From IMG/VR virus record IMGVR_UViG_3300010885_036069, positions 52,662-116,661 of that record: a stretch of 64,000 nucleotides of DNA; one strand, 5' to 3'. Below are positions 1 through 64,000 of this stretch, piece after piece (position 1 is the stretch's first letter; every line of letters starts with the position of its first letter). The DNA comes from a virus. The translations under genes and the position numbers were made by a program. The notes under the pieces were generated by a model. That model worked only from the letters and a program-made list of their open reading frames with translations. It was not told the DNA's origin and ran no database searches.

Positions 1-361
1 GGGCGAAGAGAGTCTTGCAAAGCTCTTCGCTGCTGGCGATCAAAATGTTCATGAGTGCATTTCCATTGTCTATGGGAACTCCTCTGGAGAAATGAGAGCC
101 ACAAGCATCCCCTACAAGCAGGAACTCGGGCGAAAAATCACTTGGCTCACCGAGTCTGTTCAGGTCGTAGATGAAGGTGCAAGCGGATCTTTCATTGAAG
201 TAATTAGATATCTATTTGATGTTGTTGAAATGATCCCATGGCCCACTGAGGGTTCTCCAGCGAGGTACATGACCGCCGTCGCTTCGCAGATGGGTGAGCA
301 TGGATTTATGCTCGTTTGCGGGATCCCAGGCACCGTTACCGACTGGGATTCTCCCTCCTAG
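1..361 (+). CDS. Hypothetical protein, 5'-truncated by the window edge
   Basis: The frame of ORF 92..361 stays open back to position 2 and ends in TAG. Confidence 0.6.
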   Translation, partial: GEESLAKLFAAGDQNVHECISIVYGNSSGEMRATSIPYKQELGRKITWLTESVQVVDEGASGSFIEVIRYLFDVVEMIPWPTEGSPARYMTAVASQMGEHGFMLVCGIPGTVTDWDSPS

Positions 362-363
362 TC

Positions 364-369
364 TATAAT
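364..369 (+). promoter_or_regulatory. -10 box (TATAAT) of a probable leaderless transcript
   Basis: TATAAT-ttacct-ATG(376), with no SD before the ATG. Confidence 0.6.
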
Positions 370-375
370 TTACCT

Positions 376-549
376 ATGGGTAAAGGTAAGGGCAGTTCAA
401 ATCGAGCAGGTGAGAGGACTCGGAAAAATCCTCTCACCGGAGAAATTGAGAAAGTTGCCGGCACCAAAGCCGGAAGGGGGCGTATGCGCGAGGCTCCAAA
501 CTCGCCACTTCGCACCCATGACCGCAATCAGGTAAAAAAACCCTCCTAA
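376..549 (+). CDS. Small basic hypothetical protein (MGKGKGSS...RKNPLTGE...)
   Basis: ATG 376 lies inside ORF 316..549, 6 nt after TATAAT; Lys/Arg/Gly-rich. Confidence 0.6.
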   Translation: MGKGKGSSNRAGERTRKNPLTGEIEKVAGTKAGRGRMREAPNSPLRTHDRNQVKKPS

Positions 550-625
550 TCAAGATAATTCTTGACTTTGACCTGTGAATCAGTAAGTATCTAGTGACCG
601 AATAAATAACCCAAGGAGTCTTGGG

Positions 626-853
626 ATGTTCAGTAAGTTGAAGTGCCTTCTATCTACCATTAACCAGAAGTCACAAGATGAGCCAATCATCCTTGTGGTG
701 TTAGCACTGTTTTTATTGATGTTTGTTTGCCTATTGTTGCTTATCGTGCTTCTGGCAGTCAAACTCCTAGGAATTCTATTTATCCCCGTTGTTTCCTTAC
801 TTGGGGCCATATCCATGGTTCTGATTGAGCGATTTGGGGAGGAAAGCGAATAA
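626..853 (+). CDS. Small membrane protein
   Basis: AAGGAG SD upstream; long hydrophobic stretch (about 2 TM helices). Confidence 0.6.
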   Translation: MFSKLKCLLSTINQKSQDEPIILVVLALFLLMFVCLLLLIVLLAVKLLGILFIPVVSLLGAISMVLIERFGEESE

Positions 854-855
854 GC

Positions 856-1407
856 GTGAACGAGGAAGCGACCGAGAATCCGTTTCTAACGGTTTGGATT
901 GAGTTGAGTCGCCATGAACTTTTATCTGCTGCGGTCGGGGGCTGCCAGCGTCGAGTGACCTCAATGGAAGTTGCCAGACCTCAGTTCTATGGCGCCGACG
1001 AACGAAACAACTATTGGCAAATTGATATTCAGGGTGCAATTGCTGAATATGCAGTAGCAAAGGCCTTTGATAAGTATTGGGAACCGGCAACTGATAAGTC
1101 GCTTAAATCGCTTCCTGGCGATGTTGGCTTCTACCAAATTCGGTCAACTGCACATAAGACGGGTCAGCTCATAGTCCATAAGGCGGATGCTGATGATGTT
1201 CCGTTCATTCTTGCCATTGTTTCTGAGCCGTATGTGAAACTTGCTGGATACCTCTACGGCGGTGAAGCAAAGGAAATTGGCGAGCAGCGAAAGTATGGAT
1301 GCACTTGGGTTCCACAGGAAAAACTCCGTTCAGTGACGGAACTAATTGATTTCCCTCAAATGGATGGGGTTTCAATCAAGAAGGCAAAACATCGTCAAGC
1401 CCAGTAA
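856..1407 (+). CDS. Hypothetical phage protein, possible PD-(D/E)XK-like nuclease fold
   Basis: GAIAEYAVA...PGDVG..QIRST pattern resembles a divergent PD-(D/E)XK core. Confidence 0.45.
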   Translation: MNEEATENPFLTVWIELSRHELLSAAVGGCQRRVTSMEVARPQFYGADERNNYWQIDIQGAIAEYAVAKAFDKYWEPATDKSLKSLPGDVGFYQIRSTAHKTGQLIVHKADADDVPFILAIVSEPYVKLAGYLYGGEAKEIGEQRKYGCTWVPQEKLRSVTELIDFPQMDGVSIKKAKHRQAQ

Positions 1408-1936
1408 CGCTCGCAATAATTTCTCTTGGGACTCCGAGCCATGTCAGCAGTACGGCAAGTTTGTATGGGTTGGCAGTAAATAGCGTTATGAAAGATCCAG
1501 AGAAAGCGCCATCACTGTCTGAAAAAATTGCTGATGATGACCCAGCCCAATCTTCACTTTTCCTGAGCCAACTTGAGAGATTCTGTGATGGATGTTGAGT
1601 TCTGGCGCTCCAGTCAAAACTGCCATCAGCAAGCAAACCATCAATATCCCTGTCTTTGTCAGCGTCAAAGATTTCTTCAAGAAAGTCATTTGAAAATCGC
1701 GCAGACCAAAGTCCTTGCACCTCATCATTTGAAAAAGACAAGCCCTCCGATGATGCAAGATGAATCGCTTCTTCAGTAATTTCAAATGGACCATCACTTG
1801 AAATTTCTACTCCGGCATCAGACGCTTTAAGCATGCGGATTCCGGAGCCAGTTTCAATAGCAACATGTGGTTCAAACCAGCAAGGCCGAGTCAATACTGC
1901 ATACAAATAACCATCTAGGGCTTTGTCTGAGTTCAT
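1376..1936 (-). CDS. Hypothetical protein
   Basis: 186-aa ORF directly downstream of 1950..2201. Confidence 0.6.
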   Translation of the reverse strand: MNSDKALDGYLYAVLTRPCWFEPHVAIETGSGIRMLKASDAGVEISSDGPFEITEEAIHLASSEGLSFSNDEVQGLWSARFSNDFLEEIFDADKDRDIDGLLADGSFDWSARTQHPSQNLSSWLRKSEDWAGSSSAIFSDSDGAFSGSFITLFTANPYKLAVLLTWLGVPREIIASVTGLDDVLPS

Positions 1937-1949
1937 GTGAGGAACCGTA

Positions 1950-2201
1950 TCAGAACTGGGAGTAGCCCCTCAATCCAGGTTCCGCCTGAGGACGCTCAAC
2001 CTCTGGCCATTCTCCGTATTGAGTTTCGGGAATTTCAAACTCTTCCTTGTTGCTTGAAATCAAAGACGCTCGAACTTGATCAATCCATGGCCAAGGCATG
2101 GAGAAGCAGCGCTTGGAAGAAACGAAAACTTCAATGCCATCCTCTCCGAGGCGACACACGACGGTTCCATCTGGATTGCTCATATCGCATGTTTCTGACA
2201 T
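1950..2201 (-). CDS. Hypothetical protein (probably leaderless)
   Basis: 83-aa ORF; TAAAAT-N6-ATG upstream (-10 at 2208-2213 on minus strand). Confidence 0.6.
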   Translation of the reverse strand: MSETCDMSNPDGTVVCRLGEDGIEVFVSSKRCFSMPWPWIDQVRASLISSNKEEFEIPETQYGEWPEVERPQAEPGLRGYSQF

Positions 2202-2218
2202 GCCCGTATTTTAATACA

Positions 2219-2249
2219 GAAAAGACCCCTCACCGAAGTGAGGGGTCTT
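2219..2249 (-). terminator. Rho-independent terminator of the rpf gene
   Basis: Minus strand AAGACCCCTCAC-TTCG-GTGAGGGGTCTTTTC: 12-bp stem, cUUCGg tetraloop, short U-tract. Confidence 0.85.
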
Positions 2250-2279
2250 CCCTTTTGGGTGACTCTAGGGCATTACCGG

Positions 2280-2861
2280 CTAGAGCCAGCCAAATTTGCG
2301 GCTACAGCCCGGCCAAGCCTTCCAGCCCGATCCGGCAAGGACTCGCTCAGCGATCACAATCTGCTGTTCACGAGAGGCTTCCCAGGGGTGAGGTGCGAAC
2401 TCGCCGCCGCCGTAGGACAGCCAAGTTGAGTATGAATGCTGGTGCATAAATTGGAGTCCGCCACCGAAACCGTTACCGGTGTTGGTCGCCCAATTACCCC
2501 CCGTTTCACACTGAGCCAACTGATCCCACCTGCTGCCATCGCCCGAGTCGTAGTTCGGTTCCGTGGGTGGCGCTTTGGGTGCATTTGCGGCTCGCTGAGC
2601 GGCTGCAACTTTCTCCTGCTCGATCTTATTAAGTTCCGCAAGGTAGGCATCAAGATTTCGCTGTTGCTCAATTTCAGCGAAATAAGCCTCCACCGCTGCG
2701 GTGTCTTCCGGTGTTACTTCCGTGGTTGATGGAGCCGATTGGGCTGCTGCAACTGCGGATCCTAAATCTCCTGCTTTCCGTGATGTTGTCATGATGCCAA
2801 TCGACCCGACTAGAAATAGGACGACTGTAAAAACGGCAATGTATAAACGATTGCTAAGCAT
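2280..2861 (-). CDS. rpf: Resuscitation-promoting factor (Rpf) lytic transglycosylase with N-terminal TM/signal segment
   Basis: WDQLAQCETGGNWATNTGNGFGGGLQF...ASREQQI..AERVLA..GW.AWPGCS is the Rpf core; hydrophobic N-terminus. Confidence 0.92.
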   Translation of the reverse strand: MLSNRLYIAVFTVVLFLVGSIGIMTTSRKAGDLGSAVAAAQSAPSTTEVTPEDTAAVEAYFAEIEQQRNLDAYLAELNKIEQEKVAAAQRAANAPKAPPTEPNYDSGDGSRWDQLAQCETGGNWATNTGNGFGGGLQFMHQHSYSTWLSYGGGEFAPHPWEASREQQIVIAERVLAGSGWKAWPGCSRKFGWL

Positions 2862-2984
2862 GAACTTTTCCTTTGCTCGGGAATAAGAACTGATTCCAAT
2901 TTGGAATCGTCACCAATCAGAAATCTCTCAGAGGCGACCCGTATAAGACGGTCAGAAAAGGCTAGCAAAGGGAATATCAGTATG
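2862..2984 (-). promoter_or_regulatory. Putative promoter and structured 5' leader of rpf
   Basis: CATACT -10 at 2979-2984; CCTTTGCT/AGCAAAGG closing stem covers the SD; internal hairpins at 2892-2908 and 2936-2953. Confidence 0.45.
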
Positions 2985-3037
2985 CAAGAACGCCCACGCA
3001 AGCGACATAAAGTTTTTTGTGGTACTTGACAAAAGTA

Positions 3038-3796
3038 TCAATCAATAGTATTCCAAGCCAAGTCATCTCCCTCAGCATAAATATCGCACCCAACTCCATT
3101 CCGTAGAAGCCTATTTGCCACTTCTACGGTCGTGTGGCTTCCACTAAAAGGATCCAAGACATTCTCACCTGGTCGCGTTGAAAGGGGGATGCAGCGAAGC
3201 GGAAGTTCCTCGGGAAAGGGTGCTAGATGGCCTCTCCCCTTAGCAGGAGGGAAGCTCCATACATTCCCACGCTCCGTTAGTTGATCCTCGTAAAAACGAT
3301 GTCCCTTATCCTTGGCGAGCATAAAGATGAACTCGCTAGAAACGCCTGGCCGGCGAGCATGCTTGAGATCTTCAGGACGAAGCATGCCCTTGTCCCAAGT
3401 GATTGAAGCCCTATAAAGCCATCCACAATCAACAAAAACCTCAACCACCCTGTGGGGAATATTCAGCCACTGCATTTTTGCTCTATCTGTTTCACCTTGG
3501 CGGTAGCGAGGCTTCCCATCTTTTGATCCGCCTTTGTTGTAGTCGCCCCCAGCGCCACCAGAGCCGGAGGCAGTATCGCCAAGATTGAGCCAGAGAAGAC
3601 CTTCATCGTCTAGTAGTCGGTTCCACTCTTTCGCGCATTTTTCCATGTCTTCCAAATAGTCCTGAACGGAGCCAGTACCAATTTCAAGGTCACTATTTCC
3701 GTATTTACGCAATCCGAAGTACGGAGGTGAGGTGACGATTGAGTGAAAACATCCATCTGGAAGCGGAATCTCGCGAGCATCAGATTTCAAAATCAT
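3038..3796 (-). CDS. Orphan N4-cytosine/N6-adenine DNA methyltransferase (beta class)
   Basis: TSPPY catalytic motif N-terminal; VLDPFSGSHTT SAM-binding motif C-terminal. Confidence 0.9.
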   Translation of the reverse strand: MILKSDAREIPLPDGCFHSIVTSPPYFGLRKYGNSDLEIGTGSVQDYLEDMEKCAKEWNRLLDDEGLLWLNLGDTASGSGGAGGDYNKGGSKDGKPRYRQGETDRAKMQWLNIPHRVVEVFVDCGWLYRASITWDKGMLRPEDLKHARRPGVSSEFIFMLAKDKGHRFYEDQLTERGNVWSFPPAKGRGHLAPFPEELPLRCIPLSTRPGENVLDPFSGSHTTVEVANRLLRNGVGCDIYAEGDDLAWNTID

Positions 3797-3883
3797 GTGA
3801 ATCCTTTGAGGTTTTTTGTGTGGTCAGTTTACCCCCCTCAGGACTTTGGATGCGACCACCGTGTCGTGGTGTATGGTCACCAG

Positions 3884-4207
3884 ATGTACACAAATGACCA
3901 TGAGGGTGCCTACCCGGAATACGTTTTAAATGACATCAGAATCATCAGGGCGAGTCGAACTCCCTGCATTATTTGTGGTCACCCAACTGGAGATTGCAGC
4001 GACAATTCAGCAGCAAAACCCCGCCAAATCATTGGGGACCATATGTTCCAAAAGTCAACGATTCCGCAGAACGAGGTTCTCGTTCTTGAGGATTTATTTG
4101 ATACGGTTCAAATTACCAACCGCACTTCAACTCGGGTATTGGTGGCTAGGGCCGGTACATACATATCACGCGACAAGGCAATTGAATTTGGACTTGTTTC
4201 ACCCTGA
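3884..4207 (+). CDS. Hypothetical protein with CxxCxHxxxxC motif (probably leaderless)
   Basis: ATG 3884 preceded by TATGGT-N6; CIICGHPTGDC. Confidence 0.6.
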   Translation: MYTNDHEGAYPEYVLNDIRIIRASRTPCIICGHPTGDCSDNSAAKPRQIIGDHMFQKSTIPQNEVLVLEDLFDTVQITNRTSTRVLVARAGTYISRDKAIEFGLVSP

Positions 4208-4285
4208 AGTAGTTAATAGCAGTATGTAGATTCGCCTAAGTTTGACTTACCAAAACAACCTCAATTAGCCCGAAAGGCATTTCCG

Positions 4286-6211
4286 GTGTCAGTTATCAGT
4301 TCTGATTTTGTTTCTAGTTACGCATCCCAAACCCCTCCTTGGGGATTCGGTGGAATGGGTGAAATTGTTTACCTGCGTACTTATAGTCGTTCAATTCCTG
4401 AATTGGGTCGCAACGAAATGTGGCCTGAAACCATTCAACGATGCATTAACGGCGCTGTTGAAATTGGAGCAGAACTTTCACAGGAAGAAGCGGAAAAACT
4501 CTTTGACCATATGTTCAATCTTCGCTGCTCACTTAGCGGTCGTTCCCTCTGGCAGCTCGGTACGCAACTGGTCAAGAAGTTCAACGGAACATCACTCAAC
4601 AACTGTTATTTCACCTCTATTGAATCCGTAGAGGACTTTGAACTTCTCTTTGATTATCTGATGCTTGGCGGTGGTGTTGGATTCTCCGTAGAGCGATCAA
4701 AGATTCATGAACTTCCAAAGGTGAAGTCTGGAGTCACAATTACTCACGAGCGCACCAACGATGCTGACATCATTGTTCCTGACTCACGCGGAGGATGGCG
4801 TCGTCTTCTTCATTCAGTTCTCAAGAGTTACTTCACGACGGGGAAGAGCTTCTCATACAGCACCCTTTTGATTCGTGAGTTCGGCGCACCTCTCAGCACC
4901 TTTGGTGGGACCGCTTCAGGACCAGGTGCATTGATTGATGGAATTTCCGATATCTGCAAAGTCATGGAGAATCGAGTCGGAAAGAAACTTCGATCAATTG
5001 ATGTTCTTGATATTTGCAACATTATCGGTCGCATTGTTGTAAGCGGTTCTTCACGCCGTTCTGCTCAGATTGCCATTGGCGATCCGGACGACATTCTTTT
5101 TCTTCGTGCCAAGAATTGGGGAACGGGGAACATCCCTGGCTGGCGAGCAAACTCAAACAACAGCATCTATGCAGATGCTTATGAAGAAATCATGCCTGAA
5201 CTTTGGAAGGGTTACGACGGTTCAGGAGAACCTTACGGACTTTTGAATCGTCGTCTTGCTCGCTCTTACGGTCGTGTCGGTGAGCGCAAATCAGATCCAT
5301 CAGTTGAGGGATTCAACCCCTGCGCTGAAATTGCCCTTGCTGACGGAGAGTCTTGCAATCTTGCAACAATCTTCTTGCCATCAATTGAGTCATTTGAACA
5401 GTTCTGTGAAATTTCAGAACTTCTTTATAAGGTTCAGAAGGCAATCACGAGTCTTGATTATCCATACGAGAAGACAACAACGATTACTCGCAAGAATCGT
5501 CGCCTTGGTCAGTCAGTAACTGGAATCCTTCAATGTTCTGAGGAACAGTTGGCGTGGCTCTCACTCGGCTATGAAAACCTTCGTGCTTTTGATGTTGCCT
5601 ACTCAGCGGAGCATGGAGTTCCAGAGTCAATTCGACTTACCACAGTTCAGCCGTCAGGAACGCTTTCGCTCCTCCCGGGTCAGACTCCTGGCATTCATCC
5701 AGCATTTGCTCGTTACTACATTCGTCGTGTTCGGTTCTCTAGTGCTGATCCCCTCGTGGAGTCATGCCGTAAGCGCGGCTACAACGTGGTTCCCGAGGTC
5801 GGTATTGATGGGCGGGAAGATCACACAAAGTGGGTTGTTGAATTTCCCGCAGAGTCCCCAGAGAATGCAGTCCTCGCTAAGGATATGACCGCAATTGATC
5901 AGTTGGAATGGGTAAAGCGTCTTCAGGCTGAGTGGGCGGACAACGCCGTTTCGGTGACGGTCTATTACCGCAAGGAAGAACTTTCAGAAATCAAAGATTG
6001 GCTTTCAAAGAACTACGACAAGCACATCAAGAGCGTTTCATTCCTTCTTCATTCTGACCATAACTTCCCACTCCCCCCATACGAGGAAATCAGCAAGGAG
6101 GAGTACGAGCGGATGCTGTCAAAGGTTGACTTCTCAATTTCAATTGCTCCGAATGCATCTGGTGACCTTCTTGATGAGTCCTGTGCAACAGGGGCTTGTC
6201 CTGTACGGTAG
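4286..6211 (+). CDS. nrdJ: Class II (adenosylcobalamin-dependent) ribonucleotide reductase, monomeric RTPR-like
   Basis: RTYSR, NNCYF, GGGVG, NPCAEI, TTVQPSGT and C-terminal CATGACPVR; no nrdB nearby. Confidence 0.93.
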   Translation: MSVISSDFVSSYASQTPPWGFGGMGEIVYLRTYSRSIPELGRNEMWPETIQRCINGAVEIGAELSQEEAEKLFDHMFNLRCSLSGRSLWQLGTQLVKKFNGTSLNNCYFTSIESVEDFELLFDYLMLGGGVGFSVERSKIHELPKVKSGVTITHERTNDADIIVPDSRGGWRRLLHSVLKSYFTTGKSFSYSTLLIREFGAPLSTFGGTASGPGALIDGISDICKVMENRVGKKLRSIDVLDICNIIGRIVVSGSSRRSAQIAIGDPDDILFLRAKNWGTGNIPGWRANSNNSIYADAYEEIMPELWKGYDGSGEPYGLLNRRLARSYGRVGERKSDPSVEGFNPCAEIALADGESCNLATIFLPSIESFEQFCEISELLYKVQKAITSLDYPYEKTTTITRKNRRLGQSVTGILQCSEEQLAWLSLGYENLRAFDVAYSAEHGVPESIRLTTVQPSGTLSLLPGQTPGIHPAFARYYIRRVRFSSADPLVESCRKRGYNVVPEVGIDGREDHTKWVVEFPAESPENAVLAKDMTAIDQLEWVKRLQAEWADNAVSVTVYYRKEELSEIKDWLSKNYDKHIKSVSFLLHSDHNFPLPPYEEISKEEYERMLSKVDFSISIAPNASGDLLDESCATGACPVR

Positions 6212-6216
6212 TGATC

Positions 6217-7008
6217 ATGAATCTCTCCGATCTGACGGTTCCCTATGAGGGGACGGGTGCTATTGACTGGAATGACGAAGGCGTTGTCATTCTTAAAAAT
6301 TTCATTCCCGAAGAACTCATGGTCGCTTATGAGGAATGCTGGATTAACAATCATGCAGTCGGAACACTTGATAACTATGAAATGACTTCCCCAAATGGGT
6401 GGAGTTATTGCACCCCGTATAGGGATCATCAAGAAGTTCTTGACATCCTTTCTTACGGACCTCTTCATGAGGAAATGAAAAACCTCATTGGTGAGTCAGT
6501 TGGGGTTCATCTGAACCTCACTGGATGGGTTTCAACTACTCGGAATTGGCATCAAGATTCTTACCTCAACCCCACTCATGTTGGTGATCGGTATATTGCC
6601 GCGTGGATAGCACTTGGGAAGATTGACCCCGACTCCGGACCTTTTCAGTATGTCCCCGGTTCGCATAAGTGGCCCCAAGTGACTCGCGAAAAGATCCTTC
6701 AGGCTCTCCCTGAGGGGGATCGTGACCACCTTTGGCCAACCCATAGCGAAAAAATCCTTACGCCTTTATTTGAGGAAGAACTCAAAAAGCGCAATTCGGA
6801 AATTGTCACCTATCTCCCAGAACGCGGAGATGTGCTTCTGTGGCATGGACGACTTCTTCATCGTGGTTCAGTTGCTAACATTCCAGGGATGGAGCGTCGA
6901 TCTTTGATTGCTCACTATTCGGGTGTTAACCATCGTGAAGATATGCCCTCTGCCATTCAGCACGGTGGCGGTTATTACTTTCCAGTTAATGACCTGAGCG
7001 GCAAATAG
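6217..7008 (+). CDS. PhyH-family Fe(II)/2-oxoglutarate dioxygenase
   Basis: WHQD (HxD), AWIAL...GPFQYVPGSHK, GDVLLWHGRLLHRG. Confidence 0.85.
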   Translation: MNLSDLTVPYEGTGAIDWNDEGVVILKNFIPEELMVAYEECWINNHAVGTLDNYEMTSPNGWSYCTPYRDHQEVLDILSYGPLHEEMKNLIGESVGVHLNLTGWVSTTRNWHQDSYLNPTHVGDRYIAAWIALGKIDPDSGPFQYVPGSHKWPQVTREKILQALPEGDRDHLWPTHSEKILTPLFEEELKKRNSEIVTYLPERGDVLLWHGRLLHRGSVANIPGMERRSLIAHYSGVNHREDMPSAIQHGGGYYFPVNDLSGK

Positions 7009-7009
7009 C

Positions 7010-7546
7010 ATGACTTCAACAGACTTGTTTATTAATCATGTAGCGACATTAGATAAGCCCAAGGTTCTTGAAATCGGAACCCTTCAGTGGGTTGATGGTG
7101 TTTCTACGCATCACGGAGCATGGTTGCCCGGAGGGTCCACTCATGTGATGTCTGATATCAAGGAAGGTAAAGATGTTGATGTTGTTGCTGATGCTCATGA
7201 TCTTTCCTTGTTTAGTGAAGGCGAGTTTGATGCTTTTATTGCTGTAAGTGTGTGGGAGCATCTCCGCAAGCCATGGATTGCTTCTGCTGAAGTCGCCCGC
7301 GTGGTAAAGCCTGGTGGGATTATCTATGTAGCCACTCATTTTGCTTTTCCCGTTCATGGTTACCCCTCTGATTATTGTCGATGGACAGATGAGGGATTGA
7401 AAAGTCTTTTTGATGAACCAGAGTGGCATTCACAACAGGCTGATTATGCATTTCCCTGCACGATCAAACCCCCACGAGAAGTTAAGGCTTGGAACACGCT
7501 TGCTCCGGCTTTTCTTAATGTTGCCATTTTTGCTATTAAGGCATAA
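7010..7546 (+). CDS. Class I SAM-dependent methyltransferase
   Basis: VLEIG, DVVADAHDL, FDAFI..SVWEH, RVVKPGG. Confidence 0.85.
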   Translation: MTSTDLFINHVATLDKPKVLEIGTLQWVDGVSTHHGAWLPGGSTHVMSDIKEGKDVDVVADAHDLSLFSEGEFDAFIAVSVWEHLRKPWIASAEVARVVKPGGIIYVATHFAFPVHGYPSDYCRWTDEGLKSLFDEPEWHSQQADYAFPCTIKPPREVKAWNTLAPAFLNVAIFAIKA

Positions 7547-7548
7547 CG

Positions 7549-7920
7549 ATGCCCACCTTCGGTGAACTAGCCCAAAATGGCGCAATAGCGATTCTTGAGG
7601 AAACCTTGCTTATTCTTCAGAAGCGAGGATGGACTCCTGGTGTTCACCGGAACATGGTTACCGGTGAGGTTGACATCATTGGGGCAATGGGGATTGCTTC
7701 TGGCGTCACGGTTAGTCAGATAGATGACTCGTTCGGCGTTCCAAGCGAGTTGATCCCACAGGCAAAAAGACCTGCTGTTTTCGTGGCATTAGAGGCTTCT
7801 GAGTGGGCCGTAGATTGCGATCTAACGGCTTGGCAGGATCAAATAGGTAGATCGTTTACTGATGTTGAAAAAGCCCTTCAGAAGGCGATTGACCATTTAG
7901 GGATCGTCGCTTCTTCATAA
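7549..7920 (+). CDS. Hypothetical protein (resembles DUF6197-type actinophage proteins)
   Basis: GWTPG...GEVDIIGA...WQD..GRS..DV pattern, recalled from memory. Confidence 0.5.
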   Translation: MPTFGELAQNGAIAILEETLLILQKRGWTPGVHRNMVTGEVDIIGAMGIASGVTVSQIDDSFGVPSELIPQAKRPAVFVALEASEWAVDCDLTAWQDQIGRSFTDVEKALQKAIDHLGIVASS

Positions 7921-8059
7921 CATCAATCCCTATCCCTCCGCAGCAAAAGCACGGAGTTTCACCGACCCACCAAACATCGCAGGGTTGACACTCCATGAGG
8001 TCTGATGGGATGCCCATATTGTCGTTGAAGATCACCTTCGGTACTAAAGACTCGCTCAT
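7856..8059 (-). CDS. Small zinc-ribbon-like protein (probably leaderless)
   Basis: CQPC...CFCCG; TAGACT-N6-ATG upstream. Confidence 0.55.
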   Translation of the reverse strand: MSESLVPKVIFNDNMGIPSDLMECQPCDVWWVGETPCFCCGGIGIDVMKKRRSLNGQSPSEGLFQHQ

Positions 8060-8078
8060 GGGGTAAGTCTAGGGAACT

Positions 8079-8113
8079 AAAAAACCCCTCGGCCCGAAGA
8101 CCGAGGGGTTTTT
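8079..8113 (-). terminator. Rho-independent terminator after the major capsid gene (possibly bidirectional)
   Basis: Minus strand CCCCTCGGTC-TTCG-GGCCGAGGGG followed by TTTTTT; A/T tracts on both sides. Confidence 0.9.
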
Positions 8114-8135
8114 CAAAGAATCTAACTAGTCAGAT

Positions 8136-9479
8136 TCAGTCGGGTTGTGCATCAAACGAAACGCTCACAAATGACTCTGGGCGCTTGACCGCAAGGGCAA
8201 GACGCTCTTCGGCAAGAACGACGATTGCGTTCCGGACGAAGAAGTCAGCGTGCTGTTCGCTGATACGGATGGTCGCCTGCTCACGATCATAGAGCTGGGC
8301 GCCGGTGCCGAATGCGCCGACAAGGGCTGTGCCTTCGGGCATTGCGGGGGTGTCAACTACTGGCATGCGCCAGATGCGTGGTTCGCCACCAAGTGCAACT
8401 GAAACGGCAACGAGGTACTGACCATTGGTGTCCTTGGTCAGTTCGATGTCTTCCCAATCGTTGGGGTGAAGAACGACGCCAGTTGGCTCGTAGTAGGCAA
8501 GGAACGCCAGAGTTGCTGCACGACGGATCGCATCAGCCTTGGTGTCCGGAACCGGTGAGGTAGCGCCTGAGGACCAGTCGTAGGTCTGAACACCAGGGGT
8601 GTTGAGAACGCCGAGGAGGTTCTCGCCAGTGCCATCACCCTCAAGGATTTGGTAATCCTCTTGGAGGCGAAGGCCGTAGAGAAGCTCGTTGTCAATGATG
8701 GAGCGGAGCTGCGGCTCATCAGCGAGAACGTTGCGGTGTGCTGCTTCCCAATGGGCAAGGGTCCGGATTGGAGCCTGATGACCTTCAAAGACCATGCTTG
8801 ACTGTGGCTTTGCGGCGTAGTTTCCACCATCGCGTTCAGCAACAGTGCTGGCTGCGTTGTTGGCCGTGGTGCCGGGGGTGGTAAAACCAATCATGCGGAA
8901 GTATTCAATGACCGCAGCAGTGGTTGTACGCACTGGGAAGAGGTCACGAACACGACGTGTACGCATGGGAGGAACTACCATCGGGTCACGCTGGATGGTG
9001 CCGAATGAACCAGGGGTGCCGGTGGGAAGAGCGCTATAAACGTCCTTCTGACCGTACTGACCTGAGGTGAGATCGGCACGAGCAATGGTGAATGGGGAAG
9101 GCATGTTGGCGCCATTGCGGCCACCATCAAGGGACTTGAACTCTGCTGAGTCAAGGAAAGCCTGACCAAGTGTCTTTGCTGAGTAACCAGCAAGTGAACC
9201 CTGGCTTGATGCCCAAGCGTCAACAACGCTGGCGACTGATTCGCCTGCGGGCTGGCTGCCCCACTGTGCGGCTGACTTCATTTCTTCAAGACCCTCAATG
9301 AGGCCCTTGATTTCCTTGATGTCAGACATGTTGCGGTCAAATGCTGACTTCTGCTCAGCGGACACAACAACAGTGCCATCTTCAATCTTAAATGAATCAG
9401 CAATTTCCTTATTGCTGGCCATCTTTTCACGCATTGCTGACTGAAGTTCGTTCAGTCGGCCTTCGTCATCGAAAGACAT
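8136..9479 (-). CDS. HK97-fold major capsid protein with N-terminal delta/scaffold domain
   Basis: Start at MSFDDEG after GGAG; IRTLAHW, L..ED.QIL.GDG.G.NL.G, VLHP.DW, FVRNA...LAEERL.L.V.RPESF. Confidence 0.95.
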   Translation of the reverse strand: MSFDDEGRLNELQSAMREKMASNKEIADSFKIEDGTVVVSAEQKSAFDRNMSDIKEIKGLIEGLEEMKSAAQWGSQPAGESVASVVDAWASSQGSLAGYSAKTLGQAFLDSAEFKSLDGGRNGANMPSPFTIARADLTSGQYGQKDVYSALPTGTPGSFGTIQRDPMVVPPMRTRRVRDLFPVRTTTAAVIEYFRMIGFTTPGTTANNAASTVAERDGGNYAAKPQSSMVFEGHQAPIRTLAHWEAAHRNVLADEPQLRSIIDNELLYGLRLQEDYQILEGDGTGENLLGVLNTPGVQTYDWSSGATSPVPDTKADAIRRAATLAFLAYYEPTGVVLHPNDWEDIELTKDTNGQYLVAVSVALGGEPRIWRMPVVDTPAMPEGTALVGAFGTGAQLYDREQATIRISEQHADFFVRNAIVVLAEERLALAVKRPESFVSVSFDAQPD

Positions 9480-9638
9480 TTTTTTTGCTCCTGTAAGAGA
9501 AAGGGGGTGTGTGAGATTTCTAACCTGATTTGACGATTTGACCCGTCGGCTCAGGTAAGCACCCAGCCGCAATATCGCGTCAAGTATTTAATTTATACGC
9601 TCATATCAGTGTTCTGGCGCAACTACTGATGAATGAGG

Positions 9639-9791
9639 CTATTTTACCTTGCTGATGCCTTTTCCAACTTCACGCATAATATCTGTTAGTGCTTGCTGTT
9701 GTTCTTCAATGGTCATTTTTTCATAGCCTTCTGGCAGTTTAAAAAGACCAAATCCAGCAGATTTTTCAGGCTTTTTTTGCGATTTTGGCAT
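9639..9791 (-). CDS. 50-aa hypothetical protein absent from the ORF track (MPKSQKKPEKSAGFGLFKLPEGYEKMTIEEQQQALTDIMREVGKGISKVK)
   Basis: Translated by hand; its start overlaps the end of 9766..10008. Confidence 0.55.
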   Translation of the reverse strand: MPKSQKKPEKSAGFGLFKLPEGYEKMTIEEQQQALTDIMREVGKGISKVK

Positions 9792-10008
9792 TGTACTTTT
9801 TCCTCATGGGTTCAAGGGCAGCGTTAATTTCCAAAGCACGCTCTTCACTAATGCCTAGTGCTTCAAGTGCAGGATTCTTTGGATCAATTATTTTCATAAT
9901 GTCATCAAAGGTGATGTCGTCAACTGGGACATACTCAGGACTGTCGTCCTCGTACTCCTTATTTGGTTGACGAACCTTGAGTCGTGGCGCTCGGGATTTC
10001 TTGCTCAT
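9766..10008 (-). CDS. Small hypothetical protein coupled to the 883-aa gene
   Basis: ATGA overlap with the stop of 10005..12656. Confidence 0.65.
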   Translation of the reverse strand: MSKKSRAPRLKVRQPNKEYEDDSPEYVPVDDITFDDIMKIIDPKNPALEALGISEERALEINAALEPMRKKYNAKIAKKA

Positions 10009-12656
10009 TTGAGAGTTGCTCCTGATAATGCTCCGGATGCTGAGTCTAGACCTTCACCGAAGGGGGCGCGTCTGTGAGCAACCCAGAGAATCGCCTGCAA
10101 CTGAGGAAGGTCAAGAACATCAAGGGCTTTCAGGCCACGCTTTTCTCGAGCTTTGTTGATGACCTCAAGTCGCTCATTAAACCGTTCAAGGGTCTGCTTA
10201 AGCGCAATTTGAAAGATCGGATAGGTTCCAACCGTTCCTTCTGAAACCGAAGTTGGATTTTCAAAGATCGTCTTTCCGGCTTCTCCAGTGATCTTTTTCC
10301 CCGTGCCGATGCTTGACATGTGGACATCAATTGTTGTGTCTCGGCTTTCAAACGGGAACATGATGTTGTTATAGAAAGATCTAACTTTATGCTTTCCGCC
10401 AAGAGCGGAGTCAAGATAATTCGGAGATACATCTTCAGCCGCTAGTGAAAGAGCCTTCCGGAGATTGTCCCAGGACTGCCACTGGACCGCCTCGTATACG
10501 GGTTCACCTTCAAGGATAGTTTTTTCGGTATTCAGGATTACCTGATTGGGTCGCCAATCTTTGCCCTCATGATCAATCGTGAGTTGCGATCCGTATCCAC
10601 GAAGACCAAGAGCGAGTACATCAAGTCCCTTCTCGTCAGATAGGAGTTCCTTTACGCTCTTACCCTTGAAACTGCTGGCATCCACATCTAGGAACTTAGG
10701 AAGATTTGCCGTATTTCCGGAGGCGTATTCCTTCATCTTCGTTGTGTAATCGGCAACTCTCATCGCATCAACGAGGGCGATGAACTCATCGTCAATGACT
10801 CTGTTCTGATCAATGAAGTCAGTCACCCACTTGGCCTGCCATACATTTTGATCCCAAGAACGACTTGGGGAGAGAACTGCCATCATTCCAGCAGCCTGCC
10901 AAGACTCAATTCCTAGTGTCTTGGCCATATCATCAATCATCTTGCGAGCCTCGGGATACCAAGTAAGTCCATCTTCTAGGTCTTGTTCGGTAACAGACTC
11001 AAGAAGGGCATCAAATCTTGCTGCAATGTCGTCTACATTACCGACATCTTTCCCGTAGGTCTTGTTGAGGATTTCAGTCAATTTGTCAATGTGTTCTTGA
11101 CTGATCCTGTCAACGGCAAATTCATCAAATCCGTCAGTTTTTGGCTTGTTGTCACGAATCTGAACTCTAGGTTCTTGCTGAATTTGCTCAATTTCTCTAT
11201 CGCTAGAGGCGATGCGATTAATCTCACGGAGTTCAAAGGTGAGGTCGGCATATTCGCCACCAGTACCACCGCTGCCTAGAAATGCGGTGTCCATTTTCCC
11301 AGCCTCTAGGTCATCAAGATTTGTGATTGCAATTTGATCACGATCTTTCCCGAGCTGAACAGCCTCATTATCACTAACTTCCTGCTTGTCAAAGACATCC
11401 ACAACATCCAAGTAGAGCCACTTGTTACCGGCATCGTCTGCCTCAACCCAGCCGCCAAAGAATGTGCCGATACTTCGGTCGTCTTCCGGTTCGGCAAATC
11501 GACCGTTTTTCAGGCTGTCGCCAATGTATGCATGAAGGATTGCTACGGCCTCCGGCTTTGGATTTTCCCCGTCAAAGAAGTCACTTAAGGAAATTCTGAT
11601 CCCTTGATTCTTCCGAGCAATAGCCCACCCGGAAGTTGGCTGGTTTCCAGACAGCGGGCTAATGGTGATACCACCGTTGGCTTCAATGTGATCAAGAACT
11701 CCACGACGAAAATCCTTAATCTTTGGACTGTTACCGGTGAGGTCTGAAAAGTCTTCATACTTTCCGCTTACGGTTTCAAGAATCTTTTTGAATCTGATCT
11801 TTTCAACATCAGTAATTGGAAAGTTTGCTGCTTCTGTGAGTTTCTTAGAAGGTTTCTTGCCGCCAGCAATTGAGGAGATTACTTCTCTATGGGCAGCCCG
11901 AGTGAGGACTTGGCGTCCAATCATCTGACCACGAGAACCTGCGGGGTTCATGCACCCCTCGCCCTCCATGTTCGTGAACTGCATTGCATTGAGCGTTCCT
12001 GGCGGGCAACGCATAATTCCAAGTTGATCAACAATGATGCGTCCACGACGAACACCCTCAGTTACGCCTACGGACTGACGCTTACTGATCTTGTCAAGTT
12101 TCTTGAATTTAAGTAAATCATATGAATAGTTTTTGCTCTGTTCTTGGTTTTTCCAAGGATGATCAGCAGCAAGCAAATCATTGTCCGCCGTGTACGTACG
12201 ATTCTTTGAGGTTCCCGAAATCAGCAGTTTTAAAAAGTTAGAAACACGAAGTTCTGCTTTTTCAAGTTGTTTAGTTTGTGGTTCGTCTGGATTTAGTCCA
12301 TTTTCAAGACCGCGACCATATACTGAAATTAAAATCTTGGGTGAAGTCTTGCTCCACTCCGGCTTACTTAGTCGAGTCATATTGCGATTATGGACTCGCG
12401 CTCGTTTGGTGAGTTGCTGTCTAGTGATATCCGGAATCTTGATAGAAGGAATACCTGAAGGTTTATTGAGTTCCTTAGGATCTTCAGTTTGATCCATCTT
12501 TGCGGAAATTGGCGCGCTTACGAGGCCGCCATCGGGGAGGGTTTCAATCCCAATGATCGGCTTCTCGGAAAGTTGTTCCCATACCTTTTTGGAGGCCTTA
12601 CGACTTGATTTCTTGCCCCTTTTGCGTGCCGGCTTCCGGTTAACTGGACGAGCCAT
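10005..12656 (-). CDS. 883-aa modular head-operon protein: CPPG tag, central unknown domain, C-terminal possible HhH-glycosylase-like domain
   Basis: RCPPGTLNAMQFTNMEGEGC; GLTWY..A...AAGMMAVLSP...W.QN; KVRSFYNNI...TTIDVHM...QLQAILW. Confidence 0.6.
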   Translation of the reverse strand: MARPVNRKPARKRGKKSSRKASKKVWEQLSEKPIIGIETLPDGGLVSAPISAKMDQTEDPKELNKPSGIPSIKIPDITRQQLTKRARVHNRNMTRLSKPEWSKTSPKILISVYGRGLENGLNPDEPQTKQLEKAELRVSNFLKLLISGTSKNRTYTADNDLLAADHPWKNQEQSKNYSYDLLKFKKLDKISKRQSVGVTEGVRRGRIIVDQLGIMRCPPGTLNAMQFTNMEGEGCMNPAGSRGQMIGRQVLTRAAHREVISSIAGGKKPSKKLTEAANFPITDVEKIRFKKILETVSGKYEDFSDLTGNSPKIKDFRRGVLDHIEANGGITISPLSGNQPTSGWAIARKNQGIRISLSDFFDGENPKPEAVAILHAYIGDSLKNGRFAEPEDDRSIGTFFGGWVEADDAGNKWLYLDVVDVFDKQEVSDNEAVQLGKDRDQIAITNLDDLEAGKMDTAFLGSGGTGGEYADLTFELREINRIASSDREIEQIQQEPRVQIRDNKPKTDGFDEFAVDRISQEHIDKLTEILNKTYGKDVGNVDDIAARFDALLESVTEQDLEDGLTWYPEARKMIDDMAKTLGIESWQAAGMMAVLSPSRSWDQNVWQAKWVTDFIDQNRVIDDEFIALVDAMRVADYTTKMKEYASGNTANLPKFLDVDASSFKGKSVKELLSDEKGLDVLALGLRGYGSQLTIDHEGKDWRPNQVILNTEKTILEGEPVYEAVQWQSWDNLRKALSLAAEDVSPNYLDSALGGKHKVRSFYNNIMFPFESRDTTIDVHMSSIGTGKKITGEAGKTIFENPTSVSEGTVGTYPIFQIALKQTLERFNERLEVINKAREKRGLKALDVLDLPQLQAILWVAHRRAPFGEGLDSASGALSGATLK

Positions 12657-12891
12657 TGCTGCCCGAAGCCCTTTCCTCGTGATTGCGTTTTTCTTCCATC
12701 TTTTTTAGGTAGGCGTTCATAGCCCTAGTGGCAATAGCAGCGCTGCTCAGCCGGAGTGGGCCTATTTCTATGTCATTTACAAAATCACCGGTCAGGGGAT
12801 CAGTAGGTGATCCAACGTTAATCACGGTTGGAAATTGCTGTAGATATTCAGCAAGGTTGTCTGGTTCTTTTGACGGTTCTTTTTCAGCCAT
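12640..12891 (-). CDS. Small hypothetical protein coupled to the 1305-aa gene
   Basis: Overlaps both neighbours; ATG at 12891. Confidence 0.6.
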   Translation of the reverse strand: MAEKEPSKEPDNLAEYLQQFPTVINVGSPTDPLTGDFVNDIEIGPLRLSSAAIATRAMNAYLKKMEEKRNHEERASGSNGSSS

Positions 12892-15800
12892 TTGGCACAA
12901 CCTTAACTTTTAGTCCAATAAGAAGCGATTGCAGGGACTTGCCGCCGCTTGATTCTAGAGCCTTGATTATGTACTCAGTGAGCAACCATGCTCGATCTTC
13001 TTTTTTAAGAAGGCCAGCCTCGCGTGCGGTAAACAGTTCCGCCAGCATTTCAGCCCACATCGTGCTTCCGTAGTCTGAATTGTTATTTATCCAATCTGCG
13101 CTAGCAAGAATAAGCTCATCAAGGACACTGGGATCAACGTCGCTACCTTCAAGCAATTTCTTAATCGGTATACCCATAAAGATGCCGGTGTTTTTTTGCT
13201 CTTTAAGGGTTCTGCCGCCTGCGAATGCTTCTCCCTCAATTTCACGGTTTTGGTTTCTGCCAGTGAAATACAAAGCGTGGTCCCCCCTGAAGGGGGCAAT
13301 CATGGAGTAAGGGACGAAGAGTCCATACGATATCAAAGTTTCTTCTATTTCTTTAGATGCTTGTTGACGCTCAATATCCGAGTTTGAACCCAAGAGTTTT
13401 CCTGAGAGTTCTTCTAACTTGGCAACGAGCTGCCGAGAATCTTGTTTTATCTTCGCATTTTTTTGCCCAATCGGTCCAGCATTTGCTTGAATTGTTTTAG
13501 CAATATCTGACGCAGCCCCCGCCATCATCAACTGCCAAACCATTTGCGGTTCTTCTATTTCCGCTTCTTCAAGAAGGGCAATGTAGTTGCGTTTGAATTC
13601 TTCGTAGTCCTGAACACCCCTACCCCTATCTCTAAGTATTTCTACTGGGTATTTGTCGCTTTTGAATGTTCGATAAACTATTGCGTCATGCAAAACGTGG
13701 GCGACTTCGTGACTTACCGTCAGTTCAGATGTAATCGTTAGAACTTGATCTGAAATTTTTTCTGCGTCATTCGTTTTAGCCTTACGCTTTTTTTCAAGCG
13801 CAACGCCGGCGGCGATGCTTCTATTTTTATCCTTAGTAGAAAATTGATTAGCCGCAATTATTGACATATGGTGATTCAAAATTAGTTGCTTACGCCCAAA
13901 AGCACCGCCAACTGTAGAATAATCCTGTAATGGGCCTTCATCAAGTTGCCCATAAATAACTTCATTTAGAAGTTTTGAAGACTCTGGATGTTCTAATGAC
14001 CAATCAAGTAGTTTCATTGTTTGTGAATAGATTGCGAGCATTTGAGTATCAATTTCATCAACAATGATGTCTTTGATCGCTTCACCAGTTGCCGAGTCTT
14101 CCTCAATTCCTGCCAATTGATCCCTACCCATGAAGTAATTCAACTCAAAACTTTGAAGTTCGGGGAATGCTTTCATCAAAGCGGTTTTGACATCTTCAAC
14201 TGTTTTTATTTCGCCAAATTCTTTTTGAATTTTTTCAACATCAGCAGTCGCTGACTTTGCATATAAAGAAATAACGCGACTTGAAAACATTGAAAATGGG
14301 CTGTCTTTAATTTGCTCTTTATCTGAAAACATCCCATCAAAACTTGAGGGACCATCTTTATCTGAACGTAACCAAGTTCTGCGGATTGACCTCTCAAGCC
14401 GACCAGGAGAAAGTTTTTTGATGCTCTCTATGGCAGAAGTCTTTTCTTCTTCATTTGCTTTTTCAGAAAACTCAACGGCAGGGAATTTCAGAACAACTTT
14501 TTGCACTTTAAGCGTTGTTTTTTTTCGTTGATTGACTCGACCCTTGTCAATCAAGTCCTTTGGGGCGTCCTCCCTTGAAATAGGAGTACCGGAAGTTACT
14601 TGCCCAGCAATTCGATCTTGTCTGTTCTTTTTTTGTTTCTTTTTCTGAACCGGACGATTAAGTCGCATTATCTGCATGCCCTGATTTGCGCTGCGAGCAA
14701 GAGATGGGCGTTCGTTTGTGGTTCCATCTTGAACTATTCCGTCACCGTCGGCATCCACAGCATTGCCATCAAACGGTTCAACGATCTTGCGAATCTTGCG
14801 CGCTTTTCTAATATTTCGGATTTTATTCAGGCTTTTTGCGTGAACATCAGCAAGCATCGCCAGTGATTTTCCGCCAATGGCTTCAAATGATTCTTCAAAA
14901 AGTTGAAGAAGTTTCCAAGGTGAGCCATCAGACTCTTTAAGATACCCAAGAGCCTTGAAGGAGTAGAGTTCCGCAAAAGCCTCGGCAACCGAAACGCTTC
15001 CATACTGAGATCGATCGGACATGAACCTAAGTGCTTCTTTAAGCAATTGCTTCGTTTCCGAAAGGGAAATGTCAATATCCGCCTTTTCAAACATCCGATA
15101 AAGCACAAATGCCGGCATATTGAATGGATTGTCATTGATCTGCAAGGTCGTTGTATTCATGGGCATAAAGGCATTGCCCTGCTTCGGCTTCTTTGAGTAA
15201 AGTCCGCGTCCAGAAATTGGAGCAAAAAGTAGAAAGCCTGGACTCATTCCATAAGACTTCATTTTGTCTAGCATTGAAGATGAAATTGATCGGATTTCAT
15301 CTGGATCTGTAGCGCTTTCAAGCCTTGCGGCATCGTCTGCCCATGAGGTGGAGGCCCATGATCCGCGAGTGATTTCTTGTCGATTTTCAAGGTCTTTAAT
15401 GTTCAGTGCCATTTCACGCCAACCGTTAATAACGAGTTGACGTATAAGTTCATCCGGATCATCAACCCCGAGTTCGGCGTACTGCTTTCTAGCAGCAGCA
15501 ATAGCAGCAGAAGAGGTTTGTCGAGTTTCTCCAAACGCAGTCCAACTCTGAGCATCCCCGCCGATTCCTCGTGCCATGCCGCTGAACCAATGGGCATGCC
15601 CAAACTCATGTTCATGAGTCGCATCAATCATGGCGAGCAGGCCTTGAATTGAGTCGGGTGGAAATTCATCCGCCTGCTGGAAACTCACGTTCCAGGGTCG
15701 TCCCTGATCGTCTGTAGTTCTATTTCTGGTGGTATAGCTCTTCATAATCGTGCCAAGAGCCACACTTACTAAAAATGTGGTTGCATCTCTGTCAATATCA

Positions 15801-16801
15801 AGATTGTTTAAGTTTTCATTCCATGTGTACTCACCACTTAAATCTGTAACAGACATGGCCACGGGTCGTCCCATATGACCAAGTTGACCACCGACTCCAA
15901 GAGCTTTGACCTGAGGATTCTGATTTCCTATTTCTAGATTTGTAAAAGAGGATGCTGTCCTTGGATTGTTATCCCCCCATTGCAGCATCTTGAGCATTTC
16001 AAAACGAACAGCCGCCATTGATGGATCAATTTCATCAAAAAACATTTCTGCTTTCATGGGCGTATCTAGTCGCCCGTTAAACATTTGCTGGGTAATTGGA
16101 AAATTAATAAGAATGCTTCCGGCACCGGTATTTGGGTAGGCCTTGTTGAGGGCAGCCTGAAGATCTAAAATCGTGTCAAGTTTCCCGTATTTTGCTTCCA
16201 GCTCTTTGAAGTTGATCCCTGGATGAGCATCAACAATTTCTCTAACTCTTGGGGAAAAGGTGTTTAGGATTGAGTCGCTAAATTTGATTCCATCAAATAT
16301 TGGATATGTATCTGCGTCCGTATTGGGCCTAAAACTTAAAAACGGGAATATCTTAGAATTGATTGCAAGATTGGCTGACATCTTGAGTCCGACCAATCTA
16401 CTTTTTACGTCTGCAACTTCCTGCTTGGTCATGCGTCGATGCATCGGCACCCTCTTGCCGAAGACATTTGCATTTACAGCAGCGCGAGGATCACCAACTG
16501 CTTCATCAATAGCGGTATCCGTGGGTCTTTCTTTCAGTTTCTTACGTCTGCGCTTCGGCACGCCAACTGGACGATCTGAATATGGCCCCTTACGAGGCAC
16601 TGATTTCGGACCTTTATCACCAGTCAAAGCACTTGGGACGCTAGGGGTCGCTGGTCGCTCAAAAGCGGTCCCCTCTTGGACCGTCCCATCATTGTCCCCA
16701 TCAATGGCATCGGCATCAAATGGTTCAGAAGCACGCGCGACGGAGCGAACTGACCGCCGAGCAGATCCAAGTTTCTGGAGCCTCTTCCCAAATGATTTCA
16801 T
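12884..16801 (-). CDS. 1305-aa protein with two tandem [DxDxDG tag + HExxH zincin metallopeptidase] units
   Basis: HEFGH...YGSVSVAEAFAELY and HEVAH...YGSTMWAEMLAELF; each unit begins with EPFD..A.D.D.DG.VQ.GT..ERP. Confidence 0.75.
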   Translation of the reverse strand: MKSFGKRLQKLGSARRSVRSVARASEPFDADAIDGDNDGTVQEGTAFERPATPSVPSALTGDKGPKSVPRKGPYSDRPVGVPKRRRKKLKERPTDTAIDEAVGDPRAAVNANVFGKRVPMHRRMTKQEVADVKSRLVGLKMSANLAINSKIFPFLSFRPNTDADTYPIFDGIKFSDSILNTFSPRVREIVDAHPGINFKELEAKYGKLDTILDLQAALNKAYPNTGAGSILINFPITQQMFNGRLDTPMKAEMFFDEIDPSMAAVRFEMLKMLQWGDNNPRTASSFTNLEIGNQNPQVKALGVGGQLGHMGRPVAMSVTDLSGEYTWNENLNNLDIDRDATTFLVSVALGTIMKSYTTRNRTTDDQGRPWNVSFQQADEFPPDSIQGLLAMIDATHEHEFGHAHWFSGMARGIGGDAQSWTAFGETRQTSSAAIAAARKQYAELGVDDPDELIRQLVINGWREMALNIKDLENRQEITRGSWASTSWADDAARLESATDPDEIRSISSSMLDKMKSYGMSPGFLLFAPISGRGLYSKKPKQGNAFMPMNTTTLQINDNPFNMPAFVLYRMFEKADIDISLSETKQLLKEALRFMSDRSQYGSVSVAEAFAELYSFKALGYLKESDGSPWKLLQLFEESFEAIGGKSLAMLADVHAKSLNKIRNIRKARKIRKIVEPFDGNAVDADGDGIVQDGTTNERPSLARSANQGMQIMRLNRPVQKKKQKKNRQDRIAGQVTSGTPISREDAPKDLIDKGRVNQRKKTTLKVQKVVLKFPAVEFSEKANEEEKTSAIESIKKLSPGRLERSIRRTWLRSDKDGPSSFDGMFSDKEQIKDSPFSMFSSRVISLYAKSATADVEKIQKEFGEIKTVEDVKTALMKAFPELQSFELNYFMGRDQLAGIEEDSATGEAIKDIIVDEIDTQMLAIYSQTMKLLDWSLEHPESSKLLNEVIYGQLDEGPLQDYSTVGGAFGRKQLILNHHMSIIAANQFSTKDKNRSIAAGVALEKKRKAKTNDAEKISDQVLTITSELTVSHEVAHVLHDAIVYRTFKSDKYPVEILRDRGRGVQDYEEFKRNYIALLEEAEIEEPQMVWQLMMAGAASDIAKTIQANAGPIGQKNAKIKQDSRQLVAKLEELSGKLLGSNSDIERQQASKEIEETLISYGLFVPYSMIAPFRGDHALYFTGRNQNREIEGEAFAGGRTLKEQKNTGIFMGIPIKKLLEGSDVDPSVLDELILASADWINNNSDYGSTMWAEMLAELFTAREAGLLKKEDRAWLLTEYIIKALESSGGKSLQSLLIGLKVKVVPNG

Positions 16802-17121
16802 TGACCTGAATCCCAGCCTCTAAGGATTTCAGCAATTTCATCACGCTTTTCATCGGAGAGTTCAAAGAGATCGCCAGCGGGAGAATAGGTCATGCGAATG
16901 AAGTAATTGAATTGTTCCCAAGCGTTGTGCTTGATTTCGCCAGATCTAAGTTCATCTTTATACTTATTGAGGCGCGCTTCTATGGGTGAGTTCGGGAGCG
17001 GGTAAATATTAGTTTGCCCATCGTCATATATAAAAATTGCTTGAGCATCTTCTTTTTTCTTTTGGGATTTTGGCTTGAAGATGTACAAACCCCAATTCAT
17101 TTTTGTTGGATCTTTAGCCAT
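16798..17121 (-). CDS. 107-aa hypothetical protein coupled to the kinase gene
   Basis: Overlaps the kinase stop and the start of the 1305-aa gene. Confidence 0.65.
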   Translation of the reverse strand: MAKDPTKMNWGLYIFKPKSQKKKEDAQAIFIYDDGQTNIYPLPNSPIEARLNKYKDELRSGEIKHNAWEQFNYFIRMTYSPAGDLFELSDEKRDEIAEILRGWDSGQ

Positions 17122-19795
17122 TGAGGTAACCCTCTTCTTGTAGTTCTTGTATCGCTGATAGGAAGTTCCTAATTCTAGTTACCATCGGATCCGAGGCTTC
17201 GGCTTGATAGGCAAGTGGGTCCATAAGTCGTGCTGCGATCCCAAGCCGTTCGTCGCCACCAAGAATTGATTCTTCCATGGAATCTAAGGCCGCAAATGCT
17301 TTTTCAACTTCAATCCGAGCAAGAAGTCTTTTAACTTGCTGTTCAACTTGATAATCTTCCTCTACCCAGCCCTGAATTATGAATTTACTCCTATTGATGT
17401 CAAGGGGGCTACCCCAGCCACCGGCAGCTCCATTGTCAATGGGCAGTACTGTGGCGGAAACTAGATCGCCATTGAGATCGCGCTTCGCTTCAGTGTAGAG
17501 CCAGTTTTCATGGTGCCTATCGCCATTGCCCAAGATTTCATCCATTAACAGGGTCAATTGCTTGCTGGCTGAGTGAAGGGTTTCTTGGTCGTAAAGAGTA
17601 ATTTCCCCGTTGTCTTCTTGTTCAATGCTGGTGAAGTCATCGCCCCTACCGCCAATTCCATACTTCACAACATCATCAAAATGCTCCATAACTATTGGCA
17701 AGTTGTAGTTAAATGAACCGTTCCGATCGTACATAGCGACTCGGATTCGAGGGGAGTGCATTCCAAGGAGTTGTTGCATGTATCCGCCGTAAATTTCATT
17801 GCCGAACTCCCCCTTAAATGCCGTTGGGGTTTTGACAATATACTTTCTTCCGGTGACCTTATCTTCAACAATATATGTTCCACCATAAACATTGCCGGAT
17901 TGCTGGGCCAGTAGGTTGTTTAGACCTCCAGCGTCACCCAGTGTTCTAAACCTACCGGGATCGGTGGGTCTCAAAGCCCATGCCCCAACAGCGCTGCTTT
18001 CAGTGGTGTCAAGAATAGCATCACGTAAATAGAAATCCGGCACATCATCTAGCGACCCACCGTCAAGCAGGTGTTGAATTGCATCATCAAGGGAACCTAT
18101 GCCAGCAGTCCCAATTAGGACTGGCTCTGGAACATTGAACCCATTTACGACGACATTGCCGTGAGATACTTCAAATCGCGTATCGCTGTATTGAATTACG
18201 TCTGGATCAAGAAGCGCCTTTACCTCTAGCGCTGCTTCAGCGGGAACGCCGGGCAGCGGGTTAGCCGGAGCCTTGGGTTCTTGTGTAGTTATCGGCTGTG
18301 GCTTTGATGGCTTAAAGATTTCACCAACAGCGACAGGACGAGGGCCGGCGGGCTTGTCAACTTCGGGGACGGACTCTGGCTTTATTTCCGGAATGATTTC
18401 GGCGGCTCGTTTGTCAATTTCCTCTTGCTCACGCTGCATGCGATCTGCTTCTTCTCTGGCATCACGAAGATTCTCTTTCTTGATGCGAGCAAGGTCACGG
18501 GCGTATTCGGCATATGAAATTATTGCGCGATCGTGGTCAATGAATGATCCTGTTTCATGGTAATCAAGTGCAGCGCCGTCTTCGCCGTTCCGCCAGCGCT
18601 CTAGGTAGACATTAGCCCTCTGCTCAAGTTCTGCTATGTGATCTTCAATTCTCTTGATGTGTTTCTGAATATCCTCTTCTGATCCGGCCTCAACAAATTT
18701 ATCAATGAGTTCCTTGCGTGCGTTATTTATCTTTCCAAGTTCGTCATTTGCTCTATCTAGTTGATCTCTTTCCTCTTTAGTGAGGTGTTGAAGGATCGCC
18801 GGATATGCATTTTTGCGTTTATTTGATGGCGGTTCCGGAATGTCTTTTGGCTTTGGAGTTTTTGGACCACTAGGTCCGTTTGGACCCATTGGCTTGCCAA
18901 ATTCAACATCCTTCTTGATTTCATCAATTGCCTCACTTGGAGTGAGGTCAGGAGCTTCAATTGAGCGGTGGTTACCCTTCTCGTCAACGACTCCAACAAT
19001 TGAACCATTGCGGGCGACTCTCGCCCTATCCTCGTCGACTACGCGATAGGGGCGTTTTGCGGCCCCTTCTGTCCTGATGATGTAAACCTGTTTGTTGTAA
19101 TTTTTAGCAGCCTCAATTGCCTGCTTTTTCGCTGACTGCTCACTGCCGAAGTTTTGACCAAACTGACTGCCAGGGACATTTCTGCCATTGTTCTTGATGT
19201 TTTGTTTTCTGGCATTATCAGTAGCAGCGCTAGCGGCACGCGCTGGAGGACTGAGAGGTTTTGGTGTTGCTGGACGCTCGGTCTGGATGCGACGACGTTC
19301 TGGAAGTTTTCCAGATGTTGGGCCATCCGGCTTCTCTGGTGAAGGGGTCAGTGAGCGACGACGTTCCCGATCTTCTTGCGGCCTTGCTCGTTCAGCAAAC
19401 CGGTCAAGTATTCCTGCGGCCCGCTCACGAATCCCACGCTTCTTTACGGGGGAGGGAGGGGTGTTCTCGTCAATTCCAGAACCGAGGTTTGGTTTATTGG
19501 CGCCAATAGCAACTCGCTCCGCTGCTCGCGCTCCCTGCGATACTTCTGAAATTGTTTCACGAGCTGCACCTAGGTTGCAGGTGGTTCCCATGGCGTTTGT
19601 CCAGTCGCCACCACGATTCGTTCCAGGTGGGCAGCGAAATCGAGTGGCTTCGGAGCCATCAACATCAACAACTTCAGTCAGAACTCGGGCAGAACTAATT
19701 GCGCGAGCAACTCCACGCTTCTTTCGGCCACTACCAAATCCAAGGACTTTGAAATCTATTTCGGATTGTTTAGGTAGTGGCGCGTTGCTTTTTTT
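17114..19795 (-). CDS. Large protein with C-terminal HipA/PI3K-PI4K-like kinase domain; frame is open upstream of the annotated ATG to 19795
   Basis: YIVK..., NEIY....LLGM.SP, VMEHF, DEILGNGDRHHENWL, PIDNG; 68 open codons upstream of ATG 19591 carry RCPPGTNRGGDWTNA. Confidence 0.75.
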   Translation of the reverse strand, partial: KKSNAPLPKQSEIDFKVLGFGSGRKKRGVARAISSARVLTEVVDVDGSEATRFRCPPGTNRGGDWTNAMGTTCNLGAARETISEVSQGARAAERVAIGANKPNLGSGIDENTPPSPVKKRGIRERAAGILDRFAERARPQEDRERRRSLTPSPEKPDGPTSGKLPERRRIQTERPATPKPLSPPARAASAATDNARKQNIKNNGRNVPGSQFGQNFGSEQSAKKQAIEAAKNYNKQVYIIRTEGAAKRPYRVVDEDRARVARNGSIVGVVDEKGNHRSIEAPDLTPSEAIDEIKKDVEFGKPMGPNGPSGPKTPKPKDIPEPPSNKRKNAYPAILQHLTKEERDQLDRANDELGKINNARKELIDKFVEAGSEEDIQKHIKRIEDHIAELEQRANVYLERWRNGEDGAALDYHETGSFIDHDRAIISYAEYARDLARIKKENLRDAREEADRMQREQEEIDKRAAEIIPEIKPESVPEVDKPAGPRPVAVGEIFKPSKPQPITTQEPKAPANPLPGVPAEAALEVKALLDPDVIQYSDTRFEVSHGNVVVNGFNVPEPVLIGTAGIGSLDDAIQHLLDGGSLDDVPDFYLRDAILDTTESSAVGAWALRPTDPGRFRTLGDAGGLNNLLAQQSGNVYGGTYIVEDKVTGRKYIVKTPTAFKGEFGNEIYGGYMQQLLGMHSPRIRVAMYDRNGSFNYNLPIVMEHFDDVVKYGIGGRGDDFTSIEQEDNGEITLYDQETLHSASKQLTLLMDEILGNGDRHHENWLYTEAKRDLNGDLVSATVLPIDNGAAGGWGSPLDINRSKFIIQGWVEEDYQVEQQVKRLLARIEVEKAFAALDSMEESILGGDERLGIAARLMDPLAYQAEASDPMVTRIRNFLSAIQELQEEGYLNG

Positions 19796-21372
19796 TTAGG
19801 TTGTGGCAGTGCTTTGCCGGAGGGGACCGCAATCCACGCTTCAATATTTTCAGGGCGTGAAGGGGCATTTGCTGAAAGGAAGATTTCAAAAATCCAGCGA
19901 CGAACCATCCGTCGTGATCCATCTTCTCGTTGCACTTCAATGAGCTGAAGTGGACCCTTTACATTCTTGATGTCAGGCTTGAGTTCAAGTTTCCCGTTTG
20001 ATTCTGAAACAAACTTCTCAAGTGCAGATCCATAGCCAAGGTCGGGTTCATTTCTACGAAGCGTTGCCCAACGGCGACTCATTCCTCGGATTGATTCGGG
20101 CGTCGCTTTAGAAGTTCTGCTGAGAGTCAGGCTTGATCCATCGGGAAAGACCATGACAGCAGAACGAGCGCCTGCCGCAAGAAGACCAATTTCCGAGTCG
20201 CCAATCTTGCTTGGATCTGTTGCTCGTCGAATGATTACACCATCAGCAATGTCGGCATTGTTGCGTGTTGAGGCAAGTTTCTCAATGGAAACCATTGAAC
20301 TGAGAACACTTCCATCCCGACGAACGAGGCGTGCTGAACTTGCTTTGTCGGTGGCAACAAGCGGAATGTTGTTTGTCACTGAAGTATTGATTTCCCCAAT
20401 ATTCAATGCTCCAACAGTTGGGATGTCCGGCTTGCGAGTAGCAGTCGCATTAGGAATTACATTTCCTCGGATTTTTGTTCCCTTTAGCGTGTCATCCGCT
20501 TTTGGACCCCTGCCCATGTTTAATGCTTCGGAAGCAGCACCACGAAGGGATGGGAGATCAAATAAGCGAGTGCCGCAAGTAGAAAGACGAGAATTGGTAA
20601 AGCGTCCACCAAATTCAAATCCAGGTGGACAACGATCTTGGCCCTTGCCAATCTTTGGGCGACGGAGATTTACTCTATCTTTTCCGCCACCTGGGGTGAT
20701 AATTTCCCATAGAGTTGAGCGGACAGGTGAGCGAACATCGCTCATGTCTCCGGGTACCGCTAGTGAACCCGCTCCTTGAATGGCCTGAAGTGGCTTTGAT
20801 TGACTCCCCGCCAAGCCGACTTTCTCTGAAATTTCATCACCCTTACTGAGGGCATCTATGGCCGAAAGCGTTGATGCTTTATGTCCGACAAGAGTTTCAG
20901 TTGCCGTCCAGCCGTTAGCCTTCTTTTTCCAGATCCGAATAAGGACTGCGGGATCATCAGGTTTCGCTTCAATTGTGAACTTTGAACCAGGAATTCCAAG
21001 AGTTCCATCGGTCATCACATATTCAACTTGACCCTGTGCGTCGCCGCCGGAAGATCCCCAGCGAACAAAAGAACCCTCGCGAAGGCGCTTTGATTTAGAT
21101 TTGGCTTCTTTCAAAAGTCCTTTTGCTCCAGCGCCACCCGAAGGTGTTCCGCAGGTGCTTCCCAAGGCGTCGGTGAAGTCGCCAGCACCAGCAGTTCCTG
21201 GTGGGCATTTGAATTTGCCATTCTCAACCAATACTCCATTGGATGCAGCAAAACGAGAGCTAACGCTTCCCCCTGAGAGGTCGCCAACCTTTTGTCCGCT
21301 TTCGCCAATTGACGGGCCGAGGATTCCTTTACCAGTTAGTGCCGCGTGAAGCGGATACCGGTTCGATGTCAC
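19756..21372 (-). CDS. Head-operon protein with two CPPG tags and a Tudor-like (Hva1/DUF2945-like) domain
   Basis: KCPPGTAGAGDFTDALGSTC, RCPPGFEFGGRFTNSRLSTC; GSFVRWGSSGG...GQV...VGHKASTL; GAGGAG SD before GTG 21372. Confidence 0.65.
   Translation of the reverse strand: MTSNRYPLHAALTGKGILGPSIGESGQKVGDLSGGSVSSRFAASNGVLVENGKFKCPPGTAGAGDFTDALGSTCGTPSGGAGAKGLLKEAKSKSKRLREGSFVRWGSSGGDAQGQVEYVMTDGTLGIPGSKFTIEAKPDDPAVLIRIWKKKANGWTATETLVGHKASTLSAIDALSKGDEISEKVGLAGSQSKPLQAIQGAGSLAVPGDMSDVRSPVRSTLWEIITPGGGKDRVNLRRPKIGKGQDRCPPGFEFGGRFTNSRLSTCGTRLFDLPSLRGAASEALNMGRGPKADDTLKGTKIRGNVIPNATATRKPDIPTVGALNIGEINTSVTNNIPLVATDKASSARLVRRDGSVLSSMVSIEKLASTRNNADIADGVIIRRATDPSKIGDSEIGLLAAGARSAVMVFPDGSSLTLSRTSKATPESIRGMSRRWATLRRNEPDLGYGSALEKFVSESNGKLELKPDIKNVKGPLQLIEVQREDGSRRMVRRWIFEIFLSANAPSRPENIEAWIAVPSGKALPQPKKKATRHYLNNPK
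19789..19797 (-). other. A9 slippery run, candidate -1 frameshift or transcriptional slippage site
   Basis: CCT AAA AAA AAA GCA (0 frame) versus TAA AAA AAA AGC (-1 frame, continuous with the kinase ORF). Confidence 0.6.
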
Positions 21373-21404
21373 TTTGACTCCTCTTCGCACCTTTGGTGCA
21401 TCCG

Positions 21405-22769
21405 TCAGTTGCCGAGAATGTCGCGAAGGTCTTCTTCGGCGGCAAGAAGTTCAAACTCAATGAGTGCTGCTGCAAACTCATTTTCGGCAGACTTCTCACC
21501 ATCAGCGGCTTCTTCGGCTGGATTGTCCATTGCTTCAGCCTCATCAGTTGCTTCTGGCCAAGTAGTTGGGATCATTTCATCAAGACCAAGATCCTTGGCA
21601 CGCTTGATGATATGAGCCTTTGCGGCTTCCTTGTCCTTTGCACGACCGTAAGCCTGAATGGCATTCTTGAGATCGGCCTCATCCTTGATGGGATAGGAGC
21701 CGTCAGGAAGTGCTTCTCCGGCTTCAACCATTGCTGAGCGCTGATCCTCGGAGTACATACGCTTTACCTCAAGGTCATCGTCATCGGACTTGCCGTTGAC
21801 ATCCTCATCCCAGAGGTATTCGTCATAACCGAGAACTTCACCATTCGGTGAAACGAAGACATCGTAAGACTTGCCGTTGATTCCATGAACCTCAACAGCG
21901 TAAGCCTCGTTGCCCTCAAATTCGCCAACTGAGTATGAAGCAGCCTTTCCTTCAACTGCTTCAAGGGCAAGGCTCACGGCATCCTTGATCCCAATTGTTC
22001 CCTCGGATGCAAGAATCTCTTCCTTTGGAATTCGGAACCAGCCGTCAAGTTCACCATCACCAGTGAAGTACGCTTCAACGGCTTGACCGTCTTTGCGCTC
22101 CACCTGGACGATAAACATGTCGTATTCGTCGGAGTAGCCAGAATCAAGAACTTTGCCATTAAGCGTGTCTTCAGCAAAACCTTCAATTTCAAGGAGGTCA
22201 GGATCTGCACTATTGCTGATACAGCCGCCATTGCAATCGCCACAAGCGCCAGTTTCAAGGCTCTTCATTTCTCGACTGTAGGCGCAGATAAACAGGTCAT
22301 CAGTCATTTCGTCAGACTTCATGCCCATAGATTCCATACGGCGAGCGCGATTGCGCTTGCGCTTTGCTGTGCGCTCAGCAGGCATTTCTTCGCCCATACC
22401 GGCGTAGCCCATGCCCTTTTCTTCTTCTTCCATCATTGGATCAACCTCAGGAAGAACATCTTCTTCAGTTTCTTTGGTTTCAACGGCCATAGCGCCGCAT
22501 TTACCGCAAACTTTGTCGCCTGCTTTGTAGCCACAATCGCCACCAGCAAGACCTTTAGCGCACTTCTTAATCATGCCTTCGGCATCAATCAGAACTGCTG
22601 GCTTTTCTTCCATCATGTCCACTTCTGGCTCCTTGATCTGCATGGCGTCTGTCATGCAAGCATTGGAATTCTTGCACGCCACGCAGGGTGTGGCACGCTT
22701 TTCACCTGATAATCCGCAATTATACTTGTTTGGCGACGGAAGCAGGGGTACTGGCTTTGTGGGTTTCAT
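21405..22769 (-). CDS. Acidic scaffold-like protein with Cys clusters, PepSY-like repeats and a DUF6582-like domain
   Basis: Several CxxC; AL..V.GK......YAVEV....GKSYDVFV..NGEVL; ALPDGSYPI....DLKNAIQAYGRA.....AKAHIIKRA..LG. Confidence 0.6.
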   Translation of the reverse strand: MKPTKPVPLLPSPNKYNCGLSGEKRATPCVACKNSNACMTDAMQIKEPEVDMMEEKPAVLIDAEGMIKKCAKGLAGGDCGYKAGDKVCGKCGAMAVETKETEEDVLPEVDPMMEEEEKGMGYAGMGEEMPAERTAKRKRNRARRMESMGMKSDEMTDDLFICAYSREMKSLETGACGDCNGGCISNSADPDLLEIEGFAEDTLNGKVLDSGYSDEYDMFIVQVERKDGQAVEAYFTGDGELDGWFRIPKEEILASEGTIGIKDAVSLALEAVEGKAASYSVGEFEGNEAYAVEVHGINGKSYDVFVSPNGEVLGYDEYLWDEDVNGKSDDDDLEVKRMYSEDQRSAMVEAGEALPDGSYPIKDEADLKNAIQAYGRAKDKEAAKAHIIKRAKDLGLDEMIPTTWPEATDEAEAMDNPAEEAADGEKSAENEFAAALIEFELLAAEEDLRDILGN

Positions 22770-22770
22770 T

Positions 22771-25377
22771 TTATCCCTTGAGCTGCTTGCGCTGAATGTC
22801 AATTACATGTCCAAGTGCAGTGTCAATTGCACTCTTTGCATCTTCGCTCAAATCTGAAAAATCAGCAACTTGGATGCCTTGATCTGTCACTTCAATTTCA
22901 AGATTGTAGTAATTGGCAATTGGTTCAATGGTGTCACCGATCAAGGGAATGCTTTCACTTGAGGCAACAATAAGACCATCAGATTTCATTTCAACGCTTT
23001 CAATAGGACTTGATGCTCCTACGATTTCTTCAAGCATTGTAATGATTTTACGAATCTTTTCAACATTTCGTCCATTGATTGCTCGACCGGCTTTAATGTC
23101 AATTTCATCAACGAGGCCCTTGAGTGAGTCCCCTAGAAGGTCGGCACCCTCGCTGCCATGATCGCAATTGCAGTCTTCTTTGGCCAACTCAACTGAATGG
23201 AAGTTCATTCCACCCATATCGTCTTCACCTTCATGCTCCCAAGCATTTTCGTCACGAAGCATGCCAACGAAGCGAGGCTCAGCCTGACAGAACATCTTCA
23301 GTTCCTTGACTGCCTCGCCCATAGAAACATCCATGTCGTCTTCTTCGCCAAGGAAGTCCATACCTTTTCCGGCAGGATTTGGCTTAAGTTTGCGAAGACG
23401 ATCATTGAAGTCGCTGTCAGAAAGGATTGAACCGCGAACAACATTTTTGAGCTTGCGACGGCAATTCTTCATCCCTGGGTGATGACAGCCCTCATTGGGC
23501 CAAAGGCCAGTTGTTTCATGGTGAAGCCATGCACAGATGTTATTCAGAGGGTAAAGCTCAGGATGATCGGCAAGGATCACACGACAACGACGGAAACCGC
23601 CCTCACGTCGCATGATTGGACGCCAATAACGAAGAAGTCGTTCAAGGTTTCCTCGACGAGGACCGTACCCACGAAGGACATCACCAGTCACTCGCTCTTG
23701 AGGAAGGGTGTCTGGAATAGCATTTGCCCCTGTTGGGACTCGGCTTGTTGCTCGGCCAGAGGCATTTGCCAGTGACTGCAACTGTGAAGCATTTGGTGCT
23801 TTGATGTCCATTTCGTATCCTAACGGAGCGAAGAGAATTTCTTCTGATTTGATTTGATCACCACATAAACCTTTTCCGCCACATCCACACCCACAACCCT
23901 TTTCGGTTGACATAGCGGCCATCATGCCACCGGTTTCATCATCTTCATTTGAAGCGGATGGGGTCTTTTCTTCGGTAATTGGCCCGCCTGAAATCCAAGC
24001 ATCGCATGTACGGGCCGCTGCACACTTGAAGTCAAATGCTTCGCAATAACCAAGATCTCCAGCCTCAATGACATCAACAGCATCATTTCCAGATTCGTTT
24101 CCAAGGCCATCCTCAATGCATGAGAGCATCCGCTTGGTCTGGATAAAGGCGGCGCAGTTGCCACACCGTTGTTTCTTGGCTTCATCTTGTGAAACATCCC
24201 AACGGTCAGCCTTTTTCATCCAGAACTTTGAATTTGGTTCTGCCGGATTCAGGGGACCGTAGCCAGCAGTTTCAATTGCATTCTGGCGATTTTTGATGTT
24301 TACAGCAATACTTGATGTCGCTGGGGGACAAGAGCCGCCCACTTTATCCTCATCGTCGGAATTGCCATTGTACTCATATGGGTTTTCATTATCCCCATCA
24401 TCTTCAGTATCGTCGTTGTACTCGTAGTCACCAAGTTCATCACTATCGGCAAAACTGGTGTAGTTGGAGTAAGTGACATCGCCTTTTGTATTTTCGTTTT
24501 CAGCAGACTTGCCTTCAAGTTTTGCAATTTCTTCGCGAATCACATTCTTCATGTAGGCCTCGCCTCGCGATCCCACAGCAAGCCACTTCATCTGAGCGAC
24601 AACGCCCGGAAGCAAGAAGTCACCGCGATGGCGAGCAACCCAAGCCTCACGGAGTTCTAAGGCATTGATTTCCATTTGACTGTTAGTTGTTCCGCCTCGA
24701 CGGTATAAGGGGAGCAACTTGGCGTACTGGTCATTTCCACGAATATTCCCACCCTTGCGCCAAATGGATGGGTACTTTTCTTTGACCATTTCAGCAAAAC
24801 TCGGGTCAAATGTTTCCCACTTACTCTCTCGGAATGAGGTGAGTTGATCTTCCTTGGCGTCTTGCTTCTCTGACTTGATTGAAATTGTTGCGGTTAGTTG
24901 ATTTGCACCATGCAGAACTGGGGAAACTTCGTAAAGTTCTACTTCCTTGAGCATGTTTGCTTGGCGCTCTGGGGAGTAAATGGAGTCAAGGGTCTTATAG
25001 CCGATGCTCCACTCTTGTTCTTCCCCAAAAAAGAGGATGCTGTGGAATGCCTCGCGCCCGCGCTCTGAGCGGAGATTAAATTGAACCTTTGCAAATAGCC
25101 CACCGACTCCGGCAGATTTCATCTTGCCAGGAAGACGAGGGTCGGACGGGCCTACTTCATAGATGTCAAGAACTTTGCCAATTGGCTGATTCCAGTCATG
25201 ACCCCAAACAACCCGAGGCTTACGACGCTTGAGTGATGAGGTAAATGCACCGGGAACAACAATGTCCCCCACGCTGTCCTTATTACCAACAGCGGCAACA
25301 AAGCATTCAACAAGGCCTTCGGCTTCATCAATGCTTAGTTGGCCTGACATAGCCTTGAACTCAAGTTTATTGGTCAA
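22771..25377 (-). CDS. HK97-type (S78) prohead protease with long multidomain C-terminal extension
   Basis: DSVGDIVVPGAF, VWGHDW..PIG, EWSIGY, LYEVSPVL.GAN; GGAG SD before TTG. Confidence 0.9.
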   Translation of the reverse strand: MTNKLEFKAMSGQLSIDEAEGLVECFVAAVGNKDSVGDIVVPGAFTSSLKRRKPRVVWGHDWNQPIGKVLDIYEVGPSDPRLPGKMKSAGVGGLFAKVQFNLRSERGREAFHSILFFGEEQEWSIGYKTLDSIYSPERQANMLKEVELYEVSPVLHGANQLTATISIKSEKQDAKEDQLTSFRESKWETFDPSFAEMVKEKYPSIWRKGGNIRGNDQYAKLLPLYRRGGTTNSQMEINALELREAWVARHRGDFLLPGVVAQMKWLAVGSRGEAYMKNVIREEIAKLEGKSAENENTKGDVTYSNYTSFADSDELGDYEYNDDTEDDGDNENPYEYNGNSDDEDKVGGSCPPATSSIAVNIKNRQNAIETAGYGPLNPAEPNSKFWMKKADRWDVSQDEAKKQRCGNCAAFIQTKRMLSCIEDGLGNESGNDAVDVIEAGDLGYCEAFDFKCAAARTCDAWISGGPITEEKTPSASNEDDETGGMMAAMSTEKGCGCGCGGKGLCGDQIKSEEILFAPLGYEMDIKAPNASQLQSLANASGRATSRVPTGANAIPDTLPQERVTGDVLRGYGPRRGNLERLLRYWRPIMRREGGFRRCRVILADHPELYPLNNICAWLHHETTGLWPNEGCHHPGMKNCRRKLKNVVRGSILSDSDFNDRLRKLKPNPAGKGMDFLGEEDDMDVSMGEAVKELKMFCQAEPRFVGMLRDENAWEHEGEDDMGGMNFHSVELAKEDCNCDHGSEGADLLGDSLKGLVDEIDIKAGRAINGRNVEKIRKIITMLEEIVGASSPIESVEMKSDGLIVASSESIPLIGDTIEPIANYYNLEIEVTDQGIQVADFSDLSEDAKSAIDTALGHVIDIQRKQLKG

Positions 25378-25470
25378 CTTATTTCTCCAGAGCGCGAGAG
25401 GACGTACCAGAGCAAATTACTATTTTTCTTATACTTATACGGACAAATATATCCGTATAAGTATCAGTAT

Positions 25471-27690
25471 TTAGTCAACAAACTTGAGGCGGCACCGGCA
25501 AGCAAGCGCCAAATGTGCAGGAGCAAGCGGATCTCCGGGGTAGCGAAGTCCTACGCCATCAATGGAGAACGCATCCCCAATATCAATCGTCTTACCTTCA
25601 AGCATCCGATGCTGGGGCCGTACCCGCTCATCGCGTCGGGTTCGCCATGTCTTCTGTGGCGCTCCAGTCTGCTGTCCAGCAAGATACATACCGCCATTAA
25701 ATGCTGCTTGTGACTCAATTTCAGCAATCCGTCGACGACGCTTTGAGAGAAGATCAACAAAAATTGCAGCAAGAGCAGCAATCAGGAGCTTATGGCCCTC
25801 TTCGGGATCTTCATTTCCGAGCGTCTTGGCGGCAAGAATGGCAGCGGCAATTTCTTCCATAGTGGTGCGGTTGACCTGCTGAATTCGCCGTGTTTGCTGG
25901 TTCACAATATCCTGATATTCATCCTCAGTTGGATCAACAGGAATGTCAGCCTTTGAGCCGACCATCCCAGCAGCATCAGAAACTATTCCGGAAATAACTG
26001 GTCGTAAATCTTCAGAAATCTGTTTGTTCCAAGTTTCAATATCAAAAAGATTCTCGGGTTCAAGTTTTCCTTCAGCAAGGGCTTTTCGTGCCTTTGCTCC
26101 CTTGGCCTTTTCAAGGATTACTCGCTGCTGACGCTCAACAAACCGCTCAAGGGTGCGATCCATGATGGCCTCCCAACGTGTTGTTGAGTCAGCCGCTTTC
26201 GCATCCCATTCGTCATTATCTGACCAGCGCTTGACGAGGATTTCAGAAAGCGGTTCTGAAAGTGTCTGCATGCTTTCGGCCATGCCAGGCTCGCTGATTG
26301 GAGCAGCCTCTGGCGGTGCGGCCCCTGCTTGAGCCTCCGCCGGACCTTCGGCTGCCGCTGCCTGCATTGGGTTTGGCATCCCATCAGGACCGACCGGTGC
26401 AACTCCCGGCATTCCCGGCATTCCCGGCTGTGCCTGTTGTTGAGTTGGGTCAACATAGGGCATATCCCTGCTCGTATTGCCAATTGGAGCAAGATTAGGA
26501 TTGGCAAGCATTGAATCGGCAAGATCGGAAACGACTGGACCTCGCCCTGTTCCGTCGCGATATTCGTTAGCCGTAATCAACCCATTCCCAAACTCCGTGA
26601 GCAAATACTGCTCACGCTCCTGTTTGGCGAGGATAAGAATTGGGACATTTGAGGTATCAAACTCAAACCAGTGCTTGTCATCAAGTGGGTCAAAGCCCCT
26701 TGCAAGCATTTCAAGATGTGGACCCATTGTCTCCATCCAGAAAACACGCAATTCCTCAGAAGCGTTGGAAAAGGTGCGACCTGAAGCATTTCCAATTACC
26801 GATTCAGGAACACCGAAAGCGGCAAGAATTTCTTCCTTGGTTAATCGTCGCATTTCAACATAGGCGGCATCGCGAGGGTTTGAACCCGTATCAATATAGT
26901 CAGCACCCTCTTCTGATGCAATAATTGAAACAGCTCCAGCACGCCCGATATTTCCACGGAATCGACTACGAAGTTCTTCCTTGTCTTCCTCGTCCATGTC
27001 ACCGCGAACGACAATCAAGCCACCTGGGCGACCATCATTAATAAGGAAATTTCGGTTATAGAACTTGGAGAGATTCTCAATTTCAATGGCAACCCCAGCG
27101 GCCTCCATTGGAGTCATTGAAAGGTAGGGGTCTAGCGGGTGAGGATGTCGGAACCAAAGGACATCCTCTGGTCGCAAAACCGTCTTATTTGGCTGCCCTG
27201 GAATATCAACCTCAAATCCAGAAACAAACTTTTTTGCGTCTGGAATCGGTGAAGTATGTTGCGGTGGAAGAAGATGAAGGGCAATTGGATTTCCATCCCG
27301 ACCGCGAACAATTTCCACAAATGCCCCACGAGTGGACATTAGAAGTTGGGCTGACAACCGATAACGAAAAACGAAACTATTTTCACCAGGATTGGAAACT
27401 GAGTTGAATAACTTTAAAATATCATGAGTTTCAACGATTGGCCCAACCGGAGAATTGTTCTTCCTAAGACGAACGGGAAGCCGAGCTTGATTTCCTGCTA
27501 ATGCATCAATAGCACGGAAGAGCCAAGTAACCTTCTTGACTCCATCGTAATAGGCGCGATCAATGTCCCATCCATCGTGATACCCGCGCCCTGGTTGCAG
27601 CGCAGCGCTAGTTGTTACTGGGGCGCCATAGGAAATTGCCTTGCCGCTAGAACCAGTAATTTGCTTGTTGCTCGGTGTGTTCCAAGCCAT
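25471..27690 (-). CDS. HK97-family portal protein fused to a C-terminal MuF (head morphogenesis) domain
   Basis: N.GRPGG.I, EEI.AAFGVP..VIG portal motifs; C-terminal KTWRT..D.RVR..H..LEG...YPGDP.......CRC. Confidence 0.92.
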   Translation of the reverse strand: MAWNTPSNKQITGSSGKAISYGAPVTTSAALQPGRGYHDGWDIDRAYYDGVKKVTWLFRAIDALAGNQARLPVRLRKNNSPVGPIVETHDILKLFNSVSNPGENSFVFRYRLSAQLLMSTRGAFVEIVRGRDGNPIALHLLPPQHTSPIPDAKKFVSGFEVDIPGQPNKTVLRPEDVLWFRHPHPLDPYLSMTPMEAAGVAIEIENLSKFYNRNFLINDGRPGGLIVVRGDMDEEDKEELRSRFRGNIGRAGAVSIIASEEGADYIDTGSNPRDAAYVEMRRLTKEEILAAFGVPESVIGNASGRTFSNASEELRVFWMETMGPHLEMLARGFDPLDDKHWFEFDTSNVPILILAKQEREQYLLTEFGNGLITANEYRDGTGRGPVVSDLADSMLANPNLAPIGNTSRDMPYVDPTQQQAQPGMPGMPGVAPVGPDGMPNPMQAAAAEGPAEAQAGAAPPEAAPISEPGMAESMQTLSEPLSEILVKRWSDNDEWDAKAADSTTRWEAIMDRTLERFVERQQRVILEKAKGAKARKALAEGKLEPENLFDIETWNKQISEDLRPVISGIVSDAAGMVGSKADIPVDPTEDEYQDIVNQQTRRIQQVNRTTMEEIAAAILAAKTLGNEDPEEGHKLLIAALAAIFVDLLSKRRRRIAEIESQAAFNGGMYLAGQQTGAPQKTWRTRRDERVRPQHRMLEGKTIDIGDAFSIDGVGLRYPGDPLAPAHLALACRCRLKFVD

Positions 27691-27896
27691 TATTCAGCCC
27701 CAAGGATGTAGCCGACAATTCCGGAAGTTACGCCAAAGCAGATCCATCCTGCCGGCGGGTAGATCATTGCAACTCCAATGCTTGGTGCAATAATAAAACC
27801 AAACATAAGCAAATAAGCAGCAATTAGCCTCCACTGCTTTCCTGCAAGTCTTTTGGGGATTGACACAAAGAAGCGTTTGGTAGCAGTGAGGTTCAT
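27690..27896 (-). CDS. Small membrane protein upstream of the portal
   Basis: Two hydrophobic segments; TAATG overlap with the portal start. Confidence 0.65.
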   Translation of the reverse strand: MNLTATKRFFVSIPKRLAGKQWRLIAAYLLMFGFIIAPSIGVAMIYPPAGWICFGVTSGIVGYILGAE

Positions 27897-27946
27897 TTTC
27901 CTACGGTTCGTTAGGCTAATCTTGCTGACAATCCTAGCGCATTAAG

Positions 27947-29269
27947 GTGACAAGAGTGGCAGATCAGGACTGGGGAGAAATTCTCAAGTACTTAAAACCA
28001 AAAGAACCGTTGTTTTGTCCAGAACTTCCATCCGTTCAGCAACAGGTGTTTTTGCGTACCAATGCCATTGAGGCTCTCTTTGGTGGGGCTGCGGGCGGTG
28101 GAAAGTCAAGTGCGCTCTTGATGGCGGCACTTCAATATGTGGATATCCCGAGTTATTCGGCATTGCTGTTCAGAAAGAGCCTAACCGACCTCACCCTTCC
28201 GGGCGCCCTTATGGATCGTTTCCGTGAATGGGTCGCTCCGCATGACGATGTTCGATGGAACGCCAACACCTATACGGCGGTATTCCCCTCGGGCGCTCGT
28301 ATTTCCTTCGGGTATCTCAATAACAAAGAGGACTACCTCCGCTACAAGGGCGTTGAGGCCCAGTTCATCGGAATGGACGAAGTAACCGAAATCCGAGAGT
28401 CGGACTACAGGTACTTGTTCTCTCGTCTGCGCCGTCCTTCTTCTGGGCCGCTGAGCCGAGTTCCACTTCGCATGCGATGTGCGTCAAACCCTGCTCCAAA
28501 TTGGGTTAGGCAACGATTCATTATTGAGGGTCGTGAAAAGAATCGGATCTTCGTCCCATCTAAGTTGACCGACAACCCCGGCGTTGATGCTGCCTCGTAC
28601 CGGAAGGCGCTGCAAGAACTTGATCCAGTAGAACGTCGTCGCCTAGAAGAAGGCGATTGGTTTGTTACATCCTTGGGATCAATGTTCAACCGTGAGGACT
28701 TTGTAATCATTGACCCGATGGAAGTTCCCACGATGGTAAATAAGGTTTCTAGAGTCGTCAGGTTTTGGGATTTCGCTGCTACTGAACCATCTAGTTCCAA
28801 TCCGGACCCTGACTGGACAGTCGGAACATTGGTAATGTTCACAGAGGGCATCGTCTACATTCTTGATGTTCGTCGAGCGCGAGTTCGTTCAGAAAAGGTA
28901 GAGGCACTTATCCGGCAGACAGCCGATGAGGATGGGCCGCTAGTTTCAATCCGGATGGAGCAAGAACCAGGCTCATCCGGAAAAGCCCTTATAGATCAAT
29001 ATGCGCGATATGTGCTACCTGGTTTTGATGTCCAAGGAATCAGGGCAACGGGGGACAAAGAGAGTCGCGCGCGCCCATTTGCATCTTCCGTGGCAAATGG
29101 TAATGTTCGAGTCGTTCGGGCGTCTTGGCTGTCAGATTGGCTAGACGAATTTGCAACTTTTCCCGAATCGCTCGCCCATGACGATCAAGTTGACTCAGCG
29201 GTAGGCGCTTTTACATTTTTGGCTGGCCTTGGACTTCCACAACGGAAAAGGGCTAGCATCATTCTCTAG
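27947..29269 (+). CDS. terL: Terminase large subunit
   Basis: Walker A GGAAGGGKS, Walker B FIGMDE, ASNP, nuclease motifs WDFA...DWTVG and HDDQVDS. Confidence 0.95.
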   Translation: MTRVADQDWGEILKYLKPKEPLFCPELPSVQQQVFLRTNAIEALFGGAAGGGKSSALLMAALQYVDIPSYSALLFRKSLTDLTLPGALMDRFREWVAPHDDVRWNANTYTAVFPSGARISFGYLNNKEDYLRYKGVEAQFIGMDEVTEIRESDYRYLFSRLRRPSSGPLSRVPLRMRCASNPAPNWVRQRFIIEGREKNRIFVPSKLTDNPGVDAASYRKALQELDPVERRRLEEGDWFVTSLGSMFNREDFVIIDPMEVPTMVNKVSRVVRFWDFAATEPSSSNPDPDWTVGTLVMFTEGIVYILDVRRARVRSEKVEALIRQTADEDGPLVSIRMEQEPGSSGKALIDQYARYVLPGFDVQGIRATGDKESRARPFASSVANGNVRVVRASWLSDWLDEFATFPESLAHDDQVDSAVGAFTFLAGLGLPQRKRASIIL

Positions 29270-29299
29270 GCAATATCTAACTAACAGACAAACCAAAGG

Positions 29300-29779
29300 T
29301 TGACCATGACCGAAGAATTTGACATTGCATATTTACTTGGCGTGATTTACGACCATGTGAACTCTGGTCTTCTTCAAGAAGATCAAGAATCCCTTGCGGA
29401 ACTTGTAATGATTCTGGCTGAAGCAAAGAGTGAAATTTCAGACATGCTTGAAATGACAAAAACTCGTCTTGCAGATGAAATGGGCGACTCATCATTGTTC
29501 AACTTTGAGGGAGTCACCTTTGAAAAGAAATACAGCGTCCCAAGGAAGACATGGGACCATAAGGGTCTGACAAATGTCGTCGCTACGAGGATCGTTGACA
29601 TGTCCGTTGACATGGACACTGGCGAAGTTCTGAAGACCCCACAAGAAATGCTTGCAGAATTAGTCAAATACACAGGAATTTCTTATTGGAAAGTCAAGGA
29701 GCTTGAGAAAATTGGAATCAACGCAAACAACTACTGCGAAACCGGTGACTCGAAAGCGAACATCATCATCCGCAAGTAG
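29300..29779 (+). CDS. Hypothetical protein of the recombination module
   Basis: 159-aa ORF between terL and the Rad52-like gene. Confidence 0.65.
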   Translation: MTMTEEFDIAYLLGVIYDHVNSGLLQEDQESLAELVMILAEAKSEISDMLEMTKTRLADEMGDSSLFNFEGVTFEKKYSVPRKTWDHKGLTNVVATRIVDMSVDMDTGEVLKTPQEMLAELVKYTGISYWKVKELEKIGINANNYCETGDSKANIIIRK

Positions 29780-29804
29780 TAAAACTAAAAAGGAAAACTT
29801 GATT

Positions 29805-30506
29805 GTGACTACCGAAGAAGCAACACCGGTTGTATCTATTGACTACGACAAGATCATGGCTGAACTTGCAGAACCATTCCCAGCGGAACTGCTGCGAGAA
29901 AATCCAGCAAAGCGGCTTACTTATGTTCCAATCGCTGAAGTAATTGCGCGACTCAATCGAGTTCTTGGTGTTCAGAATTGGTCAACTGAAATCCTTCGCG
30001 CTTGGCGCGAACCGGATCATCCTGATTGGGTTATTTCTCAAGTTAGGTTGACTATTCGCATTGGATCTCAAACGATCACACGCGAAGGAATTGGTGGACA
30101 GCAAGTCAAGTTCCGCAAGAGCGGTGATGTGGTTGATCTTGGTGATGAGTTCAAGGGTGCATATTCGGACGCTCTTAAGAAAGCAGCACAATCTCTTGGA
30201 GTGGGTCTTGAACTTGCTCGAACTGACGAAGCACTCGCTTATGTTGAAGACACCTATGAAGCCCCTGCCGAACCTACTCCCGAGTCAAAGGTCTATACAG
30301 TTCTGAAGGGTCACATTGATTCAATGTCGCCAGATCAGAAAATGGAACTGAAGACTTGGTGGGGTTCTATGTATCCAGGTCAAGGTGCGCCATCAACAAC
30401 ATCCTCACTTGACGCTCTTAACGCTGCAATTATTGAGGCCGTCAAGATCACCACACCAGGGATGATCGCAGTTAATCCCAACACTGGAGAATCCCTTGAA
30501 GGTTGA
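29805..30506 (+). CDS. Rad52/Rad22-family (Sak-like) single-strand annealing protein
   Basis: YV....VIARLN.VLG..NWS...REGIG...KGA.SDALKKAA..LGVG. Confidence 0.85.
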   Translation: MTTEEATPVVSIDYDKIMAELAEPFPAELLRENPAKRLTYVPIAEVIARLNRVLGVQNWSTEILRAWREPDHPDWVISQVRLTIRIGSQTITREGIGGQQVKFRKSGDVVDLGDEFKGAYSDALKKAAQSLGVGLELARTDEALAYVEDTYEAPAEPTPESKVYTVLKGHIDSMSPDQKMELKTWWGSMYPGQGAPSTTSSLDALNAAIIEAVKITTPGMIAVNPNTGESLEG

Positions 30507-31275
30507 TGGTGAAGTATGCGAAACGCCCGCTCACCTCTCACCCTCGTCAATCGGAACGTGGCAGCAATGTCCGTTGCGGTTTAGGTACAGCAGGCTTGAT
30601 CGCATCCAAGAACCCTCAACACAGCCTCAAATTCTTGGTTCTTTCGTTCATGAGGTTCTTGAGTTTCTTTACATGGAACCAGCAGAGGAGAGAACACTTG
30701 CCACGGCAAGGCGACTTTCTGCAAAACTTTGGGCTGAGAAGTGGGAACAAGAAGTTGAAGTTCTTGGGCTGAGTGACGAAAATCTCCACAAGTTCCGATG
30801 GCAGTCGTGGTGGTGCATAGAAGCACTTTGGGCAATGGAAGACCCTCGGTCAATGGAATTCGCCGGCATTGAGAAGAAACTAGAAATGAAGGTCGGTGAC
30901 GCAAAACTTCTCGGGATTGTTGATAGGTACCATCATGACGAGAACGGAAAGATTGTCATTGGTGACTACAAGACCGGCAAGAAGCCTCGCGCAAAGTACG
31001 AGGAGGAGAAACGCTTTCAGCTCACTGTTTATGTTGACCTCATTCAAAGTACTCTTGATGAGTCTGTCAGCGCAGCAGAACTTCTCTACCTCAAAGAGGG
31101 CGTTCGATGGACAATCCATCCCACAGAGGAGGATGTTCTTAAAATGCGAGAAGTAGTTATGAATGTATGGTCCGAAATCAAAACTGGCTGCGCTACCGGA
31201 ACTTTTGAAGCGCGACCAACGATCCTTTGCGACTGGTGCAATTACAAGAGTTTTTGTCCAGCGCACGAACGGTAA
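30496..31275 (+). CDS. RecB/Cas4-like PD-(D/E)XK exonuclease with 4-Cys cluster
   Basis: LSPSS...CP, G..DR, DYKTG, QL..Y, CDWC.Y...C. Confidence 0.88.
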   Translation: MKVDGEVCETPAHLSPSSIGTWQQCPLRFRYSRLDRIQEPSTQPQILGSFVHEVLEFLYMEPAEERTLATARRLSAKLWAEKWEQEVEVLGLSDENLHKFRWQSWWCIEALWAMEDPRSMEFAGIEKKLEMKVGDAKLLGIVDRYHHDENGKIVIGDYKTGKKPRAKYEEEKRFQLTVYVDLIQSTLDESVSAAELLYLKEGVRWTIHPTEEDVLKMREVVMNVWSEIKTGCATGTFEARPTILCDWCNYKSFCPAHER

Positions 31276-31276
31276 A

Positions 31277-31840
31277 ATGTTAACTGATGACAATTTCGCT
31301 CGGCTTGTTGCTGAAGATGTAAAAAATCGTGTTTCAAGTGAACAATCCGATTACCTCAGACAGCCGGAAAATCATGATCGCTGGAAGCGTTCGCTTCAGT
31401 TGCTCCTTGTCAACCTTGATGGTCAGTTGGATGAATTGGCGGCCAAGGAGGAGCTTGAGGTTCGTCGCTATAGCGATCTTGGGGTTGATGGGGTCGGGCT
31501 ACTTGCGGAAGTTCAAACGGTCATTGAACAGCGAAGACGAAAGATTGTTCGTTTTAGGTTCCACGTTGAGCAGCGACTTGATGATGTAACCCGAATGAGT
31601 AACGCCGTCAGCAAGGTTGAGTCTGAACAGATTGGTAATTACAACCTCCTCAGGTCTGCAATTCAAAAACACAAGTCAATTGTTCTTGATGAGGACTTTT
31701 TCCCTTCGTTGTCGGATGCCGAGCAAGACTCGGTTGATGAAGCCCTATGGGCATCTCTTGATGGGGTGTGGGCTTTTGATGGCATTGAGTTAACTGGAGA
31801 AAAGCAAGATGAGAAAAACCGCACCCCGCCCGGTCACTAA
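31277..31840 (+). CDS. Hypothetical helical protein
   Basis: ATG 31277 immediately after the exonuclease stop. Confidence 0.65.
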   Translation: MLTDDNFARLVAEDVKNRVSSEQSDYLRQPENHDRWKRSLQLLLVNLDGQLDELAAKEELEVRRYSDLGVDGVGLLAEVQTVIEQRRRKIVRFRFHVEQRLDDVTRMSNAVSKVESEQIGNYNLLRSAIQKHKSIVLDEDFFPSLSDAEQDSVDEALWASLDGVWAFDGIELTGEKQDEKNRTPPGH

Positions 31841-32897
31841 AATTGGGATTGCATCAGCCGACTGGTCTGCATCGCTGAGGGATTACGAGTTTCATCCAGT
31901 CATGGGCGGAGCGTGCTGGGTTCGATTTGGTCAATTGATGCCATACACGAGGAACCATTTTGTATTTGGAAAACTCGCTATTTCAAAGGGACTTCCGCAT
32001 GTGCAGTCCCATGACGGCGTTCTCCATACCGACTGCTCTGTCATTGTTATGCAGAGAAATATGGGAATTGACGTTCCTGATGCTGTTTCTAAAGCGGTGG
32101 CCTCGGGCCGGAAAATCGTAAATGATGTTGATGATTGGTTTTGGGGCATTCATCCGAAAAATGGAGCCGCTAAGGCAGTAGATCCAAAACTAAATAAAAA
32201 GTCAAATCTTGATTTTTATAAATTAACCCTAGAGCGATCTTCGCTGGTCACGGTTTCAACACCATTTCTAGAAAATGAATTGATGAGTTGGAATCCTAAA
32301 GTTCAACTAATTAGAAATCATATTGCTTATGCAAATTTCAAGCCGAGGGTTCACAGGAAGGCCATTCCAATTATTGGATGGTGCGGTTCAACCGGTCATC
32401 GCTCAGATGATCTCCCAATATTAAAAGAACCTTTTTCTCAGATAAAAAAGTCAAAACAGAAGTTCTTCTTTCATCATACGGGACATATTCAAGATGCAAA
32501 GTCCTTTGCTTCTGAGGTCGGACTTGCAGAAAAAGAAGTAACCAAACTCCCGTTACTAATGCCTTCTGAATATCCATCAGGATTTTGTTTTGATATTGGC
32601 GTTGTTCCGCTTAGCGATATTCCTTTTAATGATGCGAAATCTTGGATCAAGGGTCTTGAATATGCCGCCGCTGGGATTCCGTTTATTGCCTCGTCATCCC
32701 CAGAGTACAGAATCCTTCATGATGAATATGGAGTTGGTCGACTTGCTAGTACTCCAGAAGAATGGGTAGAACATTTTACTGAATTGTCTGATCCCATGAC
32801 CAGGGCCGTGGAAGCAACTAGAAACCGCCAGATAGTCATTGATAATTTTGATCCACAGGCAATGGCCAATCAGTGGGATGAATTGGCATGGTCTTAA
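31809..32897 (+). CDS. GT-B (GT4-like) glycosyltransferase
   Basis: DVDD, VTVST..L, IGW.GS..H..DL, DIGVVPL...FN.AKS.IK.LEYAAAGIP.IAS. Confidence 0.85.
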   Translation: MRKTAPRPVTKIGIASADWSASLRDYEFHPVMGGACWVRFGQLMPYTRNHFVFGKLAISKGLPHVQSHDGVLHTDCSVIVMQRNMGIDVPDAVSKAVASGRKIVNDVDDWFWGIHPKNGAAKAVDPKLNKKSNLDFYKLTLERSSLVTVSTPFLENELMSWNPKVQLIRNHIAYANFKPRVHRKAIPIIGWCGSTGHRSDDLPILKEPFSQIKKSKQKFFFHHTGHIQDAKSFASEVGLAEKEVTKLPLLMPSEYPSGFCFDIGVVPLSDIPFNDAKSWIKGLEYAAAGIPFIASSSPEYRILHDEYGVGRLASTPEEWVEHFTELSDPMTRAVEATRNRQIVIDNFDPQAMANQWDELAWS

Positions 32898-32898
32898 T

Positions 32899-33201
32899 AT
32901 GAGGCATAGGTCCAAGAAAAAAGAAGCGGAATATGCCCTAAGACGCCCACTAGTAAAGCGAATGCTTGAAGAAAGTCCTTGGTGTCAAGCCTGTCCGGTG
33001 TTTGCCGAACACGACGAAAAGGTCATATACCGACGGAACCAGTCTTGCGATGTGCATGAACTGAAGCGTCGAAGCCAGGGTGGTTCAATCCTTGACGAGG
33101 AGAACTGCATCACCGTATGTCGTCCGTGTCATCAGCGAATTGGCAACTACCCACAGTTGGCATTTGACCTTGGACTAGCCAAACATGGTTGGGAAGATTA
33201 A
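32899..33201 (+). CDS. HNH endonuclease
   Basis: CQAC...DVHE..RRSQGG....N..TVCRPCH. Confidence 0.85.
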   Translation: MRHRSKKKEAEYALRRPLVKRMLEESPWCQACPVFAEHDEKVIYRRNQSCDVHELKRRSQGGSILDEENCITVCRPCHQRIGNYPQLAFDLGLAKHGWED

Positions 33202-33806
33202 TCCATCGGCGAAAAGGATGCTTTTTTCTGCTTAACGCGTGGCGAGTTTTTCCATGCTTCAGCAAGTTTTTCACCGTCTGCGGTGACTTCTTCTCCACCG
33301 TTAAGAAATGTGGATGCTCCACTTGCGATATGAATGATGTCGGCAACATTGAAGAGCCTAAAGGAAATCCCCATACGTCGATAATCGCTACTGACGTAAA
33401 CCTGCTGGAGTTTTCCACTTTCTTGTTCCCATCGGACGGCAGCAACTTGATCTGCCGTGGTGTGTCCGAGCCTGCGGAACTCTTCTATTTCTAAAACGTG
33501 ACCGTTGGGGAATCTGTTGTCAGCGAAAGCAACGATTGAATATGTTGCTGGAAACGGCTCTTTGTGTCGTGGTACTAGCAGATACCAGAGATCAGGGATT
33601 TTTGGTGAGTAACTGCGATCCGACCAAATGACCAGACGATCATTTTCTAGGCTAATAGTTGAGTAGGGGTCCGCCAGCGTGGGTTTAGCGTCTGCCTCAA
33701 TCGTGGAAGGTTTTGCAACTTCTTCCGTCGTGAATGATTGAACTGCGTTCCAGTCCTCGTTTAGAGGGGCAGAACGCCAAAACCACGTTGTCGGGTATTC
33801 GGTCAT
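33198..33806 (-). CDS. GNAT-like acetyltransferase domain protein
   Basis: C-terminal QVYVSSDYRRMGIS acetyl-CoA-binding motif; T.DG.....W. Confidence 0.6.
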   Translation of the reverse strand: MTEYPTTWFWRSAPLNEDWNAVQSFTTEEVAKPSTIEADAKPTLADPYSTISLENDRLVIWSDRSYSPKIPDLWYLLVPRHKEPFPATYSIVAFADNRFPNGHVLEIEEFRRLGHTTADQVAAVRWEQESGKLQQVYVSSDYRRMGISFRLFNVADIIHIASGASTFLNGGEEVTADGEKLAEAWKNSPRVKQKKASFSPMD

Positions 33807-33809
33807 GGG

Positions 33810-34328
33810 TTACAGGTTAGACCCGCAACCTTCGTAACCGATGACAATTGTTGCTGCGGTGTAGTCGGTGTCAAGACCTGAGAAGTCTCCACCATCAGTC
33901 CAAATGTAAAACATCAAGTATTCGTCTGGGTCAATCTGAGATACAAGACCGGCGTAGTCGCCATAGGAATACCATTCCCATTCGCCTTCAATCGGCTTCA
34001 CCATTGGAGTTGCCACATTGCTGACATACACGCCAGTGCCGCAGTCCACCGTTGGTTTTTCGTTCGGACCGAAGAACTCAATGATGTCTTCGTAGTCTGG
34101 GTCAACCCCCGGAAGGGTTTGATCACTCTGACGGCCCTTGGCGCAACCAAGACCCCAAATGCGTCCGTCTTCAAACTCGCCACGACATTCGCCGTTTACA
34201 ATCAATTGAACGCTTGTAACATTTACCTTTGACGGGAATGAGACTAGGCGATACCAGTTGGGGGAATCGTTTTCGTCAAAGTGATCAAGGGTTACGGTCA
34301 TTGTTGATTCTGGGGTGATTCCGGACAT
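33810..34328 (-). CDS. Acidic hypothetical protein
   Basis: GAGGAG SD before ATG 34328. Confidence 0.6.
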   Translation of the reverse strand: MSGITPESTMTVTLDHFDENDSPNWYRLVSFPSKVNVTSVQLIVNGECRGEFEDGRIWGLGCAKGRQSDQTLPGVDPDYEDIIEFFGPNEKPTVDCGTGVYVSNVATPMVKPIEGEWEWYSYGDYAGLVSQIDPDEYLMFYIWTDGGDFSGLDTDYTAATIVIGYEGCGSNL

Positions 34329-34389
34329 GTACACTCCTCAAGTGCGGGATTAATATTCCGAACAATACCATAATGGGAATACTCATATT

Positions 34390-34941
34390 GTGAATATAAA
34401 AATAGTTGGTCTGGACTTATCCCTCACTTCAACTGGATTCTCTTGCGGGGATTCCATTGAAACTATTTCGGTTTCAACCAAAGGGCCACAACGATTATCT
34501 TCTATTCGTAACTCAATTATTGAGTTGTTAGAACCGATAGATAACCCGTGTGTTTGCATTGAGGGCTACAGTTTCGCAAGCAGAAATTCCCAAGCTCATT
34601 CAATAGGTGAACTCGGCGGTGTGATTCGAGTCGCTCTATGGGAACGCCAGATTCCTTACATTGAAATTCCTCCGACCAGCAGAGCAAAATTTGCGACAGG
34701 ACGAGGGAACGCCGCTAAGACTGAGGTGATGTCAGCGATTTCGGCACGCACAGGAATCGTCTGGTCCGGAAAGGGCGCCGACGATAAATGTGATGCTTGG
34801 ATTCTAGAGCAAATGGGTAAAACCAAATTAGGGCAATCCGATTACGAATGGCCGGCAATCAACCTTGAAGCACTAATCAAGATTGATTGGTCCCCTTTAC
34901 AGCAATTAGAAGAAGAGGTAGTTTCTCTGAATGATGAATAA
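34390..34941 (+). CDS. ruvC: RuvC-like Holliday junction resolvase
   Basis: GLDLSLTSTG, IEGY, ELGGVIR, KFATGRGNA.K, DDKCDA. Confidence 0.85.
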   Translation: MNIKIVGLDLSLTSTGFSCGDSIETISVSTKGPQRLSSIRNSIIELLEPIDNPCVCIEGYSFASRNSQAHSIGELGGVIRVALWERQIPYIEIPPTSRAKFATGRGNAAKTEVMSAISARTGIVWSGKGADDKCDAWILEQMGKTKLGQSDYEWPAINLEALIKIDWSPLQQLEEEVVSLNDE

Positions 34942-35290
34942 CTCGGGAAAGCGAAATGCTCCTATTTCACAGGTTGATGTGGAAGAGGAAATTATTAGAT
35001 TACTTAACTTACTTGAATCCGAAACCGAAGCATTTGAACTTCTTGCTGAGGACTCAGCAAAAAAAGAGGCTCGCTACAAGGCCGAATGGGCAAAGGCGTA
35101 TCTCTCAGCAAATGGTTCAATCAAGGAACGCGAAGCCTGGTCCGATTATCAGATGGAATCACAGTCGCTGGATCACAAGATCGCTGAAGCGCTTCTCAAG
35201 TCAAAACGTGAAAAACTCACATCGCTCAGGACTAGTATTGATGCCCTCCGGACGCTGAACGCAAATGTTCGCTCCATGACAATGCCCTAG
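34931..35290 (+). CDS. Coiled-coil hypothetical protein (possibly UvsY-like)
   Basis: Helical composition; position after RuvC. Confidence 0.5.
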   Translation: MMNNSGKRNAPISQVDVEEEIIRLLNLLESETEAFELLAEDSAKKEARYKAEWAKAYLSANGSIKEREAWSDYQMESQSLDHKIAEALLKSKREKLTSLRTSIDALRTLNANVRSMTMP

Positions 35291-35296
35291 ATAACT

Positions 35297-36094
35297 ATGA
35301 CAAACATTCATGCAGACCTCGTAAAAATGGCAGTTCCGATTAGTTCCCTCCAGCATCTACAGGGGAACCCAAGAGTCGGTGACGTTGCTGCTATCAAGTC
35401 CTCGTTGGAGGAGTTCGGTCAGCTCAAGCCAATTGTTATCTTTGATAATGGTGATGACACCTACACGATCCTTGCGGGCAACCACACCGTTCATGCTGCA
35501 CGCGATCTCGGCTGGGAAGAAATAGCAGCAGTAATTGAAACCGAAATGGATATGAAGAAAGCAATTGCGTTTGCTCTCATTGACAATCGAGTTTCAGAAC
35601 TTGGCCACTCGGACACCGAATTGCTCACAGAAGCGATTATTGATGTTTCGGATGTTTATCCGAATGTGTTTGAAGGTGTTGGCTGGGATGACTTTGAAAT
35701 TGCCGCCATGTACACCGATCATTCCCAGCAAGACTTTGAAGGAGCATTGGCCACTGGTCAGGCGGGCGGGTATATCGCCCCTGTGATTATTTCAGAGCCA
35801 GCCAAGCCGAGTGTAATTCCCGTTTCCTCTACTGATGAGGAGGATGGACCTCGGCTGGTCGCTCCCGTTGGAACTGATGAAAAGTTGGCAGTTATTTCTG
35901 GGGTCGGTGGAGCAACTTCACAAACCGATTCATCAAAGAAAGCACTGATTCAATACACGCTAATTTTTGATGAAGCCGATCAAATGTCTCGTTGGTGGGA
36001 GTTCATTAAGTTCCTTCGTGGTTCTGCCGTCTACGAGGGCGACACGATCACGTCAAAGCTCATGGACTTTATTGAAGCGCATGGAGAGTTCTAG
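35297..36094 (+). CDS. ParB/Srx-like domain protein
   Basis: NPR.GD...I..SL..FGQ.KPIV...ILAGNH...AA..LG...DNR. Confidence 0.85.
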   Translation: MTNIHADLVKMAVPISSLQHLQGNPRVGDVAAIKSSLEEFGQLKPIVIFDNGDDTYTILAGNHTVHAARDLGWEEIAAVIETEMDMKKAIAFALIDNRVSELGHSDTELLTEAIIDVSDVYPNVFEGVGWDDFEIAAMYTDHSQQDFEGALATGQAGGYIAPVIISEPAKPSVIPVSSTDEEDGPRLVAPVGTDEKLAVISGVGGATSQTDSSKKALIQYTLIFDEADQMSRWWEFIKFLRGSAVYEGDTITSKLMDFIEAHGEF

Positions 36095-37258
36095 ATGACG
36101 CGTCAACGCATGTTCCTAGACATGAGTTGTGTAGATGCAGCCAGGGAGCGAATGCGTCATATCTATGACGTGTTTGACACTGTGTGCGTGCAGTTCTCTG
36201 GAGGCAAAGATTCAACTGCCGCTCTTTTGCTTGCAAAAGAAATCCATGAAGAGCGCAATCTTGGGCCAGTAAAGGCAATCTTCCGTGACGAAGAAATGGT
36301 TTCCCCGTCCGTGCTTCGCTACATGGAGTGGATCCGAGAGCAACCGTGGATTGATCTTGAGTGGTATTGCTTGCCAATGGCTCAAGAGGTTTGGGTTCTC
36401 GGTCAACGCTTCTATGTTCTTCTTTGGTCAAAGACTAGAGAAGATCGCGGCTACTTGGTCCGAGAAAAACCCGAGTGGGCCATTACTGCCGAAAGTTTTG
36501 GGCTTGATCCTTATAAGTCGGTTCCTGAACCGATTGACTACTACACGATGCAGGGCAAGACCGGAATGACTGCATTTATCATGGGCGTTCGCGCCAATGA
36601 ATCAATGATGCGCTACCGGTCGTGCGTTCAAAAGTTGCACGAGAACTACATTGTTCAGCCTTACCAGTTGAAGAAAAGCATTCCATTGCGATTTGCTAAA
36701 CCGATCTACGACTGGACAACGGACGATGTATTGAAATTCATTGCCGACGAGCATGACTTCCCTTATTGCGAGTACTACGACTTAGCAAATCTGAGCGGTG
36801 CAAATTCACGCGTTGGCATCCCGCTTCATTCTGTTGCTATTCGCAGGATTAACGATGTTGTTGTCACTGAGCCAGAGTTCTACGACCAGTTGTATCGAGT
36901 ATTTCCGCAGATTGATGCACAGCGCAGGCTTTGGAAAGACTTTGACATTGAAAGGCTTATCACCGACTACGCAAGCGACGGTTGGGATGGCGTTCGTGAC
37001 TGCATTGCCGACTCCATGCTCACCCCAGGAACTGCTCGATCGGCAATGAACTATGCGAGTAAGTACCGAAAGAAACATGCGACCGATCCTTGGTCGTACC
37101 CCATTGAGTGGCTGATCAGGACGCTAATGCTGAACGAGTTCCACTCAATGTCACCGACTCCAATTGGGCCAAAGACAAAGGCCTATTCTCAGCGAATGAA
37201 GATTGCCCAAGAAGTTGCTGCCGCAAACAGCCTTGACGCTATGGATGACTTTAGATGA
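36095..37258 (+). CDS. PAPS-reductase-family PP-loop protein (IbrA-like)
   Basis: FSGGKDS, F.DEE, WYCLP, GVRA.ES..R, PIYDW...DV. Confidence 0.85.
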   Translation: MTRQRMFLDMSCVDAARERMRHIYDVFDTVCVQFSGGKDSTAALLLAKEIHEERNLGPVKAIFRDEEMVSPSVLRYMEWIREQPWIDLEWYCLPMAQEVWVLGQRFYVLLWSKTREDRGYLVREKPEWAITAESFGLDPYKSVPEPIDYYTMQGKTGMTAFIMGVRANESMMRYRSCVQKLHENYIVQPYQLKKSIPLRFAKPIYDWTTDDVLKFIADEHDFPYCEYYDLANLSGANSRVGIPLHSVAIRRINDVVVTEPEFYDQLYRVFPQIDAQRRLWKDFDIERLITDYASDGWDGVRDCIADSMLTPGTARSAMNYASKYRKKHATDPWSYPIEWLIRTLMLNEFHSMSPTPIGPKTKAYSQRMKIAQEVAAANSLDAMDDFR

Positions 37259-37809
37259 ACATTGCAACATTGGAAATTGAAAATGTAAAACCAGCGATTT
37301 GGAGGACGGGGTATATCCTTCGTCCTGAGTACCGAACGCTCAGAGACTCCATGGCCGACTATGGCTGGCTCAGTCCTATTCTCGTTCGTGAGGCTGACTA
37401 TACGATCATTGATGGGTTCTTTCGCTGGCAGTTAGCAAGCACCGACAAAAAGGTGTCCAAGAAGGTCGGCAATCAAGTTCCTGTAATTCTGGTTGATTGC
37501 GATGAAGTTGATGCCATGATTATGCATGTGCGAATGAATCGCTCAAAAGGCCAGCCAGTAGCAAAAGCCCTTTCTCGGTTAGTCAAACGGATTGAGTTCA
37601 CCAAGAAGTACGACGAGCGCGATCTGCAAAGTCTTCTTGGAATGACCTATGAAGAATTCAATGTGCTTCTTACTGGGTCGTTGCTGAAGACTCGCAAGCT
37701 CAAGGAATACAAGTATTCAAAGGCTTGGGTTCCGGTTGAAGTTGCTCCAGAAGATGCAACCGTGAGCGGTTCAATCTCAATTGAGCGACCACCCACGCCT
37801 GATCAGTGA
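37255..37809 (+). CDS. ParB-like protein (IbrB-like)
   Basis: S...GW..PILV...IIDGF.R...H.R.NR.KG...LGM..EE. Confidence 0.8.
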   Translation: MNIATLEIENVKPAIWRTGYILRPEYRTLRDSMADYGWLSPILVREADYTIIDGFFRWQLASTDKKVSKKVGNQVPVILVDCDEVDAMIMHVRMNRSKGQPVAKALSRLVKRIEFTKKYDERDLQSLLGMTYEEFNVLLTGSLLKTRKLKEYKYSKAWVPVEVAPEDATVSGSISIERPPTPDQ

Positions 37810-37860
37810 TGCCGAACACCGCCCCATTATTGGTAAGTTATGGAAAAGTATTCTCTAGGG

Positions 37861-38229
37861 GTGAAAATGCCAAGGCCAGCAAACCCATACGACGATTTTG
37901 AAATTATGGGCAGCACAAATCCTAATAACTTCGTTCCAGCCATTCAGGCTGGCAACAATGTTGGTGGTCAACCTCGGGCCGTTGTTGCCGCGCCAGGTTC
38001 ATCAGGTGAGCGTGCAGCCTTGGGGGCGGCTGACTTTGCTGCACGCAATCGGGTCACACCACGAGCGCGACAAGTCAGTACTCGCCGTGGCACCACTCCT
38101 TCCAGACGAACCTCGGTAACTCCAAATCGTCGTCAGCGGGCAGCAGGGGCCGTCAATAAGGTTCGTCGTCGGGCTGCAAGTCTTGCCGATCGGACCGCAA
38201 ATCGCCTCCGCCGAGGTCGTCGTCGCTAA
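37861..38229 (+). CDS. Arg-rich basic hypothetical protein
   Basis: TATTCT-N6-GTG start; C-terminal half very Arg-rich. Confidence 0.55.
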   Translation: MKMPRPANPYDDFEIMGSTNPNNFVPAIQAGNNVGGQPRAVVAAPGSSGERAALGAADFAARNRVTPRARQVSTRRGTTPSRRTSVTPNRRQRAAGAVNKVRRRAASLADRTANRLRRGRRR

Positions 38230-38243
38230 GGGAGTGATGAGTA

Positions 38244-38873
38244 ATGCTCGTTGACTCCGATGATCTAGCGACATATATGGATATTGGTCGGTTTAATAAC
38301 CGCCAAGAAGACAACGCAAATTTGATTATTGCTGGTGTTCAATCCGAGATTGAAACATTCCTTCGACGACCCATTGAGCCAGTTGAATTGGTTGAGGAGT
38401 ATCGCATCCCTGAGGATTACCTCTATGTTTCAGCGACTGCCTACTTCTACGATCACACCACCGATACAAGTGTTGACCCCATTGAGCGAGTTGTTCAACC
38501 CCCGTATGTCCTTCACTTGAATAACTCTCCAGTAGTTGATGTTTCACTTGTTCGCCGCAAGGGACTGAATGAAGCCTCTTGGACGACGATGACCCCAGGA
38601 CAGCAGTATTCAGCCTCCAAGTGGGGCATTGATATGTTTAATGTTGTATCTTTTGACAATATTGAGGTTACATATACTGCCGGCCTTGATGGGGATGCAA
38701 TTCCCTACCTGAAGCTCTTAGTGCTTCGCGTTGCTTCTCGTGAAATGCAAAACCTCACCGATGATGTTGTTGGTCTTAAGGATCTAACAACGAGAGAGGT
38801 TGCCGTCCGAGATGTTGGCCTCACCGACGGTGATAAGGCAACTCTTAAGCGGTGGCGACGTAGGCAGATCTAA
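38244..38873 (+). CDS. Head-tail adaptor/connector
   Basis: DL..Y..., IE.FL.RP, L.NSPV, VTYTAG, terminal L.RWRR; first gene of the neck block. Confidence 0.75.
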   Translation: MLVDSDDLATYMDIGRFNNRQEDNANLIIAGVQSEIETFLRRPIEPVELVEEYRIPEDYLYVSATAYFYDHTTDTSVDPIERVVQPPYVLHLNNSPVVDVSLVRRKGLNEASWTTMTPGQQYSASKWGIDMFNVVSFDNIEVTYTAGLDGDAIPYLKLLVLRVASREMQNLTDDVVGLKDLTTREVAVRDVGLTDGDKATLKRWRRRQI

Positions 38874-39391
38874 TGGCCGTTAGTCGTTCAGATGTTGAAC
38901 TGATTATTGATGTTGATACTTGGGATGCTAAGCGCCTAATTCGCGACATTAAAGATCGAGCATCGTCCTATCGTCGTATTTTTGAAATTGCAAGATTGAA
39001 CCTAGAGGCGCTTAATGCAACGCACTTTGCAACCTCTGGAGCGGCACCATCCGGAAAGGCTACGCCTGGAAGGGGAAGTGCAGGTCCATGGGCGCCGTAT
39101 GGTTCTTGGACTGCACGTGCCGGTCAGCCAGTGACAATGAATCGCTCTGGAAGGTTGATGGAGTCGCTGACAAATCTTCGTGGCGCCCCCAATGACATCG
39201 GGCGCTCCTCTGCGACATTCGGAACCAATGTAGAATATGCGGGATATCATCAGTACGGAACAGATAAAATGCCGAAACGCCCAGTCGTCTTTGAGCCAAC
39301 AGGTTTTGCCGAAGAACTTGGTGAAATGACTGGCTTCTACTTGACCGGCGATGCCTCTATTGTTGGTTTGCGAAAGTTGTTTGGGAGTTAA
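38873..39391 (+). CDS. Virion morphogenesis/neck protein (Mu gpG/P2 gpS-like)
   Basis: SGRL..SL...FGTNVEYA.YHQYGT..MPKRP. Confidence 0.8.
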   Translation: MAVSRSDVELIIDVDTWDAKRLIRDIKDRASSYRRIFEIARLNLEALNATHFATSGAAPSGKATPGRGSAGPWAPYGSWTARAGQPVTMNRSGRLMESLTNLRGAPNDIGRSSATFGTNVEYAGYHQYGTDKMPKRPVVFEPTGFAEELGEMTGFYLTGDASIVGLRKLFGS

Positions 39392-39396
39392 TTATT

Positions 39397-40011
39397 ATGA
39401 TGCAAGGGCCGTGGTTAGCAAAAAAATTCGTTACCGATTATTTGGCTAGCGACATCCCTCATCGCATTATTGAACACCGGAATGCTTGGCAATTGGATTC
39501 AGAGCGTCTTCCTGACCCCGAACTCTATGTTGCTTATGAGCCAGCAGGGCTAGAGGTTTGGCCAACAATTATCACCATTCAGATGAATACTGGATCTCTA
39601 ACTCGGACCGATTATTCCAATTGGTCCACTGATCCAAATTACCGAGTTACCTACAATCTACGAACCTATATTTGGGTTCGCGGAGAAGGTCCAGAGCAGA
39701 CAACTGAAAGTCGCGATCGACTCACTGCTGTTGTACGAGCATCAATGTTAGATCATGCCGCCATGCAGGTTCTGTCAACAGGATTTTTCTCTCACATGGA
39801 CGCTGATGTTCTGATGGATGAAACCTCACTCCGTGAGGAATATAGCGATCTCTCGTATGCGAAGGGTGATCGGGTCATTGCTGGAGCTTACCTCGCTTAT
39901 GAACTCTCCCTCAACGAGCAAATCACGAGGACTAAGGTCAGTGACATTGATTCATTTGACATTGATCCAGCCAATCTTGGCTGGTCAGATGTTTTACCAA
40001 CAGATGAATAA
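39397..40011 (+). CDS. Putative tail terminator/completion protein
   Basis: Position between neck and sheath genes. Confidence 0.55.
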   Translation: MMQGPWLAKKFVTDYLASDIPHRIIEHRNAWQLDSERLPDPELYVAYEPAGLEVWPTIITIQMNTGSLTRTDYSNWSTDPNYRVTYNLRTYIWVRGEGPEQTTESRDRLTAVVRASMLDHAAMQVLSTGFFSHMDADVLMDETSLREEYSDLSYAKGDRVIAGAYLAYELSLNEQITRTKVSDIDSFDIDPANLGWSDVLPTDE

Positions 40012-40054
40012 TAGTTCCACCGGTAAGTAAAAGTTATGGCGTAAAGTTGCGACG

Positions 40055-40411
40055 ATGAGCGAAATCACTGTTGTCAATAATCAAAATCATCCCCTCATGG
40101 TTTCCTCCGATGGCCTCATGGCCGTCCCGGGCGAACTAGTTGTTGTTGATTCCGAAGACAAAATTGTCAATTCGGTGATTAAAAATCAACTGGTTTCGGT
40201 ACTTTCGCCACAAAAGCCAGTTGAAGTGGCAGAATCTACACAAGAAACAATTTCAACTGAGGAAGAAATCTCACCCGAGGTCATTTCTGAGGATTCGGTT
40301 GCAGAACCGGAAGCCGAACCAGAAGTAACCGAAGAAGCCCCAGAGGCTGAGATTTCAACCCCAGCACGAACGACACGCAAGAAGACCTCGACGCAGGTGA
40401 AGGAGTCCTAA
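40055..40411 (+). CDS. Hypothetical protein with acidic low-complexity tail
   Basis: TAAAGT-N7-ATG; precedes the sheath gene. Confidence 0.6.
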   Translation: MSEITVVNNQNHPLMVSSDGLMAVPGELVVVDSEDKIVNSVIKNQLVSVLSPQKPVEVAESTQETISTEEEISPEVISEDSVAEPEAEPEVTEEAPEAEISTPARTTRKKTSTQVKES

Positions 40412-41910
40412 TGCCAGGTATCAACGTCACAACCGGCGTTCGCGTTGGCCCAGAAGGTGCCAATGTAACCCCAGGTTCAACGCTGTTCCTAGTTGGTACC
40501 GCTGAACGCGGACCCACCAATCGCGCACGCGCTGTTGTGAGTATGGGTCAGTTTGAAGCCATCTATGGTGGTTTTTCAAGCTCCTATACACTCCACGACA
40601 GTGTTCGCACTTTCTTTGAAGAAGGCGGCACGCGCTGCTACATCACGCGAGTACTTGCTGGTTCGCCCGCAGTAGCGACAATTGCTCTTCAAAGCAGCAC
40701 CCCCGCAACGGTAATTACAATTACGGCTGCTAACGCTGGAACTTGGGGTAATGAGCTTGAGGTTGAAACGACAACAGTGGATAGCGCACTTTCACTCGTT
40801 ATCAAATACCGTGGAAGCACCATCTTTACCGGTGGTCCTTACACTGCGGAAGTAATTGCCGATGGTTCCACAAAGTATCCTTCCGAATTTGCCACAGAAG
40901 CAATCAATGGAAGTGCAGCTCTTTCTGAACTTCTTACGGCAACTCTCACCACGGCCAACAAAGACGACGAAATCGTTGACGACACCTACGCTCTTACTTC
41001 AGGTGCTAATGGCTCTACCGTAGTAGCAGCCACTATTGCTACTGGTCTTGATCTCTTTGATTATGACTTCGGCTCCGGCGCTGTTGCCACTCCCGGCTTT
41101 TCTGGTGCAACGGTATGGAATGCAATGCGCGATCATGCCGTTGCTAACCGTCGAATTGCACTCCTCGCATCAGTCATTGGCGCCACCGTCAGTGACGCTG
41201 TTGATGATGTCACTGGGTATTGGGGCGACACCGAAGAGGGTCGCACTAATGCTTCATACTTGGCCTTCTACTGGCCATGGGTGAAGGTTCCTGACGGCTT
41301 TGGTGGCACTCGGGCGCAGTCCCCAGAGGCATTCGTTGCCGCTGCTCGCGCCCGTGCGCTCCGGGCAAATGGTGCATGGCGAGCCGGTGCGGGCAACATT
41401 TCAACCGCACGTTATGTCAAGGATCTCTATGTTCCGGTTGTTCGAGCCACCGCCGACACCCTTGATGCCGCACGAGGAAACGCTCTTCGGGTCATCGGTG
41501 GAGCCGTTCAGGTCTACGGCGCTCGCTCCGCTTCAATTGATGAGGGCAACTGGCGCTTCATCACCTACCGAGACACAATCAACTACATCGTTGATCGGGC
41601 TGAAGCGGCTCTTGAGCCACTCGTGTTCCGGCCAATTGACGGTCGTGGCAATCTCTTCGGTCAGGTAGAAGCAATCCTCACCGGCGTTGTAGATCCCATC
41701 CGTACTGCTGGTGGACTCTACGAGGGGTTTGATCCCAACACTGGAGCGCCGATTGACTCTGGTTACTCTGTTGAGGTTTCCTCAGCAAACAATCCAGTTG
41801 GCAATCTCGCAAATGGTGTAGTCACTGCAACTGTCGGCGTTCGGGTTTCACCTGTCGCTGAGCAGATCAATGTGACAATTTCCAAGTCCTCCCTCACCGC
41901 TACTGTCTGA
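40411..41910 (+). CDS. Contractile tail sheath protein
   Basis: MPGINV, G.AERGP, FF.EGG...Y.TRV, YWPW, YGAR, EPLVF.P.D, V.PVAEQI. Confidence 0.93.
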   Translation: MPGINVTTGVRVGPEGANVTPGSTLFLVGTAERGPTNRARAVVSMGQFEAIYGGFSSSYTLHDSVRTFFEEGGTRCYITRVLAGSPAVATIALQSSTPATVITITAANAGTWGNELEVETTTVDSALSLVIKYRGSTIFTGGPYTAEVIADGSTKYPSEFATEAINGSAALSELLTATLTTANKDDEIVDDTYALTSGANGSTVVAATIATGLDLFDYDFGSGAVATPGFSGATVWNAMRDHAVANRRIALLASVIGATVSDAVDDVTGYWGDTEEGRTNASYLAFYWPWVKVPDGFGGTRAQSPEAFVAAARARALRANGAWRAGAGNISTARYVKDLYVPVVRATADTLDAARGNALRVIGGAVQVYGARSASIDEGNWRFITYRDTINYIVDRAEAALEPLVFRPIDGRGNLFGQVEAILTGVVDPIRTAGGLYEGFDPNTGAPIDSGYSVEVSSANNPVGNLANGVVTATVGVRVSPVAEQINVTISKSSLTATV

Positions 41911-41926
41911 TAAGGGGTAATACAAG

Positions 41927-42409
41927 ATGGCAAAGATTTCACAGCGGCAGATTGTTGCAGCGGTAAAACCGTCTACAGCACAAGCCAGTTCATCAATCGT
42001 GCCACCGGATTTCACCGCCAGCGCTCGTCAGTATTTCGCCCAGGTTTCTGGTGGCGAAGTACAGGCTTCCGTTGAAAAGGTGTATGACGGTGGATCAACC
42101 TTCCCTGAGGCTCTTCCGGCCCCAATTGAGGTTGGCGATATTACCGTAACGCGTCATTATGACCCAGAAATTGACGAATCTCTCATTTCTCGAGCTCGTA
42201 CAATCGTGGGCAAGGCACGCTACGACATTTCAATCTTCACTCTGGATGCTGATAATCAGATCCTTCGTGGGCGCTCACGGGTTTACCCAAATGCCCTCCT
42301 TGTGAACATTACTGAACCCGAGGGTGATTCCTCGTCAGGTGGGCCTGCAACGTTCTCGCTTACCTTCTCGTGCGAACAGGTCACTCGACCACCTTCATCT
42401 GCTGCCTGA
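41927..42409 (+). CDS. Tail tube protein (T4 gp19-like)
   Basis: Follows the sheath; F..VSGG, DGG, GDITVTR, GDSSS......LTF. Confidence 0.8.
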   Translation: MAKISQRQIVAAVKPSTAQASSSIVPPDFTASARQYFAQVSGGEVQASVEKVYDGGSTFPEALPAPIEVGDITVTRHYDPEIDESLISRARTIVGKARYDISIFTLDADNQILRGRSRVYPNALLVNITEPEGDSSSGGPATFSLTFSCEQVTRPPSSAA

Positions 42410-42418
42410 ACTATGGAT

Positions 42419-42450
42419 ACTGGGGGTACTCCTTGATGGATACCCCCAGT
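42419..42450. other. Strong intergenic hairpin after the tube gene
   Basis: ACTGGGGGTA...TACCCCCAGT 10-bp stem; no clear U-tract. Confidence 0.55.
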
Positions 42451-42501
42451 TCCACCTATGATCTATCTACCTAACCCCAACCTGATTGGATAGTAAATAA
42501 T

Positions 42502-43053
42502 ATGGCTGACCCCGTATATACCTTTGGTGCTGATGATGACATCACTCCAGAGGACATTGTTATTGGTGAAGTTGAAGACTCCAATGGCAGCGATGTAATT
42601 GGTTCTGTTTCCGAGCCAAATCTTCTAAACCAACTTCGCACCACACTCTCCAAAAAGGTAGAGCGTGCCGATGTTCTTATTGAAGTTCCAGAACGACCTG
42701 GAATGACAATCCGCTATTCCCCCAATGTGACTCAGCATCAGATCAAGGCATGGCGCCGTGCTTCTGGAGCAGAGCGTAAGGACGGCCTTGATGCTGTTCG
42801 CTTCTCGTGTCACGTTCTTGCCAATACCTGCACAGGCTTCTTCCTTAACGGACACGAGGTCACTGAGAATGGCGAGCCAGTCACATTTGGCGACGAACTC
42901 ATCATGTCAATGGTTGAGGCCATTCGAGTCTTTGATTGCGTCCGAGCGGTCTACGGTCTTGATCCGCACGTTGAGGGTGCGGCTCTTGCTGTGCTTGACG
43001 CCGCTGGCTTCAATGACGATGTTGAACAGGTGGACCCTACGAAGACGCAGTAG
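42502..43053 (+). CDS. Tail assembly chaperone (gpG-like)
   Basis: Between tube and tape measure genes; ends VDPTKTQ. Confidence 0.75.
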   Translation: MADPVYTFGADDDITPEDIVIGEVEDSNGSDVIGSVSEPNLLNQLRTTLSKKVERADVLIEVPERPGMTIRYSPNVTQHQIKAWRRASGAERKDGLDAVRFSCHVLANTCTGFFLNGHEVTENGEPVTFGDELIMSMVEAIRVFDCVRAVYGLDPHVEGAALAVLDAAGFNDDVEQVDPTKTQ

Positions 43054-43232
43054 ACGAATTAATTGAAAATCCATTAATTCAGACGGCAGCAAGACTCGGG
43101 GAACTGTTCGGAACAGACCCATTAGTGCTTCTTGACTGTGACATGACGACATGGATGATCAGAGTGGCTTGTGCTAGAGTCATCGCAGAAGATCGCGAAG
43201 AGCAAGCACGGAAAGCCAAACAAGGTAGATAA
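43026..43232 (+). CDS. Tail assembly chaperone -1 frameshift extension (gpGT-like), absent from the ORF track
   Basis: -1 frame open from 43026: PYEDAVDELIENPLIQTAARLGELFGTDPL...KQGR*; no early start codon. Confidence 0.65.
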   Translation, partial: TGGPYEDAVDELIENPLIQTAARLGELFGTDPLVLLDCDMTTWMIRVACARVIAEDREEQARKAKQGR

Positions 43233-43256
43233 TAAGTTTTAGGGAGGTGAGTTTGC

Positions 43257-46200
43257 GTGGCAACCGCTGATGTAGTCATCAAAATTGATGTTCGCGACGG
43301 TGAGGCGAAGCGCAAACTTACCGCCCTAGAAGCTCGACTAAATCGACTAAATAAGGCTGGAAACGGCGCTAGTGGTTCTTTTGGTGACCTTGGTGACGAA
43401 ATAGACCGAACCACAGGTTCAACAGATAAGTTCAATAAGGAACTTGATAAGAACGAACGTCATACTCGTAAGTCAAGCAGGGCCAATAAGGGAGCGCTTA
43501 AGGAATTGCGCTCCCTTAGCAATGCCTTTTCACCTTTAATCAAGTTTGCCAAATATGCTGGTGCCGAATTCGGCGTAATGGCTATTGCAATGGTCGGCCT
43601 GAAGGTCGCTCTCGTTGCTGGACAAGCCGTAGCAAAAGGCTGGCAATACCTACTGCAAGGAATGGGTGTTGCTGCCGGTGTTGCCATTGCCGGACTAGCA
43701 GGCGTATTGGGTGCCATTAGGCAGTTGAATAATGCAAAAATCGCGCCACTTGCAATTTCTGCTGGTGCTGGAGCAGCAGGATCCGGTGGAAAATCTTTCA
43801 CTGCTGAACTCAGTGGCTTAATGGGTAGCGGTCAGCTCGGTATGTTCAAGCAGCAGACGTTAACTGGGATGGCAAAATCTCAGTACAACTCTGGAAACCG
43901 AGTCACTGCTGATTACCGAGCTATGGCTCAGACTCTTGGAAACTTTGCCATTGGCGCTGATGATCCCGATAAGGCTCTTTCAGGACTAACTGATACTTTC
44001 GTCAAAGCCCAAAAAGAGGGAAAGTTCACGGAAGAAATGCTTAAGACGATTTCAGAATCGTCGCCGCAACTAGGTAAAGCACTTAAAGAAACCGGAATGA
44101 ACGCCGAGCAATTCTTTGGAGCCTTCTCCAGAGGTGAAATTGAATCATTGAAGCCATTCAAAAATGCGCTTGATGATGTAAATAAAACCCTAATAGGTCG
44201 TTTTAAGTCAAGTCTTCGAACTGCCCAAGAGAGCCTTACCGAACTAGGTGGAACTCTTATTGATCAACTATCAACCCCAATGGGCGAAGTTGACAAGGGT
44301 TTAAAAATCTTCTTAATGAAGGTGAGTCCAGCAATCCAGTCCGTGATGGGAAACATTTTCCCAGACAAGGCTGGATCCTCCATTACTCGTGTTTTTGATT
44401 ATTTAGCAACTTCAATTATTACAAATCTCCCAAAACTCCTTGAGTGGGGAAAATCACTTAAGGGAATTTTTGGAGGACTTGGTGGTGTGTTCGGATCAAT
44501 TGGTGGCTGGTTAGAAAAAGCAACCGGCGGATTCAATAATCTTTATGAGAATATGCTAAAGCCCATTGGCATTGAGGTTTGGAAGACCATTGAACACGCG
44601 ATCATGGCGTTTAGCGATGTCATGGAAAGTACTGGCGGATACGGCGAAAAGTTCAAAGAAACCATTGCAAATATTGGCGAAGGTCTTCGAGGATTTATTG
44701 ATGGTCTTGCTGCCGTAAAGCAAGCAATGGCCCCACTCGTCAGCATGTTCATGACGATGATTGGTCTTGTTGCAAAATTGGCAGGCGCTCTCGGACCTCT
44801 TAAACCCCTCTTAGCACTAATGGCTATGGGGGCATTGACTGGTCGCGGAAAAATGATGGGTCCGAATGGGAAGCCCATGAAGATGGGCATGGGCGCAGGG
44901 ATGCTTAACTTTGCAACTTTGGGAGGTCTGTCTCGCGCTCAACGTGGAGCAGCCCCAAAGACCGAAGAAGAACTATACAGACAGCAATTACGCGATCAAC
45001 GCCGAGCCAACTTCTCTAGACGGGCTGGGGAGGCAAGGTCAAATCTCTGGCGCGCTCCAAAGGCTGCTGCTCTCGGAGCGCGAAATGCCGCAAAGACGCA
45101 GATGACCATTGCAGCCGCAACTGGACAGCAGGTTGGTCCATATAGCGGTGTCGGCGCTCATGGCATCCCTTATAGCGCTAGACAAATTGAAGCAAAGTCA
45201 GGTGGTCCAGCATTTAGGGCTGGAACCAAGGCTTTCGGTCAAGGTGTAGTCAAAGAATTGAAAAAAATGGGTCCTGGTGCTGTCACCGGCCTCGCGACTG
45301 CGGGAATGCTTGCTGGTGGATTCATTCAAGGGTCAACATCAAAAACTAGTGGTGTAATGCAGGGACTCGGTGGAGCGATTGGCGGCGCCGGTATGGGGGC
45401 AACCATTGGTTCAATGATTGCCCCTGGCGTCGGAACCGCTGTTGGTGCTGGTCTGGGTGCTGTTGTTGGCGGTATTGGTGGAATTATGAGCGCTCGTGAT
45501 CAAGCAGGAAAAGAAAAAAAGGCAGCAAAAGAGCGACTCAGGGAAGGTGCATTTGCGGGGATTCCCGTTAATGATCAATATGCTCTTCGCTCTCGGGCAA
45601 TGCAATTGCGCTCCCAAGGTAAAGCATATAGACCTGGGGAGTTTAACGCTCAAACTAAAGAAATGAACTCCAAAATGGATGCTCTTATTTATGGAGTTGA
45701 CAATAAGGGCAAACAAAATCAATATCAAACTTCCACACGCGGGAAAGTTATTGAAGACATCCTTGATGCGGGTGGGGATAACACGTCTATTTCAACGGAC
45801 AAGGGAAGTTTAACTAAAATCATGGGGGGCGGACGAGGAGAGGGTTTTGATCGCGGATCCTGGAGTGATGAGGACAAACTTAAGCGCGTTAACCAACTAC
45901 TTGCCAATAGAGGCGAACTGCTTGATTCCGAAATTCAATTTCTTAACAGTTACAGTTCTCAACTTCAAACATCAATCAATATCAAGAAATCAGGCCTAGA
46001 AGATGAAAAGGCTTATCGGGGTCAGTTGGAGGCTTTTGCCCAAGAAATGGACACGATGGCCGCGCAGCAGGACACGAACTTTGGATTGATTTCTAGCGTT
46101 ATGGGAGTTACTGGTGATGCTGCCAGTGAACTTGCTTCAACTATGAAGTGGGATCTCGGCAAGAACCTGCTTACCGTTCAAGACTTGATTCAAGGGTTGG

Positions 46201-47510
46201 GCTACACCATGGTTGATATGAGTGATGCAACCAAAGTGGCCGCTAGAGGTGCAGACTTGATGGCCAATAGGGCTAAAGCCGCTGGTCGAATCTTGGCAGA
46301 CATTATGAAGCCGATTGAAGACAAAAGAGCAGCACGCGAGCAGAATCAAAAATTGAATGCCGCCGGTCAACAATTATTCAACTACACCGGTTCAGATACA
46401 GGACTTATGGATCAGTATGCTGAGGACTTTACTGAGGCCTCAATGACTACTCTTCTTCAGGCTTATACCAAGGGTGACTTTGGCACTGGAGTTGGCGCTT
46501 ACGACAAATTTGTTGAGGAAGTTCAGAAGTCGTACTACAACAGCCTAGGGGATGCAATCAAGGGCGGTGCTACAACTGGTGTGGTTTCAATGTTTGGTGC
46601 AGAAGCGAGTCGCGTTGTTCAAGGGCTTCAAAAAGGTCAGACCGGATTCTCCACGAGAATGCAGTACGACCCCGCGTTTGCTCTTGGGGTTGGAAGCAAA
46701 ACCGGTGCCGCGGCTGATAAATACAACACACTAAGAGGGCAAGGGGTCAGCGAAGAGGACGCCTTAACTCAAGCAACAAACGGTCTTAAAACGGAAATTA
46801 GTGTTCTTTCTGGCGGAAGACTTGATGTTAATACTAAAGAAATGGGCGACACTCTTTCAACTTTGATTCAGGGGCAACTGAGTGGAACTGAGCAAGCATT
46901 CCTCAATGCCCTAAACAAAGCAAAAGTGCAGTTCCAAGGAAAGATTGACCTGAATCTTAAAGATGGCAAAGGCCAAGTCTTGGATAGTTCAACTTTCAAT
47001 GTGACAACTTCTGGAAGTAGCGGACCAACTCTAACTGCTGCTGAAAGACAAGCCGCAGCAGAGGCCGGAGTCACACTTCCTGGTGATACCTCCACAAGTC
47101 GCATGGCCCGAACAATGGGCAAGCACATGGCTTTTAATGGCAAAATTGCTGGAAATCGAACCGTTACCTCAGGACTCCGAAATTGGAACCTTGGCTCTGG
47201 AATGTCGGATCATAAGTTCGGCAACGCTTATGACCTAACAGGCGACAACCTCGGTCAGTATGCATCTCTCGTAAATGGATCAGGTGGATTTGCCGAGTTC
47301 CATGGCGCTGCTGGCGGCCGACATCTTCATGTCGTTCCCCCTTCTGGGGATACCTCTTCCCCCGCTATGGTTAGTGGTGATGGTGGTGGATCAACCACAA
47401 ATAACTACAACATTTCTGTACAGGGTGGGACTGCAAGTGCTGACGAAGTGGCACGAAAAGTTGTCACAATTATTCAGGAAACTCAGCGCTCTAATCGGGA
47501 GCGTGCCTGA
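43257..47510 (+). CDS. Tape measure protein with C-terminal M15-like peptidase domain
   Basis: 1417 aa, Ala/Gly-rich helical; TSGLR...SDHKFGNAYD...HLHV near the C-terminus. Confidence 0.9.
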   Translation: MATADVVIKIDVRDGEAKRKLTALEARLNRLNKAGNGASGSFGDLGDEIDRTTGSTDKFNKELDKNERHTRKSSRANKGALKELRSLSNAFSPLIKFAKYAGAEFGVMAIAMVGLKVALVAGQAVAKGWQYLLQGMGVAAGVAIAGLAGVLGAIRQLNNAKIAPLAISAGAGAAGSGGKSFTAELSGLMGSGQLGMFKQQTLTGMAKSQYNSGNRVTADYRAMAQTLGNFAIGADDPDKALSGLTDTFVKAQKEGKFTEEMLKTISESSPQLGKALKETGMNAEQFFGAFSRGEIESLKPFKNALDDVNKTLIGRFKSSLRTAQESLTELGGTLIDQLSTPMGEVDKGLKIFLMKVSPAIQSVMGNIFPDKAGSSITRVFDYLATSIITNLPKLLEWGKSLKGIFGGLGGVFGSIGGWLEKATGGFNNLYENMLKPIGIEVWKTIEHAIMAFSDVMESTGGYGEKFKETIANIGEGLRGFIDGLAAVKQAMAPLVSMFMTMIGLVAKLAGALGPLKPLLALMAMGALTGRGKMMGPNGKPMKMGMGAGMLNFATLGGLSRAQRGAAPKTEEELYRQQLRDQRRANFSRRAGEARSNLWRAPKAAALGARNAAKTQMTIAAATGQQVGPYSGVGAHGIPYSARQIEAKSGGPAFRAGTKAFGQGVVKELKKMGPGAVTGLATAGMLAGGFIQGSTSKTSGVMQGLGGAIGGAGMGATIGSMIAPGVGTAVGAGLGAVVGGIGGIMSARDQAGKEKKAAKERLREGAFAGIPVNDQYALRSRAMQLRSQGKAYRPGEFNAQTKEMNSKMDALIYGVDNKGKQNQYQTSTRGKVIEDILDAGGDNTSISTDKGSLTKIMGGGRGEGFDRGSWSDEDKLKRVNQLLANRGELLDSEIQFLNSYSSQLQTSINIKKSGLEDEKAYRGQLEAFAQEMDTMAAQQDTNFGLISSVMGVTGDAASELASTMKWDLGKNLLTVQDLIQGLGYTMVDMSDATKVAARGADLMANRAKAAGRILADIMKPIEDKRAAREQNQKLNAAGQQLFNYTGSDTGLMDQYAEDFTEASMTTLLQAYTKGDFGTGVGAYDKFVEEVQKSYYNSLGDAIKGGATTGVVSMFGAEASRVVQGLQKGQTGFSTRMQYDPAFALGVGSKTGAAADKYNTLRGQGVSEEDALTQATNGLKTEISVLSGGRLDVNTKEMGDTLSTLIQGQLSGTEQAFLNALNKAKVQFQGKIDLNLKDGKGQVLDSSTFNVTTSGSSGPTLTAAERQAAAEAGVTLPGDTSTSRMARTMGKHMAFNGKIAGNRTVTSGLRNWNLGSGMSDHKFGNAYDLTGDNLGQYASLVNGSGGFAEFHGAAGGRHLHVVPPSGDTSSPAMVSGDGGGSTTNNYNISVQGGTASADEVARKVVTIIQETQRSNRERA

Positions 47511-48163
47511 TGCCTACCGTAATCATTTCAAGTGGTTCTACTGAGTGGGAATCTGCATTTAGCGGAACTTTAAGAAAAGCAGAAACCCCTGGGAAGGTTT
47601 CTCTTAGGGCTACTGCTCCGATTCAGTTCCCCAATGGAAATCCATTTGTCCCATCTTTTACATTTCCATTTGCTCCAAATTCAATAAGCATTAAAGATAT
47701 GTCAGATTCTTATGAGCAATTATCCCGACCTGGCCGAGAACCACTTCTTTATCGATCAGAACAAAGATTGCTGTCAATTGATTTAAATTTAGTGCTGACT
47801 GCCGACACATCAAAAGGATACAACTCAGCGGAATGGAATATTAATTGGCTGCGCCTTCTTGCTCGGTCTGACAAGGATATTGCCGTTATTGGCTTGGGTG
47901 AAGTCGTTACTGGAAAACTTTTCAGGATTGTAGATGTTTCAGTCAGCTCTCAAAGGTTGAATATAAAGCAAGAAATCACAATTGCCGAAGTTGGACTTTC
48001 ATTAACGGAAGTTCATTTTGATCAACGCCAAAAAATCCCTGGTTTGATTGTTATTAAGGACATTCCACCCGAAGCAACGGAGGCTGGAAGAACCGCTGCT
48101 GCACCAACAACAACTGGTGATGTCTGGGGCGATCATGTCAGTAAGAACTGGCCCGTGAAGTAG
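47510..48163 (+). CDS. Tail tube initiator/baseplate protein
   Basis: F.FPFAP..I...Y..LSRPGR.PL; position after the tape measure gene. Confidence 0.6.
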   Translation: MPTVIISSGSTEWESAFSGTLRKAETPGKVSLRATAPIQFPNGNPFVPSFTFPFAPNSISIKDMSDSYEQLSRPGREPLLYRSEQRLLSIDLNLVLTADTSKGYNSAEWNINWLRLLARSDKDIAVIGLGEVVTGKLFRIVDVSVSSQRLNIKQEITIAEVGLSLTEVHFDQRQKIPGLIVIKDIPPEATEAGRTAAAPTTTGDVWGDHVSKNWPVK

Positions 48164-48165
48164 AC

Positions 48166-49407
48166 ATGATTTCTCCAGTCGTTGTTTTAAATAATGTTTC
48201 AGATCCAAATAGCACTTTCCCTGTAGTGTTTACTGACATTGCTCCTCAAATCACAAGCATGTCAGTAAGCCTGACTATGGATTCCGTAAGCCAGATCAGC
48301 ATTACCGTTAGTGATCCAGATCTTTACTATCTTAAGTCTAATGTTTTCCAAATTCGTGGTTGGATTGTTTGGGAAAACATGAGGTTTGAAATTGCCGTTA
48401 TTGAGACCAGTCAAGCAAGCGGCAAGGAGCAGGTCAAACTTGATTGTCGTTCTGGTCCATGCCAAGAATTGAAACGAGATAAAGGCAAGAATCTTTTTAC
48501 TGGCGGAAACGCAACAACATATGCGGCGACGAAAGCTCGAGAAAAAGAACTGAAGTTCTTTGGCGAGAACACGCCACCTAAAGAGAATATCGCGCAGTCA
48601 TCCTCATCTGAGTCTGATGAGTCGGTGTGGCAAGTGCTGACAAATCTCGCAAGTGCGAATCAGTATGTCTTATTTGAAACGGATGGACGGCTGTTTTTTA
48701 CATCCCAGCAATTCCTATTGGGAAAATTTGCCGTGACTGGAAGGGGAGCAAACCCAGGTTTCCTATACACACCAATTCGCTACTTCACCGAGCAGGAGAA
48801 TGCCGTAAAGTTCAATCCCATTCCGTTGCCGCTCGGACGACCGACTCTTCAGTTTGGTGACGGCGCAGACGGTGCTGGAATTAAATGGTATGTGATGTAT
48901 GCTCAACGCGTTCTACGCGAGCGGGCTGGACAGGATGTTGCGGTTGATGGTGTTTTTGGATTTTCTACAGCAATTGCAGTGGGAAATCTTCAGGCTTTTG
49001 TCGGCCTGCCAGTAAACGGTGGCTACATTGACTTTGCCACATGGGCATGGATTGACTTTCTTGCCAATCAAGAATTTGCTAATGCGGGTGCATACAGCAT
49101 GCGAGCGCTTCAATGCCCCACTGCTCGGAAATCTGATGATGATTACAATGCTGCTGAGGTGAATTTTCAACTTCCATGGGACGAGGGTCGATTACTCCGT
49201 CCTGGTATGACTATTCGCTTGGAAGATATGCCAACTATGTTCCAAGTTAATTATCTTGTAAGTGAAGTTTCTTGGGAAGAGGGAACCTTTGAAAGCGTTT
49301 CTGTTAGTGCAAGAACTCCTCAAGAACCAAGCGATGAGGCAAAGAAGCAGGATCTAAATAGTCGAGTCAGTTTCACTGGTGGCGGCTTTACTAATGTGGC
49401 TGCATAG
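48166..49407 (+). CDS. Baseplate hub protein with inserted peptidoglycan-binding domain
   Basis: ESVWQVL..LA....Y..FE.DGRLFF and LRPG..I.L hub motifs; TL..GD...QR.L...VDG.FG..T..AV..LQ...GL...G..D..TW PG-binding motif. Confidence 0.75.
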   Translation: MISPVVVLNNVSDPNSTFPVVFTDIAPQITSMSVSLTMDSVSQISITVSDPDLYYLKSNVFQIRGWIVWENMRFEIAVIETSQASGKEQVKLDCRSGPCQELKRDKGKNLFTGGNATTYAATKAREKELKFFGENTPPKENIAQSSSSESDESVWQVLTNLASANQYVLFETDGRLFFTSQQFLLGKFAVTGRGANPGFLYTPIRYFTEQENAVKFNPIPLPLGRPTLQFGDGADGAGIKWYVMYAQRVLRERAGQDVAVDGVFGFSTAIAVGNLQAFVGLPVNGGYIDFATWAWIDFLANQEFANAGAYSMRALQCPTARKSDDDYNAAEVNFQLPWDEGRLLRPGMTIRLEDMPTMFQVNYLVSEVSWEEGTFESVSVSARTPQEPSDEAKKQDLNSRVSFTGGGFTNVAA

Positions 49408-49415
49408 GTACCGAC

Positions 49416-51140
49416 ATGGAAAACTACACAACTCCATTTAAAACTCAATCAGTTCCATTTAATGCCAATGGCATCTTCTATGGGATCGTTGCAGCCGTCA
49501 CCGATAAGCGACTGGATATCAAGGTTCCTCGTATGACGGGTGATGCCGTATTCAAGAACATTGAATACAGTGATTCCGGTTTTACGGACATTCCATCAGT
49601 TGGAGAGTTGGTATTCGTTTCTTTCTTGGAGGGAAAGAAGGATGACCTAGTAGTTCTTGGTCGAGTCAAGTCAAGCCTAGATCAGCCCGATGTTGACCTT
49701 AGCGGTGCAGTAACCGGGGACTTTCTACAGTACGACGGAACTAAGTTTATCGCTGCAAACATTGATCTCGGGAGTCTTACTGTCGGCAACTATGTTGCAA
49801 CGGTCGCCGGAACCGCTAATGAAATTGATGTATCGGGTTCGGGGGTTGAAGGTGCCGCTATTACTCTCAGCCTTCCTGCAACAATCAATGCCGACACAAC
49901 CGGATCTGCTGCAAAGTGGACGACGGGTCGAAAAATCACACTCGGCGGAGATCTAACCGGAGATGTCACTTTTGACGGTTCCGCTGATTTCACTCTAAAC
50001 GCAACCGTTGCCGCCAACAAGGTTGCTCTTGGCACAGATACGACCGGCGATTATGTTTCCACGATCACCGCTGGCACCAATATGTCAATTAGTGCTGGAT
50101 CTGGAACGGGTGAGGGATCAACTCCCACGCTTGCCACCTCAACAACACCTAGTTTCAGCACCATCACTAGCACTATTGCTACTGGTACTGCGCCATTGAC
50201 TGTTGCTTCAACAACCCTTATAACCAACCTAAATGCTGATCGGTTAGATGGGGAGCATGGAAGTTGGTATTCACCAAGTGGCCTTATTTCTCCCTATGCC
50301 GGTCTTACGGCTCCAGCCGGATGGCTGTTTTGTGATGGGTCATCCGTAAGTAGAACCACTTATGCTGATCTGTGGTCAACACTTTCAGTATCCAAGGGTG
50401 CAGTAACTAGCATCGCCAATGGCGCATCGGCCTTAGTTACTCAAACTGCCCATGGGTTAGCCGAAGGTGACGCTGTTTACTTCACCACGACTGGCACATT
50501 GCCCGCAGGTTTATCAATCAATACAACATACTATGTCAAATTTGTAGGGGCAAATACGTTCCGATTGGCTTCCACCAGAACTGCTACAGCATCTTCAGGT
50601 GCAGCATCTTCGTTCACAACAGGCACTGCCATAACCACGAGTAGCGCCGGAAGCGGTACTCATACGATCCACCTTGCCCCCTATGGCGTTCCAGCGGCAT
50701 CTACTACTAACTTTTATTTGCCTGACATGCGTGGTCGAACCCCCATGGGTCTTGACAACATCAACGGCACCGACGCTGGGGTACTCACTATTCCCAATGC
50801 TATTGGTGCCACATCGGGTGAAGAGAAGCATCTGATAATCTCGGCTGAAATGCCAAGTCATCTTCACGATGATGGAACGCTTGCAAACACAAATGATTCA
50901 ACACACACACATACCGCTGGCAAATATGATGCGCTTGGCATTAATAACTATGGGGTGGCAGCCGGTGCTGATTATCAAGCCCTAGTCGCTTCGGGTGCCA
51001 GTGCGACCACTCGCGTACTCACCAATGCTGGGACCAGCCATGGTCACACGATATCGGGGAATACCGGTTTAACCGGTGGGGATAGCGAACATAACAATCT
51101 TCAACCGTTTATGCTCGTCAACTACATCATCAAGACTTAG
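49416..51140 (+). CDS. Baseplate spike-like OB domain fused to a fibre with a tail-collar domain
   Basis: N-terminal P.VGE.V.V.FLEG..D..VVLG; PSG.I.PYAG..AP.GWL.CDG..VSRTTYA.L; LPD.RGR; HNNLQP....NYIIK. Confidence 0.75.
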   Translation: MENYTTPFKTQSVPFNANGIFYGIVAAVTDKRLDIKVPRMTGDAVFKNIEYSDSGFTDIPSVGELVFVSFLEGKKDDLVVLGRVKSSLDQPDVDLSGAVTGDFLQYDGTKFIAANIDLGSLTVGNYVATVAGTANEIDVSGSGVEGAAITLSLPATINADTTGSAAKWTTGRKITLGGDLTGDVTFDGSADFTLNATVAANKVALGTDTTGDYVSTITAGTNMSISAGSGTGEGSTPTLATSTTPSFSTITSTIATGTAPLTVASTTLITNLNADRLDGEHGSWYSPSGLISPYAGLTAPAGWLFCDGSSVSRTTYADLWSTLSVSKGAVTSIANGASALVTQTAHGLAEGDAVYFTTTGTLPAGLSINTTYYVKFVGANTFRLASTRTATASSGAASSFTTGTAITTSSAGSGTHTIHLAPYGVPAASTTNFYLPDMRGRTPMGLDNINGTDAGVLTIPNAIGATSGEEKHLIISAEMPSHLHDDGTLANTNDSTHTHTAGKYDALGINNYGVAAGADYQALVASGASATTRVLTNAGTSHGHTISGNTGLTGGDSEHNNLQPFMLVNYIIKT

Positions 51141-51175
51141 GATCACGATGATCTTTTTTATGGGAAGATAGAGAT

Positions 51176-51496
51176 ATGGACTTATTGGCTTTTCCATTTA
51201 CTTTTAAGGCTGACGGATCTGCGGCGAAGGTCGTCCAGGCCTCAAATGACCATACAGCTCAACGTATTTACGGATTTGTGAAAACCAACTGTGGGGAACT
51301 CCCGCTAGCCCTTGGGTATGGCCTGACTGATCCAGTATTTGCTCAAATGGAGCTTGGGGAGGTTGAGGCTGGAATCAGTCTTTATCATCCAGACATAGTT
51401 GTTGAGTCCTCTTCAACTAAGATTAGCGAAGATGGAAAGATGGCCGTTTCCATTGCATTTACCGATGTAGATCGCATTTACCGAGGAATCGTATAA
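51176..51496 (+). CDS. Baseplate wedge protein (gp25/gpW-like)
   Basis: FPF.F...T..GE.P....YG..DP.F. Confidence 0.7.
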   Translation: MDLLAFPFTFKADGSAAKVVQASNDHTAQRIYGFVKTNCGELPLALGYGLTDPVFAQMELGEVEAGISLYHPDIVVESSSTKISEDGKMAVSIAFTDVDRIYRGIV

Positions 51497-53502
51497 TGGG
51501 AAGTCCTGATGTAACTCCATATGTAGACCTGACGCTATTTGACGCGTCAAGTCAGCAGATCTTTCTTGATGCTATTGACTATGCAAAGGTCGCCCTTCCA
51601 GAGTTTGCTCCGCAAGAGGGGTCTATTGAAACCGTCCTACTCCAAGCAATGGCCCTTGAAACCCAAGAGTCCATCTATGCAATCAACCGACTCCCTGGGG
51701 CTGTGATTGAAGTCCTCCTTCGACTGCTTGATGTGGAACGGAATACCGGTACATCAGCAACGACCATCGTGAAATTCAACGGTTCAACGACGGCCAACTT
51801 TGATATTCCACTTGGAACTCGCTTGTACTATCAGGAATCATCAACTTCCGACGTTCTTTTGTTAGAAACAACAGAACTGGTGAGCGCATCCCAATCAAAG
51901 AATGTTTCCACAATTAGCCAAGCCACAACAGTTATTACGGTTACAACTACAACTCGGCATGGCCTTTCTAACGGGAATTTAGTAACAATTTCCGGCACGA
52001 CCAACATGAATATTTCAAACGCCGCCGTAACCATTGATCCCAATGATGCTTTTAAGTTCACCGTTACCGCTGGCGCTTCAGCGACATACTCTGAAACCAC
52101 TGGCTTGGTGACTCCAGCATCAACGATTCCCGCAACTGGGTTTGTTCCAGCCAAAACTTCTACGATTACCGAGGCCTTCAATGGTCTTGCATCTGGAACC
52201 GGCTTGGTCCTCCTCTCAATCGTTCCAGCGGTCGCCTCGGCAGAAACGGTCACAGCCCTTACGGGCGGGCTAACAGAGGAAACCGATGCTCAGTACTTCA
52301 GTCGTGCTGTTGCCACACTCTCTCGCCTCTCAACTGCCCTCGTAACGACCACTCAGATGGATCAGTTCGTAGTTGAGTCTGGTCGCTACCCAGATGCCTA
52401 TCGAGTTCATTCAGTGGACAACACGAATGAAACGAGAGAAGGCGAACTTGTCAACAATGTAATGATCGCTGTAGCCCCCGTTGACGCCACGGTTGACAAC
52501 CTTCTAGATGGGGTTGGCGATGGTTCATTGGAATCAACTGATACGAATTACGGCGTTAAGGACATCATCTACGAGGGAGTTGTCGAGCGCGTTCACGGAG
52601 CGCTTGATCCAGTAGTAGTGAATCCTGCCATTGTTGAGGTAGGAGTTTCAGCAACAGTGAAACTCCCTGCGGGAATTCTTGCTTCAAGCGTTGAGGATGC
52701 TTGCAATGAAACACTCAGCAATTACATTTCATCAAATACTTGGGATTGGTCGGATGTAATTCGATACAACGAAATTATCACCAAGCTCAGGAATACGGTA
52801 GTTACGGTCGGAACCTCAACTCTTCCGGCTATTGAATATGTTTCGGCAGTCACAATTACGCCGACTGACGCTTACATCCCTGAAGAGTCAACTCTTTATC
52901 AAGTTACAAACTTTGCCCGAACAGGAACTACTTGCACTTTGACAATCGGCGGTCCTGGGATCGGCGGAGTCCATGACCTTGACCTTACTGCTGGAGAATC
53001 GCTTTGGGTGAAGGTTACGGGTATGAGCAACTCGGCATTCAATACCACAACAATCGCGCAAGCATTAACTCCATCAAGTTCCACTATTACCTACACTCAA
53101 GGAACCGGTACAATTGTTTCAACAGGAACAGCAACTATTACCATTGCGAGTCCTTGTGTTGTAACTCTCACTAATCATGGGTTTGTTGCTGGTGATGGAA
53201 TCTATTTTACGACAACAGGTGCATTGCCTACAGGGCTTAGTGCTAGCACGGTTTATTATGTTCAAAACCCAGGAGCTGGTACATTCAATTTAAACACGAC
53301 TCAAAGCAACGCAATTGCGAACTCAAGCACTGGCCGAATCAATACATCGGGTACGCAGTCAGGCACGCATACGGTGATTTATTACCCCTTACCAACATCT
53401 GGATGCATCCTCCCGATGAAGCGCGATGCTAATGGCAACTTCACTATCTATGACCCAGCCCCATTAGTCACAAGTGGCACGCATGTCACGACGACGGTGT
53501 AG
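51496..53502 (+). CDS. Baseplate J-like wedge protein with inserted beta-barrel modules
   Basis: IP.GT, TGG...ETD..Y..R; repeated HGL..G..V/Y.T modules. Confidence 0.8.
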   Translation: MGSPDVTPYVDLTLFDASSQQIFLDAIDYAKVALPEFAPQEGSIETVLLQAMALETQESIYAINRLPGAVIEVLLRLLDVERNTGTSATTIVKFNGSTTANFDIPLGTRLYYQESSTSDVLLLETTELVSASQSKNVSTISQATTVITVTTTTRHGLSNGNLVTISGTTNMNISNAAVTIDPNDAFKFTVTAGASATYSETTGLVTPASTIPATGFVPAKTSTITEAFNGLASGTGLVLLSIVPAVASAETVTALTGGLTEETDAQYFSRAVATLSRLSTALVTTTQMDQFVVESGRYPDAYRVHSVDNTNETREGELVNNVMIAVAPVDATVDNLLDGVGDGSLESTDTNYGVKDIIYEGVVERVHGALDPVVVNPAIVEVGVSATVKLPAGILASSVEDACNETLSNYISSNTWDWSDVIRYNEIITKLRNTVVTVGTSTLPAIEYVSAVTITPTDAYIPEESTLYQVTNFARTGTTCTLTIGGPGIGGVHDLDLTAGESLWVKVTGMSNSAFNTTTIAQALTPSSSTITYTQGTGTIVSTGTATITIASPCVVTLTNHGFVAGDGIYFTTTGALPTGLSASTVYYVQNPGAGTFNLNTTQSNAIANSSTGRINTSGTQSGTHTVIYYPLPTSGCILPMKRDANGNFTIYDPAPLVTSGTHVTTTV

Positions 53503-53504
53503 TT

Positions 53505-55676
53505 ATGCATGTTGCGAATCTTCTGGACGCCAATACAAGCGGACTTCAATCTCCGGCCTATGGCGGCCTTGGGTATTGGACTGCCACTGACGCAGATTTA
53601 GCGCGCACAACTAAACGCGCTCACTCTGGGATTGCCAGTATTCAGATCACAGCAACTGGCAATACTGCTTATGTCTACTCCGGAGATTCAACAACGATTG
53701 CTGAGTTGGTTCCTGTTAATCGGACTAACTCTTATCGAGTGTTTCTGTGGTTTCATCATGAAACTGTCAATAGATCCATTCGGGTTGGATTGCAATTTTA
53801 CAATGCCACTCAAGAGGTAATTGCACAAACTCCAGCCCATTATTCTGATTTTGAAATGTCATTTCGTGACTGGACGCTCGCATCTTTAGTTGTGGATGTT
53901 GATGACATCCCCGTTAATGCTGTCTATGTTGCTGTCAAGATCAAATTTGAAGTAGATGATGTTAATGACAAAATTGATTCAAAACTTTGGATTGATGATG
54001 TTGTCTTGTATCAACCAGAAGACATAACCGAGGAACCAATCGTCAAGCGACTATCTCGCTGGATTCCTGAGTACATGGTTGAGGAAGATGGGAATCAAAC
54101 GAATCCCGTTAATCCCATGTTGCTCTACCTTGATGTCGCTAGCGCAACCCTTGGACACATCTATAAATACATTGACGACTTCGGCTATGGGACTGTTGGC
54201 AATCCGGATTATCCACTAGCAACATCAACCCTTACTGATCCTTCTGGATATCCAGAAAGCGGAACACAAACCGAATGGCTTCAGTGGCTTTCACAACTAG
54301 TCGGAATGCGCTCTACTGCAATTTCAGATACTTCAAGTGGAACTAATTGGTTCTTTTTGGAAGCCAACTACACCGATTGGGATGAGTGGGAAACTGACGT
54401 CAATCTTGATGTGACTTCATATTCAACATCATGGACCTCAATTACGAGGACGGACGGTGCTGTCACTGTAATTGTGACTTCGCATGGGTTCGTTGACGGT
54501 GATGTTTTTACAATTACCGGAGCAAGCGATACAAGTCTCAATGGACAATATGAAGTTTCTGATGCTCCGAATAGTACCGATATTCACTTTTCTCAGATTT
54601 ATCCAATTCTTTCATTGTCTCAATCAACAACAACGGTAACCGTGACGACCGGGGTTGCTCATAATCTGTCAATTGGCGATTCAATTGAAATTGATGGAAC
54701 GTATACGATCTTTGATGGAACAACACAAACCGTTGCAACTGTTAGTCAAACCGTAGATTCAGATGTGGATGATGTTCTTACATTTACTGCTGCATCGGGT
54801 TCTGCTTCTTCAACAAATGGTGTCATTTGGCCAAGCGATCTCTTAATTGGTGAAACAGGAACAATCGGTACTGATGTAGATTTGAACTGGGCCTCAATTG
54901 AAGGTGTGAATGCCTATCCCCTTACACCTCCAGGGGCATTGGCTGAATTCATTCGAACTGGAGCATCAGGCATTTGGGCTGGAACGATTGACGGAATGAA
55001 AAGAGCAGCCCGCCTCAGTCTTAGTGGTCTAGATGAACCAGTCACAATTGAGCGCAATCAAGGCTATTTGAAGATCACGAGTACCGTGCTTCATGAGTTG
55101 AGCGTTGGTGATTTTATTGAAATCTACGCAAGTCCGTATCCCGAACTCGGTGGCGTTTACACCGTTCATTCAGTTGTTGATGCTCACTCTTTCAAAGTTG
55201 AATATGACGGTGGCTACCTGCTCACTCGTGGATGGGCAACTACAAAAAAAGTCCAGATTGAAAAGAAATACTGGAATGGGGTAATTGAGTCCATTAGTTC
55301 CGCTAGTGGAGTGGTGACAATTACATTCCAACAGCTCTTACCCGTTCTGAGTTCTTATGAAATCCTTGGAAGCATAGTTGTGACTGGGACTAGTAATAAT
55401 ACGCTAAATGCAACCTTCGGATCATTTGTTAGTGGCGATGTTACAATTTCTTCTGACAGACGCACAATCACTTTTGATACAACAGCGCATCCCTCTTCCG
55501 TTGGAACTATTGCTCAACTCAATCCAGTGTCAGCAAATGCAAAGTTGCATATGAGTGACAATTCCTTCTACTTGATCAAAACCCTAAGTTCTCAAACCAC
55601 GGGTCCGGAAGCAGTACTGACATTCGTTGATTTTGCAAAGCCAGCAGGTTCTGCAATCACGCACAAATACATTTAG
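53505..55676 (+). CDS. Baseplate wedge (gpI-like) protein with N-terminal carbohydrate-binding-like domain
   Basis: IPEY...D, WL.WLSQLVG, GT..GM..A, KPAG; internal H.L..GD.I.I.G repeats. Confidence 0.7.
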   Translation: MHVANLLDANTSGLQSPAYGGLGYWTATDADLARTTKRAHSGIASIQITATGNTAYVYSGDSTTIAELVPVNRTNSYRVFLWFHHETVNRSIRVGLQFYNATQEVIAQTPAHYSDFEMSFRDWTLASLVVDVDDIPVNAVYVAVKIKFEVDDVNDKIDSKLWIDDVVLYQPEDITEEPIVKRLSRWIPEYMVEEDGNQTNPVNPMLLYLDVASATLGHIYKYIDDFGYGTVGNPDYPLATSTLTDPSGYPESGTQTEWLQWLSQLVGMRSTAISDTSSGTNWFFLEANYTDWDEWETDVNLDVTSYSTSWTSITRTDGAVTVIVTSHGFVDGDVFTITGASDTSLNGQYEVSDAPNSTDIHFSQIYPILSLSQSTTTVTVTTGVAHNLSIGDSIEIDGTYTIFDGTTQTVATVSQTVDSDVDDVLTFTAASGSASSTNGVIWPSDLLIGETGTIGTDVDLNWASIEGVNAYPLTPPGALAEFIRTGASGIWAGTIDGMKRAARLSLSGLDEPVTIERNQGYLKITSTVLHELSVGDFIEIYASPYPELGGVYTVHSVVDAHSFKVEYDGGYLLTRGWATTKKVQIEKKYWNGVIESISSASGVVTITFQQLLPVLSSYEILGSIVVTGTSNNTLNATFGSFVSGDVTISSDRRTITFDTTAHPSSVGTIAQLNPVSANAKLHMSDNSFYLIKTLSSQTTGPEAVLTFVDFAKPAGSAITHKYI

Positions 55677-55693
55677 GCATCGGAGGAAATCAA

Positions 55694-56992
55694 ATGCCAG
55701 TAACTCGAACTTCTAGATTCTCACTACATCGCTGGGATTCAGGTGCCGATCCGTTTAACCGTTCTCAGATGGATGCGGACAACCTTCAGGTTGAAACTCT
55801 TGCGGCCCTGTTCCGCACTGGACCAGCCGCAAGTATTGGTGACCCCACGAGCGCCTCTTACGTCAAGTCTTTTTATTATGCGACGGACACCCTAATTCTC
55901 TACTTCTGCACGGGATCACTCTGGATCCCTGTTTCAGATTTTGGCGAAGAAGCGGACATCACTGCAATCCAACCTGATGCCACAAAGAGCGCCGGAACAA
56001 TTACCGACACAAGTGGTGTCCGGACGGCAGAAGTTGCACTTGCCGATCACCGGCACTCAATTGTCACTGAAGCCCCCATTGCAGTGGGAACCTCGCTAGT
56101 TGAGGGTACTGCTACCAGTTTCTCTCGGTCAGATCATGTTCATACGCTCGGTACTAATTCTGTATCTGGAGCCGCAATCATTGCCGACAACATCATTACC
56201 GCTGCAAAACTGCAAAGTGATTCAGTCACTACAGCAAAGATTGTTGATGCAAATGTAACTGCTATAAAACTTGCATCGGATTCAGTAACAACTGCAAAGA
56301 TTCTTGCTGCAAATGTCACCGCCGTAAAACTCGCCTCCGATGTAGCCGGTGACGGCCTTGCTTCAACCTCGGGAGTTTTGTCAATCAATGTTGATGCTTC
56401 AACAATTGAACTCAACGCAGATACGCTCCGCATTAAGGATAGTGGGGTCACCGCTGTAAAACTTGCCGCTGATGTTGCTGGTGCGGGTCTTGCTTCAACT
56501 TCAGGAGTTTTGTCAATCAATGTTGATGCTTCAACAATTGAAATCAATACCGACACCCTACGTATTAAAGACCTTGGAGTTACCGCAGCAAAACTTGCGG
56601 CAGATTCAGTTACTACTGCAAAAATCCTTAATGCAAACGTGACAAACGAAAAACTTGCAACGGATTCAGTCAATACGGTAAACATCCTTCAGGACGCAAT
56701 TACATCGGCTAAAATTCAAGCAAATGCAATTACAAATGCAAAAATTGCCGACAATGCGGTCACTGCTGCTGAAATTGCTTCTGATGCGGTAACGACTGCG
56801 AAGATCCTTAATGCGAATGTGACCTTGGCGAAACTCGCATCAGCATCAGTGGACTCCTCAAAACTTGCTGCTGGCGTTTACTACAACGCAACCAACAATG
56901 CCACCGGCGGTAAAATCAGATACGGAACCACGGCAATTGGGTCCATTGGTGGATCCCCCACTGCTGGTGACCTTTACTTCAAGTACGTCTAA
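55694..56992 (+). CDS. Tail fibre protein with DSVTTAKI-type repeats
   Basis: Many VT.AK[IL] repeats; ADH.H and SDHVH motifs. Confidence 0.75.
   Translation: MPVTRTSRFSLHRWDSGADPFNRSQMDADNLQVETLAALFRTGPAASIGDPTSASYVKSFYYATDTLILYFCTGSLWIPVSDFGEEADITAIQPDATKSAGTITDTSGVRTAEVALADHRHSIVTEAPIAVGTSLVEGTATSFSRSDHVHTLGTNSVSGAAIIADNIITAAKLQSDSVTTAKIVDANVTAIKLASDSVTTAKILAANVTAVKLASDVAGDGLASTSGVLSINVDASTIELNADTLRIKDSGVTAVKLAADVAGAGLASTSGVLSINVDASTIEINTDTLRIKDLGVTAAKLAADSVTTAKILNANVTNEKLATDSVNTVNILQDAITSAKIQANAITNAKIADNAVTAAEIASDAVTTAKILNANVTLAKLASASVDSSKLAAGVYYNATNNATGGKIRYGTTAIGSIGGSPTAGDLYFKYV
56315..56575 (+). repeat. 132-bp (44-codon) tandem duplication inside the fibre gene
   Basis: ggagttttgtcaatcaatgttgatgcttcaacaattgaa at 56372 and 56504. 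Confidence 0.85.
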
Positions 56993-56994
56993 TC

Positions 56995-58050
56995 ATGGCT
57001 GAAGAAACGTGGGCTTACGACGGAAGTTCTTGGAGGCTTGTTAGAGACCTCTATGTTCGCGACCTTGGAGTTTGGAAAGAAGTAGAAGAGGGCTATGTTT
57101 ATACCGGAAGCGCTTGGGAGCAAGTCTTCAACTACGACACCGCTGGTCCGTCTGCCCCAACCTCAACATCGGCAACATGGGGTGGTGCTGGTGCCGGAGA
57201 CACCCGTTACTGCTATGTCTATTGGATTCAACCTAACGATGCAGACTTTTCCTATACCCGTCTAGAGCGATCTCTTAATGGTGGATCTTCATATTCCTTC
57301 ATTGGCAATTACTACGGTAATGCTGGAGGTGCATTGGCATACACTGATTACAATGTTGCGCTTAGCGCCTATACAGTTCACAGCGCACTTAACTTGGCGA
57401 GTGCAGTACATACATATCGACTCACCCCCTATGACACGCGTGGCAATGCTGGCACTTCCGCTGTAGTGCAGTCAAAGGGTCAGGGTGCTAATGCGGTTCG
57501 AGGATTTCTTCAATCCCCTTACTACCGCAATCCCACGGGTAGCGCTAGTTGGCTAGAGGGTGACGACACTTGGGAGGGTGGCGTTAGTCAGGGATATCAG
57601 CAACCCTGGAATAGGCGACGCTACGGCCACTATTTCTATAACGGCGCTTACAGCAATACATACCACAACTTAAATGTGACAAGCGCCGGAATTCAACTCC
57701 AGCGGTATGGCGGTGCTGGCATAAATACTGGAATCCCAGCCTATTTGCATACGTCTTCTGCTGGAATTCTTTCCATTTATGGTGGCAGTCCAGTAGGCTC
57801 AATTCAAAATGGTGCTGATCCTCAGGGTTCTTTTTTCTATGGGGATAACGAACTCGCTCCGTTTTACGCCCCATGGGCGGACGCGATCATGATCGGTACT
57901 TCAAATTCAATTGTTCTTGATGAGGAAACTTATAGCACCTACGGTGGGTACGGTTATTCTTACGGCTATTCAATTTGGGCGCCCTCGGATGCTGACCTTT
58001 TTTACAATGTTATTTTTGGTGGAACCTTGGTCATCAATCACACTGGCTAA
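56995..58050 (+). CDS. Minor tail/receptor-binding protein with FN3-like domain
   Basis: DTAGPSAP...W...Y.LERS...YTD...YRL..YD..GN; Tyr/Gly-rich C-terminus. Confidence 0.6.
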   Translation: MAEETWAYDGSSWRLVRDLYVRDLGVWKEVEEGYVYTGSAWEQVFNYDTAGPSAPTSTSATWGGAGAGDTRYCYVYWIQPNDADFSYTRLERSLNGGSSYSFIGNYYGNAGGALAYTDYNVALSAYTVHSALNLASAVHTYRLTPYDTRGNAGTSAVVQSKGQGANAVRGFLQSPYYRNPTGSASWLEGDDTWEGGVSQGYQQPWNRRRYGHYFYNGAYSNTYHNLNVTSAGIQLQRYGGAGINTGIPAYLHTSSAGILSIYGGSPVGSIQNGADPQGSFFYGDNELAPFYAPWADAIMIGTSNSIVLDEETYSTYGGYGYSYGYSIWAPSDADLFYNVIFGGTLVINHTG

Positions 58051-58143
58051 TAGTTTCTGCCAGCAGTAAATTTTACTCGTTAACATTTCCACAGGTTGTC
58101 AACCGGTTATCAACAGGTTGATATAACACGGAGGTGTGATGCC

Positions 58144-58443
58144 ATGGGTACAGAAGCAGCAATCATTAGTGGTTCTTTAGCCATCATTGTCGCTGTCATG
58201 ACGGCATGGTTCACATTCCGAACTAAGCGCGAGGAAATGGGGGTTCAGGAAATCCGAACAGTTCTTTCTGGGTACAAGGAAATCGTAGGAACCCTGCAAG
58301 ACGAAATTTCCCGCCTTCGTGACGAGATCACTCAAATGAGGGACTCAATGGCGGACTGCGAACGTCGCAATGAAGAAATGGAATCAGAAGTAGCGCGATT
58401 GCGAGCATGTGTATCAAAGCTCGAATCGGAACCAAACCGATGA
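58144..58443 (+). CDS. TM plus coiled-coil protein (possible lysis accessory)
   Basis: GGAGG SD; one N-terminal TM then heptad pattern. Confidence 0.55.
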   Translation: MGTEAAIISGSLAIIVAVMTAWFTFRTKREEMGVQEIRTVLSGYKEIVGTLQDEISRLRDEITQMRDSMADCERRNEEMESEVARLRACVSKLESEPNR

Positions 58444-58652
58444 CCGAAAACTTTTCTGAGGTCATTAATGATGTTATCGGGAATGACCTCATAAGCAATT
58501 ATGTTTTTGTAATTGAGGTTATGACCGAAAAAGGTATGGACCTCAGAGTGGTTACATCAGATACAATGAGTCCATGGCACGCCATTGGAATGCTGCAAAT
58601 GGCCTCAGAAATGATCAACATTGACACAGAAGTAGGGGACGGACTCGAATGA
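58440..58652 (+). CDS. Small hypothetical protein
   Basis: ATGA-type overlaps with neighbours. Confidence 0.55.
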   Translation: MTENFSEVINDVIGNDLISNYVFVIEVMTEKGMDLRVVTSDTMSPWHAIGMLQMASEMINIDTEVGDGLE

Positions 58653-58888
58653 ATCCTTCAATCAAATCACAAGCAATTGACCAGGGTAGCAAGGGACTTG
58701 CTGCATCACTGATCACATACCTCCTCGTCAAGTACGGCATGGATACCGAATTGATTTTTATCGTCATGCCGGTTATTACGCTGCTGCTTGCTTTTATTTC
58801 TTCACGGATTGGCGATCCGACGATTGCCTCATTCTTCAGTTCAACTCCAGTAGTTGAAATTGAAGTAGACGTCGCACCCGAGGACTGA
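58649..58888 (+). CDS. Putative holin (2 TM)
   Basis: Two hydrophobic helices, 79 aa. Confidence 0.45.
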   Translation: MNPSIKSQAIDQGSKGLAASLITYLLVKYGMDTELIFIVMPVITLLLAFISSRIGDPTIASFFSSTPVVEIEVDVAPED

Positions 58889-59009
58889 ACTCGGCACCGT
58901 CAGCCCGTTTAGGGAAACGCCCCTAGATTTGCTCAGTTAAACAACTGCGAAACGCCTTTACTCGGTTTTGACGGTTGTTGCGTTTATTATTGCTTTTAAA
59001 GGAGTTTCC

Positions 59010-59357
59010 ATGGCCGCTGGAATTTACAATTTCACATGTGAGCAAGGCGCAACCTTTACGCGAGTTATTACTGCTACCGATGCTGCCGGCGATGAAATAG
59101 ACCTGACCGACTACACCGCTCGCATGCAGGTTCGTCGCGATCTGGATGCCTCAAGCATCATCATTGAACTGACCACGGAGAATGGTCGAATTTCGCTAGG
59201 TGGGGTTACTGGTGAAATCACCCTGACGATTGACGCTGACGACACTTCAGACATTTCTCGTCCGGGCGTGTATGACTTAGAGCTTGAGTCGGATGGTGGG
59301 ACAGTGATTCGACTACTAAAGGGAGCCTTTAATCTAGACTCCGAGGTCACCAGATGA
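59010..59357 (+). CDS. Fibre adaptor/BppU-like beta-sandwich protein
   Basis: GGAG SD; EQGATF...[11 protein letters not shown]...GVYDLEL...RLL.G.F...EVTR; precedes the collagen fibre. Confidence 0.65.
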
Positions 59358-62300
59358 CAGTAGGTGAAGATCCTCAAATTGCTGTTGAGGTTCTTGAGGT
59401 AGGCCCCAACACTGTCAATATTGAGGAACTCAAATACGAGGTAACCGTCGTTGAGGATTCCCCCACTGATGTATCCGTATCCCTTACTGGGATTCAGGGT
59501 CCACGCGGGTATCAAGGTTATCAAGGCACCCAAGGCACCCAAGGTACCCAAGGCGCTCAAGGCGTTGTTGGCTCACAGGGCGGTCAAGGCGCGGCTGGAG
59601 CGCAAGGCAATCAGGGCTTTCAAGGGATTGCTGGCGCACAAGGCACGCAAGGAACAACTGGCTCCCAAGGAAATCAAGGTAGCCAAGGCAATCAGGGCTT
59701 TCAAGGGATTGCTGGCGCACAAGGTAATCAAGGCTCTCAAGGCATAACGGGAAGTCAAGGGCCTCAGGGTCTTACTGGTGAGGGCGGAGCGCAGGGTTCT
59801 CAAGGTGACCAAGGCCCACAGGGAATTCAAGGCGATCAAGGTTTTCAAGGTGACCAAGGCGTTCAGGGCGACCAAGGCCCACAAGGTTTTCAGGGTGACC
59901 AAGGCCCACAGGGCGACCAAGGTTTTCAAGGAAACCAAGGAAACCAAGGAAACCAAGGCGACCAAGGTGTTCAAGGTTTTCAAGGTGATCAGGGACCACA
60001 AGGCGATCAAGGCGCTCAGGGTGATCAGGGTTTCCAAGGTGATCAGGGACCTCAGGGTGATCAAGGTTTTCAAGGCACAACACCTTTAATTTGCACTACG
60101 CAAAACACAGGTGAGTACTATTTTCAAACAGTAGGTCAAAATTACTATCAAAGCCCTATAGCGCCAGGATTAGCATTTAGTGCTGGACAAACACTATCTG
60201 TATATGCACCAACTGATGATGTCATACAGTACATGTTTATCAACTCTTATAATCCAGCAACGGGTGACATAGTTGCAGTTGTTACGCATTCCTTAAGTCC
60301 TGGGTTCAAAACATACGACACGCTTTCAATTTGTCTCGTAGGAAATCAGGGCAATCAAGGCGATCAAGGTTCACAAGGTTTCCAAGGTGATCAGGGTCCG
60401 CAGGGGGATACCGGTCCACAGGGTTCTCAGGGTGACCAAGGGTCGCAGGGTTTCCAAGGTGACCAAGGAGTCCAAGGTTTTCAAGGCGATCAGGGTTTTC
60501 AAGGAAATGATGGAACATCAGTAACAATCCTTGGTTCGTATTTGGATTATGCAGCCCTTATTGAGGCTCATCCAACCGGCTCGCTCGGTAACGGGTATCT
60601 CGTCGATGGCGATCTTTATGTTTGGGATGGCAGCGTCTGGGACAATGTTGGTCAAGTCCAAGGACCGCAGGGCTTTCAGGGAAACCAAGGAAATACCGGT
60701 CCGCAGGGCAATCAAGGTGATCAAGGCCCACAAGGTGATCAAGGCGACCAAGGCCCACAAGGCGTTCAGGGCGATCAAGGACCTCAAGGTGATCAAGGGG
60801 ATGTTGGTCCTCAGGGCGATCAAGGCAGTGAAGGACCACAAGGCAATCAAGGTGACCAAGGAGTCCAAGGTTTTCAAGGCGATTTTGGCCCCCAAGGTGA
60901 TCAGGGCGATCAAGGCCCTCAAGGTGATCAAGGGGCAGAGGGTCCACAGGGAACACAAGGTGATCAAGGATCCCAAGGCGATCAAGGATCAACTGGAGCG
61001 CAGGGCGACCAAGGCTCAACCGGAGCGCAAGGCGACCAAGGCGATCAAGGCGTTCAGGGATTTCAGGGTGACCAAGGTCCGCAGGGTGATCAAGGTTTCA
61101 CCGGCGCACAGGGTGACACGGGGGCGCAAGGTTTTCAAGGTGATCAGGGCGTAACTGGATCCCAAGGCTTTCAAGGTTCGCAAGGCGTTCAGGGTTCACA
61201 AGGCGTCCAAGGTCAAACTGGTTCGCAGGGTTCTCAAGGCGTAACCGGCGCGCAAGGTGACCAAGGGTTTCAGGGAACTGCCGCTCTTTGGAACTTCACT
61301 GGAGCGTACGGCGGTGGAGCCTCCTACGCCGTTGGTGATGTTGCGACTTATGACGGCAAGACTTGGTATCGAGTCAACTCCAATGGTGGCAATACCGGCG
61401 ACACACCAAGCGAGGGAACATTCTGGACATTGCTTGCCGATAGGGGCGCTCAGGGCTTCCAAGGCGACCAAGGTCCGCAGGGAACTCAGGGCGACCAAGG
61501 TTCTCAAGGCGCTCAGGGTGACCAAGGCTTTACCGGTGTTCAAGGTGACCAAGGCTTTACCGGTGTTCAAGGTGACCAAGGCTTTACCGGTGTTCAGGGT
61601 GATCAGGGACCTCAGGGTGAAACCGGTAATCAAGGTTCGCAGGGGGCCGAAGGCTCTCAAGGCGTTCAGGGTCATCAAGGTGAAATCGGCTCTCAGGGAT
61701 CCCAAGGAGAAACTGGCCCGCAGGGCAATGAAGGCGCGCAAGGAAACCAAGGGGACCAAGGGCCACAGGGCGATCAAGGTGTTCAGGGGGATCAAGGCTG
61801 GCAGGGCAACCAAGGCGATCAGGGACCCCAGGGCGATCAGGGCGTTCAGGGCGATCAAGGCGTTCAGGGTGCAGAAGGACCGCAAGGAGATATTGGTCCC
61901 CAAGGTGACGAAGGCGCACAAGGACTCACTGGTTCTCAAGGATCACAAGGTCAAACCGGATCACAGGGATCTCAAGGTTCGACCGGAGCGCAAGGCGTAC
62001 AAGGTCATCAAGGTTTCCAAGGAGTCCAAGGTCTTACTGGTTCACAAGGCAGCCAAGGTAATCAGGGGGTAACTGGAGCGCAGGGACCACAAGGCAATCA
62101 AGGCACGACCGGCGCACAAGGTTCACAGGGTTATCAAGGCGTAACCGGCGACAAATACTCCACCACGTCCTCAACATCACTCACGATTGCTTCAAATGGT
62201 TCAATCACTCTAACCATTGGGACTGGACTGGCATACACGCCTGCTCAGGCAGTCATCATCGCCTACGACGAGTCAAACCATATGCATGGGACGATCACGT

Positions 62301-63442
62301 CGTACAACTCGGGTACTGGGTCCCTCACTGTCTCCCTCCAACACAAGAGCGGATCGGGGACGTACTCGTTGTGGACCGTGAACCTTGATGGTGCTGTCGG
62401 TCCGCAAGGAACTCAGGGTGTTCAAGGGACGCAAGGGGTTCAGGGTTCAACTGGCTCACAAGGCGATACTGGTTCTCAAGGCTCTCAGGGAAATAATGGG
62501 TCACAGGGATCACAGGGTATTCAGGGATCAACCGGTCCGCAGGGTGATGAAGGTTCTCAAGGAACGACTGGTTCGCAGGGACCGCAAGGTTCAACTGGAA
62601 GTCAAGGAAGCCAAGGATCAACTGGTTCGCAGGGTGTCCAAGGACATCAAGGCAATCAGGGCGTCCAAGGACATCAGGGTTTTCAGGGCGATACCGGACC
62701 ACAAGGCAATCAGGGCGCACAGGGTGCGACCGGCTCACAGGGTTCTACGGGTTCTCAAGGTTCACAGGGAGCGCAGGGTGATCAAGGAGCTACGGGTTCA
62801 CAGGGAACTCAGGGTCACCAAGGTTTCCAAGGCGTAACTGGTTCGCAGGGTTCGCAGGGTTCTACTGGTTCGCAGGGTGCTGAAGGCCCACAGGGTGTAA
62901 CCGGCGCACAAGGGCCACAAGGAAATACTGGCGTTCAAGGTTCCACTGGTTTTCAAGGAGCGCAAGGTTCACAAGGTTCACAAGGTTCACAAGGTTCACA
63001 GGGGGCGCAGGGCGCTCAAGGCAATCAGGGTGCGACGGGCGCTCAAGGGATTGTTACTTCGGGAACGGCCCCCGTAGATACATCAGTACTGTGGGCCGAC
63101 ACGGGTTCTACGGGAACCCTTTTCGCCCCCGGCAGACTCTCCACTAATGCTCAGACAGGCACCAGTTACACGCTTGTTCTTGAGGACGAACAGAAACTTG
63201 TTGAGTGCAGCAACGCATCTGCAATCACTTTGACCGTTCCATTGAATAGCAGCGTTGCTTACACGATTGGCACTCAGATTCATGTCGCTCAAACAGGCGC
63301 TGGTCAGGTGACTGTTACTCCAGCGGGCGGAGTAACGATCAATGCAACACCGGGCCTTAAGACACGAGCGCAATGGTCGGCTGTTACGTTGATCAAGCGT
63401 GGTACTAATACTTGGCTTGCTATTGGGGATCTAAGCGCATGA
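59354..63442 (+). CDS. Giant collagen-like (Gly-X-Gln) fibre protein with interspersed globular modules
   Basis: Five Gly-X-Y blocks dominated by G-x-Q, separated by four non-repetitive modules, plus a C-terminal domain (TGTSYTLV...GTQI...G.G.V...W.AIGDL). Confidence 0.9.
61517..61597 (+). repeat. Three tandem 27-bp repeats in the collagen gene
   Basis: ggtgaccaaggctttaccggtgttca(a/g) x3 = GDQGFTGVQ. Confidence 0.9.
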
Positions 63443-64000
63443 TCCTCGGTATTACTGCATCAGGCTATGTTGAAGTTGCCTCTGGTATTACTTTTGCAAG
63501 TAAGTCAGTTACTACGGGTACTTCGGCTTCGTCTTGGAGTATCACTCAGGCATCTTTTTCTAATCCCATTTTGGCGGGAGATTATTTAGTTCTATTTGAG
63601 CGTTACACGATTGATTATAAGTCGGGTAACTATCCCACGGCTGTACCTGATGGATGGGTTCGGCAGCAAGTTACCTCCGATGGCATGGGCGAGGGATCAA
63701 CCACTACCATCATGCGCCTGTGTACGAGAGTTGCCTCGGCATCGGAATCCACTTATACCGCTTCGGGTATTGTGGCCGATACTTTTACTGCTGGTGTTTT
63801 CGTATTAAGAAGCGCTTACAAACATGACGCTTCCTCTATAGCAAGTTTCTTTTCAACGACATCTGCTACATCAACTTCTGTTGCCGCCGCAGGTAATGCT
63901 GATGCGATCCTTTATTTCATGTCGGATGGAAATAGCGCCACAACCACGCTTACGGCTCCAAGCGGGATGACAGAAATGCACCGAGAAACGGGCGCTCGAA
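63439..64000 (+). CDS. Putative fibre-tip/adhesin protein, 3'-truncated
   Basis: MILGITASG...AGDYLVLF...VPDGW; ATGA overlap; frame open to the window end (hand translation). Confidence 0.7.

Follow-up and report, generated by a model that had tools for sequence, protein, structure and literature searches.

In T4 (IPI-III and Alt) and among the ejection proteins of SPN3US/phiKZ, proteins reach the prohead core by means of short N-terminal signals and are trimmed by the prohead protease; the T4 signals are of about 10 residues and are removed. A different arrangement is found in the MuF-toxin fusions of temperate phages, which are head-module proteins with variable C-terminal toxic or enzymatic domains. 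Furthermore, some abundant structural or assembly proteins are extended in a minority of their copies by a -1 slip where the gene ends, as in Gag/Gag-Pol, in T7 gene 10A/10B and in the G/GT tail chaperone of phages. Freshwater actinobacteria rank with the most abundant bacteria of lakes, and nearly all of their phages are uncultured.

Two described systems are close to the locus analysed here. Phage-type polyvalent proteins were described by Iyer, Burroughs, Anand, de Souza and Aravind in 2017 and, in the accessible part of that paper, are predicted to reach the host cell together with the DNA (PMC5512222). The Dar proteins of the myophage P1 (DarA, Hdf, DarB, DdrA, DdrB and Ulx) are, in the accessible part of their source, internal head proteins loaded at morphogenesis and ejected with the DNA, the small anchors DarA-Hdf on the inner capsid surface being needed for the loading of very large enzymes (PMC12810830).

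In the present study we analysed a window of 64,000 nucleotides from the 116,661-bp IMG/VR virus record IMGVR_UViG_3300010885_036069; all positions are those of the window. Like the polyvalent proteins, which in the accessible description mix kinases, zincin-like peptidases, nucleic-acid enzymes and uncharacterised domains, the proteins of the locus are large, multi-domain and encoded beside virion genes. It differs from them in its site between the protease and capsid genes, in two short modules outside Pfam, in a MuF domain carried by the portal and not by the cargo, and in one protein probably made through a conserved A9 slip. The putative kinase is PI3K/HipA-like, whereas that of the polyvalent proteins is, in the part of the text at hand, of a truncated Ser/Thr/Tyr type (PMC5512222). 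The Dar proteins, as far as their accessible description goes, are an experimental precedent for loading and ejection. The host here is an actinobacterium, and PDB searches with the model of p544, one of the block proteins, gave no sequence or fold match to Dar proteins. We know of no P1 counterpart of the tags or of the frameshift. In comparison with the T4 signals the modules described here are longer (about 20-90 residues) and sometimes internal, and in comparison with the MuF-toxin fusions the MuF domain is portal-fused and free of cargo.

Head genes and layout of the block

The phage is an uncultured freshwater actinophage and its host is an actinobacterium; two WhiB genes are encoded in the genome, and the metagenomes in which the phage occurs are freshwater and riverine. 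On the minus strand the portal-MuF gene is followed by the prohead protease gene, a block of about 13 kb and the HK97-type capsid gene:

25471..27690, minus strand: portal fused to a C-terminal MuF domain, 739 aa (Pfam and PHROG)
22771..25377, minus strand: prohead serine protease (aa 1-200) with a 670-aa mosaic C-terminal extension (Pfam and PHROG)
21405..22802, minus strand: p465, acidic (pI 4.34) and Cys-rich (composition)
19756..21390, minus strand: p544, conserved head-module protein (homologues and AF2 model)
17114..19591, minus strand: p825 as annotated, putative kinase (Pfam and invariant motifs)
16798..17121, minus strand: p107, small ORF behind the putative kinase gene (ORF calls)
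12884..16801, minus strand: p1305, two tandem modules (BLASTP between halves)
12640..12900, minus strand: p86, small ORF overlapping both neighbours (ORF calls)
10005..12656, minus strand: p883 (Pfam and motif)
9766..10008, minus strand: p80, small ORF preceding the capsid gene (ORF calls)
8136..9572, minus strand: HK97-type major capsid protein with an N-terminal delta-like region (Pfam and PHROG)

An earlier note on this DNA had described a co-oriented block of about 13 kb between the protease and capsid genes. This is confirmed: the ORFs, in order of 465, 544, 825, 107, 1305, 86, 883 and 80 aa, all lie on the minus strand, and most junctions overlap by 4-32 nt. The small ORF that was said to come after each large gene is present behind p825 (p107), p1305 (p86) and p883 (p80), and the basic leaders are real, with a pI of 9.9-11.0 and a K+R content of 13-23%. 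Megablast of the whole block against GenBank phages gave zero matches, and neither the promoter scan (17 versus 20.5 in shuffles) nor the terminator scan (30 versus 22.4) stood above shuffles.

All Pfam matches of the HK97-type head module (portal, S78 protease and capsid protein) exceed the cut-off. The portal polypeptide carries both Phage_portal (2e-51, aa 57-379) and Phage_Mu_F (8.9e-8, aa 645-735) and matches PHROG 2662 'portal protein' over aa 33-737 (1.8e-94), which bears out the claim of a MuF domain on the portal without toxin cargo. The protease was identified by Peptidase_S78 (3e-13) and phrog_80 (1.5e-28). The parts of its extension are separate ORFs in relatives, those of aa 176-313 and 343-471 behind the capsid gene and that of aa 551-738, as an ORF of about 200 aa, ahead of the p544-like gene. 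The capsid protein matches Phage_capsid (5.8e-42) and phrog_10 (1.4e-63). The acidic p465, without any Pfam family, is possibly a scaffold or assembly factor; its aa 325-419 weakly match the C-terminus of phrog_80 (E 0.0024), and its copies in the related contigs L092 and L093 are 82% identical. Homologues of p107, p86, p80 and p465 are absent from the 80 capsid-related loci.

Two shared tags and the proteins that carry them

The single short tag envisaged at the outset proved to be real and recurring, but consists of two distinct modules: tag 1, a two-cysteine C-P-x-G-x14-C module in four copies, and tag 2, an EF-hand-like DxDxDG...ERP loop in two copies:

21151..21207, minus strand: tag 1 in p544, aa 62-80 (motif and HMM)
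20575..20631, minus strand: tag 1 in p544, aa 254-272, in the family-wide form RCPxGxxxGGRFT...C (motif and HMM)
19577..19633, minus strand: tag 1 across and upstream of the annotated p825 ATG (motif and HMM)
11952..12008, minus strand: tag 1 in p883, aa 217-235 (motif and HMM)
16628..16786, minus strand: tag 2, copy 1, in the EPFDADAIDGDNDGTVQEGTAFERP region of p1305 (hmmsearch 3e-21; phrog_7924 2.2e-6)
14681..14848, minus strand: tag 2, copy 2, in p1305 (hmmsearch 4.8e-19)

In six-frame ORFs from the entire 116.7-kb genome the pattern CP.G.{14}C has four occurrences, all within the block; 200 residue shuffles gave 0.24 on average and 3 at most. The HMM of tag 1, which was built with one regex false positive from the Cys-rich part of p465 that the later alignment excluded, found 57 ORFs from 43 sources and that of tag 2 found 56 ORFs from 32 sources. 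Three weak tag 2 matches outside the window (E 3e-5 to 1e-3) are short DxDxDG loops and were not counted as tags. Library-wide, among 1.84 billion representatives, the tag 1 profile matched 405 clusters at E<=1e-3, and in the best 150 of these the proteins are of 87-4,629 aa with the tag close to the N-terminus. Neither module matches a Pfam family, and 38 sampled tag-bearing proteins gave five Pfam families with at most 7 member matches altogether (none for P0021). Tag 1 is absent from the cultured capsid relatives Gordonia phage Gray and Brevibacterium phage Cantare, and a literature search, supplementary files excepted, returned nothing describing these tags or a frameshift in polyvalent proteins.

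The N-half of p544 is disordered and basic and bears two copies of tag 1, followed by a folded domain at aa 322-514; in the AF2 model the pLDDT is 77-93 over this domain and below 50 over aa 1-321. In the second tag R253, C254, P255, G257 and C272 are invariant among 26 sequences. Homologues of p544 are present in 37 of the 80 capsid-related loci. Its model is similar to BFVD entries that carry the label 'Minor capsid protein' (E 8.7e-5 to 7e-3). Foldseek against the PDB gave no match at E<=1e-3, hhalign found no link with the MuF domain of this phage, and the PHROG search returned no family save one member at E 0.0072. A wide structural comparison (VIA) placed JAMM/MPN first at Z 5.6 and gave RadC at Z 4.0; as both values are in the range of common arrangements, we assign neither domain to p544. 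The description of each large protein as a tag plus an enzyme domain fits p544 in its tags but not in an enzyme domain, which it lacks.

The two halves of p1305 are tandem copies of a module about 650 aa long (BLASTP of the N against the C half, E 6e-23), in which tag 2 comes first, then a basic stretch and one HExxH domain with a long insert:

15596..15610, minus strand: HExxH motif 1, aa 398-402 of p1305 (motif)
13697..13711, minus strand: HExxH motif 2, aa 1031-1035 of p1305 (motif)

Among six homologues (56-95% identical) HEHEFGHAHW and YGSVSVAEAFAELYS are largely invariant; the HExxH of the first module is invariant in 7 sequences, and a distal AExxAE motif is also present. Searches of the PDB (single sequence) and Pfam gave nothing meaningful, and in viral contigs the related-locus search found no relative. 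The ESM Atlas returned unnamed clusters at 0.90 and, at 0.89, clusters leading to Peptidase_M90, carried by 20% of the members. Two HExxH modules are present as had been claimed; their assignment as zincins rests on the motifs because the fold model, built from a 7-row alignment, failed (pLDDT 42.3, unusable).

In p883 a basic leader is followed by an 'ARVxNFL' domain (aa 82-169), tag 1 and a DUF7178 domain with an insert at aa ~541-791. The Pfam match to DUF7178 is 6e-19, with 8.2e-5 for its second half, and the ESM Atlas linked the protein at 0.96 to DUF7178 clusters; K258 and D278 are invariant in 7 sequences. A family matching the 'ARVxNFL' domain is found in 63-64 of the 80 capsid-related loci. 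The possible HhH-glycosylase-like domain of the earlier note finds an echo in the labels 'glycosylase' or 'N-glycosylase/DNA lyase' that depositors gave to homologues in cultured phages, but the domain itself is DUF7178, and PDB searches with the single sequence and the profile gave no match and no glycosylase. The DUF7178 of p883 may be a DNA glycosylase/lyase.

The A9 junction and the putative kinase

As annotated, p825 is formed by a basic linker, a conserved domain (aa ~130-230), a coiled coil and a putative C-terminal atypical kinase domain (aa ~453-825). The Pfam matches, PI3_PI4_kinase (5.6e-4) and HipA_2 (0.0089), lie under the gathering cut-offs (PF00454, 20.3 against 27.1 bits; PF20613, 15.7 against 27). 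In the family PF00454 was matched at E<=0.01 by 7 of 10 members (best 2.1e-4), and among the 38 sampled tag-bearing proteins by three (best E 8.1e-7). The ATP-binding Lys, the PI3K/HipA-type catalytic loop DRHxxN and the DxG motif are all present, and K587, D691-R692-H693, N696 and D719-N720-G721 are invariant in 10 sequences. Nothing in the PDB was significant with the single sequence or the profile, the only entry being CtkA at E 0.14 with the profile. The evidence for the proposed HipA/PI3K-like kinase is thus weak but consistent: the invariant motifs and the matches of relatives speak for it, but the match in the window itself is below threshold. The related-locus search with p825 found no relative in viral contigs, and its alignment as query found one distant locus. 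The small p107, with no family in Pfam or PHROG, is kept behind the kinase gene in L091 (59%) and L092 (39%); in the same contigs the kinase is 45-54% and p107 39-59% identical, against 82% for p465 and p544.

Upstream of the annotated start, the frames meet at a run of nine adenines:

19789..19797, minus strand: A9 slip site, CCT AAA AAA AAA GCA in the p544 frame (frame layout)
19592..19795, minus strand: 68 start-less codons in the -1 frame that specify a leader and the beginning of the p825 tag (frame layout)

The -1 frame opens exactly at the run, which contains the slippery heptamer A AAA AAA; ATG, GTG and TTG are absent across the 68 codons, and the annotated p825 ATG falls within the invariant tag. 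This is the sole A9 in the window, where 2.84 would be expected, and hence one per 64 kb is unremarkable alone. The run is intact, without indel, in contigs of 4 runs from 4 studies. L091, L092 and L093 keep it at the same junction though their kinase protein is only 45-54% identical; there the 0 frame stops one codon past the run, and the -1 frame opens at it. Of the 67 codons from the run to the ATG that align with L091, 28 are the same, 23 show synonymous differences only and 16 change the residue. A hairpin 3' of the run scores z -2.77 against shuffles in the window and z -0.59 in L091, with 0 compensatory pairs.

Judged from this layout and its conservation, the kinase is likely to be translated not from the annotated ATG but through recoding at the A9 run. 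The recoding would take the form of a ribosomal slip by -1, or of one A added by a stuttering RNA polymerase, at the run that ends p544, and would give a p544-p825 fusion of about 1,425 aa; a few copies of the tag and kinase would be borne by an abundant head-module protein, as Gag carries Pol. In comparison with Gag-Pol, T7 10A/10B and G/GT, the extension would here be a tag plus kinase in a phage head operon, and the run is plain A9, at which transcriptional slippage is also possible. That p544 and p825 are separate proteins and the run incidental, with p825 starting at a non-canonical codon such as the ATA over the p544 TAG (termination-reinitiation) or at the annotated ATG, we regard as distinctly unlikely. 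Homologous genes elsewhere are indeed separate and have ATG starts (MNKSEVEYK in L003, ATG at 2105 in L053), the gene callers placed the starts of P0010, P0014 and P0015 upstream, ATAG at 19756-19759 is similar to an ATGA coupling site, and the hairpin after the run is unconserved. Against separate starts, L091-L093 conserve the residues from the run to the ATA, which can be read in the -1 frame alone, the opening of this frame coincides with the run in both lineages, and the annotated ATG lies inside the invariant tag; moreover, since the 0 frame of L091-L093 stops one codon past the run, the ATA there no longer overlaps the stop.

Related loci and the nature of the block

Fifty related IMG/VR contigs that extend 9.8 kb or more upstream of the capsid gene were surveyed for the slot between protease and capsid genes. 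Each of them contains an ORF of at least 1,000 aa there, the largest having a median of 1,508 aa and a maximum of at least 3,247 aa, with 2,000 aa or more at 10 loci. In the 26 largest slot ORFs Pfam found Zeta_toxin (5), NUDIX (3), DUF3721 (3), pentapeptide (2), DnaJ (2), Sigma70_r4 (2), MPTase-PolyVal (1; 8e-43) and ArdcN (1; 6.4e-25), so that hallmark early-effector domains occupy the slot of relatives; the giant relatives L003, L004, L013 and L025, as well as L044, gave no Pfam family whatever. The ORF at 2854-9720 of L071, which abuts the capsid gene upstream, joins DUF3721, tag 2, Zeta_toxin, pentapeptide, ArdC-N and MPTase-PolyVal (PF18818). The cargo downstream of the tags forms 7 clusters behind tag 1 and 11 behind tag 2. 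Constant tags with swapped enzyme domains, as predicted in the earlier note, are therefore seen insofar as the tags precede varying cargo. The kinase-like domain does not behave as swapped cargo, being conserved, in frame, within the p544-like proteins of relatives (hhalign probability 95.9%, E 5.5e-9).

Disparate domains on one polypeptide are found in p883, the predicted p544-p825 fusion and p1305, and in the L071 ORF too, and the genes lie beside late/virion genes, from the S78 protease to the capsid gene. The hallmark polyvalent families MPTase-PolyVal and ArdcN are absent from the window itself; the hub peptidase is present in L071, and p1305 has motifs only. We conclude that the block is very probably a phage-type polyvalent-protein locus within a head operon. 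Since the slot of relatives holds the same tags with ArdC-N and MPTase-PolyVal, Zeta and other such domains, it belongs with the class of Iyer et al. in its accessible description, and the concept is not categorically new (PMC5512222).

The tags and basic leaders would recruit the proteins into the prohead during assembly, in parallel with the P1 Dar proteins and the capsid-targeted internal proteins of T4, and we infer maturation by the prohead protease. The packed proteins would exit with the DNA and act early in the host, the proposed cargo being an atypical PI3K/HipA-like kinase, two zincin-like modules, which may process block proteins or cut host targets, and a DUF7178 domain. Packaging and injection are a step that we favour only slightly, and the reading as a whole, in which the large proteins are internal effectors of the head module (a polyvalent locus with tags, A9 recoding, loading and injection), seems to us reasonably probable. 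More tentatively, and less likely than not, both tags, the second as a calcium-loop-like module, may form a general capsid-addressing code of these actinophages, spread over at least 405 clusters, that loads arbitrary enzymes into HK97-type heads; the A9 run would dose the kinase onto an internal head protein in a Gag-Pol-like manner, and the phage would inject a pre-made signalling enzyme in few copies of constant number. Should the tags be loading signals, a simple sequence rule would reveal virion-delivered effectors in metagenomes, and the tags would be a candidate handle with which to pack heterologous proteins into capsids of the HK97 type. Recoding at the A9 junction, which would determine how much enzyme is attached to a head-module protein, can be tested directly at a short and conserved site. 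As no known family covers most of the cargo, this locus is a source of novel activities in host takeover or anti-defence.

Two other readings of the large proteins have to be weighed against that of internal effectors. They might be head-assembly or internal structural proteins (scaffold, core or DNA-condensing) or ordinary late or early enzymes that happen to be encoded in the head operon, the tags being metal- or DNA-binding elements. This agrees with a conserved rather than variable core of p544, the 'ARVxNFL' family and the kinase-like domain, with leaders that, like DNA-binding internal proteins, are basic and predicted to be disordered, and with the similarity of the p544 fold to the 'Minor capsid protein' entries; the capsid protein has a long N-terminal region of its own, which leaves room for assembly roles of its neighbours. 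We nevertheless hold it unlikely, because behind the same tags relatives carry ArdC-N with MPTase, Zeta, NUDIX, DnaJ, sigma-70 region 4 and pentapeptide domains, which make no sense as structure and correspond to the polyvalent domain set in the accessible part of its description (PMC5512222), and because the kinase and p107 diverge much faster than p465 and p544. A polymorphic toxin-immunity array directed at competing bacteria or superinfecting phages, with p107, p86 and p80 as immunity proteins, would account for the small ORF behind each of three large genes, for p107 accompanying the kinase gene in L091 and L092 and diverging alongside it, and for the Zeta-toxin domains of relatives. It appears very improbable, given that the three small proteins are without homologue in the capsid-related loci, that no secretion or immunity families were found by Pfam or PHROG, and that the genes lie within a lytic head operon beside portal, protease and capsid.

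The head operon and its large proteins

The window makes up the right-hand 64 kb of one contig of 116,661 bp; this contig, an IMG/VR virus record, is an estimated 79% complete by CheckV. Near-identical sequence was recovered in 20 rows from 12 studies of freshwater and riverine metagenome runs. WhiB genes are the usual marker of Actinobacteria phages, and the presence of two of them (genome C1:1888-2079 (+), 4.2e-15; 34062-34265 (-), 5.8e-15) indicates an actinobacterial host. The earlier note had placed a block of large co-oriented genes between those of the prohead protease and the major capsid protein, and this layout is correct by gene coordinates, Pfam and PHROGs, the latter concurring with the Pfam calls for the head genes. 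The ORFs of the block are named by their length in amino acids.

Genes of the head operon (window coordinates, strand, product)
25471-27690, -, portal, 739 aa, with Phage_portal (2e-51) and Phage_Mu_F (8.9e-8) in one protein (Pfam)
22771-25377, -, prohead protease, 868 aa, Peptidase_S78 3e-13 (Pfam)
21405-22802, -, p465
19756-21390, -, p544
17114-19591, -, p825, as annotated, the putative kinase gene
16798-17121, -, p107
12884-16801, -, p1305
12640-12900, -, p86
10005-12656, -, p883
9766-10008, -, p80
8136-9572, -, major capsid protein, Phage_capsid 5.8e-42 (Pfam)

The protease protein is itself a mosaic. Its residues 176-313 and 343-471, which are Cys-rich, correspond with 60-74% identity to separate ORFs located after the capsid gene in relatives, and residues 551-738 to a separate ORF of ~200 aa before the p544-like gene; the 868-aa protein may be a self-processed polyprotein. 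At the other end, a terminator-like hairpin with a T-run (window 8086-8100, -), 36 nt past the capsid stop codon, is consistent with the end of the operon, in a scan that overall was not above chance. The operon is flanked by genes for a class II ribonucleotide reductase (4286-6211, +), a PhyH-family dioxygenase (6196-7008, +) and an N6/N4 DNA methylase (3038-3796, -).

Analysis of p1305 demonstrates a tandem duplication, the two halves aligning over their full length (E 6e-23, 20% identity) and each opening with a basic stretch and the peptide EPFD..A.D.D.DG.VQ.GT..ERP and containing one HExxH. A search of 5.8 billion proteins found only six homologues, each of them full-length and with 56-95% identity; in these HEHEFGHAHW and the distal YGSVSVAEAFAELYS hardly vary. 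Polyvalent-protein peptidases are described in PMC5512222 as zincins with a long insert separating their two helices, and the motif pattern of p1305 is consistent with a putative enzyme of this type; the structure model (pLDDT 42.3) is too poor for fold assessment. The C-terminal half of p883 is DUF7178 (Pfam 6e-19; ESM Atlas score 0.96), a virus-only family with an invariant Lys and Asp spaced 20 residues. Where the domain stands alone, in mycobacteriophages, a Microbacterium phage and a cyanophage, depositors labelled the protein 'glycosylase' or 'N-glycosylase/DNA lyase'; a PDB profile search with the p883 domain returned no glycosylase. The N-terminal half of p544 is basic and disordered; its single confidently modelled domain (aa 322-514) has predicted viral 'Minor capsid protein' entries as its sole named structural neighbours (E 8.7e-5 to 7e-3). 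The small ORFs p107, p86 and p80 matched no family, and counterparts of p86 and p80 were not found in relatives; the three may be inhibitors, chaperones or immunity proteins.

Two tags and the protease-capsid slot in relatives

Two short modules recur in these proteins: tag 1, of the form C-P-x-G-x14-C, and tag 2, an EF-hand-like DxDxDG...ERP loop, neither of which matched a Pfam family. Tag 1 occurs four times in the six-frame ORFs of the genome, always within this block (residue shuffles average 0.24): twice in p544, once in p883 and once across the annotated start of p825. In the fetched loci and the genome the tag 1 HMM detects 57 ORFs from 43 sources, and the HMM of tag 2 56 ORFs from 32 sources. 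Searched against 1.84 billion representatives, a cleaned 42-row profile of tag 1 retrieved 405 clusters at E<=1e-3, of which 269 reach E<=1e-10. The best 150 of these 405 clusters measure 87-4,629 aa (median 1,006 aa), 20 of them at least 2,000 aa, and usually carry the tag at residues 11-103, ~120-230 or ~200-280. Since in some relatives tag 2 lies on ORFs of 1,100-2,100 aa after the capsid gene (L005:11608-17070, L010:2301-8738, L012:12417-15932), the tagged proteins extend beyond the protease-capsid interval.

The same slot was explored in 80 loci, with capsid identities of 68-81%, kept from 286 capsid relatives in IMG/VR. Of these loci, 50 extend at least 9.8 kb upstream of the capsid gene, and in every one of the 50 the slot holds an ORF of at least 1,000 aa; in them the largest slot ORF has a median of 1,508 aa and a maximum above 3,247 aa, and ORFs of at least 500 aa cover a median of 80% of the 10 kb. 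By BLAST the content is a mosaic: 37 loci have a homologue of p544, 30 one of the p883 N-terminal domain and 8 a match to the p825 kinase domain, and p1305 matches via the tag only. The family of the p883 N-terminal domain (ARVxNFL) reaches 63-64 of the 80 loci, in proteins of 211-2,770 aa encoded mostly directly upstream of the capsid gene. Among the 26 largest ORFs Pfam identified Zeta_toxin (5), NUDIX (3), DUF3721 (3), pentapeptide repeats (2), DnaJ (2), sigma-70 region 4 (2), MPTase-PolyVal (1, 8e-43) and ArdC-N (1, 6.4e-25). One ORF, L071:2854-9720, presents in order DUF3721, tag 2, Zeta toxin, pentapeptide repeats, ArdC-N and MPTase-PolyVal, and ends just before the capsid gene. Five other large relatives contain no Pfam family, and among 38 tag-bearing proteins sampled systematically PI3_PI4_kinase was found in three and DUF3721, 2H phosphoesterase and sigma-70 region 4 in one each, and nothing else; thus most of the cargo matches no known family. 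Under a loose single-linkage criterion, the segments behind tag 1 form 7 clusters and those behind tag 2 form 11.

The capsid protein also shares 48-49% identity with its counterparts in Gordonia Bendigovirus phages and in Brevibacterium phage Cantare. These cultured phages encode an RNA ligase, a VIP2-like ADP-ribosyltransferase and ~1,000-aa proteins between the portal and protease genes, a slot which is analogous but on the far side of the protease gene; the HMM search found no copy of tag 1 in the cultured capsid relatives it covered.

Counterpart regions in cultured phages
L001 (Gordonia phage Gray), 6739-19841
L002 (Brevibacterium phage Cantare), 6713-12118

The p544-p825 junction and the kinase-like domain

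Upstream of its ATG, the p825 frame has 68 further codons without a stop, back to a TAA overlapping a run of nine A's (A9; window 19789-19797, -). None of them is ATG, GTG or TTG, and the stretch encodes a leader and the first part of the tag, ending in RFRCPPGTNRGGDWTNA directly before the annotated MGTTC. In p544 the run is read as CCT AAA AAA AAA GCA, with a stop 11 codons on. If the ribosome slipped into the -1 frame, or the mRNA gained an A, the result would be a p544-p825 fusion of ~1,425 aa. The run is present without indel in contigs of four runs from four studies, one of them a strain with five substitutions over a 1-kb stretch. It is also retained at the same place in three metagenome contigs (L091-L093) whose p544 is 82% identical and whose kinase proteins are just 45-54% identical to p825; there the 0 frame stops one codon past the run, the -1 frame opens exactly at it, and the stretch from run to ATG is readable in the -1 frame only. 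Over the 67 aligned codons of this stretch in the window and L091, 28 are identical, 23 differ synonymously only and 16 change the residue. In more distant relatives the genes are separate and start at an ATG. We consider recoding at this junction, judged from these nucleotide comparisons, to be probable. A hairpin 5 nt past the run is more stable than shuffles in the window (z -2.77); this support is absent in L091 (z -0.59) and no covariation was found in the hairpin, so that transcriptional slippage is as likely a route to the recoded product as ribosomal frameshifting.

The C-terminal domain of p825 gives sub-threshold Pfam matches to PI3_PI4_kinase (5.6e-4) and HipA_2 (0.0089), the former recurring in 7 of 10 family members, and K587, D691-R692-H693, N696 and D719-N720-G721 are invariant in the family. 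We read it as a putative active atypical kinase. The earlier note had taken this kinase for a swappable part; instead it is a conserved part of the family, the p544-like protein of 25 relatives (~690 aa) bearing a C-terminal extension homologous to it (hhalign probability 95.9%, E 5.5e-9). In the alignment of p544-like proteins, DQRxR occupies the position of the p825 DRHxxN (e.g. L015:2066-4132). The domain thus looks degenerate in many relatives and intact in p825, and the C-terminus of the p544-like proteins may represent a pseudokinase conserved in the head module.

Identities of L092 and L093 to the window are 82% for p465 and p544, 59-61% for p1305, 45-54% for p825 and 39-59% for p107. 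The kinase and its small neighbour p107 are the fastest-evolving of the operon parts compared, and p107 follows the kinase gene in L091 (59% identity) and L092 (39%) too, diverging along with it.

Assignment of the block

Phage-type polyvalent proteins were defined by such a domain repertoire, by size and by position beside virion genes, and were predicted to be carried in the virion and to act as infection begins (Iyer et al. 2017, PMC5512222). An experimental precedent is phage P1, in which DarA-Hdf pairs on the inner capsid surface are required for loading the very large DarB and other Dar proteins, which exit with the DNA (PMC12810830). Because of the domain repertoire, the protein size, the adjacency to virion genes and the P1 precedent, we read the block as a polyvalent-protein locus. 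In such a locus p544 and the ARVxNFL domain may serve as anchors and the tagged proteins may be the cargo; that these proteins are loaded, cut by the S78 protease and ejected is what we infer. The observation of large modular, tagged proteins in this block was largely right, and their interpretation in the earlier note as capsid-loaded effectors addressed by tags is a reasonable instance of the class described in 2017, though unproven. As far as literature searches and Pfam show, the features beyond the published class are the two tags and the range of proteins that carry them, the location of the block between protease and capsid genes, and the predicted joining, at a conserved A9 run, of a head-module protein with a putative kinase.

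Immediately to the left of the window (L083, genome 36000-55900) a histone-deacetylase-family gene (3659-4738, +, 8e-21) is followed by ORFs of 1,616 aa (7702-12552, +) and 1,164 aa (12555-16049, +). Neither contains a Pfam family, and both show weak DxDxDG-loop matches to the tag 2 HMM; they may form another group of large, cargo-like proteins located outside the head operon.
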